A DNA stretch of 64,000 nucleotides, taken from Stegostoma tigrinum (Eukaryota). Made by a program: the position numbers and the translations under genes. The stretch spans positions 1,612,001 through 1,676,000 of the forward strand of contig NC_081394.1 of the NCBI RefSeq assembly GCF_030684315.1. The letters run 5' to 3'. The notes under the pieces were generated by a model, which did not search any database, was not told the DNA's origin, and worked only from the letters and a program-made list of their open reading frames with translations. Shown in pieces: positions 1-64,000 of this stretch (positions within the stretch are counted from its first letter, which is position 1; every line of letters starts with the position of its first letter).

Positions 1-128
1 TCACACCTCGCCTCTGGAATTCAGCTCTTTTGTCCATGTCTGAATAAGGGCTGTGATGGATTGGGGACCAAAGAGTACAGAATTTTAATTTATGTCAATA
101 ATCTTCTAATTAACTTTCTCCGTCACAG

Positions 129-216
129 AAAGCTCATTTGGACTCATAATTGGAATTTGCATGGCACCGCTGGCCTTCATAATCACAATGGTTTTAGTGA
201 TTGTGTGTTACAGAAG
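129..216 (+). CDS. Gene A transmembrane exon (type-I receptor; upstream exons lie outside the window)
   Basis: Acceptor ttctccgtcacag and donor AG|gtaagg; phase 1 to 2. Translates (x)SSFGLIIGICMAPLAFIITMVLVIVCYR(R), a ~22-aa hydrophobic helix followed by basic residues. Confidence 0.85.
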
Positions 217-286
217 GTAAGGACTGTTAGATTACACTCTCAAATATAACACAGCGAAACATGCCAAAAAGCTTCTGTCAAATCTG

Positions 287-530
287 GGTTAGACATCGTT
301 CAGAGCTCAGTGCACAGTCCCAGTCTCCATATCCTTCAATTAGACCCACACTTGGAGCACTGTGCACAGTTCCAGTCTCCGTATTCCTCAGTTAGACCCA
401 CACTTGGAGCACTGTGCACAGTTCCTGTCTCTGTATCCCTCAGATAGACCCACACTCGCAGCACCGTGCACAGTTCCAGTCTCCGTATCCCTCAGTTAGA
501 CCCACACTCGGAGCACTGTGCACTGTCTGG
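287..530 (+). repeat. 52-bp minisatellite derived from the CR1 ORF2 'LVRPHLEYCVQFWSP' segment
   Basis: About 4.5 copies of gttagacccacacttggagcactgtgcacagttccagtctccgtatccctca (starts at 391, 443, 495). Resembles gttagaccgcacttggaatactgcgtccagttc in the CR1 at 31721. Confidence 0.8.
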
Positions 531-1371
531 TCTTGTAAAATAGATACAAGTTCATTTGAGAAGTTTGATCACCCATTGGCTGAAATGATCCCAGAATTGA
601 GAGGTTCTAACAGTTTAAAGAGAGTGAATGCACTGAGGCTGTTTCCTCCTGGAGAGAGGAAGCTGAGGGGTGAACTGATAGAGGATTTTAAAATTCTGAA
701 AGGGGTTTCAATTGGGGAATGGTAGAGAAGATGGAAGGGGGAGACCAAAACAAGGAGACATTGAAAGAAGATAGTCCCACATAAATCTAGTGGGGAATAC
801 AGAAGAAACGTCATCACCCGGACAGTGGGCAATAATTGTGGAATTTGATCCCACAAGGGGCTGGTGGGTGAAGAATGTGGGACTGACTCGCACAGGGAGT
901 AAGAAAGAATGTGGGACTGACTCCCTTCGGGAGGTGGGAAGTGCGGGACTGGCTCCCACAGCGGGTTGTGGGGGCAGGGGGGTGGTTGGGTGGGAATTGA
1001 GAGACTCACTCCCACAGGGAATATATGTGGAGAAATGTACAACTCACTTCCACAGAAAGTGGCAGGGAGGAATGTAGGGCCTACTCCAACAGAGAGTAGT
1101 CGAGGTGAATCGTGTCGATCTATTGAAGGGTGGAAAGCTGGATAAACACATGGGACAGAGGGAGGTGAAGAGTACGGTGTGAAGAAGATGATGTGCAGTG
1201 AAATACCAGTAGCGGGGTGATGTGTTGAATGGTCAGTGCCTGAAGCTTATATTGTGGAGCTGTGTGATGGATGGTAGTATTTGGCTATGCCCCTGATCCC
1301 AGGGCTGTGGTATTGACCTCGGGAGCTGTGAACCTTCTTGAAATGTAATTATCTGTGTTCTGTCCTCTCAG

Positions 1372-1456
1372 GAAACAGAATACGTGTGATTGTAGCAGCC
1401 AACAACGCACTGAAGGAACAAACACTGCACACAGTGTGGTCATGAAACATATCCAG
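1372..1456 (+). CDS. Gene A juxtamembrane cytoplasmic exon (tail A, exon 1)
   Basis: Acceptor ttctgtcctctcag, donor CAG|gtttgt; 85 nt, phase 2 to 0, matching the TM exon and the 2471 exon. Translates (R)KQNTCDCSSQQRTEGTNTAHSVVMKHIQ. Confidence 0.7.
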
Positions 1457-1574
1457 GTTTGTGTGGAAACTGCAGGAAATCCAACACAGGGGAGCGCTGA
1501 GTCCACTCAGCCCCTCTTGGCGGCTACCCCATTCCACACAATTGCTGCCCTCACATTCAGCAGTTCAGAGGGCA

Positions 1575-1890
1575 ATCCCTCAGCACTGACCCTCCAACAC
1601 TGCAGCACTACTTCATCACTGACCCTCCTTCAGTGAGGCACTCCCTCAACACTGACCCTCCAACAGTGTGGCATTCCCTCAGTACTGACCCTCCAACAGT
1701 GCGTCACTCCCTCAGCACTGCCCCTCTGCCAGTGCGGCGCTCCATCAGCATTGACCCTCCAACAGTACGGCACTTCCTCAACATTGACTCTCCAATAGTG
1801 TGGCACCCACTCCTCAGCACTAACCCTCTGACAGTGCGGCACTCCCTTAATACTGACCGTCCAGCAGTGCTGCATTCCTTCAGCACTGAA
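1575..1890 (+). repeat. 32-bp minisatellite (cactccctcagcactgaccctccgacagtgcgg type)
   Basis: Tandem copies are directly visible; the same family recurs at six more sites in the window. Confidence 0.9.
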
Positions 1891-2470
1891 AGTGATTCAG
1901 TGATATTTACAGAGACACAAAGAGGTCGACTTATTAAGGGAGTTATTTTGAGAGAGAGGCTGCTCAGTAGAGAGAGATAGAAAGAGAAAGTGACGTCCAG
2001 AGAGAGAGAGAAATACAGAGAAAAACACAATTAAAGGCAGGTTAATGGAGAACCAAAGAGATGGAAAGAAACTTGAATGTAGTTATATGTATTTCTATTA
2101 CAGAGTGGGAGAGTGGCACAGAGCCAGAGAGAGAATGATACAGAGAGCGATACACAAATAAAGGGAGATAAAGAGACAGTTATAAAGCCAGTTATAAAGA
2201 CATTTATACAGAGGAGTGAGAGTAGAGTTAGACAAAGAGATACAGAGATAGAGATACCCAGAGAAAGAGAACTAGAGTTACATGAAGAGAGGGAGAGAAG
2301 TTGACAGGGAGAGTGAGGGAGATGTGGAAAGAGAGATAAACTGGATAAATTGACCCATACTGTCAGCTGAAGGTGTTTGGTGTTGCATTGCATTGCTGTG
2401 ACATGTTGAGCAGGGTAAGGCGCTATCTAAATGCAAGACGCTGAGCAGTGATGTCGGCTGTTCCCTGCAG

Positions 2471-2629
2471 GTGAAGGAGAAGACGGTCTATGAAAATATG
2501 GTGATGACCGAGTGCACGGACTCTCAGAGACACTCCGCACCAGACGGATGTGTGGAGTATGCGACCATTAACTTTGCGAGCAGCTCCCAGATGCCGGCGG
2601 GGCAGAAGCAAACAGGAGCGGCGTGGTAA
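2471..2629 (+). CDS. Gene A terminal cytoplasmic exon, copy 1 (TVYENM + ITIM VEYATI)
   Basis: Acceptor ttccctgcag, phase 0. Translates VKEKTVYENMVMTECTDSQRHSAPDGCVEYATINFASSSQMPAGQKQTGAAW*. Confidence 0.8.
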   Translation: MKEKTVYENMVMTECTDSQRHSAPDGCVEYATINFASSSQMPAGQKQTGAAW

Positions 2630-3762
2630 TGTCTGACAGGGCTGGAGCCTCGCGGTAACCGCGGGATCACGTAGTGCCAGACAATAAGCCCAGCCTGGGC
2701 CGAGGGGTTGGTGCTAACTGGGTTGCTTGTCAGGGGGATAGTACTGTCTTGGAGGGCTGAATGGACTCTTTCTGTACTGTAAAGATTTTCCATGGTGGTT
2801 GGTACACTGGCCTTTCTCAACAGAGTAACATCAAACAGGGCAGCACAGGATCAACACAGGAAGGATGTTCCCAATGACCTTGGAGGTGGGTGACTCTGGA
2901 ACAAGGGCGTCACAGTCAAGAGGAGACGGGGTACGACTGAGATGAGGAGAAATGTCTTCACCCGGAGAGTGGGGAATCTCTGGAATTCTCTGCCACAGAA
3001 GGTGGTTGAGGACAAAACAATGAAGAAGGAGTTTTAGATCTAGATCTTAGGGATAAAGGGATGAAGGGGAATGGGAGAGAAAGTGGGAACAGGGGACTGA
3101 ATTGGATCAACAACCATGATCCTATTGAATAGCTTGAACCGCTGAATGGCCTCCACCTGCCCCTATATTCTATGTTCTTACCACAGGAGGAAGGAGGTGA
3201 TGCTGAACTTGTCCAAGACCATGGCTCAGCCTCGGCTGGAGGGTTATATCCAGTTCTGGGCCCTTGCTCTTCAGGAAGGATGTGAAGCCTTTAGAGAGGA
3301 TGTGGAAAAGATTCAGTAGAAGAGTCCCAGGGATGAGGGGCTTCAGTGACATGGAGAGATCGGAGAGACTGGGACTATCTTCCTCGGAGAGGAGATATCT
3401 CCAAGAGCGAGATTTATCAAGGGATTCAAAACCATGCGGGAATCTGGACAGAGCAGAGAGGGAGCACCTGTACCTATGGAGGGATCGGGGGTGGATAAGG
3501 AATCAGATGAATACGGATTGGAGAGAATCAGGAAAAGAGGAGATGGAGACACGAGGAGAGATGGTTCCACAAAGTGAGTGGTTTCGGTTTGGAATGTATT
3601 GTCTGAGAGTGTGGGGGAGGCAGGTTCACTCGAGTGGTTCAGGTCTGGAATGTACTGCCCAAGAGTGTTCGGGAGGCAGGGTCACTCAAGGATTCTGAGA
3701 GGAAATTGGATCATTATTGGAAGAGGAACAGTGGTCAGTCAGAAAGCTTCAGTCTGGGAAGA

Positions 3763-3922
3763 TAAAGTGTGGAGCTGGATGAACACAGCAGGCCAAGCAG
3801 CATCATAGGAGCACAAACACAAGGATCTTATGCTCCTAAGATGCTGCTTGGCCTGCTGTGTTCATCCAGCTCCACACTTTGTTCTCTTGGATTCTCCAGC
3901 ACTGGCAGTTCCCATTATCTCT
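3763..3922. mobile_element. Short fold-back insertion made of two inverted PLE pLTR 3' ends, 16-bp TSD
   Basis: TSD cttcagtctgggaaga at 3747-3762 and 3923-3938. Arms aaagtgtggagctggatgaacacagcaggccaagcagcatc and its reverse complement; same sequence as the pLTR at 21039-21170. Confidence 0.85.
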
Positions 3923-4298
3923 CTTCAGTCTGGGAAGAGCCAGGTTGATTCTGCAGAGCGCCAAGACAGAGCTGAGGCCTGGATGGTCTTTGTCTGTCTG
4001 GCAGTTAGCCCTGATTCTCAATTCAGCTTCATCCTAAACTGAGACCTCATTCTGTACATCAGCATGAGCTGAGTCCCTCTCTGCACTTGCCTCAGTTTGA
4101 TTCCAAGCACCTAGTCTTCACCCTCGTGTCAGGGGATTTACTTGTCTGAGCCCACTAATTAATGCCTGTCCCTTGTTGACCCTTCAGGAGGTGGGGGTGG
4201 GCTGCAATCATGCACCGCCGCAGTCCATGTGCTTAACCCACAATGTCCTTAGGGAGGGACTTCCAGGATTTTCACACAGAGAAACCGAAGGAACGGGG

Positions 4299-5574
4299 AT
4301 ATAGAACATAGAACATAGAACATAGAACAGTACAGCACAGAACAGGCCCTTCAGCCCACAATGTTGTGCCGACCATTGATCCTCATGGATGCACCCTCAA
4401 ATTTCTGTGACCATATGCATGTCCAGCAGTCTCTTAAATGACCCCAATGACCTTGCTTCCACAACTGCTGCTGGCAACGCATTCCATGCTCTCACAACTC
4501 TCTGCGTAAAGAACCTGCCTCTGACATCCCCTCTATACTTTCCACCAACCAGCTTAAAACTATGACCCCTCGTGCTAGCCATTTCTGCCCTGGGAAATAG
4601 TCTCTGGCTATCGACTCTATCTATGCCTCTCATTATCTTGTATACCTCAATTAGGTCCCCTCTCCTCCTCCTTTTCTCCAATGAAAAGAGACCGAGCTCA
4701 GTCAACCTCTCTTCATAAGATAAGCCCTCCAGTCCAGGCAGCATCCTGGTAAACCTCCTCTGAACCCTCTCCAAAGCATCCACATCTTTCCTATAATAGG
4801 GCGCCCAGAACTGGACGCAGTATTCCAAGTGCGGTCTAACCAAAGTTTTATAGAGCTGCAACAAGATCTCACGACTCTTAAACTCAATCCCCCTGTTAAT
4901 GAAAGCCAAAACACCATATGCTTTCTTAACAACCCTGTCCACTTGGGTGGCCATTTTAAGGGATCTATGTATCTGCACACCAAGATCCCTCTGTTCCTCC
5001 ACTCTGCCAAGAATCCTATCCTTAATCCTGTACTCAGCTTTCAAATTCGACCTTCCAAAATGCATCACCTCGCATTTATCCAGGTTGAACTCCATCTGCC
5101 ACCTCTCAGCCCATCTCTGCATCCTGTCAATGTCCCGCTGCAGCCTACAACAGCCCTCTACACTGTCAACGACACCTCCGACCTTTGTGTCGTCTGCAAA
5201 CTTGCTGACCCATCCTTCAATTCCCTCGTCCAAGTCATTAATAAAAATTACAAACAGTAGAGGCCCAAGGACAGAGCCCTGTGGAACCCCACTCACCACT
5301 GACTTCCAGGCAGAATATTTTCCTTCTACTACCACTCGCTGTCTTCTGTTGGCCAGCCAATTCTGTATCCAAGCAGCTAAGTTCCCCTGTATCCCATTCC
5401 TCCTGACCTTCTGAATGAGCCTTCCATGGGGAACCTTATCAAATGCCTTACTGAAGTCCATATACACCACATCCACAGCTTGACCCTCATCAACCTTACT
5501 AGTCACATCCTCAAAAAACTCGATAAGGTTTGTAAGGCATGACCTACCCCTCACAAAGCCGTGTTGACTGTATT
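4299..5574 (-). mobile_element. Young 5'-truncated CR1/L3 LINE (intact 385-aa RT ORF 4397-5554)
   Basis: Motifs YMDFSKAFDKV, GVPQGSVLGP, KFADD, LVRPHLEYC; (GAACATA)n tail. Absent at the equivalent position of duplication unit 2. Confidence 0.95.
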
Positions 5575-7169
5575 AAAAGACTATATTTCCCAAATCAGGA
5601 TGGGGAGTGTCTCCGAGGAGAGCTTGCTGGGGATTGTGTTCTCACGTATCTGCTTCTAGATGGAAGTGGCCGTGGGTTTGGAAGGTGCTGCCTGAGGAGC
5701 CTTGGTGAGTTTCTGCAGTGCATCTTGTAGATGGTACACACTGCTGCCACTGAGCGTGGTTGGTTGAGTGAATGGTTGATGAAGGTGGTGCTTATCAATG
5801 AGAAGGTGGGGACCAGAAATCAGGCGGAGGAGATCTGAAAAGAGAAGGAAGTTGGACGTGATATTTTTCAAAAATCTCTCATGGGATGTGGGCTTCACTG
5901 ACAAGTGCCCCATCCCTAATTACCCCTCATTAAGTATCACATTCAGCCATTTGAGAGGGCAGTTAAACATGAACCATATTGGCCAGGAGTTACGTGCAGC
6001 CCAGAACCATTGAGGATGGTAGATTTCCCTCCCTGAGGTGAGACCACAGCTGGTGTATAGTGTACAGTTGTGAAGACAGCAGTGAATAAAGCACGCAGTG
6101 CCCTCGGGTTTATTCACAGGGGCACAGAGTACAGGAGCAGGGGGGTGATGGTGAACTTGTTCAAGAGCCTTGTTACTCCTCAGCTAGAGTATTGTGTCCA
6201 GTTGTGGGCCCCACATTATCAGGAAGATGGGAACGTGTTAGAGAGACAGAGAGAGAGAGTGTGGAAGGGATTTACAGGAACGGCCCCAGGGATGAGAAGG
6301 CTCTGTGCTGAGAATAGGTTGAAGCAGCTGGGGGCGGCTCCCCCTCAGGGAGGAGAAGGCTGAGGGACAGGGAGATTCAATCGGTGGGGGGGGGACTCAA
6401 ACCTGTGAGCAGGGGCTGGACAGAGTCGATCGGGAGAAGTTGTTCCCGCTGGGAAAAGGGACAAGAATGAGATGGGGGGGGGGAAGCGTAGATTTAAAGT
6501 GATGTGCAAACGGAGCGAGGGGGTTGTGAGGGGAAACACCGTGTTCCCCGCTCCCCCCCACCCCACAGTGAGTAGTTAGGGGGTGGAAATGTTTGTGGGG
6601 AGGTGGGCAGGTTCAACTGGAGCATCAGGGAGGGGCATTGGATGGGGATTGGGATAGAAATGGGGGGGCAGGGAGATGGGGAGGTGAGGGAGGAGATTGG
6701 GGGGGAGATTAGGATAGAAATGGGGGGGAACGGAGCTGGGGGGTGGGGAAAGGAGGAGATGGGCACCCAGGAATGCTGCTCATTTGAAGAGCTGGCAAAG
6801 GGATAATGGCTCGACTGGCCTCCTGTCATGTAACACTTCAGTGACTCCAAGCGACATTCCTGAAACAGATGAGTTTAAATGGATCACCATTTCAGTTCAA
6901 TGAGGGACTTCAATGAACGATCCCTCATTCCCCAACACGGCATTTCAATCAGGGAGTGATTACAGTAATATTAATTAATCTGTTTGAAGCTGATTGAAGG
7001 AGGGAGTGGTGATGTTGGTGGTGGGTGGTGTTGGGATACTGAGGGGATGTGGGGTTGGAATTTGTCCCAGACTTCTCAGACCATCACTGGAATGAGAAAT
7101 CGGGTGAGATTTCCAGTTTGTATTTTCTGACCGGCCAATATCTGCAGAGACTGGGGTAGGCTTAGGGTT

Positions 7170-7386
7170 ATGAATGTCTGTGTGTGTCTGTGTGTGCAAA
7201 TGTGTTTCTGTGTGTGTGGGAGTCTGTGTCTGTTGATATGTGAGTGTATCTGAGTGTGTGTGAGTATCGCTGAATGTGTGTGGTATGTCTGTGTGTGCGT
7301 GTCTTTGAGTGCCTGTGTGCGTGTTTGTGTGTCATTATATGTGTGTCGGTATATGTGTGTTGGCTTGATTGGTTTTGCTCTGTGTG

Positions 7387-7432
<46 letters not shown>
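7170..7432 (+). repeat. (GT)n-rich microsatellite
   Basis: Degenerate then near-perfect TG run at 7381-7431. Confidence 0.9.
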
Positions 7433-7525
7433 GGTGGGGGGGAGGTTAGAGGGTAAATAGGAGGAGAGCTGCCCATGATATTTATTGTACTTTCCAGCTC
7501 ACACTGTGCTTTCTGATATTCACAG

Positions 7526-7610
7526 GGGGAAAGGGAAGAAAGTTCTAAGAACAAGTTCTGACAACGATCCCATAGTTGTTTACAGCTTGATAAAGAAGGC
7601 ATCATCTCAG
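7526..7610 (+). CDS. Candidate alternative juxtamembrane exon of gene A with an ITIM (VVYSLI)
   Basis: Acceptor ctttctgatattcacag, donor CAG|gtatgg; 85 nt, phase 2 to 0. Translates (R)GKGKKVLRTSSDNDPIVVYSLIKKASSQ. The frame also stays open to a stop at 7766 if the donor is not used. Confidence 0.55.
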
Positions 7611-7887
7611 GTATGGCGGCCCTCATCCCCAAGAGACTGGTGGGACCAAGTTCATGGAGGCTGGGTGAGGATACTCGCTGGCTGGGTTCAATCCCGGGGA
7701 CAGAGATACCCAGAGCACAGACAAGGCAGTAGCTCTGAGAAGCCCCAGATCGTCCTATCAGAATAACAGCGCGAGGTGTCTGCGACAGGCTTGTGATGTG
7801 GATCAACAGAAAACACCCGTCACAGTGAGAGAGACATTGGTTCAAATGCCCATCCAACCCTGTGCCACAGTGGCAAATTCGCCATCG

Positions 7888-8112
7888 CAGAGGGTCAGTG
7901 CTGAGGGAGTGCCGCACTGTTGGAGGGTCAGTGCTGAGGGAGTGCCGCACTGTTGGAGGGTCAGTGCTGAGGGAGCGGGCATTGTCAGAGGGTCAGTACT
8001 GAGGGGGAGCCGCACTGTCAGAGGTTCAGTGCTTAGGGAGTGCTGCACTGTTGGAGGGTCAGTACCGAGGGAGAGCCGTATTGTCAGAGGGTCAGTGCTG
8101 AGGGAGCACTGC
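7888..8112 (-). repeat. 32-bp minisatellite (reverse orientation)
   Basis: gagggtcagtgctgagggagtgccgcactgtt units. Confidence 0.9.
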
Positions 8113-8399
8113 GCTCTCCCCTGCTTCCAGCACACACCTCCCACAATAGGGCAAGTTTCTGTTCTGACGGTTACAGGGAACAAGTCTCCTTTTTCAGTCA
8201 CTCAATCATGTTGACACAATGGAGCCCAATGGCCTGCACTGCAAGGGCACATTTTGAAATGTGCGGGAAAGGTGCAAGCCAATGAGAAATATCAACTTCC
8301 TCTCAACGTTCCCTCATTTTCTGTCGCTCTTCCAGATGTAAAACTAACCCCTCCCCCTCAATAGATTCTGGGTCCTGATCATCACCACTTCAAGATTCC

Positions 8400-8885
8400 T
8401 TACCTTTGTAACCCGTGCTAATCCCTACACCCCTCCCTATCTCTGTAACATCCTCCAGTCCCTACACCCCTCCCTATCTCTGTAACCTCTTCCAGCCCCT
8501 ACACCCCCTCCCTATCTCTGTAACCTGCTCCAGCCCCTGCACCCCCTCCCTATCTCTGTAACCTGCTCCAGCCCCTACACCCCCTCCCTATCTCTGTAAC
8601 CTCCTCCAGCCCCTACAACCCCTTCCTATCTATGTAACCTGCTCCAGCCCTTACACCCCACCCAGCCTCCGTAATCTCTGCCAGCCCCTACACCCTCCCC
8701 ATCTCTGTAATCTCCTCTAGCCCGTACATCCCTCCCTATCTCTGTCAACTGCTCCAAACCTACACCCTTCTATATCACTGTAACCTCCCCAGTCCCTGCA
8801 CCCTCCTTATGTCTATACCCTGTTCTAGCCCCTATACTCCTCCCTGTTTCTGAAACATCCTCCAGCCCTACACCCTCACTATCTT
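8400..8885 (+). repeat. ~35-bp C-rich minisatellite (ccctccctatctctgtaacctcctccagcccctacac)
   Basis: Tandem copies visible; also at 16360-16865 and 39650-39990. Confidence 0.9.
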
Positions 8886-9852
8886 GGTAGTTCTGACCTG
8901 CACGGTCCTCCACCATTTCACCCTCAGCCTGCTGCACGTTTGTCATGTTGTATGGCCCTCAGTAAGACGTTTGACAAGGCTTTGTATGGTAGACTGATTA
9001 ACAAAGTTAGATCACATGAAATACAGGGAGAACTAGCCATTTGTACCCAAAACTGGCTCAAAGTTAAGCGACAGAGGCTTGTTGCTTTTCAGACTGGAGG
9101 CCTGTGACCAGTGGTGTGCCATCATGGTTGGTGCTGGGTTCACTGCTTTTTGTTATTTCTATCAATGATTTGGATTGGAATGTAGGGGAGGGGGCATAGT
9201 CAGTAAGTGTGCACATGACACCAATATTGGAGGTGTAGTGAACAGCAACGGTTACCTCAGAGTAAAACGAGACCTTGATCAGATGAGGAGTGGCAGTTGG
9301 AGTTTAATGGAATTGGAAGTAGAGAGAGATTCAATTATACACAGATATCCAGAAGAGAGAGACAGAGGGAGCGAGAGAAATAGAGTGAAAAGGAAGAGAT
9401 GAAGAGAGATTTGAAAAATGACAGATATAGAGAGAGAAACAGAGAGAGAAAGCAACAGAGAGACAGTGGTAGAAACCCAGAGCATTAGAAACAGAGTTAC
9501 ACAAATAGGGGGAGATAAAAAGATAGACAGGAAATAGAGAGATAAAGCAATAGAAACAGAGAGATTGAGACAGGACATAAGGCAAGAGATACAGTTGTAG
9601 AGACACACAGAGGCAGAGAGAGGTAGAGTGATGTACAGAAAGAGGGAGAGAAGTTGTCAGGGAGAGTGAGGGAGATGTGGAAAGAGAGATGAACTGGATA
9701 AACTGATCCATACTGTTAGCCGAAGTTGTCTGGTGTCGGACTGTGTTGCTGCGATATGTTGAGCTAGGCAAGGCACTATATAAATGCATGTTGCTGAGCA
9801 GTGATCTCGGCTGACCCTGCTGCTGCTGCCATTGTTGTTATGTTCCCTGCAG

Positions 9853-10017
9853 GTGAACGAGACGAACGTCTATGAAAATATGGTGATGACCGGGCGCACG
9901 GACTCTCAGGCGCACTCCCCGCCAGACGGATGTGTAGAGTATGCAACCATTAACTTTGTGAGCAGCTCCCAGACCCCAGGGGGGCAGAAGCCAAGTGGCT
10001 CGGTAATGTCTGACTGA
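9853..10017 (+). CDS. Gene A terminal cytoplasmic exon, copy 2 (NVYENM + ITIM VEYATI)
   Basis: Acceptor ttgttatgttccctgcag, phase 0. Translates VNETNVYENMVMTGRTDSQAHSPPDGCVEYATINFVSSSQTPGGQKPSGSVMSD*. Confidence 0.75.
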   Translation: MNETNVYENMVMTGRTDSQAHSPPDGCVEYATINFVSSSQTPGGQKPSGSVMSD

Positions 10018-11854
10018 GGGCTGGAACTGCGCGTTAACAGCCAGACCACGTAACCCCAGAGAATAAGCCCACCCTAGGCCGAGGGATTGGTGTTGACTGG
10101 GTTGCCCTATCAGGGAGTAAGATGGACATGGTGGGCTGAATGGTGTCCTTTGTACTGTATAGACTTTCCATGGTGGTTGGCACACTGACCTTTCTCAACA
10201 GAGTAACATTCAACAGGACAGCACAGGGTCAATACAGGATGGATGTTCCCAATGACCTAGGGGTGTGAGGGGGTGGTCTCTGAAAGTAGGGGGTCACAGT
10301 CAAAAGGAGACAGGGTAGGACTGAGATGAGGAGAAATGTCTTCGCCCAGAGAGTGGGGAGCCTCTGGAATTCTCTGCCCCAGACAAAACACTGACAAAGG
10401 AGTTAAACCTAGTTCTTACAAAAAAAGCGGGATGGGAGAGAAAGTGGGAACAGGGGACTGAATTGGATCAACAACCATGATCCTATTGAATAGCTTGAAC
10501 CGCTGAATGTCCACCACCTACTCCTTTAGTCTATGTTTCTACCACAGCAGGAAGGAGGTGATGCTGAGCTTGTCCAAGACACTGGCTCAGCCTTGGCTGG
10601 AGGGGTATGTCCAGTTCTGGGCCCTTGCTTTTTAGGAAGGATGTGAAGCATTTAGAGGGGACGTGGAAAATTTTCAGGAGAATGGTCCCAGGGATGAGGG
10701 GCTTCAGTGACATGAAGAGATCGGAGATACTGGGAGTGTCCTCCTCCAAGAGGAGAAATCTCCAAGAGGGAGATTTCATTGAGGAGTTCAAAACCATGAG
10801 GGAATCTGGACAGAGGAGAGAGTGTGCGCCTGTACCCAAGTGGGGTGGATCAGGAATCAGATGAACATGAATTGGAGAGAATCAGAAAAAGAGGAGATGG
10901 AGACACGAGGAGAGACGGTTTCACACAGTGAGTGGTTACGGTCTGGAATTTACTGCCTGTGAGTGTGGGAGAGGCAGGTTCACACAAAGATTCTGAGAGG
11001 AAATGGAGGGAATTCCAGCATTTTGACTCAGCAACCCTGAAAAAATTGCAGTATGTTCCCAAGTCAGGATGGTGAATGGCTCAGTGGGGAACCTACAGGG
11101 GATGGTGTTCCCATGTACCTGCTGCCATTGTCCTTCCCGATGGAAGTGATTGTGTGTTTGGAATGTGTTGTCTAAGGAGCCTTGGTGAGTTTCTGCAGAG
11201 CATCTTGTAGATAGTACACTCTGCTGCTACTGAGCATCGGTGGTGGAGGGAGTGGATGATGAAGGTGCTGCTTATCAATGAGAAGACAGGGTCCAGAAAT
11301 CAGCCAGAGGAGGTGTGAAAAGAGAAGGAAGTTGGACGTGATAGTTTTTAAAAACCTTACATGGGATGTGGACTTCACTGACAAGACCAACATTTGTTGC
11401 CCCATCCCTAATTACCCTTCATTAAGTGTCACATTCAGCTATCTCAAAGGGCAGTTAAATGTCAACCATATTGGTCAGGAGTCATGTGTACCCCAGAACC
11501 ATTGAGGACGGTAGCTTTTCCTCCCTGAGATGAGACTGCAGCGGGCTTAAGTGTTTGGCTGTGGAGAGAGCAGTGAATAAAGCACACAGTGCCCTCGGCT
11601 TTATTTACAGAGGCATGGAGTACAAGACCGGGGGGGGGGGGGGGGGGGAAGATGGTGAACTTGTACAAGTGTTACACCTCAGCTGCAGTATTGTGTCCAG
11701 GTGTGTGCCCCACACTATAAGGAAGACGGGAATGCATTGAAGAGAGAGTGTGTGCAGGACGATTTACAAGAATGGTTCTAGGGATGAGAATCCTCTGTGT
11801 TGAGGATGTATTGAAGCAGTTGGGGACTGTTCCCCTCAGAGAGGAGAAGGCTGA

Positions 11855-14560
11855 GTCATAGCGTCAGAGTCATAGATTAATACAGCATGGAAGCAGGCCC
11901 TTGGGTCCAAACTAGTCCATGTTAACCATGCTGCCCACTCAGCTAGTTCCAATTGCCCGCATTTGGTCCCTATCCTCTCGAAGCCCTTCTCGTCTATGCT
12001 TCCTTCCAAATGATTTTTAAATGTTGCTATTGTACCTGCCTCAACCACTTTCACCTGCAGCCCATTCCATTTCCGCACCACTCTTTCAGTGTGAAGAAGT
12101 TGCCCCACAGGTCCTCCTTAAAATTTTCCCCTCTCGCCTTAAACCAATGCCCTCTTGTTTTCAATGCCCCATCCCTGGTAAAAAGGCTATAATACATTCA
12201 TACAAACAATGCCCATCAGAACTTTTAAACCTCAATAAGGTCACCCGTCATTCTCCTACATTCCAACGAATGAAGTCCTATCCTGGCCAACCTCTCACTA
12301 GTCAGACCGACGAGAGCTGGCAACATCCTTGTAAATCTTCTTTGCACACTTCCCAGTTTAACTAAGCTTTTCCTAAAACAGGGTGACTAAAACTGTACAC
12401 AATACTCCAATTGCAGCCTCACCAACGACTTATGTAACTGTAACATAACATCCCAACTCTAAATCTCAATGCCTCGATCGATGAAGACCGACGTGCTAAA
12501 TGCCTTCTTCACCACCCTGTCAACCTGTGACGCCACTTTCAACAAACTATCTAGTGGTACTCCTAGGTCCCTGTGTTCCACATCACTTCCCAGCACCTTA
12601 CCATTTACTGTTTAAGTTGGTTAGACTTTCCAAACTTTCCACACTTATCAGTATTGAATAGCATTTGCCAATCCTCAGCCCACTTCCCATCGGATCAAGA
12701 TCCCTCTGTAATTTTTGAAAGCCTTCCTCGCTACTAGTGGTACCTCCTAATTTTGTATCATGCGCAAACTTATTAACCATGCCTTGGACATTTGCATCCA
12801 GATCATTCATGTAAGTAACAAATAACAAAGGTCCCAGCACTGACCCCTGTGGCACACTACTAGCCACAGGCCTCCAATCTGAGAAACAACCTTCAACCAT
12901 CACCCTCTGCTTCCTACCATCGAGCCAATTTTGAATCTGATTAGTTAGCTTTCCCTGATCTCATGCAACCTAACTTTCATGACAAGCCTACCAAGTGGGA
13001 CCTTGTCAAAGACCTTACTAAAGTCCATTGAGATGACGTCCACATTCCTATCCTCATCCGTCCTCTCGGTTACTTCTTCAAAAACTGCAGAAGTGGCACG
13101 GTGGCTCAGTGGTTCGCACTGCTGCCTCACAGCACCAGGGACCTGGGTTCAATCCCACCCCGAGGCAACTGTCTGTATAGAGTTTGCACATTCTTCCGGT
13201 GTCTGTGTGGGTTTTCTCTGGGTACTCTGGTTTCCTCCCACAGTCCAAAGATGTGCACACTAGGTGGATTGGCCATGCTAAATTGCCCGTAGTGTTTGGT
13301 GATGTGTAGCTTATGGGGGTGGGGGTGGGGCTGGGTGGGATGTTTCAAGGGTCGGTGTGGGCTTGACAGGCTGAAGGGCCTGTTTCCACACTGTAGGGAT
13401 TCCATGAATCTTTGAAAAAACGCTTGAAGATTTGTCAGATATGACTTCCAGTGCAAAAATCCACGCTGGCTATCCCTAATCAGACCTTGGCTGTCCAAAT
13501 GTTAGTTGAACCTGTCCCTCAGCATCCTCTCCAATAACTTGCCTACTACTCGTCAGGCTCATGAGCCTGTAGTTTCTTGGTTTGTCTTTTGCTACCTTTT
13601 TTAAACAACGAACAATATTAGTCATCCTCCAGTCTTTCGGAACTTCCCCAGTGGCTAAAGATGAAGCAAATATTTCTGCAAATTTCTCTGTAAATACTGA
13701 GGAGAAATATTCATTAAAATTCTCCCCCATTTCCTGTGGTTCCGCACTTACATGGCCATGCGTATCTTAAGGGGACCTATTCTCTCCATCGCCGCTCTTT
13801 TAACATAGCCTTAGAACCTCTTGAGATTATCTTTATCCTTATCTGCCAGATCCAGCTCATACCCTCTTTCTGCTTTTCTGATTTCCCTCTTAAGTGTGCT
13901 CCTACACTTTTTATAGTCACCTAGGGATTCACTTGAGCCTGATAGTTTAAACCCAATGTATGCCTTCTTCTTTTTCCTGACCAGACCTTCAATATCCCTC
14001 ATCTGCCAGCTTTTTCCTTTCCCCTAACAGGGACAACACTGTCCCTGGACTCTTGATATCACATTTTTGAAAGCTTCCCATTTACCAATCATTCCTTTTC
14101 CTTCAAACAGACTCACCCAATCGATGGCTGCTAGATCCTGCCTAATAGCCCCCGAATTGGTCCTGCCCCAGTTTAGCACTTTAACCTGTGGACCTGTCCT
14201 ATCTTTTTCCATAATAACTGTGCTAAAACTAAGAGAGTTATGGTCATTGGACCCAAAGTGCTCTCTGACTGACACTTCAGACACTCGCCTGACCTCATTT
14301 CTGAAGAAGAGCTCCAACGTTGAACCCTCCTGAATCGGGCCCTCTACATATTGATTTCGATACTTTCTTGGACACGTTTGACAAATTTCACCCGGACCGG
14401 ACCTTTTACACTCTGGCTGGCCCAGTCAATACAGGGGACATTAAAATCTCCAACCAATACTACTCTATTACTCCTACAGGTATATGCAATTTCTCTACAC
14501 ATCTGCTCCTCTAGTACCCGCTGGCTATCTGGGAGTCTATAATACATTTAACAACACCTT
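11855..14560 (-). mobile_element. Degenerate CR1 LINE (endonuclease to RT fragments) with a nested HE1 SINE
   Basis: Fragments YYRLPDSQR...VLVGDFN, DHNSLSF, SVPQGSVLGP, MDFSKVFDKV; many stops. Confidence 0.9.
13094..13408 (+). mobile_element. HE1-type tRNA-derived V-SINE
   Basis: A box gtggctcagtggtt, B box gggttcaatccc, V-domain tgtatagagtttgcacattct, 3' end sharing the CR1-like tgaagggcctgtttccacactgtagggattc. Confidence 0.85.
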
Positions 14561-15507
14561 GACAGCAGGTTTTCTCTGACCAGCTCCACAGTCATGGTGA
14601 TGTCTCCCAAAATTCCGATGTGATGACTCTCAGCTGAGAGAAGGAGACTTGATTGACATTTTCAAGCCCTTGGGTGGCAGCTGGACAGAATTGAAAGGGA
14701 GAAGCTGTTCCCACTGGGAAAAGGAACAAATTCGAGAGAGGGGTGAAGATTTAAAGTGACATACAAATGGAGCGAGGGGTATGTGAGGGTAAACACCATG
14801 TTCCCCCTTCAGCGAATAGTTAGGGGGTGGGATATACTGCCTGGAAATGTCGGTTGGGGCGGGAGGCGCAAGTTCAATTGAAGCATTGGAAAGCGGCATT
14901 GAGTGGGGATTGGGATAGAAATGAGGGGCAGAGAGATTGGGGGAGAAGGCAGGAGATGGGAACTCTGGAATGCTGCTTATTTGAAGAGCTGACACAGGGA
15001 CAATGGCTTGACTGGCCTCCTTCTGTGATGTAACACATCAGTGACTTCAAGCAACATTTCTGAAACAGATGGGATTTTACGTGTCACTGTTACGGAGATT
15101 AATTCATTCACCAACAAGGCATTTCAAACAGGGACTGATTACAGTAATATTAATCAATTTGTTTGATGCTGAGTGAAGGAAAGACTTCGTGATGCTGAGC
15201 GGGGTAAGGAGATTGTGGGGGATGGAATTTGACCTGACGTTTCCCAGGCCACAACCAGAATGAGAGGCTCGGTGAGGTTTCGAGTTCGTACCTTCTGAAT
15301 GGTTATGAGTGTTATGGAGTGTGTGTGTGTGTGTGTGTGTGGGACTGTGAGTATTTGAACCTGTGAGTCTGTACCTGCGAGTGTGTGTGTGTCTGTCCCT
15401 ATAGGTTGTCAATTAGTGTGTGTGTGTGTGTTGGGGGGAGACAGGAAGGAGTGCAGCGTGCATTTATCACCCCTTCCAGCTCACACTGTGCTTTCTGATA
15501 TTCACAG

Positions 15508-15604
15508 GGGGAAAGGGAAGAAGCCTCTAAGAGAGAATTCTGACAGCGATCTCACAGTTGTTGACAGCTTGGTAAAGAAAGCACCATCTCTGTCCAAGAA
15601 TTGA
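15508..15604 (+). CDS. Paralog of the 7526 exon, tyrosine-less and terminal
   Basis: Identical acceptor region. Translates (R)GKGKKPLRENSDSDLTVVDSLVKKAPSLSKN*, with TAC>GAC at 15563-15565. Confidence 0.4.
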
Positions 15605-15879
15605 AAACCCTCATCCCCAAGTGGCCTGAAGAAGCGGGGAGGTGGAGGCTGGGTCAGGACAGGCACTGCTGGGTTCAATCCCAGTGATAGAGAGACCCAG
15701 AGGACAGACACGGCATTAGCTCTGAGAGCCCTCAGACTGTCCCATTGGAATAACAGCGCCAAACACATCCAAAACAGGATAGTGATCCAGTTCAACAGAA
15801 AACACTCCGCATAACCAGAGGGACATTGGTTCAAATCCCCAGCCAACCTTATACCACAGTTGCAACTTCACCATCCCAG

Positions 15880-16125
15880 AGCTTCAGTATCGATTGAGTG
15901 CCGCATTGTCGGAGGGTCAATGCTGAGGGAGTGCCACACTGTTGGAGAGTCAGTACCGAGTGAGTGCCACACTGTCCGAGGGTCAGCACTGAGCGAGGTG
16001 CTGCACTGTCAGAGGGTCAGTGCAGAGGTAGTGCTGCACTGTCGCAGGGTCAGTGCTGAGGGAGCGCCGCACTGTCGGAGGGTCAGTGCTGAGGGAGCGC
16101 CGCACTGTCGGAGGGAATGCTGAGC
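15880..16125 (-). repeat. 32-bp minisatellite
   Basis: Tandem units; paralog of 7888-8112. Confidence 0.9.
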
Positions 16126-16359
16126 TGACTGGGGAAGGCCATTCTCCCACTTTGGTGTGCTGCAAGAACACATCCTCCCATGGTGCTGTAAGTTTTGAAA
16201 TGTGTGGGGAAGGTGCAAGGCTGATGACAATTTACACTTTTGTCTGAACTTTCCCTCATTTCCCGTCATTGTTCCCAGAGTAGAACTCAGCCCTCCCCCA
16301 CCATAGATTCTGGGTCCTAAATGATCACCAACTCAAGTTTTCTTTTCTCTGCATCCTGT

Positions 16360-16865
16360 ACTATCCCTAACCCATCCCTATCTGTGTAACCTGCTCCAGA
16401 TCTTACACTCCTCCCCGTCTCTGTAACCTCCTCCAGCCCCAACGCCCCTCCCTATCTCTGTAACTTCTTCAAGCCCCTATCCTCCTCCTTATATCTTTCA
16501 CCTCCTCCAGCCCCTAGTCCCCTCCCTATCTCTATAAACTATCCCAGTCGCTACACCCCTCCCTTACTGTGGAACCTCCTCCAGCCCCTTCACAGCTCCC
16601 TATCTTTGTAACCTCCTCCAGTCCCTACCCTACTGCTTGTCTCCATAAACTCCTCCAGTCCCTAAACACCCTGCTGATCTTTGTAACTCCCTCCAGTTCC
16701 TATACCCTTCACAATCTCTGTAACTCCCCGTGGTCCTTACATCCCTCTCTATCTCTATAAACTCTTTCAATCCTTATACCACTCCTATCTCTGTAACTTC
16801 CTCTAGTCCCTATTCCCTTCCCTATCTCTGTAACTCACTGCAGTCCTTGTAGCCGCTCCTTATCT
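16360..16865 (+). repeat. ~35-bp C-rich minisatellite
   Basis: Paralog of 8400-8885. Confidence 0.85.
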
Positions 16866-17097
16866 TGGTATTTCTGTTGTGCGGGGCTAATGCATCCACT
16901 TGGTAACATTTGGTCATGTTTTTCCCTGTGGAATTTTACAGTCCGTGATTTTTCCAGCCACAGATCCAGCTTTGCAACTGATTCCCCAAGTAAATCAGTC
17001 AAATCCTTCAATCAGTTTGAGGCTTTATCATGATTTGGAATGCTGACAGGTAGTGAGTGCTGTTGGCTTAAACAGTGAGGTTGCCCAGTCATTATTT

Positions 17098-17580
17098 TCA
17101 GCACTGATCCTGCACAGTGTGGCACTCCCTCAGCACTAACCCTGCGGCAGTGCAGCGCTCCCACAGCACTGAGTCTGCGACAGTGCGGCACTACCTCAGC
17201 ACTGACCCTCCAACAATGCGGCGTTCCCTCAGTGCTGATCCTCTGACAGTGCGGAACTCCTTCAGCACTGACCCTCTGACAATGCGGTGATTGCTCAGCA
17301 CTGACCCTGCAACAATGTGGTGCTCCCTCAGCACTGACCCTCCGACAGTGTGGCACTCCCTCAGCACTGACCCTCCGACAGTGCAGCGCTCCCTCAGCAC
17401 TGACCCTCCGACAGTGTGGCGCTCCCTCAGCAACGACCCTCTGACAGTATGACACTCCCTCAGCACTGACCCTCCAACAGTGCAGCGCTCCCTCAGAACT
17501 GACCCTCTGACAGTATGACACTCCTTCAGCACTGACCCTCCGACAGTGTGGCACCCCATCAGCACTGATGCTCTGACATA
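17098..17580 (+). repeat. 32-bp minisatellite (~15 copies)
   Basis: Tandem ctccctcagcactgaccctccgacagtgtggca units. Confidence 0.9.
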
Positions 17581-18267
17581 TTGGAATAATGCTTGCTTGC
17601 CTGTGTAAAAACAGGACCCGCTCACAGAAGCTTTCAATGCAAATAAGATGTTGACACAGCCTTCTGATTTGTTAAACAGTGTCAGAAAGAGTTTGTGAGA
17701 GAGAAACTTCCAGAGACTGCAGACAGAAGGCTGTGATCTCTCCCTCCATTCCTCTGGAGGAAAAACAATACAATCTAAAAATTAAAAGTATTCTAAGACT
17801 AGAAAAGACCAGCTGATCAACCACTGAATCGAAGATTGACCGTCACCAATGGACAACAATGTCACCCTTGCTAAAATCTAAAGGACTGTGAGAAAATAAC
17901 TGTCCAACTTATTGCCCATTCTTTCGATGCTCAGAATTTGGTTTTTTCCGGTCAATGTTATTTTTCCACCTGTTGTAAATGTGTTCAACCGTTTCTTTCT
18001 GCCTCTGATAATTATGAACGAGTCTATGCATACCTCAAGCTTTTAAACAATTATAGTTTCATAGAAGTAAATTACAAATCCTTTGTTTTCTCTTGTTAAA
18101 GTTACTGGTGTTAGAATGTAGCATGATATTCTGTTTGTGATGAAACCGTGTGAATTCAGATTTTCTGCAGTTGCAGCCAACCAGACAAGTCTCAGTGTGA
18201 TTCTGGGCAGGTTGTGACAGTTTATGGAACCATGGGGCACAATTGTGATGGTGCATGTTTAGATATT

Positions 18268-18558
18268 TAGATTCCTTACAGTGTGGAAACAGGCCCTTTG
18301 GCCCAACAAGTCCACGTTGCCCCTTGAAGCATCCCACCCAGACCCATCTCCCTATAACCCACACACCCCTGAACACTACAGGCAATTTTGCATGGCCGAT
18401 CCACCTAGCCTGCACATCTTTGGACTGTGGGAGGAAACCCACGCAGACACGGGGAGAATGTTCAAACTGCACACAGACAGTCACCCGAGGCTGGAATCGA
18501 ACCTGGGTCCCTGGAGCTGTGAGGCTGCAGTGTGAACCACTGAGCCACTGTGCCGCCC
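18268..18558 (-). mobile_element. HE1-type SINE
   Basis: Reverse complement of the 13094 element. Confidence 0.85.
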
Positions 18559-19253
18559 CAATGGAGTTGTGACCACGCTGTATATCGAGCAGTTCCAAAT
18601 TGGCATCTGATTGGTTGGCCACGCAATACAGGCACCTCCTGTGGGCATGAAAGCCTGAGGAGGTCCTCAAACTCAGAGCTTCATGGCAACACCTCCACTG
18701 CAACTCTCCCTAAAAGGGAGTGGGCACTGAGCATGTTGTTCATCAACACACTCCCAATCTCCCCACTATGAGCACTGCGGGGGGCAACAATAGGACAACA
18801 ACAAAGATTCTAACAGATTATAAAAGATTATAATATCGTAAAAGTTACCCCCTGCCCTTCTGAAGTCAGCTCATAGGGACCATACATCAGACACCATTTG
18901 ACACCCAGTCACATTGGGATCTCTATTGACAAGCAAAACCTTTGGTCAGAATCCTCACTTTGCAGGATCACAGAAACATTCACTCAGCCACTTCTTGCAT
19001 CTTCACAACATTGTAAGGGGATGGTAACATTGTCACAGACTTTGAGGAGCAGAGGGCTGCTCTCTCGTTTGAGGGTGAGGTGACTGGGGATGAGTTTAAC
19101 CCGTGGGCCATCACACCTCAAGGGAGGTGGAGAAGATGGGAACTTCACTCAGTTGGGGTCATGAGGACCGTCCATCCCACAATGGTCCTGATAGAAAACA
19201 GCAGGATAGTTTTACTTCCAGTGTCTGAGAAAACCAAAACAATGACCAGAGGG

Positions 19254-20250
19254 TGTCACGACTGGTGGGAGGATGTCATTACAGCGTGTTTACAGGGGAA
19301 ATTTCCATGAGAAGAAATATAGTGATTGCAACAAGGTCCACCAGGTGGGCCTTGTAGAATATGAGTTCCCTAGTTGGGGATGTTAATCTGGTCCAATCAG
19401 GGAGCCCTGGCTGAGAGATAGAAACAGGAGAGTCCAAGTTTCTGCTTACTCTGAGAGCTGGCTCTGAGGGAGCTGGGTCAGTGTCAAGGATTCTCCACGT
19501 GTAAATAAAAGGGGTCTTGGTGACAGGGTACCAGCCTCTGTGGAGTTATTCTAGTGGCATCATGAGAAAAGCACACTCCTGAAGAAATTCACTCTCAACT
19601 TTGAGATGGGTTAAGCATTTCTGGCATCATGCTGTAATTTGGGAATAACTCAATTGATCCTGCCTTCAGAGGCCAGTTTTGGAAAGAATGCATTTTTTCC
19701 CAGCTAATGACATTGGGGCAAATGCAAAGGAATGTGTAATTCTCCTGACAGTTTGGGAACCTGCAGCTTTTTTTGGTTATTAGGAAACTGACATTTCCTG
19801 AGACTCAGATACTAAAATCTTTCAAGACTTGATGGATTTGGTCAAGGGGCATTACAACTGCATGAATCCTCTAATTCTGAGATGCTGTCGGTTTTATTCA
19901 GCAGTTCAAGAACCAGGGGATTCCGTATCAGGATTTTTGGTGAGGTTAAGATGACTGGCCGAGACCCTTAATGAGATGCTGAGAGACCGTTTGATCTGTG
20001 GGGTGAATGACATAACCATGCAAAAGCACCTGCGAGTAGAATCCCACCTGGACTTCAAACAGGCTCAACAAGTGGCTTTGTCATTAGGAAATGCAGCAAT
20101 TGGGGAATATGAGTTACAGGGTATTCAATGGAAGTGAACACCCTCGCCAGGCCAACTGAGATTCGGGAACACCACTTGAGTGAAGGCAATTGCACAGCCT
20201 CACTCAGGACATATCCTTCACAGAGGAATTCTAGATCAGTCCACAGCAAA
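19254..20250 (+). mobile_element. Degenerate Gypsy-like LTR retrotransposon 5' part (LTR, PBS-like site, gag remnant)
   Basis: TG start (tgtcacgac), CCAAT box, AATAAA, LTR end ttattcta followed by gtggcatc (PBS-like); remnant LNEMLRDRLICGVND..MQKHL. Confidence 0.6.
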
Positions 20251-20269
20251 ACACCGAAACAAAACCAAG

Positions 20270-21035
20270 CCTACCATCCCACCAACATCCACATCAGGAG
20301 GATCGTCAGATGCCATTTCCACCACCTCCAGCAGGATGCCACCACCTGATGCATATTCTCCACCTCCCTTGTCCGCCTTCTGCAGGGACCGTTCTCTCCG
20401 AGACACCCTGGTCCATACCTCCTTCACCCCCAACACCTCCCCACAGCCCTACGGCACCTTCACCTGTAACCGGCAAAGGTGCAACACCTGCCCATTTACT
20501 TCCTCCCTTGCCCGTATCCAAGGGTCCAAACATACCTTCCAGATAAAGCAACACTTCACCTGCACTTCCAAGTATCTAGTCGACTGAATTCGCTGCTCAC
20601 AATGTCGTCTCCTCTACATTGGGGAAATGAAGCGCAGGCTTGGTGACCGCTTCGCAGACTGTCTAACGTTCTGCTCGCAAAAAAGACCATGAACTACCTG
20701 CTGCCTGACAATTCAATGCATCACCTTGCTCCCTGGCCAATATCTCTGTCTCCGGCTTGCTACAGTGTTCCAGTGAAGCCCAGCGCAGGCTGGAGGAACA
20801 ACACCTTATTTTTCACTTGGGGACCCTACAGTCCTCCAGACTAAATACTGAGTTCAATAATTTTAGGGCCGAAACTCCCCCATGTCCCAGCAACACCCCC
20901 CCCCCACAACCCCAGACACCAGGCTTTGTTACCACACAGCCTGCCACTACACCCCCTGTGCTGTTAGTCATTAACAATCCCCATTAACAACTATTCACCC
21001 TCCCAGCCAGATCGTTAGCAACTCCTTTGTCTGTC
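20270..21035 (+). mobile_element. PLE fragment with GIY-YIG endonuclease remnant
   Basis: PLSAFCRDRSLRDTLV, CNRQRCNTCP, LYIGEMKRRLGDRFA. Confidence 0.85.
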
Positions 21036-21038
21036 CAG

Positions 21039-24000
21039 AGATAATGGGGACTGCAGATGCTGGAGAATCCAAGATAACAAAGTGTGAAGCTGGATGAACA
21101 CAGCAGGCCAAGCAGCATCTCAGGAACTCAAAAGCTGACATTTCGGGACTCGACCCTTCATCAGAGAGGGGGATGGGGAGAGGGTTCTGAAATAAATAGG
21201 GAGAGAGGGGGAGGCGGACTGAAGATGGAGAGAAAAGAAGATAGGTGGAGAGGAGAGTATAGGTGGGGAGGTAGGGACGGGATAGGTCAGCCCAGGGAAG
21301 ATGGACAGGTCAAGGAGGCGGGATGAGGTTAGTAGGTAGGAAATGGAGGTGCGGCTTGGGGTGGGAGGAGGGGATAGGTGAGAGGAAAGACAGGTTAGGG
21401 AGGTGGCGACAAGCTGGGCTGGTTTTGGGATGCAGTGGGGGGAGGGGAGATTTTGAAGCTTGTGAAGTCCACATTGATACCATTGGGCTGCAGGGTTCCC
21501 AAGCGGAATATGAGTTGCTGTTCTTGCAACCTTCAGGTGGCATCTTTGTGGCACTGCAGGAGGCCCAGGATGGACATGTCGTCTGAGGAATGGGAGGGGG
21601 AGTTAAAATGGTTCGTGACTGGGAGGTGCAGTTGTTTATTGTGAACCGAGCGGAGGTGTTCTGCAAAGCGGTCCCCAAGCCTCTGCTTGGTTTCCCCAGT
21701 GTAGAGGAAGCCACACCGGGTACAATGGATACAGTACACCACATTGGCAGATGTGCAGGTGAACATCTGCTTAATATGGAAAGTCATCTTGGGGCCTGGA
21801 ATGGGGGTGAGGGAGGAGGTGTGGGGGCAAGTGTAGCATTTCCTGCGGTTGCAGGGGAAGGTTCCGGGAGTGGTGGGGTTGGAGGGGAGTGTGGAGCGGA
21901 CAAGGGAGTCACGGAGAGAGTGGTCTCGCCGGAAGGCAGACAAGGGTGGGGATGGAAAAATGTCTTGGGTGGTGGGGTCGGATTGTAGATGGCAGAAGTG
22001 TCGGATGATAATGCGTTGTATCTGGAGGTTGGTGGGGTAGTATGTGAGGACGAGGGGAATCCTCTTAGGGCGATTGTTGCGGGGGCGGTGTGTGAGGGAT
22101 GTGTTGCGGGAAATGCGGGAGACGTGGTCAAGGGCGTTCTCGACGACTGCGGCGGGGGGGAACGTTGCCATCCTTGAAGAACGTGGGCATCTGGGATGTG
22201 CGGGAATGGAATTTCTCATCCTGGGAGCAGATGCGGCCGAGGCGAAGGAATTGGGAATGGGGGTGGAATTTCTGCAGGAGGGTGGGTGGGAGGAGGTGTT
22301 TTCTAGGTAGCTGTGGGAGTCGGTGGACTTGAAATGGACATCAGTTTCTTGCTCGTTACTTGAGATGGAGAAAGAGAGGTCCAGGAAGGTGAGGGATGTG
22401 TTGGAGATGGCCCAGGTGTATTAGTGTGTAGGGGTGGGTCACTGGATGGGCCTGTTGGAGAGGAAAAAATCTGAGGGCTTGTAGGCCGTCCTTGAGGGGT
22501 ATGGGCATACATAGAGACTGCATGTTCACAGTAAAGATGAAGCGTTGGGGGCCAGGGAAGAAGCAAAGGGCATGGTTTGTATCCCTGATGGAGGTGGGTA
22601 GTTCTGGGCCAAGGGGGAGAGAATGGAGTCGGGGTAGGAAGAAATGAGTTTGGCGGGGCAGGATCCTCTGGAGATGATAGTTCAGCCGGGGTGGTTGGGC
22701 TTGTGGGTTTTGGGGATCAAGCAGAACAGGGCAGTGTGGGCCTGGGGGACTATAAGGCTGGACATGGTGAAAAGGAGGTTACTTGGAAAGGATGGCTTGA
22801 TGGTCCATGGTGGGGTCATAATCAAAGGGGAGGTAGGATGTGTAGTTGAAGAATAGACGCTTGGCCTCTGCGACATACAGGTCCGTCCTCCAGACAATGA
22901 CTGCTCCGCCTTTCTCAGTGGGTTTCATACGGGGATTGATGCGGAGAGAGTCGAGCAGTGTAAGTTCAGAGGAGGAGGGGTTGGAGTCGGTGGGGGCCGA
23001 TGTCACTTTGGCATTTAGCAACGAAGCAATCCAGGGCTGGTTAGAGTCCGACAGGGCTGTCCAAGAGGAAGAGGAAGGCTGGAGGCAGGACAAGGAGTCC
23101 CTGGATTGGAAACCTTTATTGAAGAAGACGGCATGGAGATGGAGGCACCAGAAGAAGAGTTCCACGTCATGGTTGGCGCGGAACTCATTGAAATGGGGAC
23201 AGAGGGGCACAACTGTAAACCCTTTACTGAGGACAGACCGTTCGACCTCAGAGAGTTCAGGGTCAGGGGAGTTGGTGAATATGTGGCAAGCTTCGTGGTG
23301 GGATTTTGGGAGGATCTCGAACAGGCTGAAGGAGGGGAGGGGGAAAAGGCAATAGTATGTGATGGGTGATGGTGGGACACTGTACGGAGGGGGGAATAGT
23401 TGTGGGAGGGAAAGGAGCATGGAAGGGGTATGGGATGGAAGATTGGACAGGGGGCGGAGTGTGGGAGAGATGAGGTAGGGAAGAAGGAGGAGATGTGGAG
23501 AGGTAGAGCGTATTGTGGGGGAGAAAAGGACGAGGAGGGGGAGGTGTGCTGGTTATCTGCAATTGGGCAGTAGGAGCCAGAAGTGACCCTGGAGATAGGA
23601 GTCTGGAGTGACGGCGGACGCTGACTGGAAATCGAGGCAGGTCCCAGTTGTTCCGTCATGATCCAGGACAGCATTCATGCAGTCGTCTGGAGTAAAGGCA
23701 GAGGCTGAAATTAAGTCTCTATGGTCCCAGTCAATGCGGAGGCTTGGGTGACGGACTGGAACTGGAAGCAGTGTCTGAACCAGAAATAGCGTCAAACTGG
23801 AGAGACCCAATGCAGGATGAGGTCTGCATCTGACTAATGGCAGCACGGGCCTGCAGACTGTGAGTGGTGAGTGGGTTATCCAAGGTGACAAGAGGACAGT
23901 CTTGCAAACCTATGACTTTTAGTATTCAATATGAAGCAGAAAAGATGGTGATCAAGTGTGTGGATTCTGCATTGAATCTCAGAGTAGAGGTCCTCTGCAA

Positions 24001-24250
24001 GTTTGTGAAGGGAAGCTTTGAGCTCAGGGATGCATGAGAAGAAGGAGTGGAGGTATAGCCAAATTGCAGAGAGGGTTGAGAGGAGAATCCAGAGAAAGAA
24101 TTGTTCCTCGAGGCACTGAAGGTGTTGTGAGTAAGCAGCATCAAAGGTACGTACAAATTTTGAGGGTTTAAAAATGTACATGTGGAAATGAGGGATGCGC
24201 GGGAGCAGAGGAAGATTACGTGGCTATGCTAGCAGGAGTGCCAAAGGGAA
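21039..24250 (-). mobile_element. PLE (Neptune-like) fragments: pLTR, GIY-YIG, RT and N-terminal pieces
   Basis: ORF 21533-22219 has CNRRKCYTC and NVVYCIHCTRCGFLYTGETKQRLGDRFAEH; upstream fragments KGGAVIVWRTDLY and LIPKTHKP; pLTR at 21039-21170. Confidence 0.85.
21134..21166 (-). ncRNA. Minimal type-I hammerhead ribozyme motif in a PLE pLTR
   Basis: Minus strand CU-CUGAUGA-A-GGGUCGAGUCCC-GAAA-UG-UC-AG: conserved CUGAUGA and GAAA cores, stem II, short helix III. Confidence 0.75.
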
Positions 24251-24678
24251 TGGTCCTTGCGGGAGGCACAGAAGGATGGGGAGTGGAAGATGTTTCGGGT
24301 GATGCAGCATTCCCTCAGTACTGACAGTTTGGTACCCCTCAGTACTGACCCTCCGACAGTGTGGCGCTCCCTCAGCACTGACCCTCCGACAGTGCAGCAT
24401 TCCCCCAGCAATGCACTGAAGAGTCAACATGATTAATTATGATGGATAATACCCATTGTGATGTTTAATCATATATGGGTGCATTTATGCATTTTTGCTG
24501 CTTTTTTTGAATTCATTTTCATTCTATCATTCACAATGAATCTTTACGGAGTCCTCTTTATAAAATGCATACTTCAGGGAAAGCAGGCTCAGAGCAGAAT
24601 TAGACCACGTCAGGATGATGTCCTCACCACTCTACAGTCCAACAGCCTTTCCACATAATAGGTCCCATTTTGTATTGT

Positions 24679-24820
24679 GTAGAGCTGGAGGGACACAGCA
24701 GGTCATGCAGCATCAGAGGAGAAAGAAAGTCGATGTTTCGGGTTTACATCGTTCATCAGGACTCTCACCGTGCTCAACATTGTATTGACTGTGACTCCAG
24801 CATCTGCAGTTCTTGCTATC
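24679..24820. mobile_element. PLE pLTR fold-back mini-insertion
   Basis: TSD tcccat(tt/ga)tgtattgt at 24663-24678 and 24821-24836. Confidence 0.65.
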
Positions 24821-24878
24821 TCCCATGATGTATTGTCAGCCTTGATTATACAGTCAAATGAACAGTAATTTAGAAACA

Positions 24879-25038
24879 GCATCATAGGAACAGGAAGGCT
24901 GACGTTTCGGGCCTGGATCCTTCATCCAAAATGTCAGCCTTCCTGCTCCTATGATGCTGCTTGACCTGCGGTGTTCATCCAGCTCTATACCTTGTTGTCT
25001 CAGATTCTCCAACATCTGCAGTTCCTATTATCTCTGAT
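24879..25038. mobile_element. PLE pLTR fold-back mini-insertion
   Basis: TSD gtaatttag(a/c)aaca at 24865-24878 and 25039-25052; inverted arms meet inside the HHR. Confidence 0.75.
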
Positions 25039-25189
25039 GTAATTTAGCAACAAGGAGGTAGTGGAATTGGAGCCTCCATGCAGCACTGACTGAGGAACTA
25101 GGAGATGTGAATTATAGATCATACAGCACCACCAGGGGGGAGGGGGTGTCATGACAGCATGATGTATTTACGTTGACATTGCCATTGTT

Positions 25190-26320
25190 ATACTTAAGAG
25201 CATAGAAATATAGAAATTCAGAGTAGAAACAGGCTATTCTGCCCCTCAAGATGCTCCATGTCTTCTGTGTTCATGGCTAAAATTCTACTTTCTCATCTAT
25301 CCCCAATAACCTTTGATACCCCTGCCTATTCACAATAACGAGACATTAGAATGTTACATTGCCTTCCTGGCGCCAGGATCAAAGATATCTCGGAGTGAAC
25401 GTAGAATGTTCTCAATGGGAGAGGGACCAGCAGGAGATCTATGTACACGTTCAAACTAATGACGTAGGAAGTGAAAAGGTGAGATTCTGAGGAGAGAATA
25501 GAGGACGTAGGCAGGAATTTAAGTAAGTCCTCAAAGGTAATAATATCTGGATTACTCCAACATCACCAGCTAGTGAAAGTAGGAATAGTAGGATGGAGCA
25601 GATGAATGCTTGGCTGAGGAGCTGGTGCAGGGGAGAAGGGTTCACATTTTTGAATTATTGGAATCTCTTCTGGGGTAGTAGTGGCCTGCATAATAAGAAC
25701 AGATTGCATCTGAATTGAAAGAGGACTAACATACTGGTGGGCAGATTTGCAAAAGTAGCTCAGGAGGATTTATTGGGGGAAGTGGCCAAGGAGATTGGGA
25801 GGAAAGAGATCAGTCTGTGAACCATATAATTGGGAAAAGGAGAATGCTACATTGACTGGCTCCCCCTTGTCTACTCGTTACATCTTCATAAAATTCCAAA
25901 AGATTTGTCAAGCATGATTTCCCCTTCATAAATCCATGCTGACTCTGTCTGATTCTGCCACTGCTTTCCAAATATTCTTCTATAAAGTCCCTGATAATGG
26001 ATTCAAGACTTTTTCCAATTACTGATGTTAAATATCCTGGTCTATAGTTCCCTCTTATTTCTCTACTTCCCTTTTTGAATATTGGAGCTACCCTCCAATC
26101 TGCAGGGACTATTCCAGAGTCTATCAAATCCTGGAAAGTGATCACTAATGTATCACTATTTTGAGAGCAACTTCCTTAAGTACTCTAGGATGTAGATTAT
26201 CGAGCCTGGGGATTAATCTGCCTTCAATCTCAACAATTTTGCCAGCACCATTTCTCTACTAATATTGATCTTCTGCAGTTCTTCCCTCTCACTAAATTTT
26301 GCATTCACAATATTTCTGGT
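25190..26320. mobile_element. Old CR1 fragments in both orientations
   Basis: + strand ORF1 esterase-like remnant (C.PGARIKDI, HV.TND); minus-strand GNYRP...QHGFMKGKSCLTNL. Confidence 0.7.
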
Positions 26321-27649
26321 TTTTGATTGGAGAGGAAATCATGAAGAAGAGAAGCTTATTTCAGGATCTCAGGAAGGCACACAAATGAATGAAAAACATT
26401 CTTAAGTTAATGCAGAAATTTGCTGAAATGCAATTCCTTACAGTTGTGCCAGCTCAACCAGGAACTAAAGGGGAGGCAGGGTGGATCTTTGCTGAGGTTG
26501 GAGAGTCTGTAAGGATGTTATTGAGGCTATTGGATTGAGCTTTCTTTCTTATATTAATAGGAACTTGACATTGTTCAGATTTAATGTAACATTGTGTTTT
26601 ATTTTCTCTTGTTTTCAATATGTTTTCATGTTGCTTGTTAAAAGTAAATTGACAGCTTCTTGTGAATGTGTTCAGTGACTGACTACCATGGTGAACAAAA
26701 AGAGGAAAGAAATCTGATGGCCTATTAAGCCAGATTTCCTGTGGGATCTGAGTTGTCCAGTAACACTATCAGCTGTGCCATAACAAACGCTTGAAGAGAA
26801 AGCCATTTATCCTTCTGCAATTTTCAGTGTCTGCATAGAACCATAGACTAATAGGGCTCATAAAGAGGTTATTTGTCCATAGATCTGTGCTGGCTCCTTC
26901 AGACACTATATTCAGGAGCACCTCTGACAAGCTTTACAAGGAAAGGGCAGGGATGGGCTGAAGATTGGGATCAATTAGATTAATCAAACAGAACGATCGA
27001 ACAGGCTTGCTGGGTTGGTTGGTCTCTTTCTGTTCTGTAACATTCTGGAGTCCTGTGAGTTTTAAGTCCTCTGCAGATCAGAGACAAACAGTGAATTTCT
27101 GTACATTTCACATTCAGAACGAACTGATATTTCAGCTGTTTTGCCTCTTTATGGTGATTGTTTTGATGGTGAGGCTGGATAGGAGGTGCAGGGTTTCCCT
27201 GTGTTTTCTCAGCTTTGCTGCTTTGTCATCATGACAACTTCTAAAAAATTCATATGAGAGATTACAGAATCATATAGTGCAGAAGAGGGCCTTCAGCCAT
27301 TATGTCAGTATCTGCAAAAATACTAAACTATCTATACGAGTCACACTTTTCTACACTAGGCCCATGCCTCTCTGTGCTCCTCCATTTCTCACTTTTTGTT
27401 TATCCCCAAGATTGAAGGAGGGATTCCAGAGCTTTGGGCCCAGATGGAAATTGAGGAATTCTCAATGACCCAGAGGGTGCAGAAATGTCAAAATGTTGTA
27501 GCAGAATGGTTGGGGAACATGAACAGCTTGTATGAGTGTCTTGGGAGAAATCTTTGGAAGGGATCAACCATTGGAATCTGACTATAAAGCTGGAAAGTCT
27601 AGAAGACACACCATCAACAAAATTCAGTTGGGTGGATTGGCCAAGTTAA

Positions 27650-29960
27650 CTGAGAGTCATAGAGTCATGTAGTCACACTGATGTACAGCATGGAAGAAGG
27701 CCCTTCGGTTGGACTTGTCCATGTGAACCAGATATCCTGAATAAATTTAGTTCCATTTGCCAGCATTTGGCCCAAATCACTCTAAACCCTTCCTCTTCAT
27801 ATACGCATCGATGCCTTTTAAATGCTGTAATTGTACAAGCCTCCACCACTTCTTCTAGTAGCTCAGAGAGTGGTGGATATATGGAACGCTCTGCCCCAGA
27901 AGGCAGTGGAGGCCAACTCTCTGTACTTTCAAGAAAGAGATAGATAGAGCTCTTAAAGATAGTGGAATCAAGGGTTATGGGGATAAGGCAGGAACAGGAT
28001 ACTGATTGTGGATGATCAGCTCGAAGGGCCGAACGGCCTACTCCAGCACCTATTGTCTATTGTCTACTGTCTCATTCATATACACACCATCCTCTGCATG
28101 AGAAAGTTGCCCCTCAGGCCCCTTTTGAATCTTTACCCTCTGAACTTAAACCAATGTCCTATAGGTTTTGACTCCACTACAGTGGGGAAAAGACCTTGGC
28201 TATTTAATCTGTATATACTCCTCATGACTTTACAAACTTCTGTAAGGTCTCCCTGAGCCTCCAACCCTCCAGGCAAATTGGCCTCTCCCTATAGCTCAAA
28301 CCTTCCAACCCTGGCAACATTCTTGTACATCTTTTCTGAACCCTTTCAAGTTTCACAACATCCTTCCTACAACAGAGAACAGAATGGAATATGGTTTTCT
28401 GAAACTGGCCTAAACGATGTCCTGTATGCCACAATATGACCTCTGAAATCCTACACTCAGTGCAATGACCAATAAAGGCAAATGTACCAAATGCCTTTTT
28501 CACTACTCTATCTACTGGTGACTCTAAACCGAAGGATCTATTAAACCTCACTCCAAAGTCGCTTTGTTCAGCAACGCTCCCCAGGACCTTACTATTAAGT
28601 GTGCAAGTCCTGCCCTGATTTACCTTTCCAAAATGCAGCACCTCACATTTACCTAAATTAAATTCCATCTGCCACTCCTTAGCTCATTAGCCCAACTGAT
28701 CAAGGTCCCATTCTATTCTGAGGTTACTTTCTTGGCTGTCCATTACACCTCCATTTTTGGTGTCATCTGCAAATTAACCATACCCCCTATGTTCACATCC
28801 AAGTCATTTGTGTAAATGACAAAAAACTGTGAACCCAGCACCAATCGTTCTGGCACACCATTGGTCATGGGCCTCCAGCCTGAAAACCAGTCCTCCACCA
28901 CCAATCTCTATCCCCTACCTTTGAGCTAGTTATGCATCCAAATAGCTAGGGGTTTCTGTACATAATTCTTTGAAGTTTGCAATGTGAACCATCTACAGGA
29001 CACACAAGCAACTCTACTCGGTTACACAAAAGATAGAAAACATAGAAGATAGGAGTAGGAGGAGGTCACTTGGCCCTTCGGGCCTGATCTACAATTCGTT
29101 GCGTTTCTGGCTGATTGTCCAACTCAACAGCCTAATCCTGCTTTATCCCTATAACCTTTGATCCCATTGACCCCAAGTGCTATATCCAGACACCTCTTGA
29201 ATACATTCAATGTTATAGCATTAACTACTTCCTGTGGTATTGAATTCCACTCTTTAGGTGAAGAAATGTCTCCTCATTGCTGTCCTAAATCATATACCCT
29301 GAATCTTCAGACTGCGACCCCTAGTTCTGGACATACCCACCCACCCTGCATCTAACCTGTCCAGTCCTGTTACAATTTTCTAAGTCTCTATGAGATCCTC
29401 CCTTCATTTGTCTGAACTCCAAGACAATTCTGATCAATCTCTATCTAAATGGTTAGTTGTCGCTGTATTCCATGTGCTCTAACCTTGCTAACTAGTCTAC
29501 CATGCAGAACCTTGTTGAATGTCTTACTGATGTCCATCCGGATCACGTCCACTGTTCTGCACTCCTCAATCCTCTTTGTTACTTCTTCAAAAAGCTCAGT
29601 CATGTCAGTGAGACACGATTTCCCACTCACAAAGCCATGTTGACTATCCCAAATCATGCCATGACTTTCCAAATACATATAAATTCTGTCTCTCAGGATT
29701 CCCTCCAAAAACTTGCTCACCACTGACGTCAGGCTCATTGTTCTTTAGTTCTCTTGCTTTTCATTACCACATTATTTAAATAGTGGCACCAAGTTAGCCA
29801 ACTTCCAGTTTTCTGGTATCTCACCTATGGCTATTGATGACACAAATATCTCAGCAAGGGCACCAGCAATCACTTCCCTCACTTCTCACTGAGACCTACG
29901 GTACACCCGATAAAGACATCTTTATGTATTTTAAGGCATCCAGCACCACCACCTCTGTGC
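27650..29960 (-). mobile_element. Nested degenerate CR1 fragments
   Basis: MEFNLGKCEVLHFG, QHGFVSGKSCLTD, several CR1 3' tails. Confidence 0.8.
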
Positions 29961-30300
29961 CTGTGGTGTTGAAGGATATGTAGGTTAGGTGGAATAGCCA
30001 TGGGAAATGTAGGGTTACAGGGACAGAGTGGGGGCAGTGGGTCTGGGTGGAATGTTCTTCAGAGGTTGAGTGTGAACTCAATGGACCAAATGGCTCGCTG
30101 CTTCCATACTGTAGGGAATCTATAATTCTATGAAATACGATGTCAAGAGTAAATGTCAAGGTGATTCAAGTCATAAAGTGAGGAAAAAGTGAGAAAACAG
30201 CACCACATCTGTCACTACAAGCTAACTGTTAACTGGTGAAAAGATCTTTGATGTTATTTCTTTGTAGACTAGAGAGTCATTGGCATGATTCACAGAAACA

Positions 30301-32252
30301 GGAAGGAAGAAGGTAGCTTACATAAGGTGGAGGAAGCTAGGGTCAAGCTCAGCTCTAGAGGATTACAGGCAGGCGAGGAAGGAGCTCAAAAATGGTCTGA
30401 GGAGAGCCAGGAGGGGGCACGAGAAAGGCTTGGCAGAACGGATTAGGGAGAACACAAAGGCATTTTACACTTATGTGAGGAATAAGAGAATGGTCAAAGA
30501 AAGAGTAGGGCCGATCAGGGATAGCATAGGGAACTTGTGTGTGGAGTCTGAGGAGGTAGGGGAAGCCCTAAATGAGTTTTTTGCTTCTGTCTTTACGAAA
30601 GAAAAACTTTGTAGTGAATGAAACCTTTGAAGAGCAGGTGTGCATGCTGGAATGGATAGAGATAGAGGAAGCTGATGTGCTGAAAATTTTGTCAAACATT
30701 AAGATTGACAAGTCGCCAGGCCCGGACCAGATTTGTCCTCGGCTGCTTTGGGAAACGAGAAATGTAATTGCTTCGCCACTTGCGAAGATCTTTGCATCCT
30801 CGCTCTCCACTGGAGTTGTACCTGAGCACTGGAGAGAAGCAAATGTAATTCCTCTCTTCAAGAAAGGAAATAGGGAAATCCCCGGCAATTACAGACCAGT
30901 AAGTCTCACGTCTGTCATCTGCAAGGTGTTAGAAAGAATTCTGAGGGATAGGATTTATGACCATCTGGAAGAGCATGGCTTGATCAAATACAGTCAACAC
31001 GGCTTTGTGAGGGGCAGGTCATGCCTCACAAACCTTATCGAATTCTTTGAGGATATGACTAGAAAAGTTGATGAGGGTCGAGCTGTGGATGTGGTGTATA
31101 TGGACTTCAGCAAGGCATTTGATAAGGTTCCCCATGGTAGGCTCATTCAGAAGGTCAGGAGGAATGGGATACAGGGGAACATAGCTGTCTGGATACAGAA
31201 TTGGCTGGCCAACAGAAGACAGCGAGTGGTAGTAGAAGGAAAATATTCTGCCTGGAAGTCAGTGGTGAGTGGTGTTCCACAGGGCTCTGTCCTTGGGCCT
31301 GTACTGTTTGTCATTTTTATTAATGACTTGGATGAGGGGATTGAAGGATGGGTCAGCAAGTTTGCAGACGACACAAAGGTTGGAGGTGTCGTTGACATTA
31401 TAGAGGGCTGTTGTAGGCTGCAGCGGGACATTGACAGGATGCAGAGATGGGCTGAGAGGTGGCAGATGGAGTTCAACCTGGATAAATGCGAACTGATGCA
31501 TTTTAGAAGGTCGAATTTGAAAGCTGAGTACAGGATTAAGGATAGGATTCTTGGCAGTGTGGAGGAACAGAGGTATCTTGGTGTGCAGATACATATATCC
31601 CTTAAAATGGCCACCCAAGTGGACGGGGTTGTTCAGAAAGCATATGGTGTTTTGGCTTTCATTAGCAGAGGGGTTGAGTTTAAGAGTCGTGAGATCTTGT
31701 TGCAGCTCTATAAAACTTTGGTTAGACCGCACTTGGAATACTGCGTCCAGTTCCGGTTGCCCTATTATAAGAAAGATGTGGATGCTTTGGAGAGGGTTCA
31801 GAAGAGGTTTACCAGGATGCTGCCTGGACTGGAGGGCTTATCTTATGAAGAGAGGTTGACTGAGCTTGGACTTTTTTCATTGGAGAAAAGGAGGAAGAGA
31901 GGGGACCTAATTGAGGTATACAAGATAATGAGAGGCATAGATAGAGTTGATAGCCAGAGACTATTTCCCAGGGCAGAAATGGCTAACACGAGGGGCCATA
32001 GTTTTAAGCTGGTTGGAGGAAAGTATAGAGGGGATGTCAGAGGCGGGTTCTTTACACAGAGAGTTGTGAGAGCATGGAATGCGTTACCAGCAGCAGTTGT
32101 GGAAGCAAGGTCATTGGGGACATTTAAGAGACTACTGGACATGCATGTGGTCACAGAAATTTGAGGGTGCATACATGAGGATCAATGGTCGGCACAACAT
32201 TGTGGACTGAAGGGCCTGTTCTGTGCTGTACTGTTCTATGTTCTATGTTCTA
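30301..32252 (+). mobile_element. Young 5'-truncated CR1/L3 LINE (ORF2 30430-32164, frameshift near 30600)
   Basis: KSPGPD, NYRPVSLTS, QHGF, RT motifs, (TTCTATG)n tail. Same subfamily as 4299-5574, in the opposite orientation. Confidence 0.95.
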
Positions 32253-33499
32253 GGCCCATTCAGCTCCCTCCTCAACCCTGTTACACAGGAACAGCGGGGT
32301 GGCTATTCAGCTCCCTCCTTGACCTTTGAAACGGGAACAGGAGGAGGATATTCAGCCCCCTCCTCAAGTCTATTCCACAGGATTAGGAGTCAGCCCATTC
32401 AGCTCCCACGTTGAGCCTGTTACACAGGAATGATGGGAAAGGAGGCCCAACCATGACAAACAAGGGAAATTGAGAACAGTATTAGATCTAAGGAAGGGTC
32501 AGAGAAATAAACTATACAGCAGGGGATGTGAGGATTGGGAGCAGTTTTGGTGGAAGAAGGGATTGAATAAGCAGGGAAAAGTAAGTGTATGAGAGGAAGA
32601 CAAATATAGGTCCCTTACAATTAGAAACAGGGGATTTATAATGGGGAACAAAGAAATGGCCAACCAGTTTTGGTTTAGCCTTCGCAATAAAATTAAAGAG
32701 TAGGGATTGGGTGTAGTTTATTGAGATGGAGAGATCTGCCTGGCACATGAAAAACAAAAAGTTGGAATAAATGATTCATTTTCCAAGAGGCAGCCAGTGA
32801 CTATTAGCGTACCATAGCAATCAATGCTTGACCCCATCTATTCACAAGATACATTCATGATTTGGTTGAGGGAATTCAATCTAATAACTCCGAGTACAAA
32901 TACAACACAACATCCTTTTATTGTCAAGTGTACTTCATTGTAGGAGTACAGTGAAAATCTTTTACAATGTTTATCTTCTAATGGAGACATCTTGGGGATA
33001 AGTACCTAGGTGCAATTCTTGGATACAGCAGAGGAACAGAAGTAGCTGCTTAATTATACAGTTAAAAATAAATTAAAAACAGGAAAATATTAAGTAGTAG
33101 AAAACATAAAGCTGGATGGGAAGGTGAGCTGTGAGGAGTGTGCACAGATGCTTAATTCTAATTTGTACAAGTTTAGTGGGTATACAATTGTGTGGCAGAT
33201 GAAGTATACTATGAATAAAAGGGAGGCAGTGAAGGCAGCAAATGGTCTGCTGTCCTTCGTGGCGAGAGGATTGGAGTACAGGAGGAAAGATGTGTTGCTG
33301 TGATTATATAGGGCTTTGCTGAGACCACACCTGGAGTATTGTATATAGTTTTGGTCTCCTTATCTGAGGAAGGGTTGCAGTGAAGGTTTACCAGACTGAT
33401 TCCTGTGATGGCAGGACTGACATATGAAAAGAGATTGGGTCAGTTAGGAATATATTCACTGCAATTTAAAAGAATGAGGCACATGAAACTATTAGCTGT

Positions 33500-33710
33500 T
33501 ACACAAGAAATGAGTGGTCCCATTCAGCGCCTCCAGCCTGTAATACTAGAACAGGAAGAGACCATTCAGCCCATCGAACCTGTTACACTGGATTAAGAAG
33601 AGGCCATTCAGCACCTCAACCCTGTACACTGGAATGGGAGGAGGCTATTCAGCTCCTTGAACCTATTACACTGGGGTCGGAGGAGGCCATTCGGTCACCT
33701 TGAACCGTGT
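33500..33710 (+). repeat. ~40-bp minisatellite (gaggccattcagcccctcgaacctgttacactggaac type); also at 32253-32430
   Basis: Repeated ccattcagc...cctgttacac units. Confidence 0.7.
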
Positions 33711-35199
33711 CAATAGCTGCTCAGGTCTGCAGAGCAATACTGTCAGGGTCATGCACAGGGTTCACAGCTTGTTTACTGTAAGACCAGGTAAACTGCCACT
33801 TTAACACTCTGTACTACCTCCTGATACAACGCGCAGTGATACATCAGCCTCTCGAATTAATACACAGAGTGAACAGCACAGGAAGAAACCATTCAGCCCA
33901 AGTAGAGCGTGTTGCCAGTTACTGTCCAGGCGAGCAGTCGGAGAGAAAGTAGGTGAGTAATGTAACATTTGGAACTCAGTTCCTTGATCAACATTGTCCT
34001 TTGTTGATGTTGTGATTATACAGATTCCAATGACTGATGTCTCTGAAATGTTTCTGCTTCTTATTGAGATCTGGGCTGAAGGCAGAACCTCTTTCCAGAT
34101 CACGGGACAAGGGAAGTGCAGAGATACGAGCTTTGGGACTGAAAACTGGCAATGCTGGAGAAACCCAGGAGATCTGGCAGTATTTATGGGCAGAGAGAAA
34201 TAGAGTTAACATGTTGAGTCCAATCTGACTGTTCTTCTGAAGTAAAGGGGGTTGGTAAATGATGGTTTTTATGTTGTTGACAGCGGGAGAGGATGAGCAA
34301 GAGGGACAGATATTGATGGTGCCTGGGAGAGAAAACCGAAGGACTGCTAATAATGGTGAAAGAGAGCTTGAGACGTAAAATAGGTGTTAATGATGGGTGT
34401 GAATAGGAGAGAATGTGTCCGCTGTACTGGGAGGTAAGCCATTAAGACCAAGAAGGATATAATCAAAATCAGGACTGAATTTGTTCATAGATAACGGGAA
34501 CTGCAGATGCTGGAGAATCCGACATAACAAAGTGTGGAGCTGGATGAACGCAGCAGGCCAAGCAGCATCTCAGGAGCACAAAAGCTGACGTTTCAGGTTC
34601 AACTTAGTGCTGAAAGCTGTAAAGTGCTCAGTGGATAATGAGGTGTTGTTCCTCCAGCTTACATTGAGCTTCATTGGAACACAGGCGCAGTCCTAAGCCT
34701 GGTGTTCAACATTGAGCTCAGTAAATTCAGAGCTTACCCTCTGTCCCACATATTGATCGGAACACCCTCCCCCATCATCAACATACATCTCATTGGCATT
34801 CATCCAAGCACAGTGGACCCACGTTTTCCTTTACACACTGATCAACTGCAGCCATTTCATATCTCAATCTCTGTTTTACCAGTATTATTACTGCTCCTTT
34901 TCCTCTGGGCACTTTCACCAACTGTTCCATCCCTCCTTCACTTTTGTCAACTGCTTAAAAAACACAATTTTCCACGTTCTTTCAATTCTGCAGAAGTGAT
35001 ATTGTACTCAAACTGTTTTTTTCTTGCCAGACCTGCCGGCTTTCTCCAGAACCTTTTGATTTATTTGATAATTTCCAGCATTCACATAAATTTGCTTTTA
35101 TTTGAGCTTGTGATTGTTCTGAGGTGATGAAAAGTACTACAAAATACTGTTTCCTGAGAGGTGTCATTCTTTGAATGCTTGTCACTCTGCAGAGCACTT

Positions 35200-38100
35200 G
35201 TATCTATAGGTGAGAGGTTGGAAGAGCACAGCAGGTCTGACACCAGAGGAGCAGGAAAGTCAACATTTCAGGGCAAAATCCTTCATCAGGAGAAGGGGAG
35301 GGTAGTCCAGAAATAAATAGGAGGAGGGTGGAGCTGGCGGGGGGAGCGGGTGGAAAGGGTAGGAGAGATTCTGATAGGTGGATGCAGATAAGGGGTTATT
35401 GTGAGTGGTCTATGGAAAAGGTGAGGCGGATTGGTGAGTAGGAAGATGGACAGGCAAGGTCAGATCAGGAGGGAAAGGGCTGGAAATAGGATACGGCTGG
35501 GAGTGGAGAGATTTTGAAGCTGATGAAATCAATTATGAAGCCATTTTGGAAACAGGCCATTTGGCCCAATAATCTACACCAACCCCCTAAAGAGCATCCC
35601 ACCCAGACCCATCATCCTACCCTGTACTTTAACCCTGCATTTCCCATGGCTATTGTACCTAACCTACCCACTATGGGCAATTTAGCATGGTCAATCCATT
35701 TAACTCGTACATCTTTGGGCTGTGGGGGTAAACCAGAGCATCTCGTGGAAACCCACACAGGCACAGGGAGAATGTACAACCATCACACAGTTATCTAAGG
35801 CCGGAAATGGATTGAGGTCTCTAGTGCTGTGAGGCAGCAGCGCTGATCACTGAGTCACCGTGCCAGCGTTGTTCCTCCAGTTTGTGTTTGGCCTCACTCT
35901 GCCAGTGGAGGAGGACACATTGTCAGGGAAGTGTGACAGGGGAATTAAAATGGATGGCAACCAGAAGGTAGCGTTGGTTGATGTGTGCAAAGAACAGATG
36001 CTCCGCGAACCGGTCCCTGAGTCTGTATTTGGTCTCCCCGATATACAGGAGGCCACAATGGGAGCAATGGATGCAATAGAACGGGTTAGATGATATGCAG
36101 GTGAATCCCTGTTGGATCTGGAAGGATTGTTTGTGGTTTTGGTCGAGGTGACGGGGAGGTGTAGGGGCAGGTGTAACACCTTCTGCATTTGCAGGAAAAG
36201 GTGCCAACTGTAGTAGGGTTAGTGGGGAGTGTGGAGCGGATGAGGGAGTTACGGAGTGAGATGTCCCTGTGGAAAGCAGATAGGATGGGGAGGAAAATAT
36301 CTTTTTGGTGGTAGGGTTGGATTATAGGTGATGGAAATGTTGGTGGATGATGCATTGGTTCTGGAGTTTGGTGGGATGGTACGTGAGGACAAAAGGGACC
36401 CAATCCTTTATGTTGTTGGAGGGAGGGGGTTTGAGGGCAGAAGTGTGGAAAATGGAGGAGATGTAGTTGAGGGCATCCGTAATTACAGAGGAGGTGAAAC
36501 TGTGGTTCCTAAAGTAAGAGGATATCTTGGATGTCTTGGAGGACAACGCCTCATCCTGACAGCAGATGTGGTGGAGGTGGAGGAATTGGGAATATGGGAT
36601 CACATTTTAGCAGTGGAGGTGGGTGAGATGAGGTGTTGTCAAGCTAAGTATGAGAGTCAGTGGGTTTGTAATAGATGTCGGTGGTGAGTCAGTTTTCAGA
36701 GATGGAGACGTAGAAGAGATGAAAGAGGAGGGGGTGTCAGAATAGTCCCTGAGATTTTAAGGGCGGGGTAGAAGGTGTTGGCAAGTTGACGAACTGCTTG
36801 AGAACCTTGTGGGAACACAAGGCAGCACCAATGCAACATCAATACAGCAGAGAAAGAGGTGAAGGATGCTGTTGGTGTGGTTGCGGAAGAGAGACTTGTT
36901 CCACAAATCCTACGAAAAGGCGGACAATGCTCAGGCCCATGTGGGTACCCATAGCCACTCCTTTGGTTTGTCGCAAGTGGGAGGACCAAAGGAGAAATTG
37001 TTGAGAGTGAGGACCAGTTCAGCAAAGCGAATGTCAGTGAGTATGTCAGTGGAGGGGCCTGGTTGGGTCTACAGGAAAGGAGGAAGTGGCCCCTAACATA
37101 TGATGCTATCTGGGAAGTTCTGGAGTAGAATGCCTCAAGCTGGGAGAAGATGCGGTGGAAGAATTCGGACTATGGGGTAGCATTTTTGCAGGAGGGCAGG
37201 TGAGGGGAGGGTGTATACAGGTGTATGTCCATAGTAAGGATGAGGTATTGGAGGCTGGGGAACTGAAAATTTTAGAAAAGGTGGAGGACGTTGGTTGTAT
37301 CCCAAATGCAGGCAGGGAATTCCTGGACCTAAGGGGGAAAGAATGGAGTTGAGGTAGGAGGGAATGAGCTTGGTGGGGCAGGAGTAGGCAGATACAATGG
37401 ATCGACAGGGACATACAGGTTTATGGATTTTGAGTAGGAGATAGCAATGGGTGGTATGGGGTGGGGAACTATCAGGTTGGAGGCTGGGGAAGGGAGATCT
37501 CCTGAGGTAATGAGGTTGTTAATGGTCTGGAAGATAATGGCTTGGTGATCACAGGTGGGGTCAAGATCAAGGAGACAGTAGGAGGTGGTGTCAGAACCTG
37601 GCCTCAGTGATGTAGAGATCAGTGTACCATACTACCACTGTGCCACCTCCACCCCCTTTGTTGGCAGGTTTGATAGAGTGTTTGGAGTTGGAGTGAGGAG
37701 AGCAGAAGGCTGCACGTTCCAATGGGTTGAGGTTGGAGTAAGTGAGAGGGGAGGAGGGATTCAAGCAATTGATGTCACAAAGGGAATTTGAGATAAAGAG
37801 GTTGAGAGAAGGTAAGAAGCCAGGTGGGAATGTGAAGGAGGGTGGATTTTGTTGGAGGTGGGAGAAGAGGGTCATCAGAGGTTGGGTTAGATTTCTGCTT
37901 AAAGAAATGTGTTGAGGTGGCGGAAGGAACAATCGATGTGATGGCGTGTTTGGAATTCATTTATTTGTGGGGACAAGGGAATGAAGGAAAGCCCTTTGCT
38001 GAGGACTGATTGTTCAGCCTTAGTGAGGGAAAGGTCCAGGGAAGCTAGGAGCGGGGGTGGAGGCTTCATCCAGAGTGGGTGTGTGTACTAGAGTGGTTAC

Positions 38101-38995
38101 ATGGATGGAAGCAGAAGTAAGGCAATCGTCACTGATGTTGATGTTGACGGAAGTGGCAGTCACATTGTCATCAACGTCAGTGGAAGTGGTGGTCATGTGA
38201 TCTGCAGGTGTGGCTGGAGCACCCATGTGGTCAATGGCGTCGGGCTAACCCCAGACAAGCTAGGAGAGCAGGTTACGATGCTGAATGGTTGAGGAGGTTT
38301 GTGTCTGGAGCTAAGTATGGGACAGTTTGGCATACTTATGGACTTTGACATCTGAAAGGGTGGAGAAAAGGTGTTAGTTGAGGGTTTGGATCCTTCTGAG
38401 AACAGAGAACAGTAGATGTCCGGTGCAGGTCTGGGAGAGAGGGCCCCCTGAGCTAGAGCAAGGCTGACTGCTGGAGAGAAGGCATTGATGCATGGCAGGG
38501 AACTTGGAGCTGAGAATCCATTGGGATAATAATTTCTGGAGGCACTGGAGGTACTGAAAATAACAATTGTCATGGTGGGTCCAAATTGTGAACGTCTGAA
38601 AGTTATTTGGAGTGCATGGGGGATGAGCCGGCTACGTTGACAGGCACTGAGAAAGGAGGCATAGCTGTAGAGTCGAGATTGCTTCAGAATGTGGCTGAAG
38701 AGCTTCATGGCAGAGGAGACAACCGGGGTGGCAGTGGGGGGGGGAAGGGAAGCATGTCAGGTGGTTTGCAGTGGGAGAAAGACTCACTGAGGTCCCTTCA
38801 GAGGGAGGAGTAAAACTTCTTTGAGGGTGGGCATACTTCACACAGACTTTACAGTGCTGGTTTTCAATGGCTTGGAGACAATAAGGACTGCAGATGCTGG
38901 AAGCCAGAGTATATAAGTGTGAGGCTGGAAAAGCACATCGTCAGACAGTATCTGAGAAGCAGGGAAGTCAACGTTTCAAGCCAAAACCTTCTTCA
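35200..38995 (-). mobile_element. Long degenerate PLE with pLTR-like ends, interrupted by HE1 at ~35545-35865
   Basis: CIHCSHCGLLYIGETKYRLRDRFAEH, IKPANKGG.VVVW.TDLY, degenerate HHR-like motifs at ~35260 and ~38970. Confidence 0.8.
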
Positions 38996-39395
38996 GCATG
39001 GTGAATAATGAGAGGACACCAGAAATAAATAGAGGGAGAAGTGTGGGATTGGGTGACCGGTGGGAGAGATTCTGAAGTGGTTGCAGGTTGGGGGATATTC
39101 TGATTGGTTTGTGGGAAGGGTGGACATGGAATTAGGGTGGACGTGGAGGGATTTTGAAGCTGGTGAAGTCAATAATAAGGCCATTTGACTTTAATCTTCC
39201 AAGGTGAAATATCAGGTGTTGTTGGAAGTTAAGACCGCTTATCATCTCATAGAGAGTCAAAGTGGTCAGTGAGGACATTGTCTAAAAGTAGTTCTGATCT
39301 CTCAAGACCTGTTGGACAAAAGGTGGGGTCTCATTAACTCCTTTCTCTTTCAGAGATTGAGCAGGAGATGCTGATGAAATATCTGGGGACTGGGA

Positions 39396-39435
39396 ATGAT
39401 TGGGAAATTTTACTTCCTGCTGTCACTTCTCCAAG
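39396..39435 (+). CDS. Siglec-like signal-peptide exon (exon starts at 39354 after ctttctctttcag, implying an upstream non-coding exon)
   Basis: Translates MIGKFYFLLSLLQ; donor G|gtaatg, phase 1; continues VRLAQEW in the V exon. Confidence 0.75.
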
Positions 39436-39649
39436 GTAATGTCATTGTCAGCACGGACAGGTTTATGGTTAATAGTGTTTGTAAAAGTTCATTCTTATTG
39501 AGTTCTGATTGGGAACCAAAACTCCAGTGAGTTAATATATACGCGCACACCACTTACCACTGACCAATTATGCTCTGTTCATTGATAGACAATGGGACTG
39601 GGTTGATAAAAGTAAAATCCAGCTCCTTTGATTATAATCTCCCTAATCA

Positions 39650-39990
39650 TGCAGCCCTAACCAATCTCCCTAATCTTGCAGCCCTAACTCCAAAGCCGTA
39701 ATCACCCCCAGCCCCTTTAGCCCTCCCATTCTCTCGAAACTGCTCCAGTCCCAATAGATCTTCCCACCTTCTCCAGCACCTACTCGCTTCCCTATTTCTG
39801 TAACCTCCTCCAGCCACTATACCTCTCCCTATCTCTATAACCTCCTCCAGCTCCATCAATCCTCCCTATCTCTGTAACCTCGTCCAGCCCTTATACCCCT
39901 CCCTAACTTTTCCAACCCTTCTGCTCTCTATAATATTCTCCAGGTCCTAAAATACCCATCCACCGCGATCTCAGTAATCTTGCTCAATTG
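39650..39990 (+). repeat. Degenerate ~35-bp C-rich minisatellite
   Basis: cctccctatctctgtaacctcctccagc units. Confidence 0.75.
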
Positions 39991-41389
39991 CCTGAGATCT
40001 CTGTGCTCCTCCATTTCCAGCCTCCTGCTGATCCCCTGATTCCCATTGCTCCCCCATGAGTGCCTGTGCTATTAGCTCATGGGGCCAGAAGCTCTGGAAT
40101 TTCTTTCCTTGAAACCTGAACATTCACATCAGGTTCAAACTGGGGAAGCTGAGTTAGGTTCAGTGTGAGCTCAGTATGACAGCAGCTCAACAGAGTTCAT
40201 AACAGAAAGTGAGTCCAGCCCTCTCACTTCCTGCCCCACCTCACCATCTCAGCAACTTTGATGAACTGAAATAACTGAAAGATAAAGAGAAGATAAAATA
40301 TGTAAAGGTGTCACTTTTACAGAATTTGTCTGTTTGCTGCTCATTTACTGTGAAGCTAAACCTCATAAAGTCATAGAAATGACCGGGTAGAGAAGGCCAT
40401 CCGGCCCATTGTGCTGACTGTGCTATCCTATTGGTCATCAGCTCCCACTCTGCAAGTATTTCTCTGATTCTCCTTTTGAAAGTTCCTGTTGAACCTGCTC
40501 CCACTGCCAGATCGCAACAACTCACTCTTGTCAAAAAAACAAATTCTCTTCCACTCAAATCTCTACCTCTCTGATTCTTTTCCTAATTCTCTGTGATTGA
40601 TCCTCCTGCCCCTAGAATCAGTATATGCTAATTGACTCAATGGAAAGAACTTGGTGATTGTGAACTCCTCAATTAAATCTCCTCTCAGTCCTTCCTTCTC
40701 CATCAAGTACAATCACAGCTTCTCCAATCTCTCACATTCAGTGAAGTCCCTCATCCCTGGAAATACTTTCTCATCAATCTTTTCAATGACCTCTCGAAAC
40801 CATTGCTCTCTCTAAACCCTTCACATTTTGGCTAAAATGCGGTACCCAAAGCTGGATACAATACTCCAGAGGGGGCTGCACGAGTGTTTTTGAAAGATCA
40901 CAATGATTCCTTTGACCTAACCTTCTACTTTCTGGCCTTCAAATTGGAGCTGTATTTGAACAGGAAACATTTTCCAGGGTATGGGGGAGAGACGGAAGGA
41001 TTGGACTATCTAGACAGGCATTTCAAAGAGCCAGCACAGAGAAGTTAGGTTGAATGGCCTCCTCTGGTGCTGTACAATTCAATTATTTAATTTCCTTATC
41101 ATTAACTTCTGCTGTAATGATGCAAATTGCAGAGGACGTGTTCCTCATCAGCTTTAAAGAGTGGGTTTTGCTTCAAACTTTAACCACACAGGCTGTGAAA
41201 CCACGTGTGAAAGTCATGGACTCAACCCAGAGGCTCCTCTGACACATGCAGAGCTCAGGCTAGAGACACTTTGCTCAAGTGTTTCACAGTGTCTGCTGGA
41301 GTATGGTCAAGGCTGATGCGTAGGGACCAGTCAGTCTCCAATGCTTCATTTCACTCAACATGAAAGGTTTTGGATCAGAAAACAGCCTT

Positions 41390-41633
41390 TTGATGATGAG
41401 GTTCCAGAGAGATGTCTTAAACAATGAGGATTCATAAAGATTCCGCAAGTATTGAGAATCCAAAGAGACTCTTTAGACAATGAGGATCCATAGACGTCCC
41501 TTAAGTGGTGAGGATGCAAAAAGGTTCCTTTGACAATGAGGAAAAATAGAGATCCCTCAGGCGGTGAGGACTCAAAGAAGTTCCTTTGACAATGAGAATC
41601 CAAAGAGATCCCTCAGGCAATGAGGATGCAAAG
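41390..41633 (+). repeat. 28-bp tandem repeat with 56-bp higher-order dimer
   Basis: gacaatgag starts at 41476, 41532, 41588, with alternating (a/g)g(t/c)ggtgagga monomers. Confidence 0.75.
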
Positions 41634-41913
41634 TACACCAGTTAGTTTCATCAGATGAGCCATTCAGTTGGCTCGAAGAACGAATGGGAAGATGTGTCTA
41701 ATTAGTGACTCATGATGGTGAGAATGGTGTGAGTTCTGAGGACTTCTTGTATATTGTCCTGCCTTGTAAATCAGCACGGAATTTTGCTCCATTGATCCAT
41801 CTTGTAAACATTGTGTTAGGTGCAATATTGGCTATATTGAACAGGGTCCTAGGGACCATGAGCCAGTGTAAAATGAACTGGCCCATTCCTGTGTCGAAGA
41901 GTATTTTCCATGT

Positions 41914-42078
41914 TTGACATTTTGGGTCATGATCTTCTTCAGACCCTTTTCTGAAGAAGGATCCCGAACCAAAAAGTCAAACTTGGCTGCTCCTCTCATG
42001 CTGCTTGGCCTGCTGTGTTCATCCATCTTCACACTGCGTTATCTCAGATTCTCCGGCATCAGCAGTTCCTACTATCTA
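41914..42078. mobile_element. PLE pLTR fold-back mini-insertion, 14-bp TSD
   Basis: agtattttccatgt at 41900-41913 and 42079-42092. Confidence 0.8.
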
Positions 42079-42850
42079 AGTATTTTCCATGTGCTAGGTT
42101 GACAAAGGGATTTGTTGTGTGATGAATTGTTGTCCCTTTATGATACATCCACAAATGGTGGGGAGAAGGGATGAAGACAGGAAGGCATCAGATTGATGGT
42201 CTTGTGACTATGAGTCTGCCCAACATGCAGGTGAACCAAAATAATCCAGGAAAGACATATTTGAAGGATGGCTACATATATTGATTACAAACAGAAGTGA
42301 AGAATAGGTCTGGCAGACAATTAAAGCTGTTCCTGTTTTTAAAATAGGAGACTGCATTCATCCAGTGAACTGTGGACCAGTGAGATTAGGATTTGGGACG
42401 GGAGGGAAGATAATTGAATCTTCACTGAGATCACTAACAACAGTGTAAAATATTCCCAAGAACAATGAGCTCAGATCACCAAAGGGAAGATTATGCTGGA
42501 CAAACCTTAGTTAGTTAGTTGAAGCAGTGTGATGAAGAACAATCGTTGTGCAATGGAGGAGTTATAATTGGGTAATCAGTCATTGAACATTGACTTTTGA
42601 AAAGAGTTAGTGTGGACAACCTTCTTGGAGAGATGCAGACTGTGTGGTGTTGAAGGTGTTCCCACGGTCCTCTCAAACAGAATCCTGGGACAGAGGGCCA
42701 GCGATAATGTTTCACATAAATGTCAGAGGGAGATCGGGTGTCTCAGGGAAGGTAATGGTCATTCTGGCAGGAGAGGTCGTAGGGGAGGGAGGTCCTCTCA
42801 GTGTAACCCTGATGAGTTCCAGCGTTAAATCCTGATTTTTCTCTCCCCAG

Positions 42851-43216
42851 TGAGATTGGCACAAGAGTGGAAAGTCAACACTGCACATGAGGTGACAGTA
42901 CAGAAAGGTTCCTGTGTACAGATTCCATGTCATTGCACTTATCCTATGGATCTGGCAAAACAACCATGAGTCAGAATCTGGTTTAATAGTGGGAAACAGG
43001 ACCCACTGTTGATCGCCTTTCACTCTCAGGATCACAGTCAACAGTTACCACGGTTCTGCAATCGAACCTGGCTGTCTGGAGACCTGAAAGATGGAAACTG
43101 TTCCCTGATGATAAACAACATGACACAGGAAGATACAGGACCTTATTTTTTCAAAGTAGAATTTGACGGAAAGAATAAATACAGCTACTTTCCTACAACC
43201 CAGCTTCATGTTTCTG
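42851..43216 (+). CDS. Siglec-type V-set Ig exon (contains the premature stop)
   Basis: ...VTVQKGSCVQIPC...P*VRIWF...LSGDLKDGNCSLMINNMTQEDTGPYFFKVEF...YSY. Siglec-specific B-E strand cysteine pattern plus an interdomain Cys; AG/GT boundaries. Confidence 0.9.
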
Positions 43217-43787
43217 GTAAGTGTTGTGTTATAATTATTCAACAGTTTATATCCAACACTCAATGATAAATAATGCAAACAGATTAATACAAAACACAGC
43301 TTATTATGACAGTGTCTGATTATCAATAACTTGGTGAAAGCTTCCAATTCAGTCCTAGATCAATCCTGAACATTGACTTTGATATGCAAGATCAAATGTA
43401 TTGACTGTATTCAAAATTATTGAATTTTCCATTCCCACCGATCTCTCTAATCCTGTTTAAAGGTCTTACACACAGATATTTGAAAGGCGTGTATTTCATG
43501 CAGCCATTAAATCACACAGTCACACAGCACAGAAACAGACCTTTGGTCCAACCAGCCCATACCGAACATAAACCCAAACTAAACCAGTCCCACATACCTG
43601 CACTTGGCCCGTGTCTCTCCAAACATTTCTTATTCATGTACTTACCCAAACATTTTTTCAATGTCATAACTGTACCCACTTCCACCACTTCTTCTGAAAG
43701 TTCACGCCACCATGAATCACTCTCTGTGTGAAAATATTGTGCCTCATGTCTTTTTAAAATCATTCTCCACTCACCTTCAAAATATGC

Positions 43788-44060
43788 AGCGCTGACCCTC
43801 TGACAGTGCGGCCCTCCCTCAGAGCTGACACTCCGACAGTGCGGCCCTCCCTCAGAGCTGATACTCCAACAGTGCGACGCTCCCCCAGCACTGACCCTCC
43901 AACAGTGCGGCGCCCCCTCAGCGCTGACCCTCCGACAGTGTCCCCTCCCTCATTAGTGACCCTCTGACATTGCAACATGGCCTCAGTATTGACACATTAA
44001 CAGTGCAGCAATTGTTCAGTGCTGACCCTCTGGCAGTGCGGCACTCCCTCAATACTCACC
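43788..44060 (+). repeat. 32-bp minisatellite
   Basis: Tandem units visible. Confidence 0.85.
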
Positions 44061-44290
44061 AATGGCCTCTGCAACCCAACATAACGTCCCAACTCCTAAA
44101 CGCAAAGGTCTGAGCAACGACTAAATGTCTTTTTAACCACCTCATCTATACGTAATGCGACCTCCAAAGAATTGTGTACCTGAACACCAAAGTCTCTCAG
44201 GTCTACAATAATACCCAAGGCCCTATGTTTAATTGTACTAGTCCTGTCAAAATACCAGAATTTACCAAAATACAACACCACCATCAATAT

Positions 44291-44507
44291 AACTAGGTGT
44301 AGAGCTGGATGAACACAGCAGGCCAAGCAGCATCATAGGAGCAGGAAAGTTGAGGTTTCGGGCCTAGACCCTTCTTCAGAAAATGAAGGGTCTAGGCCCA
44401 AAATGTCAGCTTTCCTGCTCTCATGATGCTGCTTGGCCTGCTGTGTTCATCCAGCTCCACACCTTATTAATGTGGATTGTCCAGCATCTGCTGTTCCTAT
44501 TATATCT
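44291..44507. mobile_element. PLE pLTR fold-back insertion with two head-to-head degenerate HHRs
   Basis: Centre tttcgggcctagacccttc-ttcagaaaat-gaagggtctaggcccaaaa; TSD 44276-44290 vs 44508-44522 (12/15 match). Confidence 0.75.
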
Positions 44508-45103
44508 CACCTCCATCAGTGTTATCAGTTTATCCACTCTCATCTATCCTGCTAATCTTGTTTAAAGGCCTTACAAAGAGATAAAAGTGAGACATGCATT
44601 TCTAAAGCACCTTTCACCATCACAGGATATTCAAATCAGCTTAACAGTCAACGAAGTAATTCTTCAAATGGAGTTGTTGCTTTTGTGAAGGACTCACAAT
44701 AGCCAAAAAGTGCGCAGCAAGCTCCCAAAAGCAAAATTCTGATCAAAACTCTGCTCATAGGTTTCATTGTTCTAGCTGAGATACTTAAAACTAGTTGCTG
44801 TCCTATGGCAGGCAGGATTTAATTGGAATTTGGCAGATTTTTGGAAAAAGTGAGGAGCCAGCTCTCCATGGGTTCTGAGGTGCTCCCCCACCTTCACCCA
44901 GTATTGTCTAGTGAGTGTTGAAGTAGAAGTGTGTTAAACTCAGTGACAGATACCTCACCATGTCAGAAAAGTGGAAAGTCTTTGTTGATCATTGTACTCA
45001 GTTCTAATATCATCCTGCTTAAGAGCCTTCTCTGTTGGGATTGTGATTTCTATTTGGACTGAATGTTATACTTACTAAAAAGGATCCATTTTCTGTGTGT
45101 CAA

Positions 45104-45397
45104 ATTTCACAGATAAACCCATGATACTCCCTGTGGAAAATATTGCAAACAAGAGTGTGGGCCTAAACTGCACCTTCAGCACAATGTGCAATGGAACAGC
45201 CCCTGCCTTAACCTGGGACACTCCCAGTGCCATACCTGGATCAGTCTCAAACACTGTAACTCAGCACAGTGTCACTCTGACCTACACTTCTGTTCTGACT
45301 CTCACACCATCACTCAGACACCGGGGTCTAACTCTCACCTGCAGAGTGAGTTATCCACCTGTTCAACGACAGCAGACCTTTGTACTGACAGTGCAAT
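45104..45397 (+). CDS. Siglec-like C2-set domain 2 exon
   Basis: (D)FTDKP...LNCTFSTMCNGTAPALTW...TSVLTLTP...LTCRVSYP...LTVQ; donor T|gtaagt. The expected acceptor reads CAA (45101-45103); an in-frame CAG lies at 45110-45112. Confidence 0.85.
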
Positions 45398-45414
45398 GTA
45401 AGTATCCTCTGAAA

Positions 45415-46200
45415 GTGCATCACTCACTTCATACTGACCCTCTAACATTTCAGCATGCCCTCATAACAAATGCTTTGACAGTGCAGCATTCCATCAGCAC
45501 TGACCATCCAATAGTGTTGACACTCCCTCAATACCGACCCACTGACAGTGCAGCATTCCATCAGGACTGATCCTCCAAAAGTGCGGCACTCCCTCAGCAC
45601 TGAGACTCCGACAGTGCAACACTCCATCAATGCTGATTCTCCAGCAGTGCGGCATTCCCTCAGTGCAGACTTTCCAACAGTGCACCACTCCCTCAGCACT
45701 CACCCTCTGACACTGCGGTATTGCCTCAGTACTGACCAGTGCGGCACTCACCCTCCGAAATTGCAGCAATCCATCAGCACTCACCCCCCGACAACACGAC
45801 ACTCCATCAGGACTGACCATCCAAAAGTGCTGCACTCCCCCAGTACTGACCCTCTGATGGTGCGGCATTTCCTCTGACTGTATGGCACTCCCTCAGCGCT
45901 GATCCTCCAACAATGTGGTGCTCCCTCAGCACTGATCCTCCAACAGTGCGGCACTCCCTCAGCACTGACTGTCCGACAGTGCGGCACCCCCTCAGCACTG
46001 ACCCTCCGACAGTGCAGCACTCCCTCAGCACTGACCTTCCGACAGGGTGGCACTCACTCCGTTCTGACATGCTGAGAGTGCAGCACTGACCTTCCGACAG
46101 TGCAGCACTCGCTCAGCACTGACCCACTAACAGTGTAGTGCTCCCTCAGCACTGACCTTCCAACAGGGTGACCCTCGCTCAGCAATGACAATCTGGCACT
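45415..46200 (+). repeat. 32-bp minisatellite filling most of the intron
   Basis: More than 20 degenerate units. Confidence 0.9.
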
Positions 46201-46334
46201 CTTAAGGGCACTGGTCCTACAACATTGGTGTCTTTTCAGGGTGTTTGTATGACACAGCTTACATTGATCACACATCTATTACAATCCAGTACTTCATAGT
46301 CAGTGCACAGTACCTGATCGTCACTTATTTTCAG

Positions 46335-46616
46335 ACGAACCACGGAATTTTTCAATTACCTCGCCTGCTGTGATTAAAGATTCATCGATCAATATAATTG
46401 AGGGGAATGCTGCAGTGATAATCTGCTGTGCCATGAGCTTCCCAGAGTCTAACCTGGCGTGGAAACATCTTAATGTCACAATGAACAGAACATATTCTAA
46501 CAATGAACTGTGGTTGGTTCTCCCTCATGTTACATACAGGAAGACTGGAGACTATCAGTGTATAGCAGAGAATAAACATGGAGCAGAGGAGGGCTACATA
46601 AACTTCAATGTGCAAA
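46335..46616 (+). CDS. Siglec-like C2/I-set domain 3 exon
   Basis: Acceptor cttattttcag. Translates (Y)EPRNFSIT...EGNAAVIICCAMSFPESNLAW...GDYQCIAENKHG...FNVQ; donor A|gtgaat. Confidence 0.85.
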
Positions 46617-47013
46617 GTGAATGTACATAGACTTCATTAGCAAGTTTTGAGAAGATTTGTAGCTCAGGTTGAGGTCCTGGATGTGAGTTTGCTCGCTGAG
46701 CTGGAAGGTTAGTTTTCAAACGTTTCGTCACTTTTTTTTTATTTGAAAAAAATATACTTTATTCGTAAGATGTACAAAAAATAAAACATATTTATACACC
46801 TACCCAGTCATGCAAGCCGCTCCGGGTTACCCAGGGGGTACATACACCAACTAAAGGAAAAAAAACAAAGAAGAAAAAAAAAACAAAGCAAAGAAAATAC
46901 CCCGGCAGTCGTCACCCCGCACAGTCCCAGTTGGCCCCATGACCAGTTGGGGAAGGTGCCAGCTGGGCCCAGTTACCAGACAGGGCCCTTTTTACTATTC
47001 TGGACGAGGGGTT

Positions 47014-50000
47014 TCATACGGTGGTCTTTCCCCACTGCGCCTTGGCGGCGGCTGCCCCAAGCTTTAGCGCGTCCCTCAGCAAGGTCCTGGAGCTTGGAGT
47101 GCGTCAGTCTGCAACACTCGGTCAGGGTCAGTTCTTTCAGCTGGCAGACCAGCAAGTTGCGGGCAGACCAAAGAGCGTCTTTCACCGCATTGATGGTCCT
47201 CCAGGCGCAGTTGATGTTGGTCTCAGTGTGCGTCTCGGGAAACAGCCCGTAGAGCACGGAGTCCCACGTCACGGAGCTGCTCAGGACGAACCTCGACAAA
47301 TACCACTGCATCCCCCTCCAGACCTCCTGCGCATAGGCACACTCCAGAAGGAGGTGATCGAAAGTCTCGTCCCCCCCGCAGCTGCCTCGAGGGCAGCGTG
47401 CGGTGGCGCAGAGATTCTGGGCATGCAGAAAGGATCTCACTGGCAGAGCCCCTCTCACTGCCAGCCAAGCAATGTCCTTGTGCTTGTTTGAAAGTTCTGG
47501 CGATGAGGCATTCTGCCAAACGACTTTGGCAGTCTGCGTGGGGAACCACACGACGGGATCCACCCTCTCGTTTTCCCAAAGGGTCTCAAAAATACTACGT
47601 GCTGACCACTGCCTGACGGCCTTGTGGTCAAAGGTGTTTCCCTTCAAAAATTTCTCCACGAAGGACAGGTGGTACGGGACGGTCCAACTACTCGGAGCAT
47701 TCCGCGGCAACGAGGCCAGGCCCATCCTTCGCAACACCGGGGACAGGTAGAACCTCAGTAAGTAGTGACACTTGGTGTTTGCGTACTGAGGATCTACGCA
47801 CAGCTTGATGCAGCCGCACACAAAGGTAGCCGTCAGGGCGAGGGTGGCGTTCGGTACACCCTTCCCTCATTTTCCAGGTCTTTGTACATGGTGTCCCTGC
47901 GGACCCGGTCCATCCTCGACCCCCAAATGAAGTGGAAGATGGCCCGGGTGACGGCAGCGGCGCAGGTCCAGGGAATAGGACAGGCCTGCGCCACATACAA
48001 CAGTACCGAAAGGCCCTCGCACCTGACAACCAGATATTTACCTGCGATGGAGAGAGAGACCGGAGCGTCCACCTGCCCAGCTTCTGCTTCAATTTGGTGA
48101 TACGCTCCTCTCAAGTCTTAGTGCACGCCCCAGCTCCACCGAACCAAACACCCAGCACCTTCAGGTAGTCTGTCCTGACGGTGAAGGGGATGAAGGAGCG
48201 GTCGTCCCAGTTCCCGAAGAACATGGCCTCGCTCTTACTCCTACTGACTTTGGCACCCGAGGCCGGTTCAAACTGGCCGCAGATGTCCAACAGCCTGCTC
48301 ACCGACCGACGATCGGTGCAGAAGACGGCCACATCGTCCATGTACAGGGAGGTCTTGACCTGGAGGCCTCCGCTGCCTGGGATAGTCACGCCCTTCAGGC
48401 TCACGTCCTTCCTGATGGATGCGACGAAGGGCTCCACACAGCACACGAACAAGGCAGGAGAGAGCGGGCAGCCCTGCCTGACTCCAGATCTGACGGGAAA
48501 ACTGTCCGATTCCCACCCGTTGATCGAGACTGCGTTAACGATGTTGGCATAGAGCAGCCGGATCCAATTGCGGATGCCCTCCCCGAACCCCAATTTGGAG
48601 AGGACGTCCCTCATGTAAGCATGAGAGACCCTGTTGAAGGCCTTCTCTTGGTCCAGGCTGACGAGGCAGGTGTCCACCCGCCTGACCTGTACGTAGGTGA
48701 TCGTATCCCTGATGAGCGCGAGGCTCTCAGCGATCTTCCTGCCCGGCACAGCACAGGTTTGGTCAGGGTGAATCACCGACTCCAGGACAGACCTGACCCG
48801 GTTGGCTATGACCTTGGCCAGGATTTTGTAGTCCACGTTCAATAGTGAAATGAGACGCCAATTCTTAATTTCTTCCCTCTCCCCCTTCCTCTTGTAAATG
48901 AGGGTGATGATGCCCTTCCTCATGGACTTGTACATTTTCCCTGCCCAAGGCGCACTATCGTACACCTCCAGCAGGTCCTGGCCGACCAGTTCCCACAGAG
49001 CAGAATACAGCTCGACTGGTAAGCCGTCGCTTCCGGGAGTCTTATTTCTCTCCAAGGACTTGAGGGCTCTGGTCAGCTCGTCCAGGGATATCGGCCAGTC
49101 CAGCCACTCCCTCGTGCCGTCATCTAAGACCTCCATGATAGACGACAGGAACGACTCGGAGGCCGTGCTGTCCGTGGGCTTCGTGTCGTACAGTCCAGCA
49201 TAGAAGGATCTGCTTATCCTCAAAATGTCGGGCCAAGACGACGTCACCGAGCCGTCGTCCTCCTTCAACCGGCTAAGCCCAGAGCTCTCTTTGTGCACCT
49301 TCTGAAAGAAGAAACGTGAGCACATCTCATCCTGCACCAGCGAGTGGACCCTGGACCAGAAGATTATCCTGGAGGCCTCCGCGGCGAAGAGCGAGGCTTG
49401 CTGGCCCCTCACCTCACGGAGGTCCTCCGTGACATCGACCCCCATCAACTGCAGAAGGAGCATGTTCTGCACCCTTTTCTGGAGTCACAACAGCTTTCCC
49501 CGCCTCTCTCTCGCCTTCCGAACACCCTTGAGGACAAAGAACCTCTTGATGTTCTCCTTCACCGTCTCCCACCAGTCGCCCAGAGACTCAAAGAGGGGTT
49601 TCACAGTTCTCCAAATGGCGTACTCCCTCTTAAGCTCCTCGACGTTCTCTGGGGTCAACAGAGTCGTGTTGAGCTTCCACGTCCCCTTGCCGGCCGGCTG
49701 ATCGTCCTGTAAGTGACAGTCGGCCAGCAGGAGGCAGTGGTCAGAGAAGAACATCGGCTCGACGCCGGTGGACCTGACCGAGAACGCCCGTGACACAAAC
49801 AGGAAGTCTATCCTTGAGCGAATAGACTCATCTGGCCGTGACCAGGTGTAACTCCGCTGCGCTCTGTCTGCAGGGGTGCTGAAGACATCGAGCGGCTTGG
49901 CGTCCTTCACCGTGCCCATCAGGAATCTGGACGTGACGTCCAGTTGACTCCCCCCACCCGCTGTCCCCGCGCCGGATCTTCCATCTGCATTGATGGTGAA

Positions 50001-50432
50001 GTTGAAGTCTCCGCCTAGGATGACCGGCCTGGACGTAGCCAGCAGGGGTGGAAGCCGCTGCAGGACGGCCAACCGCTCACTCCGTACCACTGGGGCGTAC
50101 ACGTTGATCAGCCTCAGGGGAGCGTTCCTGTAGGTGACGTCAGCCACTAGGAGGCGCCCCCCCACCACCTCCTGAACTTGAGAGATGGTGAAGTTGTGCC
50201 CCCGCAGCAGAATAGCCAGGCCCGAGGAGCGACAGTCGTTACCCCCCGACCAGATTGAAGGCCCACAGGTCCAGGCGCCGGACCATTTCCCGTACCTGCC
50301 GAGGTGCGGTATCCCGCACTCCTGCAGAAACAGGAGGTCCGCCTTGATGGTGGTCAGGTAGGCCAACGTGGACACACATCTCGCGGTTGGCTTGACCCTG
50401 CGCACATTAATGCTCGCAACTCGTACCCCCAT
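47014..50432 (-). pseudogene. Tx1 ORF2 (APE endonuclease - reverse transcriptase - zf-RVT), interrupted
   Basis: SINVR, LQEC, INVYAP, GGDFN, SRIDF, SDH; [29 protein letters not shown]; CPRGSCG...HLLLEC. Stops near 49485 and 48111, and frameshifts near 48060 and 47860. Confidence 0.9.
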
Positions 50433-51874
50433 TGTGGGCAGTGACCGCAGTACCCTCCCCAAGTCCAAGGTCCAGCCCCTCCATCTGTCCCTTCATGCCC
50501 ATTGCCCGGGCTAACTGCTGGACGCTCTCTGGGCTCTGGAAACCGACCGTGCTGCCTTCTGGGTGGCATCCCCCCGTCGGGGGTAAGGAGTGCGGAGAGT
50601 CCGGCTCTGGGTCAGGCTGGGGATGCATTGTTTCCTCCTTCCCGCTTGGAAGTTCCGGGGGGGCCTCCAGTGCCACAGCGGCACGTGACTGGGTGTCGGA
50701 GGGAGCCTCAGGACGCCTCCCATCACCTGGAAGCGTGGTGCTGCTTTCCTTGTCCCTTGAGATCTTTAACTTCTGCTTCGGGCGGGCCCTCTCCGAATCC
50801 CCCTCGTCAGAGGAGCTCTTATAGCCCCCTTGTAGCTGCCTCTTCCTGCCTGATGGTTGCGGTTCCTGGGCCCGCCGACGCACCTTCCTCCTCGTTTTCC
50901 AGACCGTCGTCCACTCCCCTGGGTCGCCTGTCGCCGCCTCCATCGACTCCGGGTTGTCGGGGGGGGACCGGAGCCTGCAGAGGCGCTTTGCTGGCCTCGG
51001 GACCGTCCTGCAGGCCTGGGCCCTCCTGCACGACCTGGCCCTCCTGCACATTAGTAGAGTCCTTGCTGGGCCCTGGTGCCTTCCTCTCCTCCGGGGGGGC
51101 TGGCCCCGCATTGCTCTTTCCGGCGACCTGGGCGTAGGAGGTCCCCCACTGCGGGCATGCCCTATAGAGGTGGCCCGCTTCCCCGCAAAGGTTGCAGCTT
51201 CTCTCTCGTGGGCAATCCTTTGCAAGGTGTCCCTCCTCCCTGCAGTTCCTGCAGATGGTGGCTTTGCAGTCGGCCGCCACGTGACCTGACCTACCACAGG
51301 CATGGCAGACTTTAGGTTGCCCTGTGTAGGTCAGGTAGCCCTTGCTCCCGCCGATCGCGAAGCTGGACGGTGGGTGTACGACGTTCCCGTCCGCGCCCAT
51401 CCTCAGCGTCACCTTGACCTGCCTCTTACTGGTCCAGATGCCAAAGGGGTCCATGATATCAGTTAGGCCCCCTTCCACCTTCACGTACCTTCCAAGGAAG
51501 GTCAGGACATCAACTGCTGGCACATGTGGGTTGTACATGTGTACAGTCACCATACGGCTCCTCTGCGCTGGCATCACAAACAGCGGGACAGCGGTCAATA
51601 CAGAGAGGGGGCCCTCACCTCCTTTCTCCTTGAAAACCTCCAGGAAGCGCTCGCAAAGCTTGGCACTCCGGAAGGTCACATCGTAAAAACCTCCTCCGGG
51701 GAAATCCTGCAGGCAGTAAATGTCCGCAGCAGCAAACCCACAACAGTCCAACAGGACCCTCTTCACGAAGAAGGTGCGGTCCACAGGTGCACCTTCATCC
51801 ACCTTCTTTACGGAAACACGGATGGTGTTCCGGACCCCCTGACCTGGGGCACGAGCACTCGCCACAGCCATCAT
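50407..51874 (-). pseudogene. Tx1 ORF1 (gag-like, ZCCHC3-like, three CCHC zinc knuckles), frameshift near 50965
   Basis: CHACGRSGHVAADC, CRNCREEGHLAKDC, CNLCGEAGHLYRAC; overlaps the ORF2 start. Confidence 0.85.
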
Positions 51875-52068
51875 TGCAGGTTGGCTGCTCCCCTGAACCA
51901 GCGTTAGGCCGAAGCCAGCATTAAGATCCACTGGTTGCAAGGGTGTACAGCCAACCCGATGTCCTCCTTTCACCTCCAAGACGGCACTCTCCTCCTCTCG
52001 GTCCACAAGAGAGTGGTTCTTTATTGTGTTCGAGATGTAAGCTGGTTCACTGAGCTGTAAGGTTTGTT

Positions 52069-52110
52069 CCCAGACGTTTCGTCACCATTCTAGGTAACGT
52101 CAACAGTGAG
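52069..52110 (-). ncRNA. Type-I minimal hammerhead motif spanning the PLE/Tx1 5' junction (core mutated CUGAUGA>CUGUUGA in this copy)
   Basis: CUCA-CUGUUGA-C-GUUACC-UAGAAU-GGUGAC-GAAA-CG-UC|UGGG; stem I CUCA/UGGG, stem II GUUACC/GGUGAC, palindromic helix III. Confidence 0.7.
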
Positions 52111-52709
52111 CCTCCGACGAAGCGCTGGTGTTATGTCCCGCTTTCTATTTATCTGGTTAGGTTTCCTTGGGTGGGTGATGTCATTTCCTGCGTTGGTGAT
52201 GTCATTTCCTGTTCTTTTTCTCAGGGGATGGTAGATTGGCTCCAAATCAATGTGTGTGTTGATGGAGTTCCAGTTGCAATGCCATGCTTCTAGGAATTCT
52301 CGTGCGTGTCTCTGTTTGGCTTGTCCTAGGATGGATGTGTTGTCTCAATCAAAGTGGTGTCCTTCCTCATCTGTATGTAAGGATACGAGTGATAGTGGGT
52401 CATGTCGTTTTGTGGCTGGTTGATGTTCATGTATCCTGGTCGCTAGCTTTCTGCCAGTTTGTCCAATGTAGTGTTTGTCACAGTTCTTGCAAGGTATTTT
52501 ATAGATGATGTTTGTTTTATTTGTTGTCTGTATAGGGTCTTTTAAGTTCATTAGCTGCTGTTTTAGTGTGTTAGTGGGTTTGTGGGCCACCCTGATGCCA
52601 AGAGGTCCGAGTAGTCTGGCAGTCATTTCGGAAATGTCTTTGATGTAGGGGAGAGTGGTTATGGTTTCTGAGCCTGTTTTGTCTATTGTTTGTGTTTATT
52701 GCTGAGGAA
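52071..52709 (-). mobile_element. PLE 3' body (GIY-YIG endonuclease and pLTR start)
   Basis: TLPYIKDISEMTARLL...NIIYKIPCKNCDKHYIGQTGRKLATRIHEH. Confidence 0.9.
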
Positions 52710-55597
52710 CCGCAACCATCAGGTGGGAAGAGGCAGCTACAGGGGGGCTATAAGAGCTCCTCTGACGAGGGAGATTCGGAGAGGGCCCGCCCAAAGCAGA
52801 AGCTAAAGATCTCAAGGGAGAAGGAAAGCAGCACCCGGCTTCCAGGTGACAGGAGGCGTCCTGAGGGTCCCTCCGACACCCTGGAGGGCCCCCTGGAACT
52901 TTCAGGCAGGAAGGAGGAAACAGCGCGTCCCCAGCCTGACCCAGAGTCGGACTCTCCTGCCTCCGTACCCCCGACGGGGGGATGCCACCCAGAAGGCAGC
53001 ACAGATGGTTTCCTGAGCCCGGAGAGTGTCCAGCAGTTAGCCCGGGCATTGGGCATGGAGGGGCTGGGCCTTGGACTTGGGGAGGGTACTGCGGTCACTG
53101 CCCACAATGGGGGTACGAGTTGCGAGCATTAATGTGCGCAGCGTCAAGTCCCCCACATGATGTGTATCCACGTTGGCCTACCTGACCACCATCAAGGCGG
53201 ACCTCCTGTTTCTGCAGGAGTGCGGGATACCGCACCTCGGCAGGTACGGGAAATGGTCCGGCGCCTGGACCTGTGGGCCTTCGATCTGGTCGGGGGGTAA
53301 CGACTGTCGCTCCTCGGGCCTGGCTATTCTGCTGCGGAGGCGCAACTTCACCATCTCTCAAGTTCAGGAGGTGGTGGGGGGGCGCCTCCTAGTGGCTGAC
53401 ATCACCTACAGGAATGCTCCCCTGAGGCTGATCAACGTGTACGCCCCAGCGGTACGGAGTGAGCGGTTGGCCGTCCTGCAGCGGCTTCCACCCCTGCTGG
53501 CTACGTCCAGGCCGGTCATCCTAGGCGGAGACTTCAACTGCATCATCGATGCAGATGGAAGATCCGGCGTGGGGACAGCGGGTGGGGGGAGTCAACTGGA
53601 CGTCACGTCCAGATTCCTGATGGGCACGGTGAAGGACGCCAAGCTGCTCGACGCCTACGTACAGGACAGGCGGGTGGACACCTGCCTCGTCAGCCTGGAC
53701 CAAGAGAAGGCCTTCGACAGGGTCTCTCATGCTTACATGAGGGACGTCCTCTCCAAATTGGGGTTCGGGCAGGGCATCCGCAATTGGATCCGGCTGCTCT
53801 ACACCAACATCATTCGTGCAGTCTCGGGAGGGAATCGGACAGTTTTCCTGTTAGATCTGGAGTCAGGCAGGGCTGCCCGCTCTCTCCTGCCTTGTTCGTG
53901 TGCTGTGTGGAGCCCTTTGCCGCATCCATCAGGAAGGACGTGAGCCTGAAGGGCGTGACTATCCCAGGCAGCAGAGGCCTTCAGGTCAAGACCTCCCTGT
54001 ACATGGACGACGACGCCGTCTTCTGCACCGATCGTCAGTCGGTGAGTCGGCTGTTGGACATCTGCGGCCAGTTTGAACTGGCCTCGGGTGCCAAAGTCAA
54101 TAGGGGTAAGAGCGAGGCCATGTTCTTCGGGAACTGGGACGACCGCTCCTTCATCCCCTTCACCGTCAGGACAGACTACCTGAAGGTGCAGGGTGTTTGG
54201 TTTGGTGGAGCTGGGGCATGCACTAAGACTTGAGAGGAGCGTATCACCAAACTGAAGCAGAAGCTGGGCAGGTGGACGCTCCGGTCCCTCTCCATCGCGG
54301 GTAAGAACCTGGTTGTCAGGTGCGAGGGGCTTTCGGTACTGTTGTATGTTGCGCAGGCCTGGCCTATTCCCTGGACCTGCGCCGCTGCGGTCACCTGGGC
54401 TATCTTCCACTTCATTTGGGGGTTGAGGATGGACCGGGTCCGCGGGGACACCATGTACAAAGACCTGGCAAATGGGGGAAAGGGCATACCGAACGCCACC
54501 CTCGCCCTGATGGCTACCTTTGTGTGCGGCTGCATCAAGCTGTGCGTAGATTCTCAGTCCGCAAACACCAAGTGTCACTACTTACTGAGGTTCTACCTGT
54601 CCCCGGTGTTGCGAAGGATGGGCCTGGCCTCATTGCCGCGGAACGCTCCGAGTAGTTGGACCGTTCCGTACCACCTGTCCTTCGTGGAGAAATTTTTGAA
54701 AGGAAACACCTTTGAGCAGTGGTCAGCACGTAGTGTCCTCGAGACCCTTCGGGAAAAGGAGGGGGTGGATCCCATCGTGTGGTTCCCCATGCAGACTGCC
54801 AAAGTCATTTGGCAGAATGCCTCATCGCCAGAACTTTCAAACAAGCACAAGGACATTGCTTGGCTGGCAGTGAGAGGGGCTCTGCCAGTGAGATCCTTTA
54901 TGCATGCCCGGAATCTCTGCGCCACCGCACGCTGCCCTCGAGGTGGCTGCGGGGGGGACGAGACTGTCGATCACCTCCTTCTGGAGTGTGCCTATGCGCA
55001 GGAGGTCTGGAGGGGGATGCGGTGGTATTTGTCGAGGTTCGTCCCGAGCAGCTCCGTGATGCGGGACTCCGTGCTCTACGGGCTGTTTCCCGGGACGCAC
55101 ACTGAGACCAACATCAACTGCGCCTGGAGGACCATCAATGCGGTGAAAGACGCTCTTTGGTGTGCCCACAACTTGCTGGTCTGCCAGCTGAGAGAACTGA
55201 CCCCGACCGAGTGTTGCAGACTGGCGCACTCCAAGGTCCAGGACTACGTGCTGTGGGACGCGCTAAAGCTTGGGGCAGCCGCTGCCAAGGCGCGATGGGG
55301 AAAGACCACGGTATGAAACCCCTTGTCCAGAATAGTAAAAAGGGCCCTGTCTGGTAACTGGGCCCAGCTGGCGCCTTCCCCAACTGGCCATGGGGCCAAC
55401 TGGGACTGTGCGGGGTGACGACTGCCAGGGTATTTCCTTTGTTTCGTTTTTTTTCTTCTTTGTTTGTTTTTTTGCCTTTAGTTGGTGTACGTATCCCCTG
55501 GGTAACCCGGAGCGGCTTGCATGACTGGGTAGGTGTATAAATATGTTTTATTTTTTGTACATCTTATGAATAAAGTATATTTTTTCAAATAAAAAAA
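52705..55597 (+). mobile_element. 5'-truncated, internally deleted second Tx1 copy
   Basis: Starts in the ORF1 tail. Endonuclease is joined to RT at ~53652 (about 1.2 kb missing). 3' UTR and poly(A) at 55591-55597 mirror the left copy. Confidence 0.9.
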
Positions 55598-56150
55598 GTG
55601 ACGAAACGTCTGAAAACTAACCTTCCAGCTCAGCGAGCAAACACATGCACAGACTTCATTGTGTCCATAACTATGTCAACGTTGATAACTATGAGAGTCT
55701 GTTGGATTTATAAAGGTATTTTGCATCGACTGTGTTAGTAACTTTCGTGTGCAGTTGTGTGTGACTTAAGAGACACTGGCAGTGACACTGACACTGACAA
55801 CGTGGCACATGGGAACAAAGACAGACGGAAATACACAGAATGAGGCATACACAAACACACAGATGCAAAGGAAACACACACACACCCACAGACACAGTCA
55901 CCCACACACACAAATACACACAGAACACAGAACCACAAATATAATAAACATAGGCACACAAATGGACGAGCATACACGCACACACAGATTGCCTTCACTC
56001 TCAGAACCTTGGACATATTCACAGCTTTGTGCGCAATGTGTTCCTGTTCCAGTCCAACTCACCACATTGCTCCGAAGGTTTGAAGTTGCCTAATAAAGCT
56101 TTCCTAATGACCAGAGGGAGTCTTTCATTGTCTTATTTTTCCTGGTACAG

Positions 56151-56241
56151 ATTCCAGTAAATGGAAATCAGAATTGCTGGGAGCTGGAATCACTTTGAGT
56201 GTTGGACTAATTGGATTCTTCATCTTCAAGTGTATGGAGAA
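56151..56241 (+). CDS. Siglec-like transmembrane exon
   Basis: Acceptor ttttcctggtacag. Translates (N)SSKWKSELLGAGITLSVGLIGFFIFKCME(K); donor AA|gtaagt, phase 1 to 2. Confidence 0.8.
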
Positions 56242-56849
56242 GTAAGTGCTAGGGGTTTGTTTGCAGTTTTTGAACACACTAAATTCAAACATTTCACCTC
56301 AGAGTTTCGTAGCATTCTTCGCAACTTCACGATGTGCCAACAGACTTTGCAACGAGCTCAGGCAGGACACTCAGCACCCACAGACACCAGTGTGATGGCA
56401 ACTGTGCAGGTCAACTATTTTGAGTCATAAGGCTATAGACTTGCTTGCTGAGCCAGTGTGTTTGATCGCAGACGTTTGGTCACCCTACCACGTATCATCA
56501 TCAGTGTGCCTTCGGTGAAGCTTGGTGTTCTGTCCCGCTTTTATTTATATGCCTCAGTTTGCTGGGGTGTTTGGCATCACTTCCAGTTTGATTTCTCAGT
56601 GGTTTGTATATTGGGTCAAGTTCAATGTGCTTGTTAACGGAGTTCTAGTTGAAATGCCAGAATTACAGGAATTCCCTGGTGTGTCTCTGTTCAGCTTGTG
56701 CAATTATGGATGTATTGTCCAGTCGAATTCCTGTCCTTCTTTGCTCATTTGTGTTGAGTCCAGTAAGAATTCACCGTGGCTCTTGATGGCTATTTGGTGT
56801 TCGTGTATCTTTATTGCCAGTTTTCTTCCAAGTTGGCCTATGTAATGCA

Positions 56850-58080
56850 GATAGAACATAGAACATAGAACAGTGCAGTACAGTACTGGCTCTTCAGCCC
56901 ACAATGTTGTACCGAACTTTTCCCCTGAACCTAAGGTCTATCTAACCTCCACCCCTACCTTACACTATCATCCATATGCCTGTCTAATAGCTGCTTAAAT
57001 GTCCCAAATGAGGCCAACTCCACTACCCTCTCTGGCAACGCATTCCACGCTCCTATCACTCTCTGAGTAAAGAACCTACCTCTGACATCTCCCCTATATC
57101 TACCTCCACTCACTTTGAATCTATGCCCCCTCGTATTAGCTACCTCCACTCTAGGAAAATGTCTCTGGCTATCCACTCTGTCTAAACCTCAGAACATTCA
57201 GTACACCTCCATTAAGTCACCTCTCATCTTTCATCATCCAAAAGAGAAAAGCCCTAGCTCTCTCAACCTTTCCTTGTAAGATCTACCCTCCATTCCAGGC
57301 AACATCCTGGTAAATCTCCTCTGCACCTTTTCTAACGTTTCCACATCTTTCCTGTAATGAGGCGACCAGAACTGGACACGATACTCCCGATGTGGACAAA
57401 CAAGGCTTTTGTATAGCTGGAACATAACTTCATAGCTCTTGAACTCAATCCCTCTATTAATGTAAGCTAACACACCATACGCCTTCTGGACAACTCCATA
57501 CACCTGGGTGGCAGCTTTCAGGGAACTGTGGGCATGAACTCCAAGATCTCCACACTGCCAAGAATCTTTCCGTTAACCCTGTATGCTGCTTTCAAGTTTG
57601 TCCTTCCAAAATGAATCACCTCATACTTTTCAGGGTTAAACTCCATCTGCCACTTCTTTGCCCAGTTCTGCATCCTATCAATGTCCCTTGGTAACCTGGA
57701 ACAGCCATCTGCACTATCCACAACTCGACCCATCTTCATATCGTCCATGAACTTACTAATCTGCCTTTCCACATCCAAATCATTTACAACAATCACAAAT
57801 ATAAGAAGACCCAGAACACCATTCGTAACTGAGCACTACGTGGAATAATTTCCGTCCACTACCACTTCTAAGGGTCAGCCAATTCTGAATCCAGTCTACC
57901 ATATTTCCTCCCATCCCACACTTCCTTACTTTCTGCATGAACCTGCCATGGGGAACTTTATCAAACGACTTACTTAAATCCATGTATATCACATCCACTG
58001 CTCAATCTTCATCTACTTGTTTGGTCACCTCTTCAAAGAATTCAGTTAGGTTTGTGAGGCATGGTCTACCCCTCACAAAG
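56850..58080 (-). mobile_element. 5'-truncated CR1 LINE
   Basis: (GAACATA)n tail; YMDLSKSFDKVPHGR, WQMEFNPEK. Confidence 0.9.
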
Positions 58081-58514
58081 GGGTATTTATGAGATACTTA
58101 AGGCCTTATACAAAATTACTCCAGCAACCACACCAACATTCATGCATCAGGACATTACTCAAATAGGCCACAGCCCACTGCAGCAATCCGAATTGGACAA
58201 ACCAGAACAGGAGCACACTTACTGAGTTTTTAAAAGTAATAGATACCAAAAAAAGCACAATCTGCCATTAGCTGCAAAAGATCACAGCAAGAAGACACAA
58301 TACAACCAGACACCCTACCGTACATCAGGGATATATCAGAGATGACCACAAGACTACTCGGTGTCAGGGTAACTGGAACTCCATTAACAAACATATTGAA
58401 CTGGACCTGATATACAAATCACTGAGGAACAGAACTGGAAGTGATGCCAACCAGCCAGCGAACCGAGGCATGTAAATAACAAGCAGGACAGAACATCAAC
58501 GCTTCACCGGAGGC

Positions 58515-58554
58515 GCACTGACGATGTTACCTGGCAGGGTGACGAAACATCTGC
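58515..58554 (+). ncRNA. Uninterrupted hammerhead motif in a PLE pLTR (empty counterpart of the Tx1 target)
   Basis: GCA-CUGACGA-U-GUUACC-UGGCAG-GGUGAC-GAAA-CA-UC-UGC. Confidence 0.7.
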
Positions 58555-58859
58555 AATCAAACCCACCGGCTCAATGAGCAAGTCTACAACCTTATCCACG
58601 ACCCAAGCTACAAATCTTCTCAAAAACTTGTTTTGAATCATGTTGAGATCTTGAGGGATTGATCTTGATCTCAGAATGGTGGGGAAATTCATATCCTGCT
58701 CCCCTTCCAACAGCGACTGTGGCAGCCTTCACACTCAACCGAGGGGGCACGCGGGGCCTTGGTTTAAGGTTTCATCAGAGAGTGCAGAACTCTCACAGCA
58801 CTGGCACTGGAAGTATCGGACTGAAATGTCAAGTGCTTTGGACATCCTTTTAAATAAAA

Positions 58860-60045
58860 TGTATCAGGGCTGGGGGAAGGTATGTGGATAATGATGGGTG
58901 GATGCAGGTTGGGGGCAGTGGGGATTGGTCATTGGGAAGGGTGGGGTGCATAGGTGGGGACAGAAGTTGGACAGATAGTGTCGGATGAAGGAGGCGGGGA
59001 TGAGAGGGACATGGGTTGAGATTGGGCGTGGAGAGATTGTGATACTGGTGAATTCTATGCATAGGCCACCAGGCTTTATGCTCCCGAGGCGGAATATGAG
59101 GTGTTTCTCCTCCAGTTTGAGGGCAGAAGTGTGGGAAATGCAACAGATGTGTTTAACGGCATTTTTGATCAACAGAGGGGCAAACTGTAGTCCGTGAAGT
59201 AGGAGGACATCTGGTATGTCCGGGAGTGGAACGCTCCGTCTTAGGAGCAGATGCAGCACAGGCAGAAGAATTGGTAGTAAAGGATCGCATTCTTGCAGGA
59301 GGCTGGTTAAAAGTGTGTGTAGTCAAGGTAGCTATGGGAGTTGGTGGGTTTGACATAAATATCAATATTGAGGCAGTTACTGGATATGGAAATGGAGAGG
59401 TCCAAGAAGGCGAGGTAGGTATCAGAGATGGACAAGCACATGGGCGTACATGGAATAGTGTAGGTTAGATGGGCTTGAGATCGGTATGACAGGTCGGCAC
59501 AACATCGAGGGCCGAAGGGCCTGTACTGTGCTGTAATGTTCTATGTTCTATGTCCAGGGTGAATGTGAGGTAGGGGTGAAAAGTGTTAGTAAAGTTGACG
59601 AACTGTTTGAGCCCCTCATGGGAGCATGAGACAGACCCATACAGTCATCAATGTAGTGGAGGAAGAAATGAGGGATGGTGCCAATTTAACATTGGAAAAG
59701 GAACTGTTCCACATATTCTACACAGAGGCAGGCATAGCTCAGACCCATTCGGGTGCCCGTTGCCACCCCTTTAGGAAGTGGGAAGAGTTAAAGGTGAAGT
59801 TGTTCAGGATATAGACCAGCTCCATTAGGCAGGTGAGGGTGATGGTGAAGGAGGACTGGTTGGGCCTGTGGGAGAAGAAGTGGAGGGTTTTTAGGCCATC
59901 TGCATTGGATATACAAGTGTAGAGAGATTGGATGTCCATGGTGAAAATGTGGTGCTGGGGATTAGGGAATTGAAAACCTTAGAGGAGATGGAGGGCTTCA
60001 GTAGTGTCCAGAACGTAGGTGGAGAATTCCTGGACTGGGGGAAAA
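58860..60045 (-). mobile_element. Degenerate PLE RT fragment with a short CR1 3' end inserted (~59431-59552)
   Basis: MDIQSLYTCI, LEEKHLIFRLGS. Confidence 0.75.
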
Positions 60046-60420
60046 GACCCACACTCTTGTTTCACTCGTTCTCTGCCTCTTTCACTGTCTCATTGACCCT
60101 CTACTTTGTTTACTACTGTTCTCTCTCTCAGCTTCTCTTCTGCTTCTTGACGTTATCCTGTGCCTGATATTTTCAAAGCATTCGGAACAACTTCAGTTCC
60201 TTTAGAAGAATTCCCTCATCATCTGAAGTAGGCAGTGAATGCACAGTCAATTGATGACTATTCCATTTCACACTTGGGACATTATCACAGTGTCAAAGTG
60301 CAAAGGGTTAACACCGGCAAATGTAGATCCACCATTTCAACGATGATGATTTTTCAACTGTTCACGAGTTCCTGTTCTGATTCTAAGTCAAACATCAGCC
60401 CTTTCTAATTAAACACACAG

Positions 60421-60505
60421 ATGGAGAGGCACAAAAAGAGGCCATTCAGACCAAGGAAGCAATTTTAGCAATAAATCACCAGGCGAGGAGTCTGACAGAT
60501 CCTCG
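60421..60505 (+). CDS. Siglec-like juxtamembrane cytoplasmic exon
   Basis: Acceptor cacacag, donor CG|gtaagt; 85 nt, phase 2 to 0. Translates (K)WRGTKRGHSDQGSNFSNKSPGEESDRSS. Confidence 0.65.
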
Positions 60506-60704
60506 GTAAGTAACATTATGAGCACTGCTCACTTCCAATATACAGGAGGAACAACATCCTCTAGTTGTGAGAAATAAAGGCATTAGGGGAAAGAGTCCAG
60601 GACAAGGCACAGAGCATTAAAAATAGAGGCTGCTGCATGAGGGTGAAGTCAGGAGTCATTTCACACAAAGGCAGTGGGAACGCAGGAACCTTCCCCCCTA
60701 AACA

Positions 60705-60825
60705 TTAGATAATCAAACCCCACACCATTCAGTATCAATAATCAAACCACACACTATTAAGTATTATCAAACCACACACCGTTCAGTATCAATGATCAAA
60801 CTCCACTCTGTTCAGTATCAGTAAT
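60705..60825 (+). repeat. ~28-bp tandem repeat (cacaccattcagtatcaataatcaaac)
   Basis: About 4 copies. Confidence 0.7.
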
Positions 60826-60922
60826 TAATGGATCTATTGTCAGTATAATTTCTATTGGGATCTTTTACGCTGAATATTGATCACTCTGATTGTTACTCCA
60901 CTCATTTCTGTTTCTATTCCAG

Positions 60923-61045
60923 AGGAAAGTTGGGGAAATGAAATTGAATCAATCTGTCAGTGCACATCAAGAAGACGATATCTACATAAACTGCAATTTT
61001 GATGAGGAGGCTGTGTATGAGAATGTTCAAACTGAGCATGAATGA
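60923..61045 (+). CDS. Siglec-like terminal exon with two YxN tyrosine motifs
   Basis: Acceptor ttctgtttctattccag, phase 0. Translates RKVGEMKLNQSVSAHQEDDIYINCNFDEEAVYENVQTEHE*. Confidence 0.75.
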   Translation, partial: RKVGEMKLNQSVSAHQEDDIYINCNFDEEAVYENVQTEHE

Positions 61046-61130
61046 GACACGTTCAGTGTGGGGTCAACACAGAGAAACCAATTCTTTCTAAATACTAATT
61101 TACCTTCTGAAAATCCACAGGAATCACACC

Positions 61131-64000
61131 TGTTATGAACCAGACCAGATCAGAAGGCCTGCTCAAAATATTTTAAGAAAGTAGATTGGACCCTAACTTT
61201 TTCTTATTTTAAAGATATATGTGCAATGCTGTGCTCCAAATGCAACACAACTGGTCAAACTACTCAATGTTAAGCAAAACACAATTCATTTTAATCCTGC
61301 AAAAATACAAAACAATATACAAAAGAGAGAAATTTAGAATAGCAACTCTACAGGGAAACCTAACCAAATAATATATACAGTAACTATTAAAAATTATTTG
61401 TTCCAATATAGTAACATCCCATAAACACACCCCTTGGCAAATTGGCTAATTCAGACATATATTCTTACATGCAGTTCTCCAAATCATGAGGAAAAACATA
61501 GAGAAGATTGGGAGAGCGTAGCAGCCAAGAGACATTCACTGAAGATTCCAATTCTTACCAGGTCCCAGTAGGCTTTGCTTGAAGCTAAAGCTAAAAACAA
61601 AAAAAAACGAGTAAGCATAGTCTAAGAGCTGGCCACAACCAGGCTCCTTCCCTTGTTTCAATTTAACAAAAGCTCAAAGCATTGCAAGTTGTTTGCTTTC
61701 TTCAAGACAAGTCTGTCTCTCTGCCTTATATCCTCTTCGCAAAGTATAAAACCAGCACCAAATAACCCCTTGAAAGCCACAGCATTGTCATACACCCCTG
61801 AGAAATAGTTGGAAACCTTTTCAGATCATGTGCTGGTGTTTCTCGGAGGTGTTCAGTGATCTGGGCAAGATGTTTCTATCTGAGTTTAATTTTACATATC
61901 CTTCTTCAATGTAGTCTGCGACAATGAGGGGCATTCTCCTCTCTGTTGTGATTGTAAATGCCTTTTGATCTTGATTAAACTTCTCCCAGGACTGGACGTA
62001 CTCAATCCTGCGCCTGTTCCCCATCCTTCTAAACGTCCACTGAGTCAAAGGTTCTTTTAAATTCATTCTCCTCCCCCACTCCCTACAGCCCCAAACCAAA
62101 ACTCTCATCTCTACATAGGTTCTTTCCTATTGCCCCTTCATATCCCCCCCAGAAGAAGAATGGATGGTTGTGCTTCAAGTGGCACTGTCCATGAGGACTT
62201 TTTGTGGGTAGCACATCAGATTCCTCTGACAGGAAATATAGAAATATGGACACCGCTAGCATTGATAAACAGGTGTTTTCGCTGGCAGTGTCATCACAGG
62301 GATATGATGCAGTTTTTTTTACATCATGCCATGCTTGCCACATTGTGCGTAAACCTCAACACGCACCTTCAATACGCATACCAGTTTTTGCAGAACCATT
62401 GAGTCCAGTGTTGCTGGACAGTGTAGAACCACTAACGTAACCAAACCAGAAAGCATAACACCAGTGTATCCTGACTATTATGGTGATGACAACTCATTTC
62501 CCAGGGGTCATTCCCTTGAAAACAATTTCAGCTAAAATAGAAATGAATAAATTAACACAAAATTGTTTGCATTATTGACTACCAATAAACAGACAGTCAG
62601 ATTGTTAGGGATGCCTATAACTGAGCAGACAAAATGGCCAACGGCTTCCCAAGACTAATGCAGTTGAACAAGGCTGACACAGTAACATTTCAAGGTTGCT
62701 GAATGTGCCTAATAACATTTAACTTTTGATTAATATAATAGAACAACAGTGACTCTGTAAAGACATAGATAATAACATTTTACATTTGACAGCATTAGCA
62801 GCTCAAGGTTGCAGCTGACACACAAAATATAGATAAGGACATCTCACACTAATTAGTTGTTTAACCAATAACTACAGATCCGAATTTGTCGTAGAATGGC
62901 TTTTTATCAGTTAAGAAGGTGACTACTAATTAAGATGCAGAAACCAGTTTCCTTTCAAGTCATTGTCCCGAGATAATTAAAGTTTTTTTTGAAATGTACA
63001 CAAGAGGTGGCATCTCTGGTCAGACAATTCATTTTAGGTGTGAGGTCTTGCTTAGAATCAGGGGTCAAGGCCATTCAGTCTCCAATCTTTGGATAAGTAA
63101 GCATCCTCCAAGGTGGACTTGGAGATACACAACAAAGCAAAAATCGCTGCGCAGAGGCTGACGACCAAGTTCAGTACCCATGTGGACGGCCTCAATCATG
63201 ATCGTGAGTTCATGTCACAGTACAGGTGACCCCACCCCAGACTCCCACAGACACACACACACACAAATTATTTCATCCATGATGTTTGTGTCGATGCAGA
63301 TACATTCTGTTGTGCTCAAAAACATGACCCCAGTTGAAAACATAGACAGATTTGAAGCAAGATCTCACACCTAAAATGCATTGCCTGACTGGAGATGTCA
63401 CCTCTTGTATACATTGATAAAACCTTTAATTATCTTGAGACAATGACTTGAAAGGGATCTGGATTTTGCGTTTTAATCAGTAGTCTCCTTCTTGAATGAT
63501 TAAAGATTCAACAAGAAAAGGTCAGTTTTAGGATTGTTACCTTTCTGTTTATAAACTCTGTGTCTTATATCCTCTCTCTCACACTACTCCTGAGGAAGTA
63601 GCTGAGCTAGGAAAGCTTGCATTTTCAAATAAACCTGTTTGACGATAACTTGGTGTCGTGTAATTTTTGACCTTGTCCACCGCAGTCCAATATCGGAAAC
63701 TCCACATCATTGCAGGAAGGATTGGTTTCAAAGGATTAACAGACATTGATGTGTGGATTGAATGAACATATTAAGACACAACTTGTTAGCTTAAGAATTC
63801 TAACATTAGGTGTAACCACATAACTTTGTTGGAATTGATCAAAAATCAATATTCTTTTGTATTTCCTGTAATAAGAACTTTAAAAGGTCCTAAAGCAATA
63901 GGCAAAGATCCAATAAATTGGCAGTTAACACTTGAATACGGTATCCATTGTGAAAAGCCTCAAGAAAGCAGATAAGAAACTGGGATACACCATGAAGGAG
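61131..64000 (-). mobile_element. Probable degenerate LTR retroelement (LTR ~61131-61794 plus internal region)
   Basis: TG...CA termini (tgttatga...tcataca) with a purine-rich cagggg adjacent on the minus strand; internal part not confidently translatable. Confidence 0.4.
63020..63710 (+). mobile_element. PLE 3' end of a third family with a degenerate HHR at ~63590-63620
   Basis: ...AAQRLTTKFSTHVDGLNHDREFMSQY; CUGAGGA-AGUAGC-UGA-GCUAG-GAAA-GC-UU. Confidence 0.6.

What the first reader, a model, noticed from the sequence alone, without database searches (positions are those of the whole stretch)
129..15604. One TM exon, a menu of cytoplasmic tails created by tandem duplication
Seen: the TM exon ends in phase 2. 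Three downstream exons start in phase 2 (1372, 7526, 15508) and two start in phase 0 (2471, 9853). No second TM or Ig exon is visible in the duplicated units. Possible tails: 1372+2471 (TVYENM, VEYATI); 1372+9853; 7526+9853 (VVYSLI, NVYENM, VEYATI, three tyrosines); 7526 read-through to 7766 (one ITIM); 15508 (no tyrosine). Inference: the signalling output of a single ectodomain could be tuned from strongly inhibitory to signalling-null by alternative 3' exon choice, instead of by paired genes.
Basis: partly seen in the sequence, partly recalled or inferred. Interest (0 to 1): 0.7.

Follow-up and report, generated by a model that had tools for sequence, protein, structure and literature searches.

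The report
Shark CD22-like tail, partly duplicated
These exons are the inner tail of a shark CD22-like immune receptor; they are likely joined one after another rather than picked from a menu, two of them were copied once (one copy is broken, the other could lengthen the tail), and likely activating partner genes with nearly identical outer parts lie next door.

Summary
The exons, phases and tyrosine motifs are real. The menu reading is mostly wrong. The gene is a shark CD22-like receptor. Only the B-C block is duplicated (about 18% diverged). C' (15508) has lost its tyrosine and donor and has a stop and a frameshift. B' keeps both motifs and could extend the tail, as NCBI's model and a bamboo shark model suggest. 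The duplicated exons are no better conserved than their flanks. Paired genes are not replaced here: short-tailed paralogues with a transmembrane arginine lie 67 kb and 172 kb upstream and 199 kb downstream; the nearest shares 98.9-100% identical Ig exons (membrane-proximal one 89%). What remains plausible is a nested set of tails with 2, 3 or 5 tyrosine motifs. No RNA was available. The more interesting by-product is a V-set-less, apparently paired CD22 derivative in carpet sharks.

The parts
129..216 (+). Transmembrane exon (phase 1 to 2) of a CD22-like receptor, uncharged TM
1372..1456 (+). Tail exon A (85 nt, phase 2 to 0); the tyrosine motif kept in whale and epaulette sharks (TVYSV) reads TAHSV here
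2471..2629 (+). Tail exon B (YENM, VEYATI); internal phase-2 donor at 2625/2626; read-through stop 2627-2629
7526..7766 (+). Tail exon C (VVYSLI); donor at 7610/7611 (phase 0); read-through frame open to stop 7764-7766 and 48/80 identical to the epaulette shark terminus
9853..10017 (+). Duplicate exon B' (YENM and VEYATI kept); net 5-nt deletion moves its donor (10002/10003) to phase 0; read-through stop 10015-10017
15508..15604 (+). Duplicate exon C', damaged: Tyr to Asp, donor lost, stop 15602-15604, later frameshift; acceptor intact
2151..8884 (+). Tandem unit 1 (B..C), interrupted by a repeat insertion at 4309-5574
9498..16827 (+). Tandem unit 2 (B'..C'), interrupted by unaligned, repeat-rich sequence at about 11855-14680
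17680..17736 (+). 18-codon tyrosine-free last exon of NCBI model P0001 (phase 0, ATTAAA at 17781); not homologous to ancestral exon D; unverified
18001..18087 (+). Possible decayed remnant of ancestral terminal exon D (weak)

Best explanation
These are the cytoplasmic exons of a CD22-like receptor, likely spliced in series (TM-A-B-C), followed by one tandem copy of the B-C block in which C' is broken and B' could be added as an in-frame extension. The ancestral shark tail is inferred to be TM-A-B-C-D. No intact D is found here, so the protein would end by reading through C (3 tyrosine motifs), by splicing C to B' (5 motifs), or at the stop overlapping the B donor (2 motifs). All three keep YENM and VEYATI, so they would grade an inhibitory signal (inferred SHP-1 recruitment at the ITIM-like motifs, Grb2 at YENM) rather than switch it off. 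The opposing signal is likely supplied by separate short-tailed genes with a transmembrane arginine. Shown: exon anatomy, phases, duplication, damage to C', paralogues, the order in database models. Inferred: actual splicing, expression and signalling.
For: Serial order in annotated relatives: Carcharodon 4 of 4 isoforms and Pristis 2 of 2 of this tail type are TM-A-B-C-D; Heterodontus X1 is the same and X2 skips C. The Carcharodon isoforms differ only by 1 residue at the C/D junction and 4 at the B/C junction, which suggests junction-level transcript support (inference; support not visible to me). Hemiscyllium P0005 is TM-A-B-C with read-through ending at the same position as here. Chiloscyllium P0084 is C-B'-C' in series. 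NCBI's model of this locus, P0001, is TM-A-B-C-B' plus a short last exon. Profiles built from three outgroup species rank the A, B and C exons of this window first in 464 kb (E 0.0036, 3.7e-11, 0.13). C' is damaged, and contigs of 4 of 4 DNA runs (at most 2 samples) show no difference from the window there. Mismatches: B/B' 18/138 and C/C' 14/78 against 764/4249 for the whole unit (Fisher p 0.14 and 1.0). dN/dS 0.49 for B/B' (p 0.21 against neutrality) and 1.08 for C/C'. Arg-TM paralogues at window -172090, -67556 and +199368; 8 of 9 hand-picked Ig exon pairs are 98.9-100% identical and the membrane-proximal pair 88.9%.
Against: No transcript evidence for this species' locus; all relatives are database gene models. 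The B donor is weak (5 of 9 matches to the consensus), and the partial whale shark model stops at B. A 49-nt run identical in C and C' spans the acceptor; it is the second longest of the unit, and runs of 45 nt or more cover only 2.8% of aligned columns. This could mean the C' acceptor is still used, although the longest run (78 nt) is non-exonic. No canonical polyadenylation hexamer lies close to the C or B' stops (next at 11576). The dN/dS tests use only 46 and 26 codons.
Confidence: 0.65

Rival explanations
1. One reading: the TM exon is spliced alternately to 1372, 7526 or 15508, and 1456 to 2471 or 9853, tuning one ectodomain from inhibitory to null.
For: All combinations are in frame; A+B and B+C are each 240 nt, so skipping them keeps the frame; the C/C' acceptor is identical over 49 nt; tail exon skipping is annotated in horn shark.
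Against: 0 of 8 outgroup isoforms join TM to C; the TM donor and A acceptor are intact and adjacent; C' carries several independent lesions and dN/dS near 1; paired Arg-TM genes already exist.
Confidence: 0.1
2. The mRNA ends at the stop in exon B (two motifs); C, B' and C' are all leftovers after loss of D.
For: Weak B donor; the whale shark model ends there; C/C' dN/dS 1.08.
Against: C keeps its ITIM-like motif, both splice sites and an open 79-codon frame that ends at the same place in three carpet shark genera, while C' lost the tyrosine, the donor and the frame; no canonical poly(A) hexamer follows B until 5240, inside a repeat insertion; the whale shark model is marked partial, on a 16-kb contig.
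Confidence: 0.15
3. The whole gene is a decaying or silent CD22 copy.
For: V-set exon broken, one C2 exon frameshifted, Tyr to His in exon A, D not found.
Against: Signal exon, 14 C2 exons, TM, A, B and C are open with splice sites; B and B' are the only matches to B in the genome; models without a V-set domain also occur in Hemiscyllium and Chiloscyllium.
Confidence: 0.1

Closest known systems
CD22 (Siglec-2) and the CD22-like genes annotated in sharks and rays (XP_041037097, XP_067874680, XP_051901442)
   Same: Signal peptide, C2-type Ig array, single TM, serial tail exons A, B, C with YSxV/I, YENM/V and YATI-type motifs. Human CD22 recruits Grb2 and SHP-1 at separate tyrosines (PMC13299070, passages read).
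   Different: V-set exon broken; 14 intact C2 exons instead of six; terminal exon D not found; exon A tyrosine lost; B-C block duplicated.
Paired inhibitory/activating receptors (LILRB/LILRA; PIR-B/PIR-A; Siglec-5/14)
   Same: An ITIM-type gene beside short-tailed genes with a basic TM residue and near-identical ectodomains. LILRA tails are short and couple to FcR-gamma (PMC7237751, passages); a charged TM residue mediates this (PMC4016189, passage); ligand-binding exons become homogenised (PMC3210942, passages).
   Different: Built from CD22-type C2 domains, with very long arrays (14 and 26 intact exons); ligand and adaptor binding untested.
Tail isoforms by alternative splicing, such as horse CEACAM1 paralogues (PMC5856374, abstract read)
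   Same: Inhibitory motifs lost or kept by splicing after duplication.
   Different: Here the duplication is of two tail exons inside one gene, and no cDNA exists.

Membership tests
CD22-like receptor (descent) | Tail homologous to CD22-like tails with ITIM-like and YEN motifs | tested here: met
   Outgroup profiles hit A, B and C as best matches in 464 kb; relatives are named CD22-like by NCBI
CD22-like receptor (descent) | C2-type Ig array ending at a single TM exon | tested here: met
   14 open exons at -40.6 to -3.7 kb; Pfam Ig_2/Ig_3 in P0001
CD22-like receptor (descent) | Terminal exon D with YEN and two distal tyrosine motifs | tested here: not met
   No intact D in 464 kb; not found genome-wide with one white shark query, no positive control; weak remnant at 18001-18087
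Siglec (sialic-acid-binding lectin) | Intact N-terminal V-set domain with the essential arginine | tested here: not met
   V exon at -41.8 kb has an internal deletion, frameshift and stop; the intact copy lies about 260 kb upstream on the other strand; PF24518 is absent from P0001 and present in P0159 and P0161
Siglec (sialic-acid-binding lectin) | Sialic acid binding | not testable with these tools
   needs a binding assay
Alternative 3' exon cassette (menu) | Duplicated exons mutually exclusive and each maintained by selection | tested here: not met
   Serial order in relatives; C' broken; exon divergence not below flank divergence (low power)
Alternative 3' exon cassette (menu) | Junction reads from TM to more than one acceptor | not testable with these tools
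   no RNA holder listed
Paired receptor system | Linked short-tailed paralogue with a basic TM residue and a near-identical ectodomain | tested here: met
   same arrangement in Pristis models
Paired receptor system | Adaptor association and opposite signalling | not testable with these tools
   two zeta/gamma-family TM exons (PF11628) exist in the genome, but binding was not tested

The most novel reading that the evidence does not exclude
Carpet sharks have rebuilt CD22 into a paired receptor family made only of C2 domains: one inhibitory gene that lost both its sialic-acid-binding V-set domain and its terminal exon, then regained tyrosines by repeating a B-C tail module (independently or concertedly in two shark lineages) to give nested tails of 2, 3 or 5 motifs, flanked by activating arginine-TM partners with homogenised ectodomains of up to 26 Ig domains.
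Probability: 0.3. Interest if true: 0.62.

Novelty: new variant of a known kind. Interest (0 to 1): 0.33.

Why it matters
As proposed, the menu would be a modest twist on known tail isoforms, and it is not supported. What the locus does offer is a testable case of an inhibitory receptor changing its number of tyrosine motifs by exon-block duplication, and a candidate paired inhibitory/activating receptor system in cartilaginous fish derived from CD22. A 2014 survey reported no C2-only LRC-type receptors and no FcR-gamma chain in sharks (PMC4016189, section 13 read). These genes are not LRC homologues, but they would fill that role. Four searches pairing CD22 with shark terms and one that did not require a shark term listed no paper describing this locus; I saw listings and abstract starts only, and subscription journals are not covered.

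Tried and rejected
RNA search: no RNA holder listed; the four runs found behave as DNA and gave no splice joints. A strict Ig regex found no real Ig exon; tblastn did. Searching with the C read-through frame returned only this locus's own model and missed the known epaulette shark match, so it has low power. The genome-wide search for exon D with one query was empty and uncontrolled. A tree of 8 B exons had no supported branch, so whether the bamboo shark duplication is shared or independent is open; pairwise identity (its two C copies 23/25, versus 14-17/25 to the copies here) leans to independent or concerted. The run-length expectation under independent sites was rejected as a test because long identical runs are overdispersed; that call also included one spurious repeat block and one overlapping block, removed. 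The 17680 exon was rejected as a D homologue (no tyrosine, no similarity). PMC10768021 matched only through CD223. PMC6818156 (passages) confirmed only the essential arginine and SHP-1 recruitment. Searches (listings only; no hits) added nothing on tail exon structure. No earlier scan findings were listed near this place. No supplements were read.

Full report
Observation. The window lies at G000:C53:1612001-1676000. Self-alignment shows one tandem unit, 2151-8884 against 9498-16827, holding B and C, with 764 mismatches in 4249 ungapped columns. TM and A have no DNA copy in -200 kb..+64 kb. B and C each have exactly two matches in the genome.

The gene. Upstream stretches hold a signal-peptide exon at -42.9 kb, a broken V-set exon at -41.8 kb and 14 open C2-type Ig exons from -40.6 to -3.7 kb, plus one frameshifted and several partial Ig exons. 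NCBI's model of the locus is P0001 (XP_059497258, labelled hemicentin-1-like, Stegostoma tigrinum). It begins at -108.8 kb and appears to fuse two genes (inference). Close relatives are labelled B-cell receptor CD22-like.

Exon order. Its stop overlaps a donor (GTG|GTAATG at 2625/2626) in phase 2, which fits the C acceptor. Database models use this link. Epaulette shark P0005 runs TM-A-B-C and reads through C to the same end as here (48 of 80 identical). White shark (4 isoforms), horn shark (2) and sawfish (2 of this tail type) give 8 isoforms: 7 are TM-A-B-C-D, 1 skips C and shifts frame in D, and 0 join TM to C. These came from the best 150 hits of one search and the cluster members of 10 of them, so the sample is small. 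A partial bamboo shark protein is C-B'-C' in series, and P0001 is TM-A-B-C-B' plus an 18-residue end. The partial whale shark model stops at B. All are gene models whose RNA support I could not see.

Exon D. Profiles from three outgroup species found A, B and C here as top hits but no intact D in 464 kb. The only D hit (E 5.1) is at 18001-18087. A frameshift-tolerant scan ranks it first of 928 one-kb bins, tied with its own inverted copy. It has two tyrosines at the spacing seen in D but no acceptor. I treat it as a possible remnant only.

Selection on the copies. C' has Tyr to Asp, a lost donor, a stop and a later frameshift; DNA contigs of 4 of 4 runs show no difference from the window there. 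B' keeps both motifs; a net 5-nt deletion shifts its donor to phase 0, out of frame with C'. dN/dS is 0.49 for B/B' (46 codons, p 0.21) and 1.08 for C/C' (26 codons). Exon mismatch rates do not differ from the unit as a whole (p 0.14 and 1.0). A value near 0.5 is what one constrained and one free copy would give (inference). The longest run (78 nt at 3071) is non-exonic, so conversion or rate variation can also explain it.

Paired genes. A different TM exon, with an arginine, a very short tail and no tyrosine, lies at window -172090, -67556 and +199368. The -67 kb copy ends a gene with its own signal exon and 26 open Ig exons. Of 9 exon pairs chosen by hand, 8 are 98.9-100% identical to those of the tail-bearing gene and the membrane-proximal pair is 88.9%. 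Bamboo and epaulette sharks have the same TM type. Sawfish models show an arginine-TM protein whose N-terminal ectodomain differs at 12 or more single positions from the long-tailed one (list cut at 12). The genome has two zeta/gamma-family TM exons. That such receptors activate through an adaptor is inferred from mammalian precedent. Some of the near-identical repeats could be assembly duplicates; this was not tested.

Mechanism. The most likely product is a CD22-derived inhibitory receptor without a V-set domain, with tail TM-A-B-C. It could end at B's stop (2 motifs), read through C (3 motifs) or add B' (5 motifs). These are nested, and all keep YENM and VEYATI. A tyrosine-free form needs a 15-kb skip from TM to C', or intron read-through after TM or A; nothing here supports selection for these. 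SHP-1 and Grb2 recruitment is inferred from human CD22.

Comparison and novelty. It works like CD22 at the tail and descends from shark CD22-like genes, but it fails the Siglec test (broken V exon; the intact copy is about 260 kb away on the other strand) and lacks D. Tail variation by splicing is known. I rate it a new variant of a known kind, interest 0.33. The searches named under Why it matters listed no description of this locus.

Noticed in passing
G000:C53, window -147.8 kb to -67.4 kb (L009-L017); also -172 kb and +199 kb: Gene with signal exon, broken V exon, 26 open C2 Ig exons and an arginine-containing TM with a very short tail; candidate activating partner. Two more copies of this TM exon nearby.
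   Followed up: partly
window -175 kb to -3.6 kb (L003-L020): Recent tandem expansion of four Ig exon types at 97-100% identity, with a segmental duplication offset by about 105 kb (up to 99.5% identical); one 200-N gap at -182.9 kb. Could be partly assembly duplication.
   Followed up: partly
P0001 (window -108.8 kb to 17.7 kb): The NCBI model runs from the upstream Ig array past the Arg-TM exon into this TM exon. Probably a fused model, but if real it would be a choice between an activating and an inhibitory TM in one transcript.
   Followed up: no
window 17098-19963: 93% identical inverted copy at window +202916-205780; contains NCBI's last exon (17680) and the D-like remnant.
   Followed up: partly
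window 39353-46630: Another Siglec-like gene: 5' exon at 39.4 kb, V-set exon 42862-43185 with a TGA stop, C2 exons at 45.1 and 46.3 kb.
   Followed up: no
window 46687-55642: Two inverted copies (about 92-96% identical) of a non-LTR retrotransposon, with frames resembling endonuclease and reverse transcriptase by eye.
   Followed up: no
window 2456 and 2472: Contigs of 3 of 4 DNA runs carry a 9-nt insertion upstream of the B acceptor and T>C at the second base of B; one run has three more differences in B.
   Followed up: no
G000:C53, window +85 kb to +124 kb and contig 6.2-7.2 Mb, 16.2-16.8 Mb: Many further Siglec-type V-set exons on this contig (19 or more matches); a tyrosine-motif terminal exon at window +109.3 kb probably belongs to one of them.
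   Followed up: no
P0007, G000:C53:1352137 (-): Intact CD22-type V-set domain in a model that continues into SRCR domains; real chimera or fused model.
   Followed up: no

Follow-up and report, generated by a model that had tools for sequence, protein, structure and literature searches.

A LINE retrotransposon inside the hammerhead ribozyme motif of a Penelope-like element in Stegostoma tigrinum

In a window of shark DNA, a LINE retrotransposon is located at one exact bond inside the hammerhead ribozyme motif of a Penelope-like element (PLE). The window, to which all positions refer, comprised 64,000 nt of Stegostoma tigrinum (GCF_030684315.1, NC_081394.1, positions 1,612,001–1,676,000, forward strand). 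It was compared with contigs of public runs under two organism labels (85,192 and 53,910 contigs placed on the element). On balance, we favor the reading that the insertion represents a high-copy L1/Tx1-type shark LINE family integrating at one specific bond in the minimal hammerhead of one PLE family.

The full-length LINE (copy 1) occupied positions 46732–52070 of the minus strand and consisted of poly(A) (46732–46740), a 3′ UTR containing AATAAA (46741–46972), a broken ORF2 in at least four frames or pieces (46973 to about 50800), an intact ORF1 (50819–51874), and a 5′ UTR (51875–52070). ORF1 had ZCCHC3-type RNA-binding domains and CCHC knuckles, and the ORF2 pieces bore Exo_endo_phos, RVT_1, and zf-RVT domains. 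The element was putatively assigned to the Tx1 clade according to this domain architecture rather than a tree. The LINE was flanked by a 15-nt repeat which supposedly represents a target-site duplication. Its 3′ copy (46717–46731, minus strand) abutted the poly(A) and read GTGACGAAACGTTTG from 46731 to 46717; the 5′ copy (52071–52085, minus strand) was immediately ahead of the LINE 5′ end at 52070. The 15-mer is the catalytic core conserved across PLE subfamilies: the 3′ copy contained the 3′ strand of helix II, GAAA, CG, and U, and then UUG vs. C17-UG in the target, i.e., a C17 to U change. The same 3′ half of the hammerhead was found on the plus strand after a second poly(A) (55591–55597), at 55598–55612 (GTGACGAAACGTCTG).

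The host element was represented by a 5′-truncated PLE (52086–52704, minus strand), comprising the C-terminal GIY-YIG endonuclease part of the ORF, with the stop codon falling within the hammerhead. We identified it as a PLE because of the GIY-YIG motif (E 0.002) and because its long homologs contained RVT_1 followed by a C-terminal GIY-YIG. On the other side of the LINE, the left-arm PLE tail (46639–46716, minus strand) included 40 nt to position 46677 and an optional 38-nt extension to 46639; its homology to a PLE copy at 58539–58630 extended to 46641. Hundreds of run contigs ceased to match this tail at 46677/46678 and entered unlike AT-rich sequence. Judging by these stops, 46677 is probably the usual 3′ terminus of the PLE, or its first reverse-transcription start site. 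The right-arm tail (55613–55650, plus strand) ended between 55642 and 55650, without the optional extension.

Across the LINE 5′ junction, sequence motifs of a minimal hammerhead were rebuilt (52069–52110, minus strand; activity is only predicted). Helix I was formed by CUCA (52110–52107) with UGGG (52072–52069), helix II by 52098–52093 with 52086–52081, and GAAA was located at 52080–52077. Cleavage is predicted between 52073 and 52072, at a distance of 2 nt from the junction. The core at 52106–52100 was CUGUUGA, with A6 replaced by U at 52103, and by its sequence is dead in this copy. The exact empty site was present in run contigs, with 46716 joined to 52071 and 5354 nt skipped, and at 46731 many contigs ran on into a hammerhead that was not interrupted and whose core was CTGATGA. 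In runs of both organism labels, the core was intact (CUGAUGA) in uninterrupted copies of this PLE family. The window itself contained two uninterrupted hammerheads of diverged PLE subfamilies: one at 58518–58551 on the plus strand (CUGACGA ... GAAA CA UC), whose minimum-free-energy fold was hammerhead-like, and a decayed one at 56471–56504 on the minus strand (CUGAUGA ... CAAA).

The first 37–43 nt of the LINE (52028–52070, minus strand) form a leader derived from the PLE, which supplies the 3′ strand of helix I. This segment was about 72–76% similar to 46716–46674. Ungapped and in register with the PLE sequence following the 15-mer, it showed 28/37, 29/40, and 31/43 identical positions and then fell to background. 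The best of 200,000 shuffles scored 27, short of 31/45, and the next best register anywhere in the LINE gave 23/45. The leader corresponds to the PLE segment from the hammerhead cut site to the presumed usual PLE 3′ terminus; since the 15-mer is conserved between PLE subfamilies, the start of the leader can be narrowed down only to −13 to +3 relative to the cut site. Two A to G changes, at +3 and +4, extended helix I with the family CUCA from 3 to 4 bp, and the native distal pairing of helix I, GGAGG:CUUCC, was weakened.

These results agree well with a sequence-only reading of the same locus, which had proposed a LINE inside a PLE minimal hammerhead with a 15-nt repeat resembling a target-site duplication. 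The 15-mer was found at all three places claimed, the 28/37 leader was reproduced in register and far above shuffles, and the UGGG:CUCA helix, a cut site 2 nt away from the junction, and the mutated core were seen as described. The uninterrupted hammerhead reported nearby was joined by the second one and by the empty site.

The second LINE copy (52705–55597, plus strand) was 5′-truncated at the equivalent of 50867, lacked the equivalent of 48698–49887, and was 93.6% and 91.6% identical to copy 1. Of 19 sites at which almost all contigs of the family differed, 5 had the same state in copy 2 as in copy 1; one of these was a transversion at 46939, the state of which held about 0.03% of contig depth. 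Because of these shared family-rare variants and the arrangement described below, the two copies are not independent but share ancestry. The two poly(A) junctions therefore come from one event and cannot be scored as separate hits. Only one independent LINE insertion was readable in the window.

Positions 46639–55650 formed a single inverted (fold-back) structure, with the tails directed outward and the truncated 5′ ends abutting at 52704/52705. An exact 10-mer ending in ATT, AGACTTCATT, was found at both outer ends (left copy, 46629–46638, extending with mismatches to 46621; right copy, AGACTTCATT, 55651–55660; both plus strand). ATT is the cleavage motif described for an Anolis PLE in a study that also reported a 30–40-nt tail between two reverse-transcription start sites (PMC11167929); the optional 38-nt tail, present in the left arm only, matches it. 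An adjacent inverted 5′-truncated copy is a usual arrangement of PLEs (PMC8557442). Most likely, judging from this anatomy, 46639–55650 is a single PLE-made insertion carrying the LINE as a passenger in both arms. A transcript reading through the end of the PLE ORF, the entire LINE, and the downstream PLE tail would have served as the template, with the PLE machinery carrying out reverse transcription from each of the two target strands; the LINE would have jumped once, not twice, and both arms would derive from one PLE event. The shared rare variants and the arm divergence of about 5–6% would equally suit an inverted duplication or rearrangement at the DNA level after a single LINE insertion. 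We consider such an origin unlikely: on the outside, each arm stops at or close to a PLE-type terminus, and only one of the two carries the optional tail; on the inside, the arms are 5′-truncated; a short direct repeat with ATT at its end flanks the structure; and the anatomy equals the published PLE insertion pattern (PMC8557442, PMC11167929). PLE-made insertion shares with known PLEs the optional 30–40-nt tail, the adjacent inverted 5′-truncated copy, and the ATT motif; unlike in them, the shark hammerhead is split by a 5.3-kb LINE, which the PLE copied within its own RNA. Since the whole composite was copied by the PLE, an uncut PLE-LINE-PLE read-through RNA must have existed, which indirectly supports the transcription from the PLE through the LINE proposed in the sequence-only reading. 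The fold-back anatomy suggests that the RNA which built the locus was uncut at the rebuilt hammerhead.

According to the contigs of public runs, the LINE family is very abundant. Summed contig depth, a rough measure only, was about 120,000–142,000 at the poly(A) junction vs. about 160,000–540,000 in the 3′ UTR; as the junction depth is a sizeable share of the 3′ UTR depth, it was counted for the site-specific reading. Genome-wide site specificity is suggested by these depths, which are poor measures, and since the PLE demonstrably mobilises the composite, some or many of the identical junctions could stem from PLE copying of a few original insertions. In the site-specific model, the LINE endonuclease would nick the bottom strand at a position 13 nt to the 5′ side of the ribozyme scissile bond, in the context GTCAC/CATTC, which by its sequence is not T-rich and is unlike an L1-type site. 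The top strand would be nicked 15 nt further, 2 nt beyond the scissile bond, giving the 15-nt duplication. The LINE RNA would begin with the 37–43-nt leader, a copy of the PLE segment that is either old or foreign, so that each insertion restores, upstream of the LINE and in register, a full hammerhead plus tail. As for the choice of target, the hammerhead core is probably favored for being more conserved than any other stretch of this very abundant repeat.

One could suppose instead that the LINE is not site-specific at all and that one chance insertion in a PLE master was spread by the PLE as cargo, with junctions identical by descent. The locus at 46639–55650 is itself a PLE-made copy of the composite, and foreign sequence and introns are known cargo of PLEs (PMC8557442). 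Nevertheless, we regard this as very improbable. The leader lies inside the 15-nt duplication, belongs to the LINE itself, and differs from the PLE much more than the flanks do; the LINE lineage therefore encountered a PLE on at least two occasions, and the second encounter was exactly in register. Furthermore, the nick site does not resemble the non-specific sites of L1 type, the family looks autonomous (intact ORF1, polyadenylation, very many copies), and spread as cargo would require the PLE to have copied an additional 5.3 kb of RNA thousands of times.

Site-specific integration into another transposon is known for Tx1-clade LINEs (PMC4494074). Like Tx1L in Tx1D of Xenopus and the crocodilian Tx1-Mar in Mariner-N4_AMi, the shark element is an APE-type L1/Tx1 LINE at one defined transposon site with a fixed-length duplication, and Tx1-8_Crp and Tx1-4_AMi similarly occupy defined sites within LTR retrotransposons (PMC4494074). 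Unlike all four, its target is a PLE ribozyme core, and a target-derived leader restores the motif. Our literature search found no paper describing a LINE in a PLE ribozyme core with such a leader. In SINEU and similar retroposons, target or flank sequence also becomes a heritable 5′ end via upstream transcription and Tx1-type mobilisation (PMC4494074); the piece captured here, unlike theirs, is bounded by the ribozyme cut site and the presumed PLE 3′ terminus and sits on an autonomous LINE.

The sequence-only reading had also proposed that the LINE relies on PLE transcription instead of a promoter of its own and obtains its RNA 5′ end (UG GGAAC...) by cleavage of the co-transcript at the rebuilt hammerhead, as R2 does with its HDV-like ribozyme. 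PLE-driven transcription may be the normal mode of LINE expression, and self-cleavage is a plausible source of the 5′ end; as a whole, the proposal is tentative. The leader starts as close to the scissile bond as can be resolved, ends at the presumed PLE 3′ terminus, and coincides exactly with the PLE segment left after the cut. This would be expected had a ribozyme-cut co-transcript been retrotransposed at some time, which may be the origin of the leader. The changes at +3 and +4 lengthen helix I, the fold-back implies PLE-to-LINE read-through RNA, and the UG common to the cut RNA and the target would provide microhomology naturally suited to forming a precise 5′ junction. R2 elements (PMC3774820, PMC3414825) combine, as proposed here, site specificity, co-transcription with a host unit, and a ribozyme at or across the 5′ junction, and many of them set a precedent by cutting in host sequence upstream of it (PMC3774820). 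HDV-like ribozymes of L1Tc (PMC3185411) and twister variants of Schistosoma LINEs (PMC8501958) are also LINE-encoded. Unlike in these three systems, the host PLE would be the source of the catalytic core, the shark LINE giving only one strand of helix I, and the ribozyme class is a hammerhead, of predicted activity. It resembles the minimal PLE hammerheads (PMC4209133) in helix II of 6–7 bp with one nucleotide left unpaired at its 5′ end, helix I of 3–5 bp, absence of a real helix III (ACGU palindrome), and location at the ORF end or in the pLTR. While the sequence statements of that reading held, ribozyme use is weakened by the dead core of copy 1, the uncut RNA that built the locus, and the junction fold, whose minimum-free-energy form pairs UCACUG:CAGUGA (−25.0) in preference to the enforced hammerhead (−20.2). 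The weakened distal helix I also argues against it. In vitro, cleavage by minimal PLE hammerheads is poor, and dimers are presumed to be necessary (PMC4209133); in an Anolis PLE the ribozyme required protein, no RNA-seq reads ended at its cut site, and the substrate was uncut RNA (PMC11167929).

It is also possible, though we hold it with reserve, that the LINE is site-specific and the ribozyme is not used. The leader would then be a relic of one long target duplication or of 5′ transduction, or it would be kept for regenerating the DNA target (head-to-tail arrays) or the PLE 3′ cis-elements. It restores the target in register and spans the stretch to the presumed first reverse-transcription start site at 46677, and conserved multicopy sequences are classic targets of site-specific LINEs (PMC4494074, PMC4640811). 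Its divergence of 24–28% from the present target would make it a poor mimic if exact recognition were needed. The cis-elements in question would be the hammerhead and the reverse-transcription start site, and their restoration would keep the host element mobile.

The LINE is represented in the window by a full-length minus-strand copy of 5.3 kb (copy 1), which runs from 52070 down to a poly(A) tract at 46740–46732, and by a second, plus-strand copy (copy 2, 52705–55597) with its poly(A) tract at 55591–55597. ORF1 of copy 1 (51874–50819, minus strand) is intact and encodes two ZCCHC3-type RNA-binding domains and CCHC knuckles; ORF2 is broken, and its pieces carry an AP-type endonuclease, a reverse transcriptase (RT), and a zf-RVT domain. 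This predicted domain layout is that of L1/Tx1 elements, with the Tx1 features of an APE endonuclease and RT in ORF2 and RNA-binding domains with CCHC knuckles in ORF1, and the Tx1-clade label was assigned from this architecture. The nearest proteins in RT searches were unnamed RTs of salamander, teleosts, and elasmobranchs, with no named reference sequences among them. Relatives of ORF1 were all from elasmobranchs, including Heterodontus, Chiloscyllium, Mobula, and Heptranchias, and a Penelope-derived N-terminal extension was absent from the gene models of the homologs from these four genera. Copy 2 lacks about 1.19 kb of internal sequence (53651–53654 vs. 48698–49887 of copy 1), and many different internal-deletion joints were seen across the LINE family in public runs. 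On the minus strand, the poly(A) tract of copy 1 is followed by the 15-mer GTGACGAAACGTTTG (46731–46717), and the 15-mer GTGACGAAACGTCTG (52085–52071) precedes the 5′ end of the LINE. The same 15-mer follows the poly(A) tract of copy 2 on the plus strand (55598–55612).

By its translation, 52704–52086 (minus strand) is the end of a Penelope-like element (PLE) ORF, with the C-terminal GIY-YIG endonuclease. The GIY…YIG motif is recognizable in this piece, with a Pfam match (E 0.002) below the cut-off, and the stop codon of the PLE ORF lies inside the hammerhead. Homologs of the endonuclease piece numbered 8713; RVT_1 was detected in all seven long homologs scanned and a GIY-YIG match, below the Pfam cut-off, in four of the seven, being C-terminal to the RT in three of these four. 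Judged by these domains, the element is of the Penelope/Poseidon type, with an RT followed by a C-terminal GIY-YIG domain, and the window holds only its endonuclease end. A hammerhead in the terminal repeat, an optional tail, and inverted 5′-truncated copies, all of them features of PLEs, were found here.

The region 46639–55650 is a fold-back composed of two inverted arms, both with PLE tails facing outward. Copy 2 is 5′-truncated at 52705, where it adjoins the 5′-truncated end of the minus-strand PLE (52704), and it has no hammerhead 5′ half upstream. The left arm continues for 38 nt past the usual PLE terminus, to 46639; the right arm lacks this extension and stops at 55642–55650. The whole is flanked by the direct repeat AGACTTCATT (46629–46638 and 55651–55660), which extends further with mismatches. 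Satellite-like short tandem repeats with a period of about 33 nt are common to several places in the window (45480–46190, 17130–17570, 15890–16115, 7890–8100, 1580–1740, 24340–24410, and 43825–43950), one of them immediately to the left of the fold-back. At 46677/46678, hundreds of contigs cease to match the window PLE copy and enter unlike AT-rich sequence; we read 46677 as the usual 3′ terminus of the PLE, 40 nt beyond the 15-mer. The window copy continues for 38 nt past this point, to 46639, in the left arm only. If 46677 and 46639 are two PLE 3′ termini, they would agree with the optional “tail” and the pair of reverse-transcription start sites known from the Anolis PLE (PMC11167929), and this start-site/tail signature would be extended to a shark element.

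PLE insertions may contain an inverted 5′-truncated copy beside the main copy and an optional tail of 30–40 nt (PMC8557442), and in the Anolis PLE the tail lies between two reverse-transcription start sites, cleavage occurs at ATT, and both target strands are cleaved and extended (PMC11167929). The architecture of the fold-back, with flanking repeats that end in ATT, matches this published behaviour (PMC8557442, PMC11167929). Independent support comes from rare LINE states common to both arms: copy 1 departs from almost all contigs of the family at 19 positions, and copy 2 has the same state as copy 1 at five of them; the common state at 46939 is a transversion found at approximately 0.03% of depth, about what two copies would give. 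The arms differ by 5–6%. These observations support the interpretation of 46639–55650 as a fold-back made by Penelope with the LINE as cargo, and the window therefore records one LINE insertion event, not two. The two poly(A) junctions described in the sequence-only reading do not count as separate hits, since the fold-back structure together with the common rare variants indicates descent from a single event, and two independent LINE insertions were rejected on the same grounds. Twin priming of the L1 type was also rejected as the origin of the inversion, because each arm has its own poly(A) tract followed by a Penelope tail.

Since the composite was apparently copied by the PLE, a PLE–LINE–PLE read-through RNA should have existed. 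This RNA would have comprised the end of the PLE ORF, the hammerhead, the complete LINE (read past its poly(A) signal), the hammerhead 3′ half, and the tail. It follows that the template RNA of the fold-back was presumably uncut at the rebuilt ribozyme. Putative co-transcription of the LINE with the PLE is deduced from this PLE-made copy.

The family was followed in public runs with contigs only, at 85% likeness to region 46600–52300 and with bisulfite DNA reads left out. Two runs with the same organism label gave 85,192 and 53,910 contigs; the PLE/LINE family was also present under a second organism label, and parts of the LINE body under a third. Contigs that leave the window at 46731, exactly at the LINE 3′ junction, and enter an uninterrupted hammerhead with the core CTGATGA numbered 48 and 53, plus four in the second organism. 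Two contigs join 46716 to 52071 and keep one copy of the 15-mer, which gives a precise empty site. Summed depth across the poly(A) junction was approximately 120,000–142,000, a sizeable fraction of the 160,000–540,000 in the 3′ UTR; contig depth is a poor measure, but the values fit a family in which the hammerhead half follows many of the LINE 3′ ends. Exact scans of a metagenome collection for both junctions gave no match.

All but one of the six helix II 3′-strand nucleotides lie in the 15-mer, followed by GAAA, CG, U16.1, C17, and the first two nucleotides past the cut. On the minus strand, the occupied junction can be laid out as the helix I 5′ strand CUCA (52110–52107), the core CUGUUGA (52106–52100), one unpaired C, the helix II 5′ strand GUUACC, a 6-nt loop, and GAAA-CG-UC (52080–52073), which supplies G12-A13-A14, A15.1-U16.1, and an H17 nucleotide. 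The motif layout places the scissile bond between 52073 and 52072, as the sequence-only reading had proposed, and its report of a mutated core also stands, A6 being changed to U at 52103. The junction copy thus departs from the consensus core C3-U4-G5-A6-N7-G8-A9, to which the PLE family conforms; uninterrupted copies of the same family have the core CTGATGA in the contigs leaving the window at 46731, and the copy at 58518 has CTGACGA. C17 is replaced by U in the 3′ copy of the 15-mer (46717–46731). The pairs of the junction helix II are GC, UA, UG, AU, CG, and CG, helix I has 4 bp with the LINE leader vs. 3 bp in the pre-insertion join, and helix III is minimal, consisting only of the palindrome ACGU. 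The minimal PLE hammerhead is described as having a long helix II, a 5′ unpaired nucleotide, a helix I of 4–5 bp, and no real helix III (PMC4209133). By its sequence, the junction motif fits this descriptor, with helix II within 6–8 bp, helix I within 4–5 bp, and the dimer palindrome (PMC4209133). Rfam searches found no hammerhead above the gathering score in the whole window and none near the junction even with E values as high as 10; of the uninterrupted PLE hammerheads, searched at the gathering threshold only, none reached that score. The Rfam models seem not to cover the minimal PLE form.

Two uninterrupted PLE hammerheads form an inverted pair with 84% identity (56427–56650 and 58371–58595). 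Between them lies one of three copies of an unrelated repeat of about 1.2 kb with approximately 72% identity (56851–58080, 4308–5558, and 31003–32150, the last on the minus strand). Another hammerhead-like motif, distinct from that of the PLE, CTGA[A/T]GA with a short GC-rich helix II, GAAA, about 2 nt, and T plus one nucleotide, occurs in at least six copies: 21137–21164, 24732–24759, 35262–35289, 38970–38996, and 44352–44379 on the minus strand and 41951–41978 on the plus strand. Similar sequence, tttcctgctcct … gatgctgc, follows it in five of these six copies. It appears to mark a further repeat family that has a putative minimal hammerhead; Rfam gave no match at the six sites.

Hammerhead-like minimum-free-energy folds were obtained for the pre-insertion join and for the uninterrupted copy at 58518, with a helix I of 3 bp and a helix II of 6–7 bp. 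At the occupied junction, UGGG of the leader, the PLE-like first 37–43 nt of the LINE (52028–52070, minus strand), pairs with CUCA to form the 4-bp helix I, the additional pair being provided by leader changes at +3 and +4. The minimum-free-energy fold of the occupied junction had −25.0 kcal/mol vs. −20.2 kcal/mol with the hammerhead enforced. In the lower-energy fold, UCACUG, which comprises the helix I 5′ strand and C3-U4-G5, pairs perfectly with CAGUGA of the leader (52108–52103 with 52050–52045, minus strand) and competes with the hammerhead. At this position, CAGCGA is found in the native PLE tail, with weaker pairing. The distal pairing GGAGG:CUUCC of the native PLE is weakened in the leader. 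A junction ribozyme can be drawn, but on these modelled folds the leader of copy 1 is not obviously tuned for the hammerhead.

The similarity of the leader to the PLE tail, noticed earlier as 28 identities in 37 positions, was confirmed: aligned with the PLE sequence beyond the 15-mer (46716 downward), it is ungapped and in register, with identities of 28/37, 29/40, and 31/43, then background. The observed 31/45 was not attained in any of 200,000 shuffles, and the second-best register anywhere in the LINE was 23/45. The leader is approximately 24–28% diverged from the PLE tail, far above the few percent that separate the insertion flanks from one another and from other family members, which indicates that it belongs to the LINE and did not arise by drift in one half of a long duplication. 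We rejected a 55-nt target duplication with subsequent divergence, as the first 15 nt and the other flanks differ by no more than 7% and the next 40 nt by about 27%. Some leader states are common to other PLE subfamilies of the window, so the leader is either old or derived from another subfamily. The 15-mer is the catalytic core and near-invariant even between PLE subfamilies that are 20–25% apart elsewhere; hence the start of the leader can be placed only between −13 and +3 of the cut site. Its homology fades 37–43 nt beyond the 15-mer, which coincides with the PLE terminus inferred at +40, and the leader may therefore represent what a tail-less PLE insertion carries between the cut site and its 3′ end. 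The simplest origin would be an RNA starting at the hammerhead cut and running through the PLE end into the LINE. The boundaries argue that the ribozyme cut a PLE–LINE co-transcript at least once; they do not show such cutting to be the current mode of the family.

The leader also makes it unlikely that a single chance LINE insertion was simply spread by the PLE, an explanation we consider quite improbable. We think that the LINE is site-specific, with one independent event in the window. This view is based on the bottom-strand nick in GTCAC/CATTC, a context that differs from the T-rich sites cut by non-specific endonucleases of the L1 type, on a family that is abundant and autonomous in build, and on a LINE lineage that appears to have encountered a PLE on two or more occasions, in exact register on the second; in addition, the targeting of other transposons by Tx1-type LINEs is established (PMC4494074). 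The hammerhead core would be a sensible target, being better conserved than any other part of a very abundant repeat.

Whether the family also uses the ribozyme, with the PLE hammerhead rebuilt by the LINE leader cutting the co-transcript and so making the 5′ end of the LINE RNA, is a more doubtful matter. The leader boundaries, the improved helix I, the read-through RNA behind the fold-back, and a UG microhomology speak for such hijacking, but the core is dead in copy 1, the template RNA was apparently uncut, a rival fold exists at the junction, minimal PLE hammerheads are weak and dimer- or protein-dependent (PMC4209133, PMC11167929), and RNA ends at the cut site are absent in Anolis (PMC11167929); we regard it as possible, though rather less than probable. 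Site-specificity and hijacking could be combined in a speculative scheme of split-ribozyme complementation, in which the LINE family would be a PLE parasite that cuts hammerhead DNA, its leader would supply the missing helix I strand, the host ribozyme would free the LINE RNA from the co-transcript, and the PLE might copy the LINE as a passenger. We offer this whole chain tentatively and would not expect it to hold in full.

LINEs that free their own RNA with a ribozyme of their own are known. The present arrangement was not described in any paper retrieved by full-text literature searches that combined Tx1 with Penelope, hammerhead, or shark. The closest known systems are Tx1 families that target TEs and ribozyme processing of the R2 type, for which R2 elements with the cut in host sequence are also known (PMC3774820). 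In the proposed interpretation, the locus captures the reverse transcription by Penelope of 5.3 kb of foreign sequence, the LINE, on the two strands of a single target, which bears on template choice and copying by PLEs and on how nested transposons may spread each other. A LINE that targets the ribozyme of another retroelement and carries the piece that rebuilds it would unite the ideas of transposon targeting and ribozyme release. If this is true, the still unexplained Penelope hammerhead would gain a phenotype readable in vivo, namely LINE 5′ ends at the cut site.

What the first reader, a model, noticed from the sequence alone, without database searches (positions are those of the whole stretch)
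46629..55660. 9-kb fold-back: a dead Tx1 apparently carried as cargo by Penelope in a single insertion event
Seen: one 10-bp TSD (AGACTTCATT) brackets the whole structure [pLTR end, Tx1, PLE body on the minus strand][truncated Tx1, shorter pLTR end on the plus strand]. The right arm has no PLE sequence upstream of its Tx1: it starts inside ORF1, joined to the inverted PLE body through a shared AGGAA (52705-52709). Both Tx1 arms carry the same in-frame stop (ACT AAG ACT TGA GAG GAG at 48111-48113 on the minus strand and 54231-54233). In a 120-nt stretch compared by eye they differ at 5 sites, 4 of them CpG transitions. The complete-arm/short-arm/TSD layout equals that of Tx1-free PLE insertions in this window. 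Inference: one chimeric PLE-Tx1 RNA was copied twice in inverted orientation by PLE machinery, giving Tx1 a second route of spread independent of its own ORF2.
Basis: partly seen in the sequence, partly recalled or inferred. Interest (0 to 1): 0.85.

Follow-up and report, generated by a model that had tools for sequence, protein, structure and literature searches.

The report
Penelope fold-back carrying Tx1 LINE copies
A 9-kb mirror-image insertion in a shark genome has the ends of a Penelope-like retroelement but is filled mostly with two decayed copies of a Tx1-type LINE. It was most likely made in one step, when Penelope's enzyme copied a hybrid Penelope-Tx1 RNA. This is a neat natural example of one jumping gene carrying another, but it rests on a single locus and is not proven.

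Summary
AGACTTCATT (46629-46638 and 55651-55660) brackets two inverted arms whose 3' ends face outward.

- **Left arm (minus strand):** Penelope-like element (PLE) tail, PLE hammerhead 3' part, a full-length Tx1, then a 619-nt PLE GIY-YIG fragment.
- **Right arm (plus strand):** Tx1 cut off inside ORF1, then the PLE hammerhead 3' part without the tail.

The arms are 94.5% identical. Their differences are evenly spread and look neutral. They share one in-frame stop at a residue invariant in 13 homologues. One arm has the tail and one lacks it, as published for PLEs and as in a Tx1-free PLE fold-back next door.

Independent hits in both arms are therefore a real rival.

| Reading | Odds |
|---|---|
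| One PLE integration of a chimeric PLE-Tx1 transcript | about 0.55 |
| Two independent Tx1 hits plus a deletion | 0.15 |
| DNA-level repair copying | 0.15 |

Three points stay open. I could not learn whether the stop is private to this locus. The central junction was not checked with reads. No empty site was found.

The scan noted similar mirrored Tx1 pairs elsewhere in this genome (s1-881644, s1-882289). PLE-mediated cargo transport is known from a rotifer.

The parts
46629..46638 (.). Left copy of the 10-bp target-site duplication AGACTTCATT
   Evidence: Read directly. Identical to 55651-55660.
46639..46679 (-). PLE 'tail': the 41-nt extension present only on this arm
   Evidence: Absent from the right arm. 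It matches the tail of the neighbouring PLE at 58607-58629. Its length fits the 30-40 bp tail described in PMC8557442 and PMC11167929.
46680..46731 (-). PLE hammerhead 3' part plus downstream sequence (motif B; begins GTGACGAAACG on the minus strand)
   Evidence: 96% identical to the right-arm copy and 81% to 52034-52085. Pattern search.
46732..52033 (-). Full-length Tx1-type LINE. It has a 9-A tail at 46732-46740, ORF2 from about 50432 down to 46973, and ORF1 from 51874 to 50819 (open).
   Evidence: Pfam finds ZCCHC3 RNA-binding domains plus zf-CCHC, Exo_endo_phos, RVT_1 and zf-RVT. Translations. Lesions in ORF2: in-frame stops at 49485-49487 and 48111-48113, and a 1-nt loss near 47864.
52034..52085 (-). 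PLE-like sequence at the Tx1 5' end. It is either a 13-nt copy of the target (52073-52085) plus a 39-nt diverged leader (52034-52072), or a 52-nt leader.
   Evidence: 81% identical to motif B. It ends where tail-less PLE ends stop. The neighbouring reference PLE has only one copy of the motif. Earlier notes s1-881828 and s1-881864.
52086..52704 (-). PLE 3' fragment: the GIY-YIG endonuclease C-terminus and the hammerhead 5' half (about 52086-52125, core reads CTGTTGA here)
   Evidence: Translation. Weak GIY-YIG Pfam hit. The family form CTGATGATGTTACCTAGAATG comes from loose-end contigs.
52705..52710 (.). Inner joint: microhomology AGGAA(C) between the antisense PLE fragment and the sense Tx1 ORF1
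   Evidence: The PLE family reads ..GCTGAGAAAC.. at this place (loose ends at 52684).
52705..55597 (+). 5'-truncated Tx1. It starts in ORF1 (equivalent to left 50867), ends in a 7-A tail at 55591-55597, and lacks 1188 nt at 53651/53652.
   Evidence: Between 29 and 39 family contigs read through the deletion point.
48111..48113 (-). Shared in-frame stop, left-arm copy
   Evidence: Same codon and context as 54231-54233. It replaces a residue invariant in 13 of 13 homologues.
54231..54233 (+). Shared in-frame stop, right-arm copy
   Evidence: The nearest arm differences are at 54218 and 54252.
55598..55650 (+). PLE hammerhead 3' part of the right arm (motif B'), ending without the tail
55651..55660 (.). 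Right copy of the target-site duplication
   Evidence: Contigs of two samples run from the flank into the element with 0 mismatches: X1 covers 55646-55999 and X2 covers 55617-55999.
56420..58641 (.). Comparison object: a Tx1-free PLE fold-back. TSD TTGAGTCAT (56420-56428) / TTGAATCAT (58633-58641). The tail-less minus-strand arm starts at 56429 and carries RT remnants up to about 57998. The short tail-bearing plus-strand arm is about 58371-58632.

Best explanation
One Penelope-like-element (PLE) integration made the whole 9-kb structure.

**Inferred steps**
1. A site-specific Tx1 LINE inserted into the hammerhead motif of a PLE unit somewhere else in the genome, and its ORF2 acquired a nonsense codon.
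2. A read-through transcript of that locus (PLE 3' part, Tx1, PLE hammerhead 3' part, tail region) was bound by PLE protein.
3. The GIY-YIG endonuclease cut both strands of an AT-rich target about 10 bp apart.
4. Each 3' end primed reverse transcription at one of the two adjacent PLE start sites. One cDNA started with the tail and ran 6.07 kb, through the whole Tx1 into the PLE ORF. The other started without the tail and ran about 4.1 kb into Tx1 ORF1.
5. The two cDNAs were joined at a short microhomology (AGGAA/C).
6. Afterwards both arms decayed neutrally by about 2.8% each, and the right arm lost 1188 nt.

**Shown:** the anatomy, the TSD, the tail asymmetry, the shared stop, neutral and even divergence, and the multicopy, site-specific nature of the Tx1-PLE junction.

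**Inferred:** the RNA template, the double priming and the order of events.
For: - The 10-bp TSD encloses both arms.
- Both arms end outward in PLE sequence, one with and one without the ~40-nt tail. The Tx1-free fold-back next door shows the same asymmetry at the same positions.
- This matches published PLE features. In vitro, a PLE protein cleaves and extends both strands and starts reverse transcription at two adjacent internal sites whose spacing equals the tail (PMC11167929). Inverted 5'-truncated copies and a one-sided tail are typical (PMC8557442).
- The right arm has no hammerhead 5' half upstream of its Tx1. The Tx1 is joined directly to the antisense PLE fragment.
- The arms share a stop at a residue invariant in 13 of 13 homologues. 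It lies in only 33 identical nt.
- Differences are evenly spread: dispersion 1.34 with P=0.13, longest identical run 116 nt with P=0.19.
- Differences look neutral: 70 of 105 coding differences are nonsynonymous against 0.694 expected, P=0.53.
- Of 18 listed right-arm sites where the family majority differs, 4 are shared with the left arm.
Against: - The Tx1 family is site-specific for this very hammerhead, and the junction A-run|GTGACG occurs very many times. Summed contig word depth is about 3.4e5 against 12-17 for the contig of the unique flank, and at least 50 contigs differ in A-run length. Tx1 in both arms is therefore not surprising by itself.
- The short A-tail is family-wide, so equal tails say nothing about common origin.
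- Only one disabling lesion is shared.
- Whether that stop is common in the family is unknown: only 40 of 220 variant rows were shown.
- No source locus, empty allele or ortholog was found.
- The central joint was not bridged by any listed contig.
- It is untested whether the 93 nt of PLE sequence downstream of Tx1 are enough for PLE protein to recognise the RNA.
Confidence: 0.55

Rival explanations
1. An ordinary PLE fold-back inserted first and made the TSD and the tail asymmetry. Later the site-specific Tx1 hit the hammerhead of each arm independently. The left hit was full length. The right hit was 5'-truncated and removed the upstream part of the right arm, and some of the left arm, as a target-site deletion.
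For: - The Tx1-hammerhead junction is massively multicopy, and unoccupied sites read ..CTGATGATGTTACCTAGAATG|GTGACG...
- Several earlier notes from other windows of this genome report the same site-specific insertion. One argues that a mirrored pair elsewhere is independent (s1-882289).
- Microhomology at a truncated 5' joint is also usual for LINEs (established knowledge of L1 insertions).
Against: - It needs an extra deletion that removes exactly all right-arm PLE sequence upstream of the target.
- It needs two separate insertions of an ORF2-defective RNA with the same stop. My rough estimate for a parallel nonsense change is about 2% (an inference from 2.8% divergence per arm).
- A conversion tract would have to be shorter than 34 nt.
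- The differences show no trace of purifying selection.
- The arms also share 4 of 18 listed non-majority variants.
Confidence: 0.15
2. DNA-level copying. A PLE fold-back with Tx1 only in the left arm suffered a break in the right arm. The end carrying the hammerhead 3' part invaded the left arm, repair synthesis copied about 4 kb of Tx1, and the new strand was end-joined at AGGAA with loss of the intervening PLE sequence.
For: - It explains the shared stop, the shared variants, the missing PLE half-site and the neutral, even divergence as well as the RNA model does.
- Inverted repeats a few kb apart are known substrates for conversion (established knowledge).
Against: - It needs three events instead of one.
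- One-ended invasion would be primed from only about 50 nt of homology and then copy 4 kb.
- Nothing in the sequence calls for it. The structure is what PLE double priming gives without any extra assumption.
Confidence: 0.15
3. Assembly artefact: one Tx1/PLE copy was folded back or mis-joined by the assembler.
For: PLE tandem and inverted structures are known to trouble assemblies (PMC8557442). No listed contig bridges 52704/52705.
Against: - The arms differ at 162 sites and by 10 internal indels, including 1188 nt. They are two distinct sequences, not one copy used twice.
- The right end, TSD and flank are confirmed without mismatch in contigs of two samples.
Confidence: 0.04
4. The Tx1 machinery made the structure itself, by twin priming or by 3' transduction of PLE flank.
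For: L1-type elements do make inversions by twin priming and do carry 3' flanks (established knowledge).
Against: - Both arms contain the same 3' terminus, not successive parts of one RNA.
- The outer ends are PLE sequence without any A-tail next to the TSD.
- The target is not the Tx1 target site.
Confidence: 0.02

Closest known systems
Penelope-mediated mobilisation of foreign DNA framed by pLTRs in Adineta vaga (NRPS gene; Arkhipova et al. 2013, PMC3846280)
   Same: Non-PLE sequence of several kb lies between PLE terminal sequences. An inverted PLE terminus is added and a short TSD (8 bp there, 10 bp here) encloses the unit.
   Different: - The cargo here is another retrotransposon, one that lives inside the PLE hammerhead.
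- The cargo is present in both arms.
- 619 nt of PLE coding sequence came along, so this is read-through of a nested locus rather than pure trans capture.
- The host is a vertebrate.
Canonical PLE insertion architecture and in vitro behaviour of the Anolis PLE PAc (Craig et al. 2021, PMC8557442; Frangieh et al. 2024, PMC11167929)
   Same: Inverted 5'-truncated copy, a tail of about 40 nt at one end only, an AT-rich target ending in ATT, and two start sites with both strands extended.
   Different: Most of the copied RNA is not PLE. No upstream pLTR or full PLE unit is present.
Target-specific Tx1-clade LINEs (Kojima & Jurka 2015, PMC4640811, for the general pattern)
   Same: A LINE with an APE-type ORF2 and an ORF1 with CCHC knuckles, inserted at one precise site in a multicopy sequence that is here another transposon.
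   Different: The target is a PLE hammerhead motif. My library searches found no paper describing this. In this locus the copies carry PLE-type, not Tx1-type, outer ends.
L1 twin-priming inversions (Ostertag & Kazazian 2001; cited from my own knowledge, not read here)
   Same: A TSD-flanked LINE insertion with an inverted segment, joined at microhomology.
   Different: Twin priming gives consecutive parts of one RNA and one A-tail at the TSD. Here both arms carry the same 3' end and finish in PLE sequence.

Membership tests
Penelope-like element (EN+) insertion | GIY-YIG endonuclease domain at the ORF C-terminus | tested here: inconclusive
   Pfam GIY-YIG at E=0.0022, 18.7 bits, below the 22.6 cut-off. 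The translation does show YKIPC..C..YIGQTGR.
Penelope-like element (EN+) insertion | Hammerhead motif in the terminal repeat (min-HHR: CUGAUGA, long helix II, GAAAC, no helix III) | tested here: inconclusive
   The core and a 6-bp helix II are read by eye in the neighbouring copy and in family loose ends. This fits the description in PMC4209133. Rfam gives no hammerhead hit even at E<=5. Cleavage was not tested.
Penelope-like element (EN+) insertion | Inverted 5'-truncated copy, a 30-40 bp tail at one end only, and a short TSD | tested here: met
   The Tx1-free fold-back at 56420-58641 has the same features.
Penelope-like element (EN+) insertion | PLE-type reverse transcriptase in the unit | tested here: not met
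   The composite holds only the last 619 nt of a PLE, with no PLE RT. It is a non-autonomous product, not a PLE copy.
Tx1-clade LINE | ORF2 with APE endonuclease, RT and C-terminal zinc-binding domain; ORF1 with RNA-binding domains and CCHC knuckles | tested here: met
   Pfam hits. Open ORF1 and the ORF2 start.
Tx1-clade LINE | Sequence-specific insertion | tested here: met
   Both copies join their A-run to GTGACGAAACG. That junction is covered by very many contigs in two samples and in a second species. This agrees with earlier notes.
Tx1-clade LINE | Phylogenetic placement of the RT within the Tx1 clade | not tested
   No reference Tx1 or L1 sequences were available by reference. The best hits are unnamed RT proteins of amphibians, fish and rays.
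PLE-mediated transport of foreign sequence (A. vaga type) | Cargo framed by PLE termini, inverted terminus, TSD | tested here: met
   Compared with PMC3846280.
PLE-mediated transport of foreign sequence (A. vaga type) | A donor copy of the cargo exists elsewhere and the new copy is derived from it | not testable with these tools
L1 twin-priming inversion | The inverted and direct segments are consecutive parts of one RNA, and an A-tail abuts the TSD | tested here: not met
   Both arms hold the same 3' 2.9 kb, and PLE sequence, not an A-tail, abuts the TSD on both sides.

The most novel reading that the evidence does not exclude
Copying by PLE machinery is a regular, second amplification route for this Tx1 family. 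The LINE lives in the PLE hammerhead and is co-transcribed with its host element. It is multiplied both by its own ORF2 and, dead or alive, whenever PLE reverse-transcribes a read-through RNA. Part of the very many Tx1-PLE junctions in this shark would then be PLE products.
Probability: 0.2. Interest if true: 0.7.

Novelty: new variant of a known kind. Interest (0 to 1): 0.45.

Why it matters
**If the single-event reading is right**
- The locus is a natural record of PLE double-strand priming in vivo, with two start sites and both strands extended, on a 6-kb template that is mostly foreign. So far this behaviour has been shown only in vitro for one lizard element.
- A LINE that parasitises a PLE can be multiplied by its host element even after its own ORF2 is broken.
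- This bears on how nested transposons co-evolve.
- It also bears on how copy numbers and 'site-specific' junction counts should be read in PLE-rich genomes such as those of sharks.

**If the rivals are right**
- The locus is an ordinary nested insertion with a deletion or a repair event.

Tried and rejected
- **Rfam:** no hammerhead match at gathering or permissive thresholds. min-HHRs lack helix III, so this is not evidence against the motif.
- **Read laying:** all usable runs were contigs. Only 40 of 220 variant rows and 15 of 165 joints were shown. The family-wide state of the shared stop, other inverted joints and the central joint could therefore not be read. The missing row at 54233 is uninformative, because only 14 of roughly 80 expected right-private sites were listed.
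- **Empty-site test:** organism B (X5) holds the Tx1 and PLE families but nothing at 90% or better over the flank 55800-55999. The high depth of organism C (X10) in that flank bin came with CA-repeat loose ends and gave no usable empty site.
- **The search for homologous proteins with the RT piece:** no same-species copies. The best hits were 63-77% identical and partial, so there was no outgroup copy from this genome.
- **The look-up of encoding contigs:** Other genomic copies could not be fetched.
- **Paralogous empty site in the window:** none found.
- **dN/dS:** simple Nei-Gojobori gave 0.62. I rejected this as a signal of selection once the observed transition and CpG bias was modelled.
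- **A-tail length as evidence of common origin:** rejected, because the family majority has the same 7-A run.
- **Motif A as a Tx1 target duplication of 52 nt:** rejected, because it is only 81% like motif B while the two B copies are 96% alike.
Full report
**Anatomy**

The 10-bp repeat AGACTTCATT is present at 46629-46638 and 55651-55660. Between the two copies, the repeat finder reports 11 collinear inverted blocks that pair 46684-50867 with 52705-55645 at 88-96% identity.

Pfam on the open pieces of the left arm (minus strand) gives:
- an ORF1 with two ZCCHC3-type RNA-binding domains and CCHC knuckles (50819-52006);
- an APE endonuclease (49485-50468);
- an RT (48111-49472);
- a zf-RVT domain (46973-47821).

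The right arm (plus strand) repeats the APE, RT and zf-RVT parts. ORF1 is open from an ATG at 51874, and ORF2 starts at 50432. The left arm therefore holds a full-length Tx1-type LINE of about 5.3 kb, ending in a 9-A run at 46732-46740.

Beyond the Tx1 5' end, 52086-52704 translates on the minus strand to the C-terminus of a GIY-YIG endonuclease typical of Penelope-like elements (PLEs). The Pfam hit is below the cut-off. Outside the A-run, 46639-46731 is the PLE 3' end.

The right arm begins at 52705, inside Tx1 ORF1 (equal to left 50867). It is joined to the antisense PLE fragment at AGGAA(C). It ends with a 7-A run, 53 nt of PLE sequence, and then the TSD.

**The outer ends are PLE ends**

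The left arm ends with about 41 nt (46639-46679) that the right arm lacks.

The same window has a Tx1-free PLE fold-back at 56429-58632, with a 9-bp TSD matching at 8 of 9 positions. One of its arms ends with the homologous 39-nt extension, and the other stops at the same position as our right arm. In that neighbour the tail is on the short arm, and the long arm carries RT remnants. So which arm has the tail varies.

The literature describes exactly this layout:
- PLE insertions often have an inverted 5'-truncated copy and a 30-40 bp tail at one end only (PMC8557442).
- In vitro, a lizard PLE protein cuts and extends both strands and starts reverse transcription at two adjacent internal sites. 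The sequence between those sites is the tail. The enzyme prefers AT-rich targets with ATT (PMC11167929).

The composite's TSD ends in ATT.

Earlier notes of this scan say the genome holds a Tx1 family that inserts at one bond of the PLE hammerhead and carries a diverged PLE-like leader. My own data agree:
- In the neighbouring PLE the motif occurs once and is followed by the tail. In the composite it flanks Tx1 on both sides: 46680-46731 and 52034-52085, only 81% alike. The upstream copy ends where tail-less PLE ends stop.
- Contigs of two samples of the same species and of a second species cover the Tx1/PLE stretch at summed word depths of 1e5-1e6. The contig of the unique flank has 12-17. 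The tool warns that this is not a copy number, so I conclude only 'very many copies'.
- The junction A-run|GTGACG is bridged by at least 50 contigs that differ in A-run length.
- Between 50 and 57 contigs per sample show the unoccupied site ..CTGATGATGTTACCTAGAATG|GTGACG...
- The core CUGAUGA, a 6-bp helix II and GAAAC fit the min-HHR of PLEs (PMC4209133). Rfam does not detect it.

Tx1 is therefore not random cargo. It is a resident of this PLE's ribozyme. That makes chimeric PLE-Tx1 RNA plausible, and it also makes independent hits in both arms plausible.

**Comparison of the arms**

- A global alignment has about 2941 shared positions with 162 differences (5.5%). Over the slightly longer alignment (165 differences) there are 118 transitions, 59 of them CpG-type. 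The alignment has 10 internal indels, plus the ~40-nt tail that only the left arm has. One indel is an 1188-nt deletion in the right arm, which 29-39 family contigs read through.
- Differences are evenly spread: index of dispersion 1.34 with P=0.13, and longest identical run 116 nt with P=0.19.
- The shared stop (48111-48113 and 54231-54233) replaces a residue that is the same in all 13 homologues aligned.
- The stop sits between arm differences at 54218 and 54252. A conversion tract explaining it would have to be shorter than 34 nt.
- It is the only disabling lesion common to both arms. The other stop, the 1-nt loss and the 7-nt loss are private or cannot be compared.
- Of 105 coding differences, 70 are nonsynonymous. 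A model using the observed transition and CpG bias expects 0.694 (P=0.53). The naive dN/dS of 0.62 is explained by that bias. The arms have therefore decayed neutrally since they separated.
- Of the 18 listed right-arm positions where the family majority has another base, 14 are private to the right arm and 4 are shared with the left arm (53703, 55336, 55349, 55391). Their common ancestor was already slightly off the family majority.

**Weighing the explanations**

*Single PLE event on a chimeric transcript.* This needs one step. It predicts every feature: PLE ends with and without the tail, one TSD, Tx1 joined to the PLE motif identically in both arms, no PLE half-site upstream of the truncated right Tx1, a microhomology joint, and shared lesions. 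The left cDNA runs through the rebuilt hammerhead at the Tx1 5' junction. That copy reads CTGTTGA where the family reads CTGATGA, and PLE min-HHRs cleave poorly as monomers, so an uncleaved template is reasonable. When that change arose is unknown.

*Independent insertions.* This needs a target deletion that removes exactly the right arm's upstream PLE. It also needs two insertions of a defective RNA carrying the same stop. I estimate a parallel nonsense change at roughly 2% (an inference).

*DNA-level repair copying from the left arm.* This explains the data equally well but needs three events.

*Assembly artefact.* This is unlikely because the arms are clearly different sequences, and the right boundary is confirmed in contigs of two samples. 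The central joint was not verified.

*Tx1 twin priming or 3' transduction.* The anatomy contradicts both.

**What is missing**

- I could not obtain other copies of this family from the same genome.
- Read laying printed only part of its tables. The frequency of the stop in the family, a donor locus and other such composites remain untested.
- The flank was not found in the related species at 90% identity, so there is no empty-site test.
- The scan has noted similar mirrored Tx1 pairs on other pieces of this genome. One was read as cargo (s1-881644) and one as independent insertions (s1-882289). Both are unchecked.

**Novelty**

PLE transport of foreign DNA framed by its termini is known from a rotifer (PMC3846280). 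What is new here is the cargo, a LINE that parasitises the PLE's own ribozyme, and that it occurs in a vertebrate with cargo in both arms. My searches of the held library found no description of it. I rate it a new variant of a known kind, of moderate interest, resting on one locus.

Noticed in passing
window 52086-52125 (minus): The hammerhead 5' half next to the Tx1 5' end reads CTGTTGAC where family contigs read CTGATGAT, a change in the conserved catalytic core. If it predates the event, it would have kept the PLE-Tx1 RNA uncut.
   Followed up: partly
window 52034-52085 (minus): The PLE-like leader of Tx1 ends at the same position as tail-less PLE ends. This suggests the ancestral Tx1 master picked up its leader from a tail-less PLE terminus. 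It belongs to the separate finding on hammerhead-targeting Tx1 (s1-881864, s1-881828).
   Followed up: no
window 53651/53652 versus 48698-49885: The right-arm deletion is 1188 nt, a multiple of three. It fuses APE and RT in frame, with 3 nt (CGA) of microhomology. This is probably coincidence.
   Followed up: partly
window 45518-46228: An array with a 33-nt period (14 or more overlapping copies, 60-83% alike), GC-rich, lies just upstream of the insertion site.
   Followed up: no
window 56420-58641: An older PLE fold-back with arms about 83% alike and both hammerhead sites unoccupied by Tx1. Both sites carry substitutions in or next to the Tx1 target (GGTGACCAAACG and GAAACATCTG). An (ATAGAAC)n run lies at about 56850-56875.
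   Followed up: partly
Read laying joints 52164>55621, 52195>55598, 52613>55608: Contigs from elsewhere in the genome join antisense PLE sequence directly to the last 25-50 nt of a sense PLE end. These are mini fold-backs with very short second arms, as in note s1-882135.
   Followed up: no
runs X5 (organism B) and X10 (organism C): Two other species hold contigs at least 90% alike to this Tx1 and PLE. Organism B also shows the unoccupied hammerhead site, so the pair predates the species split or has moved between them.
   Followed up: no
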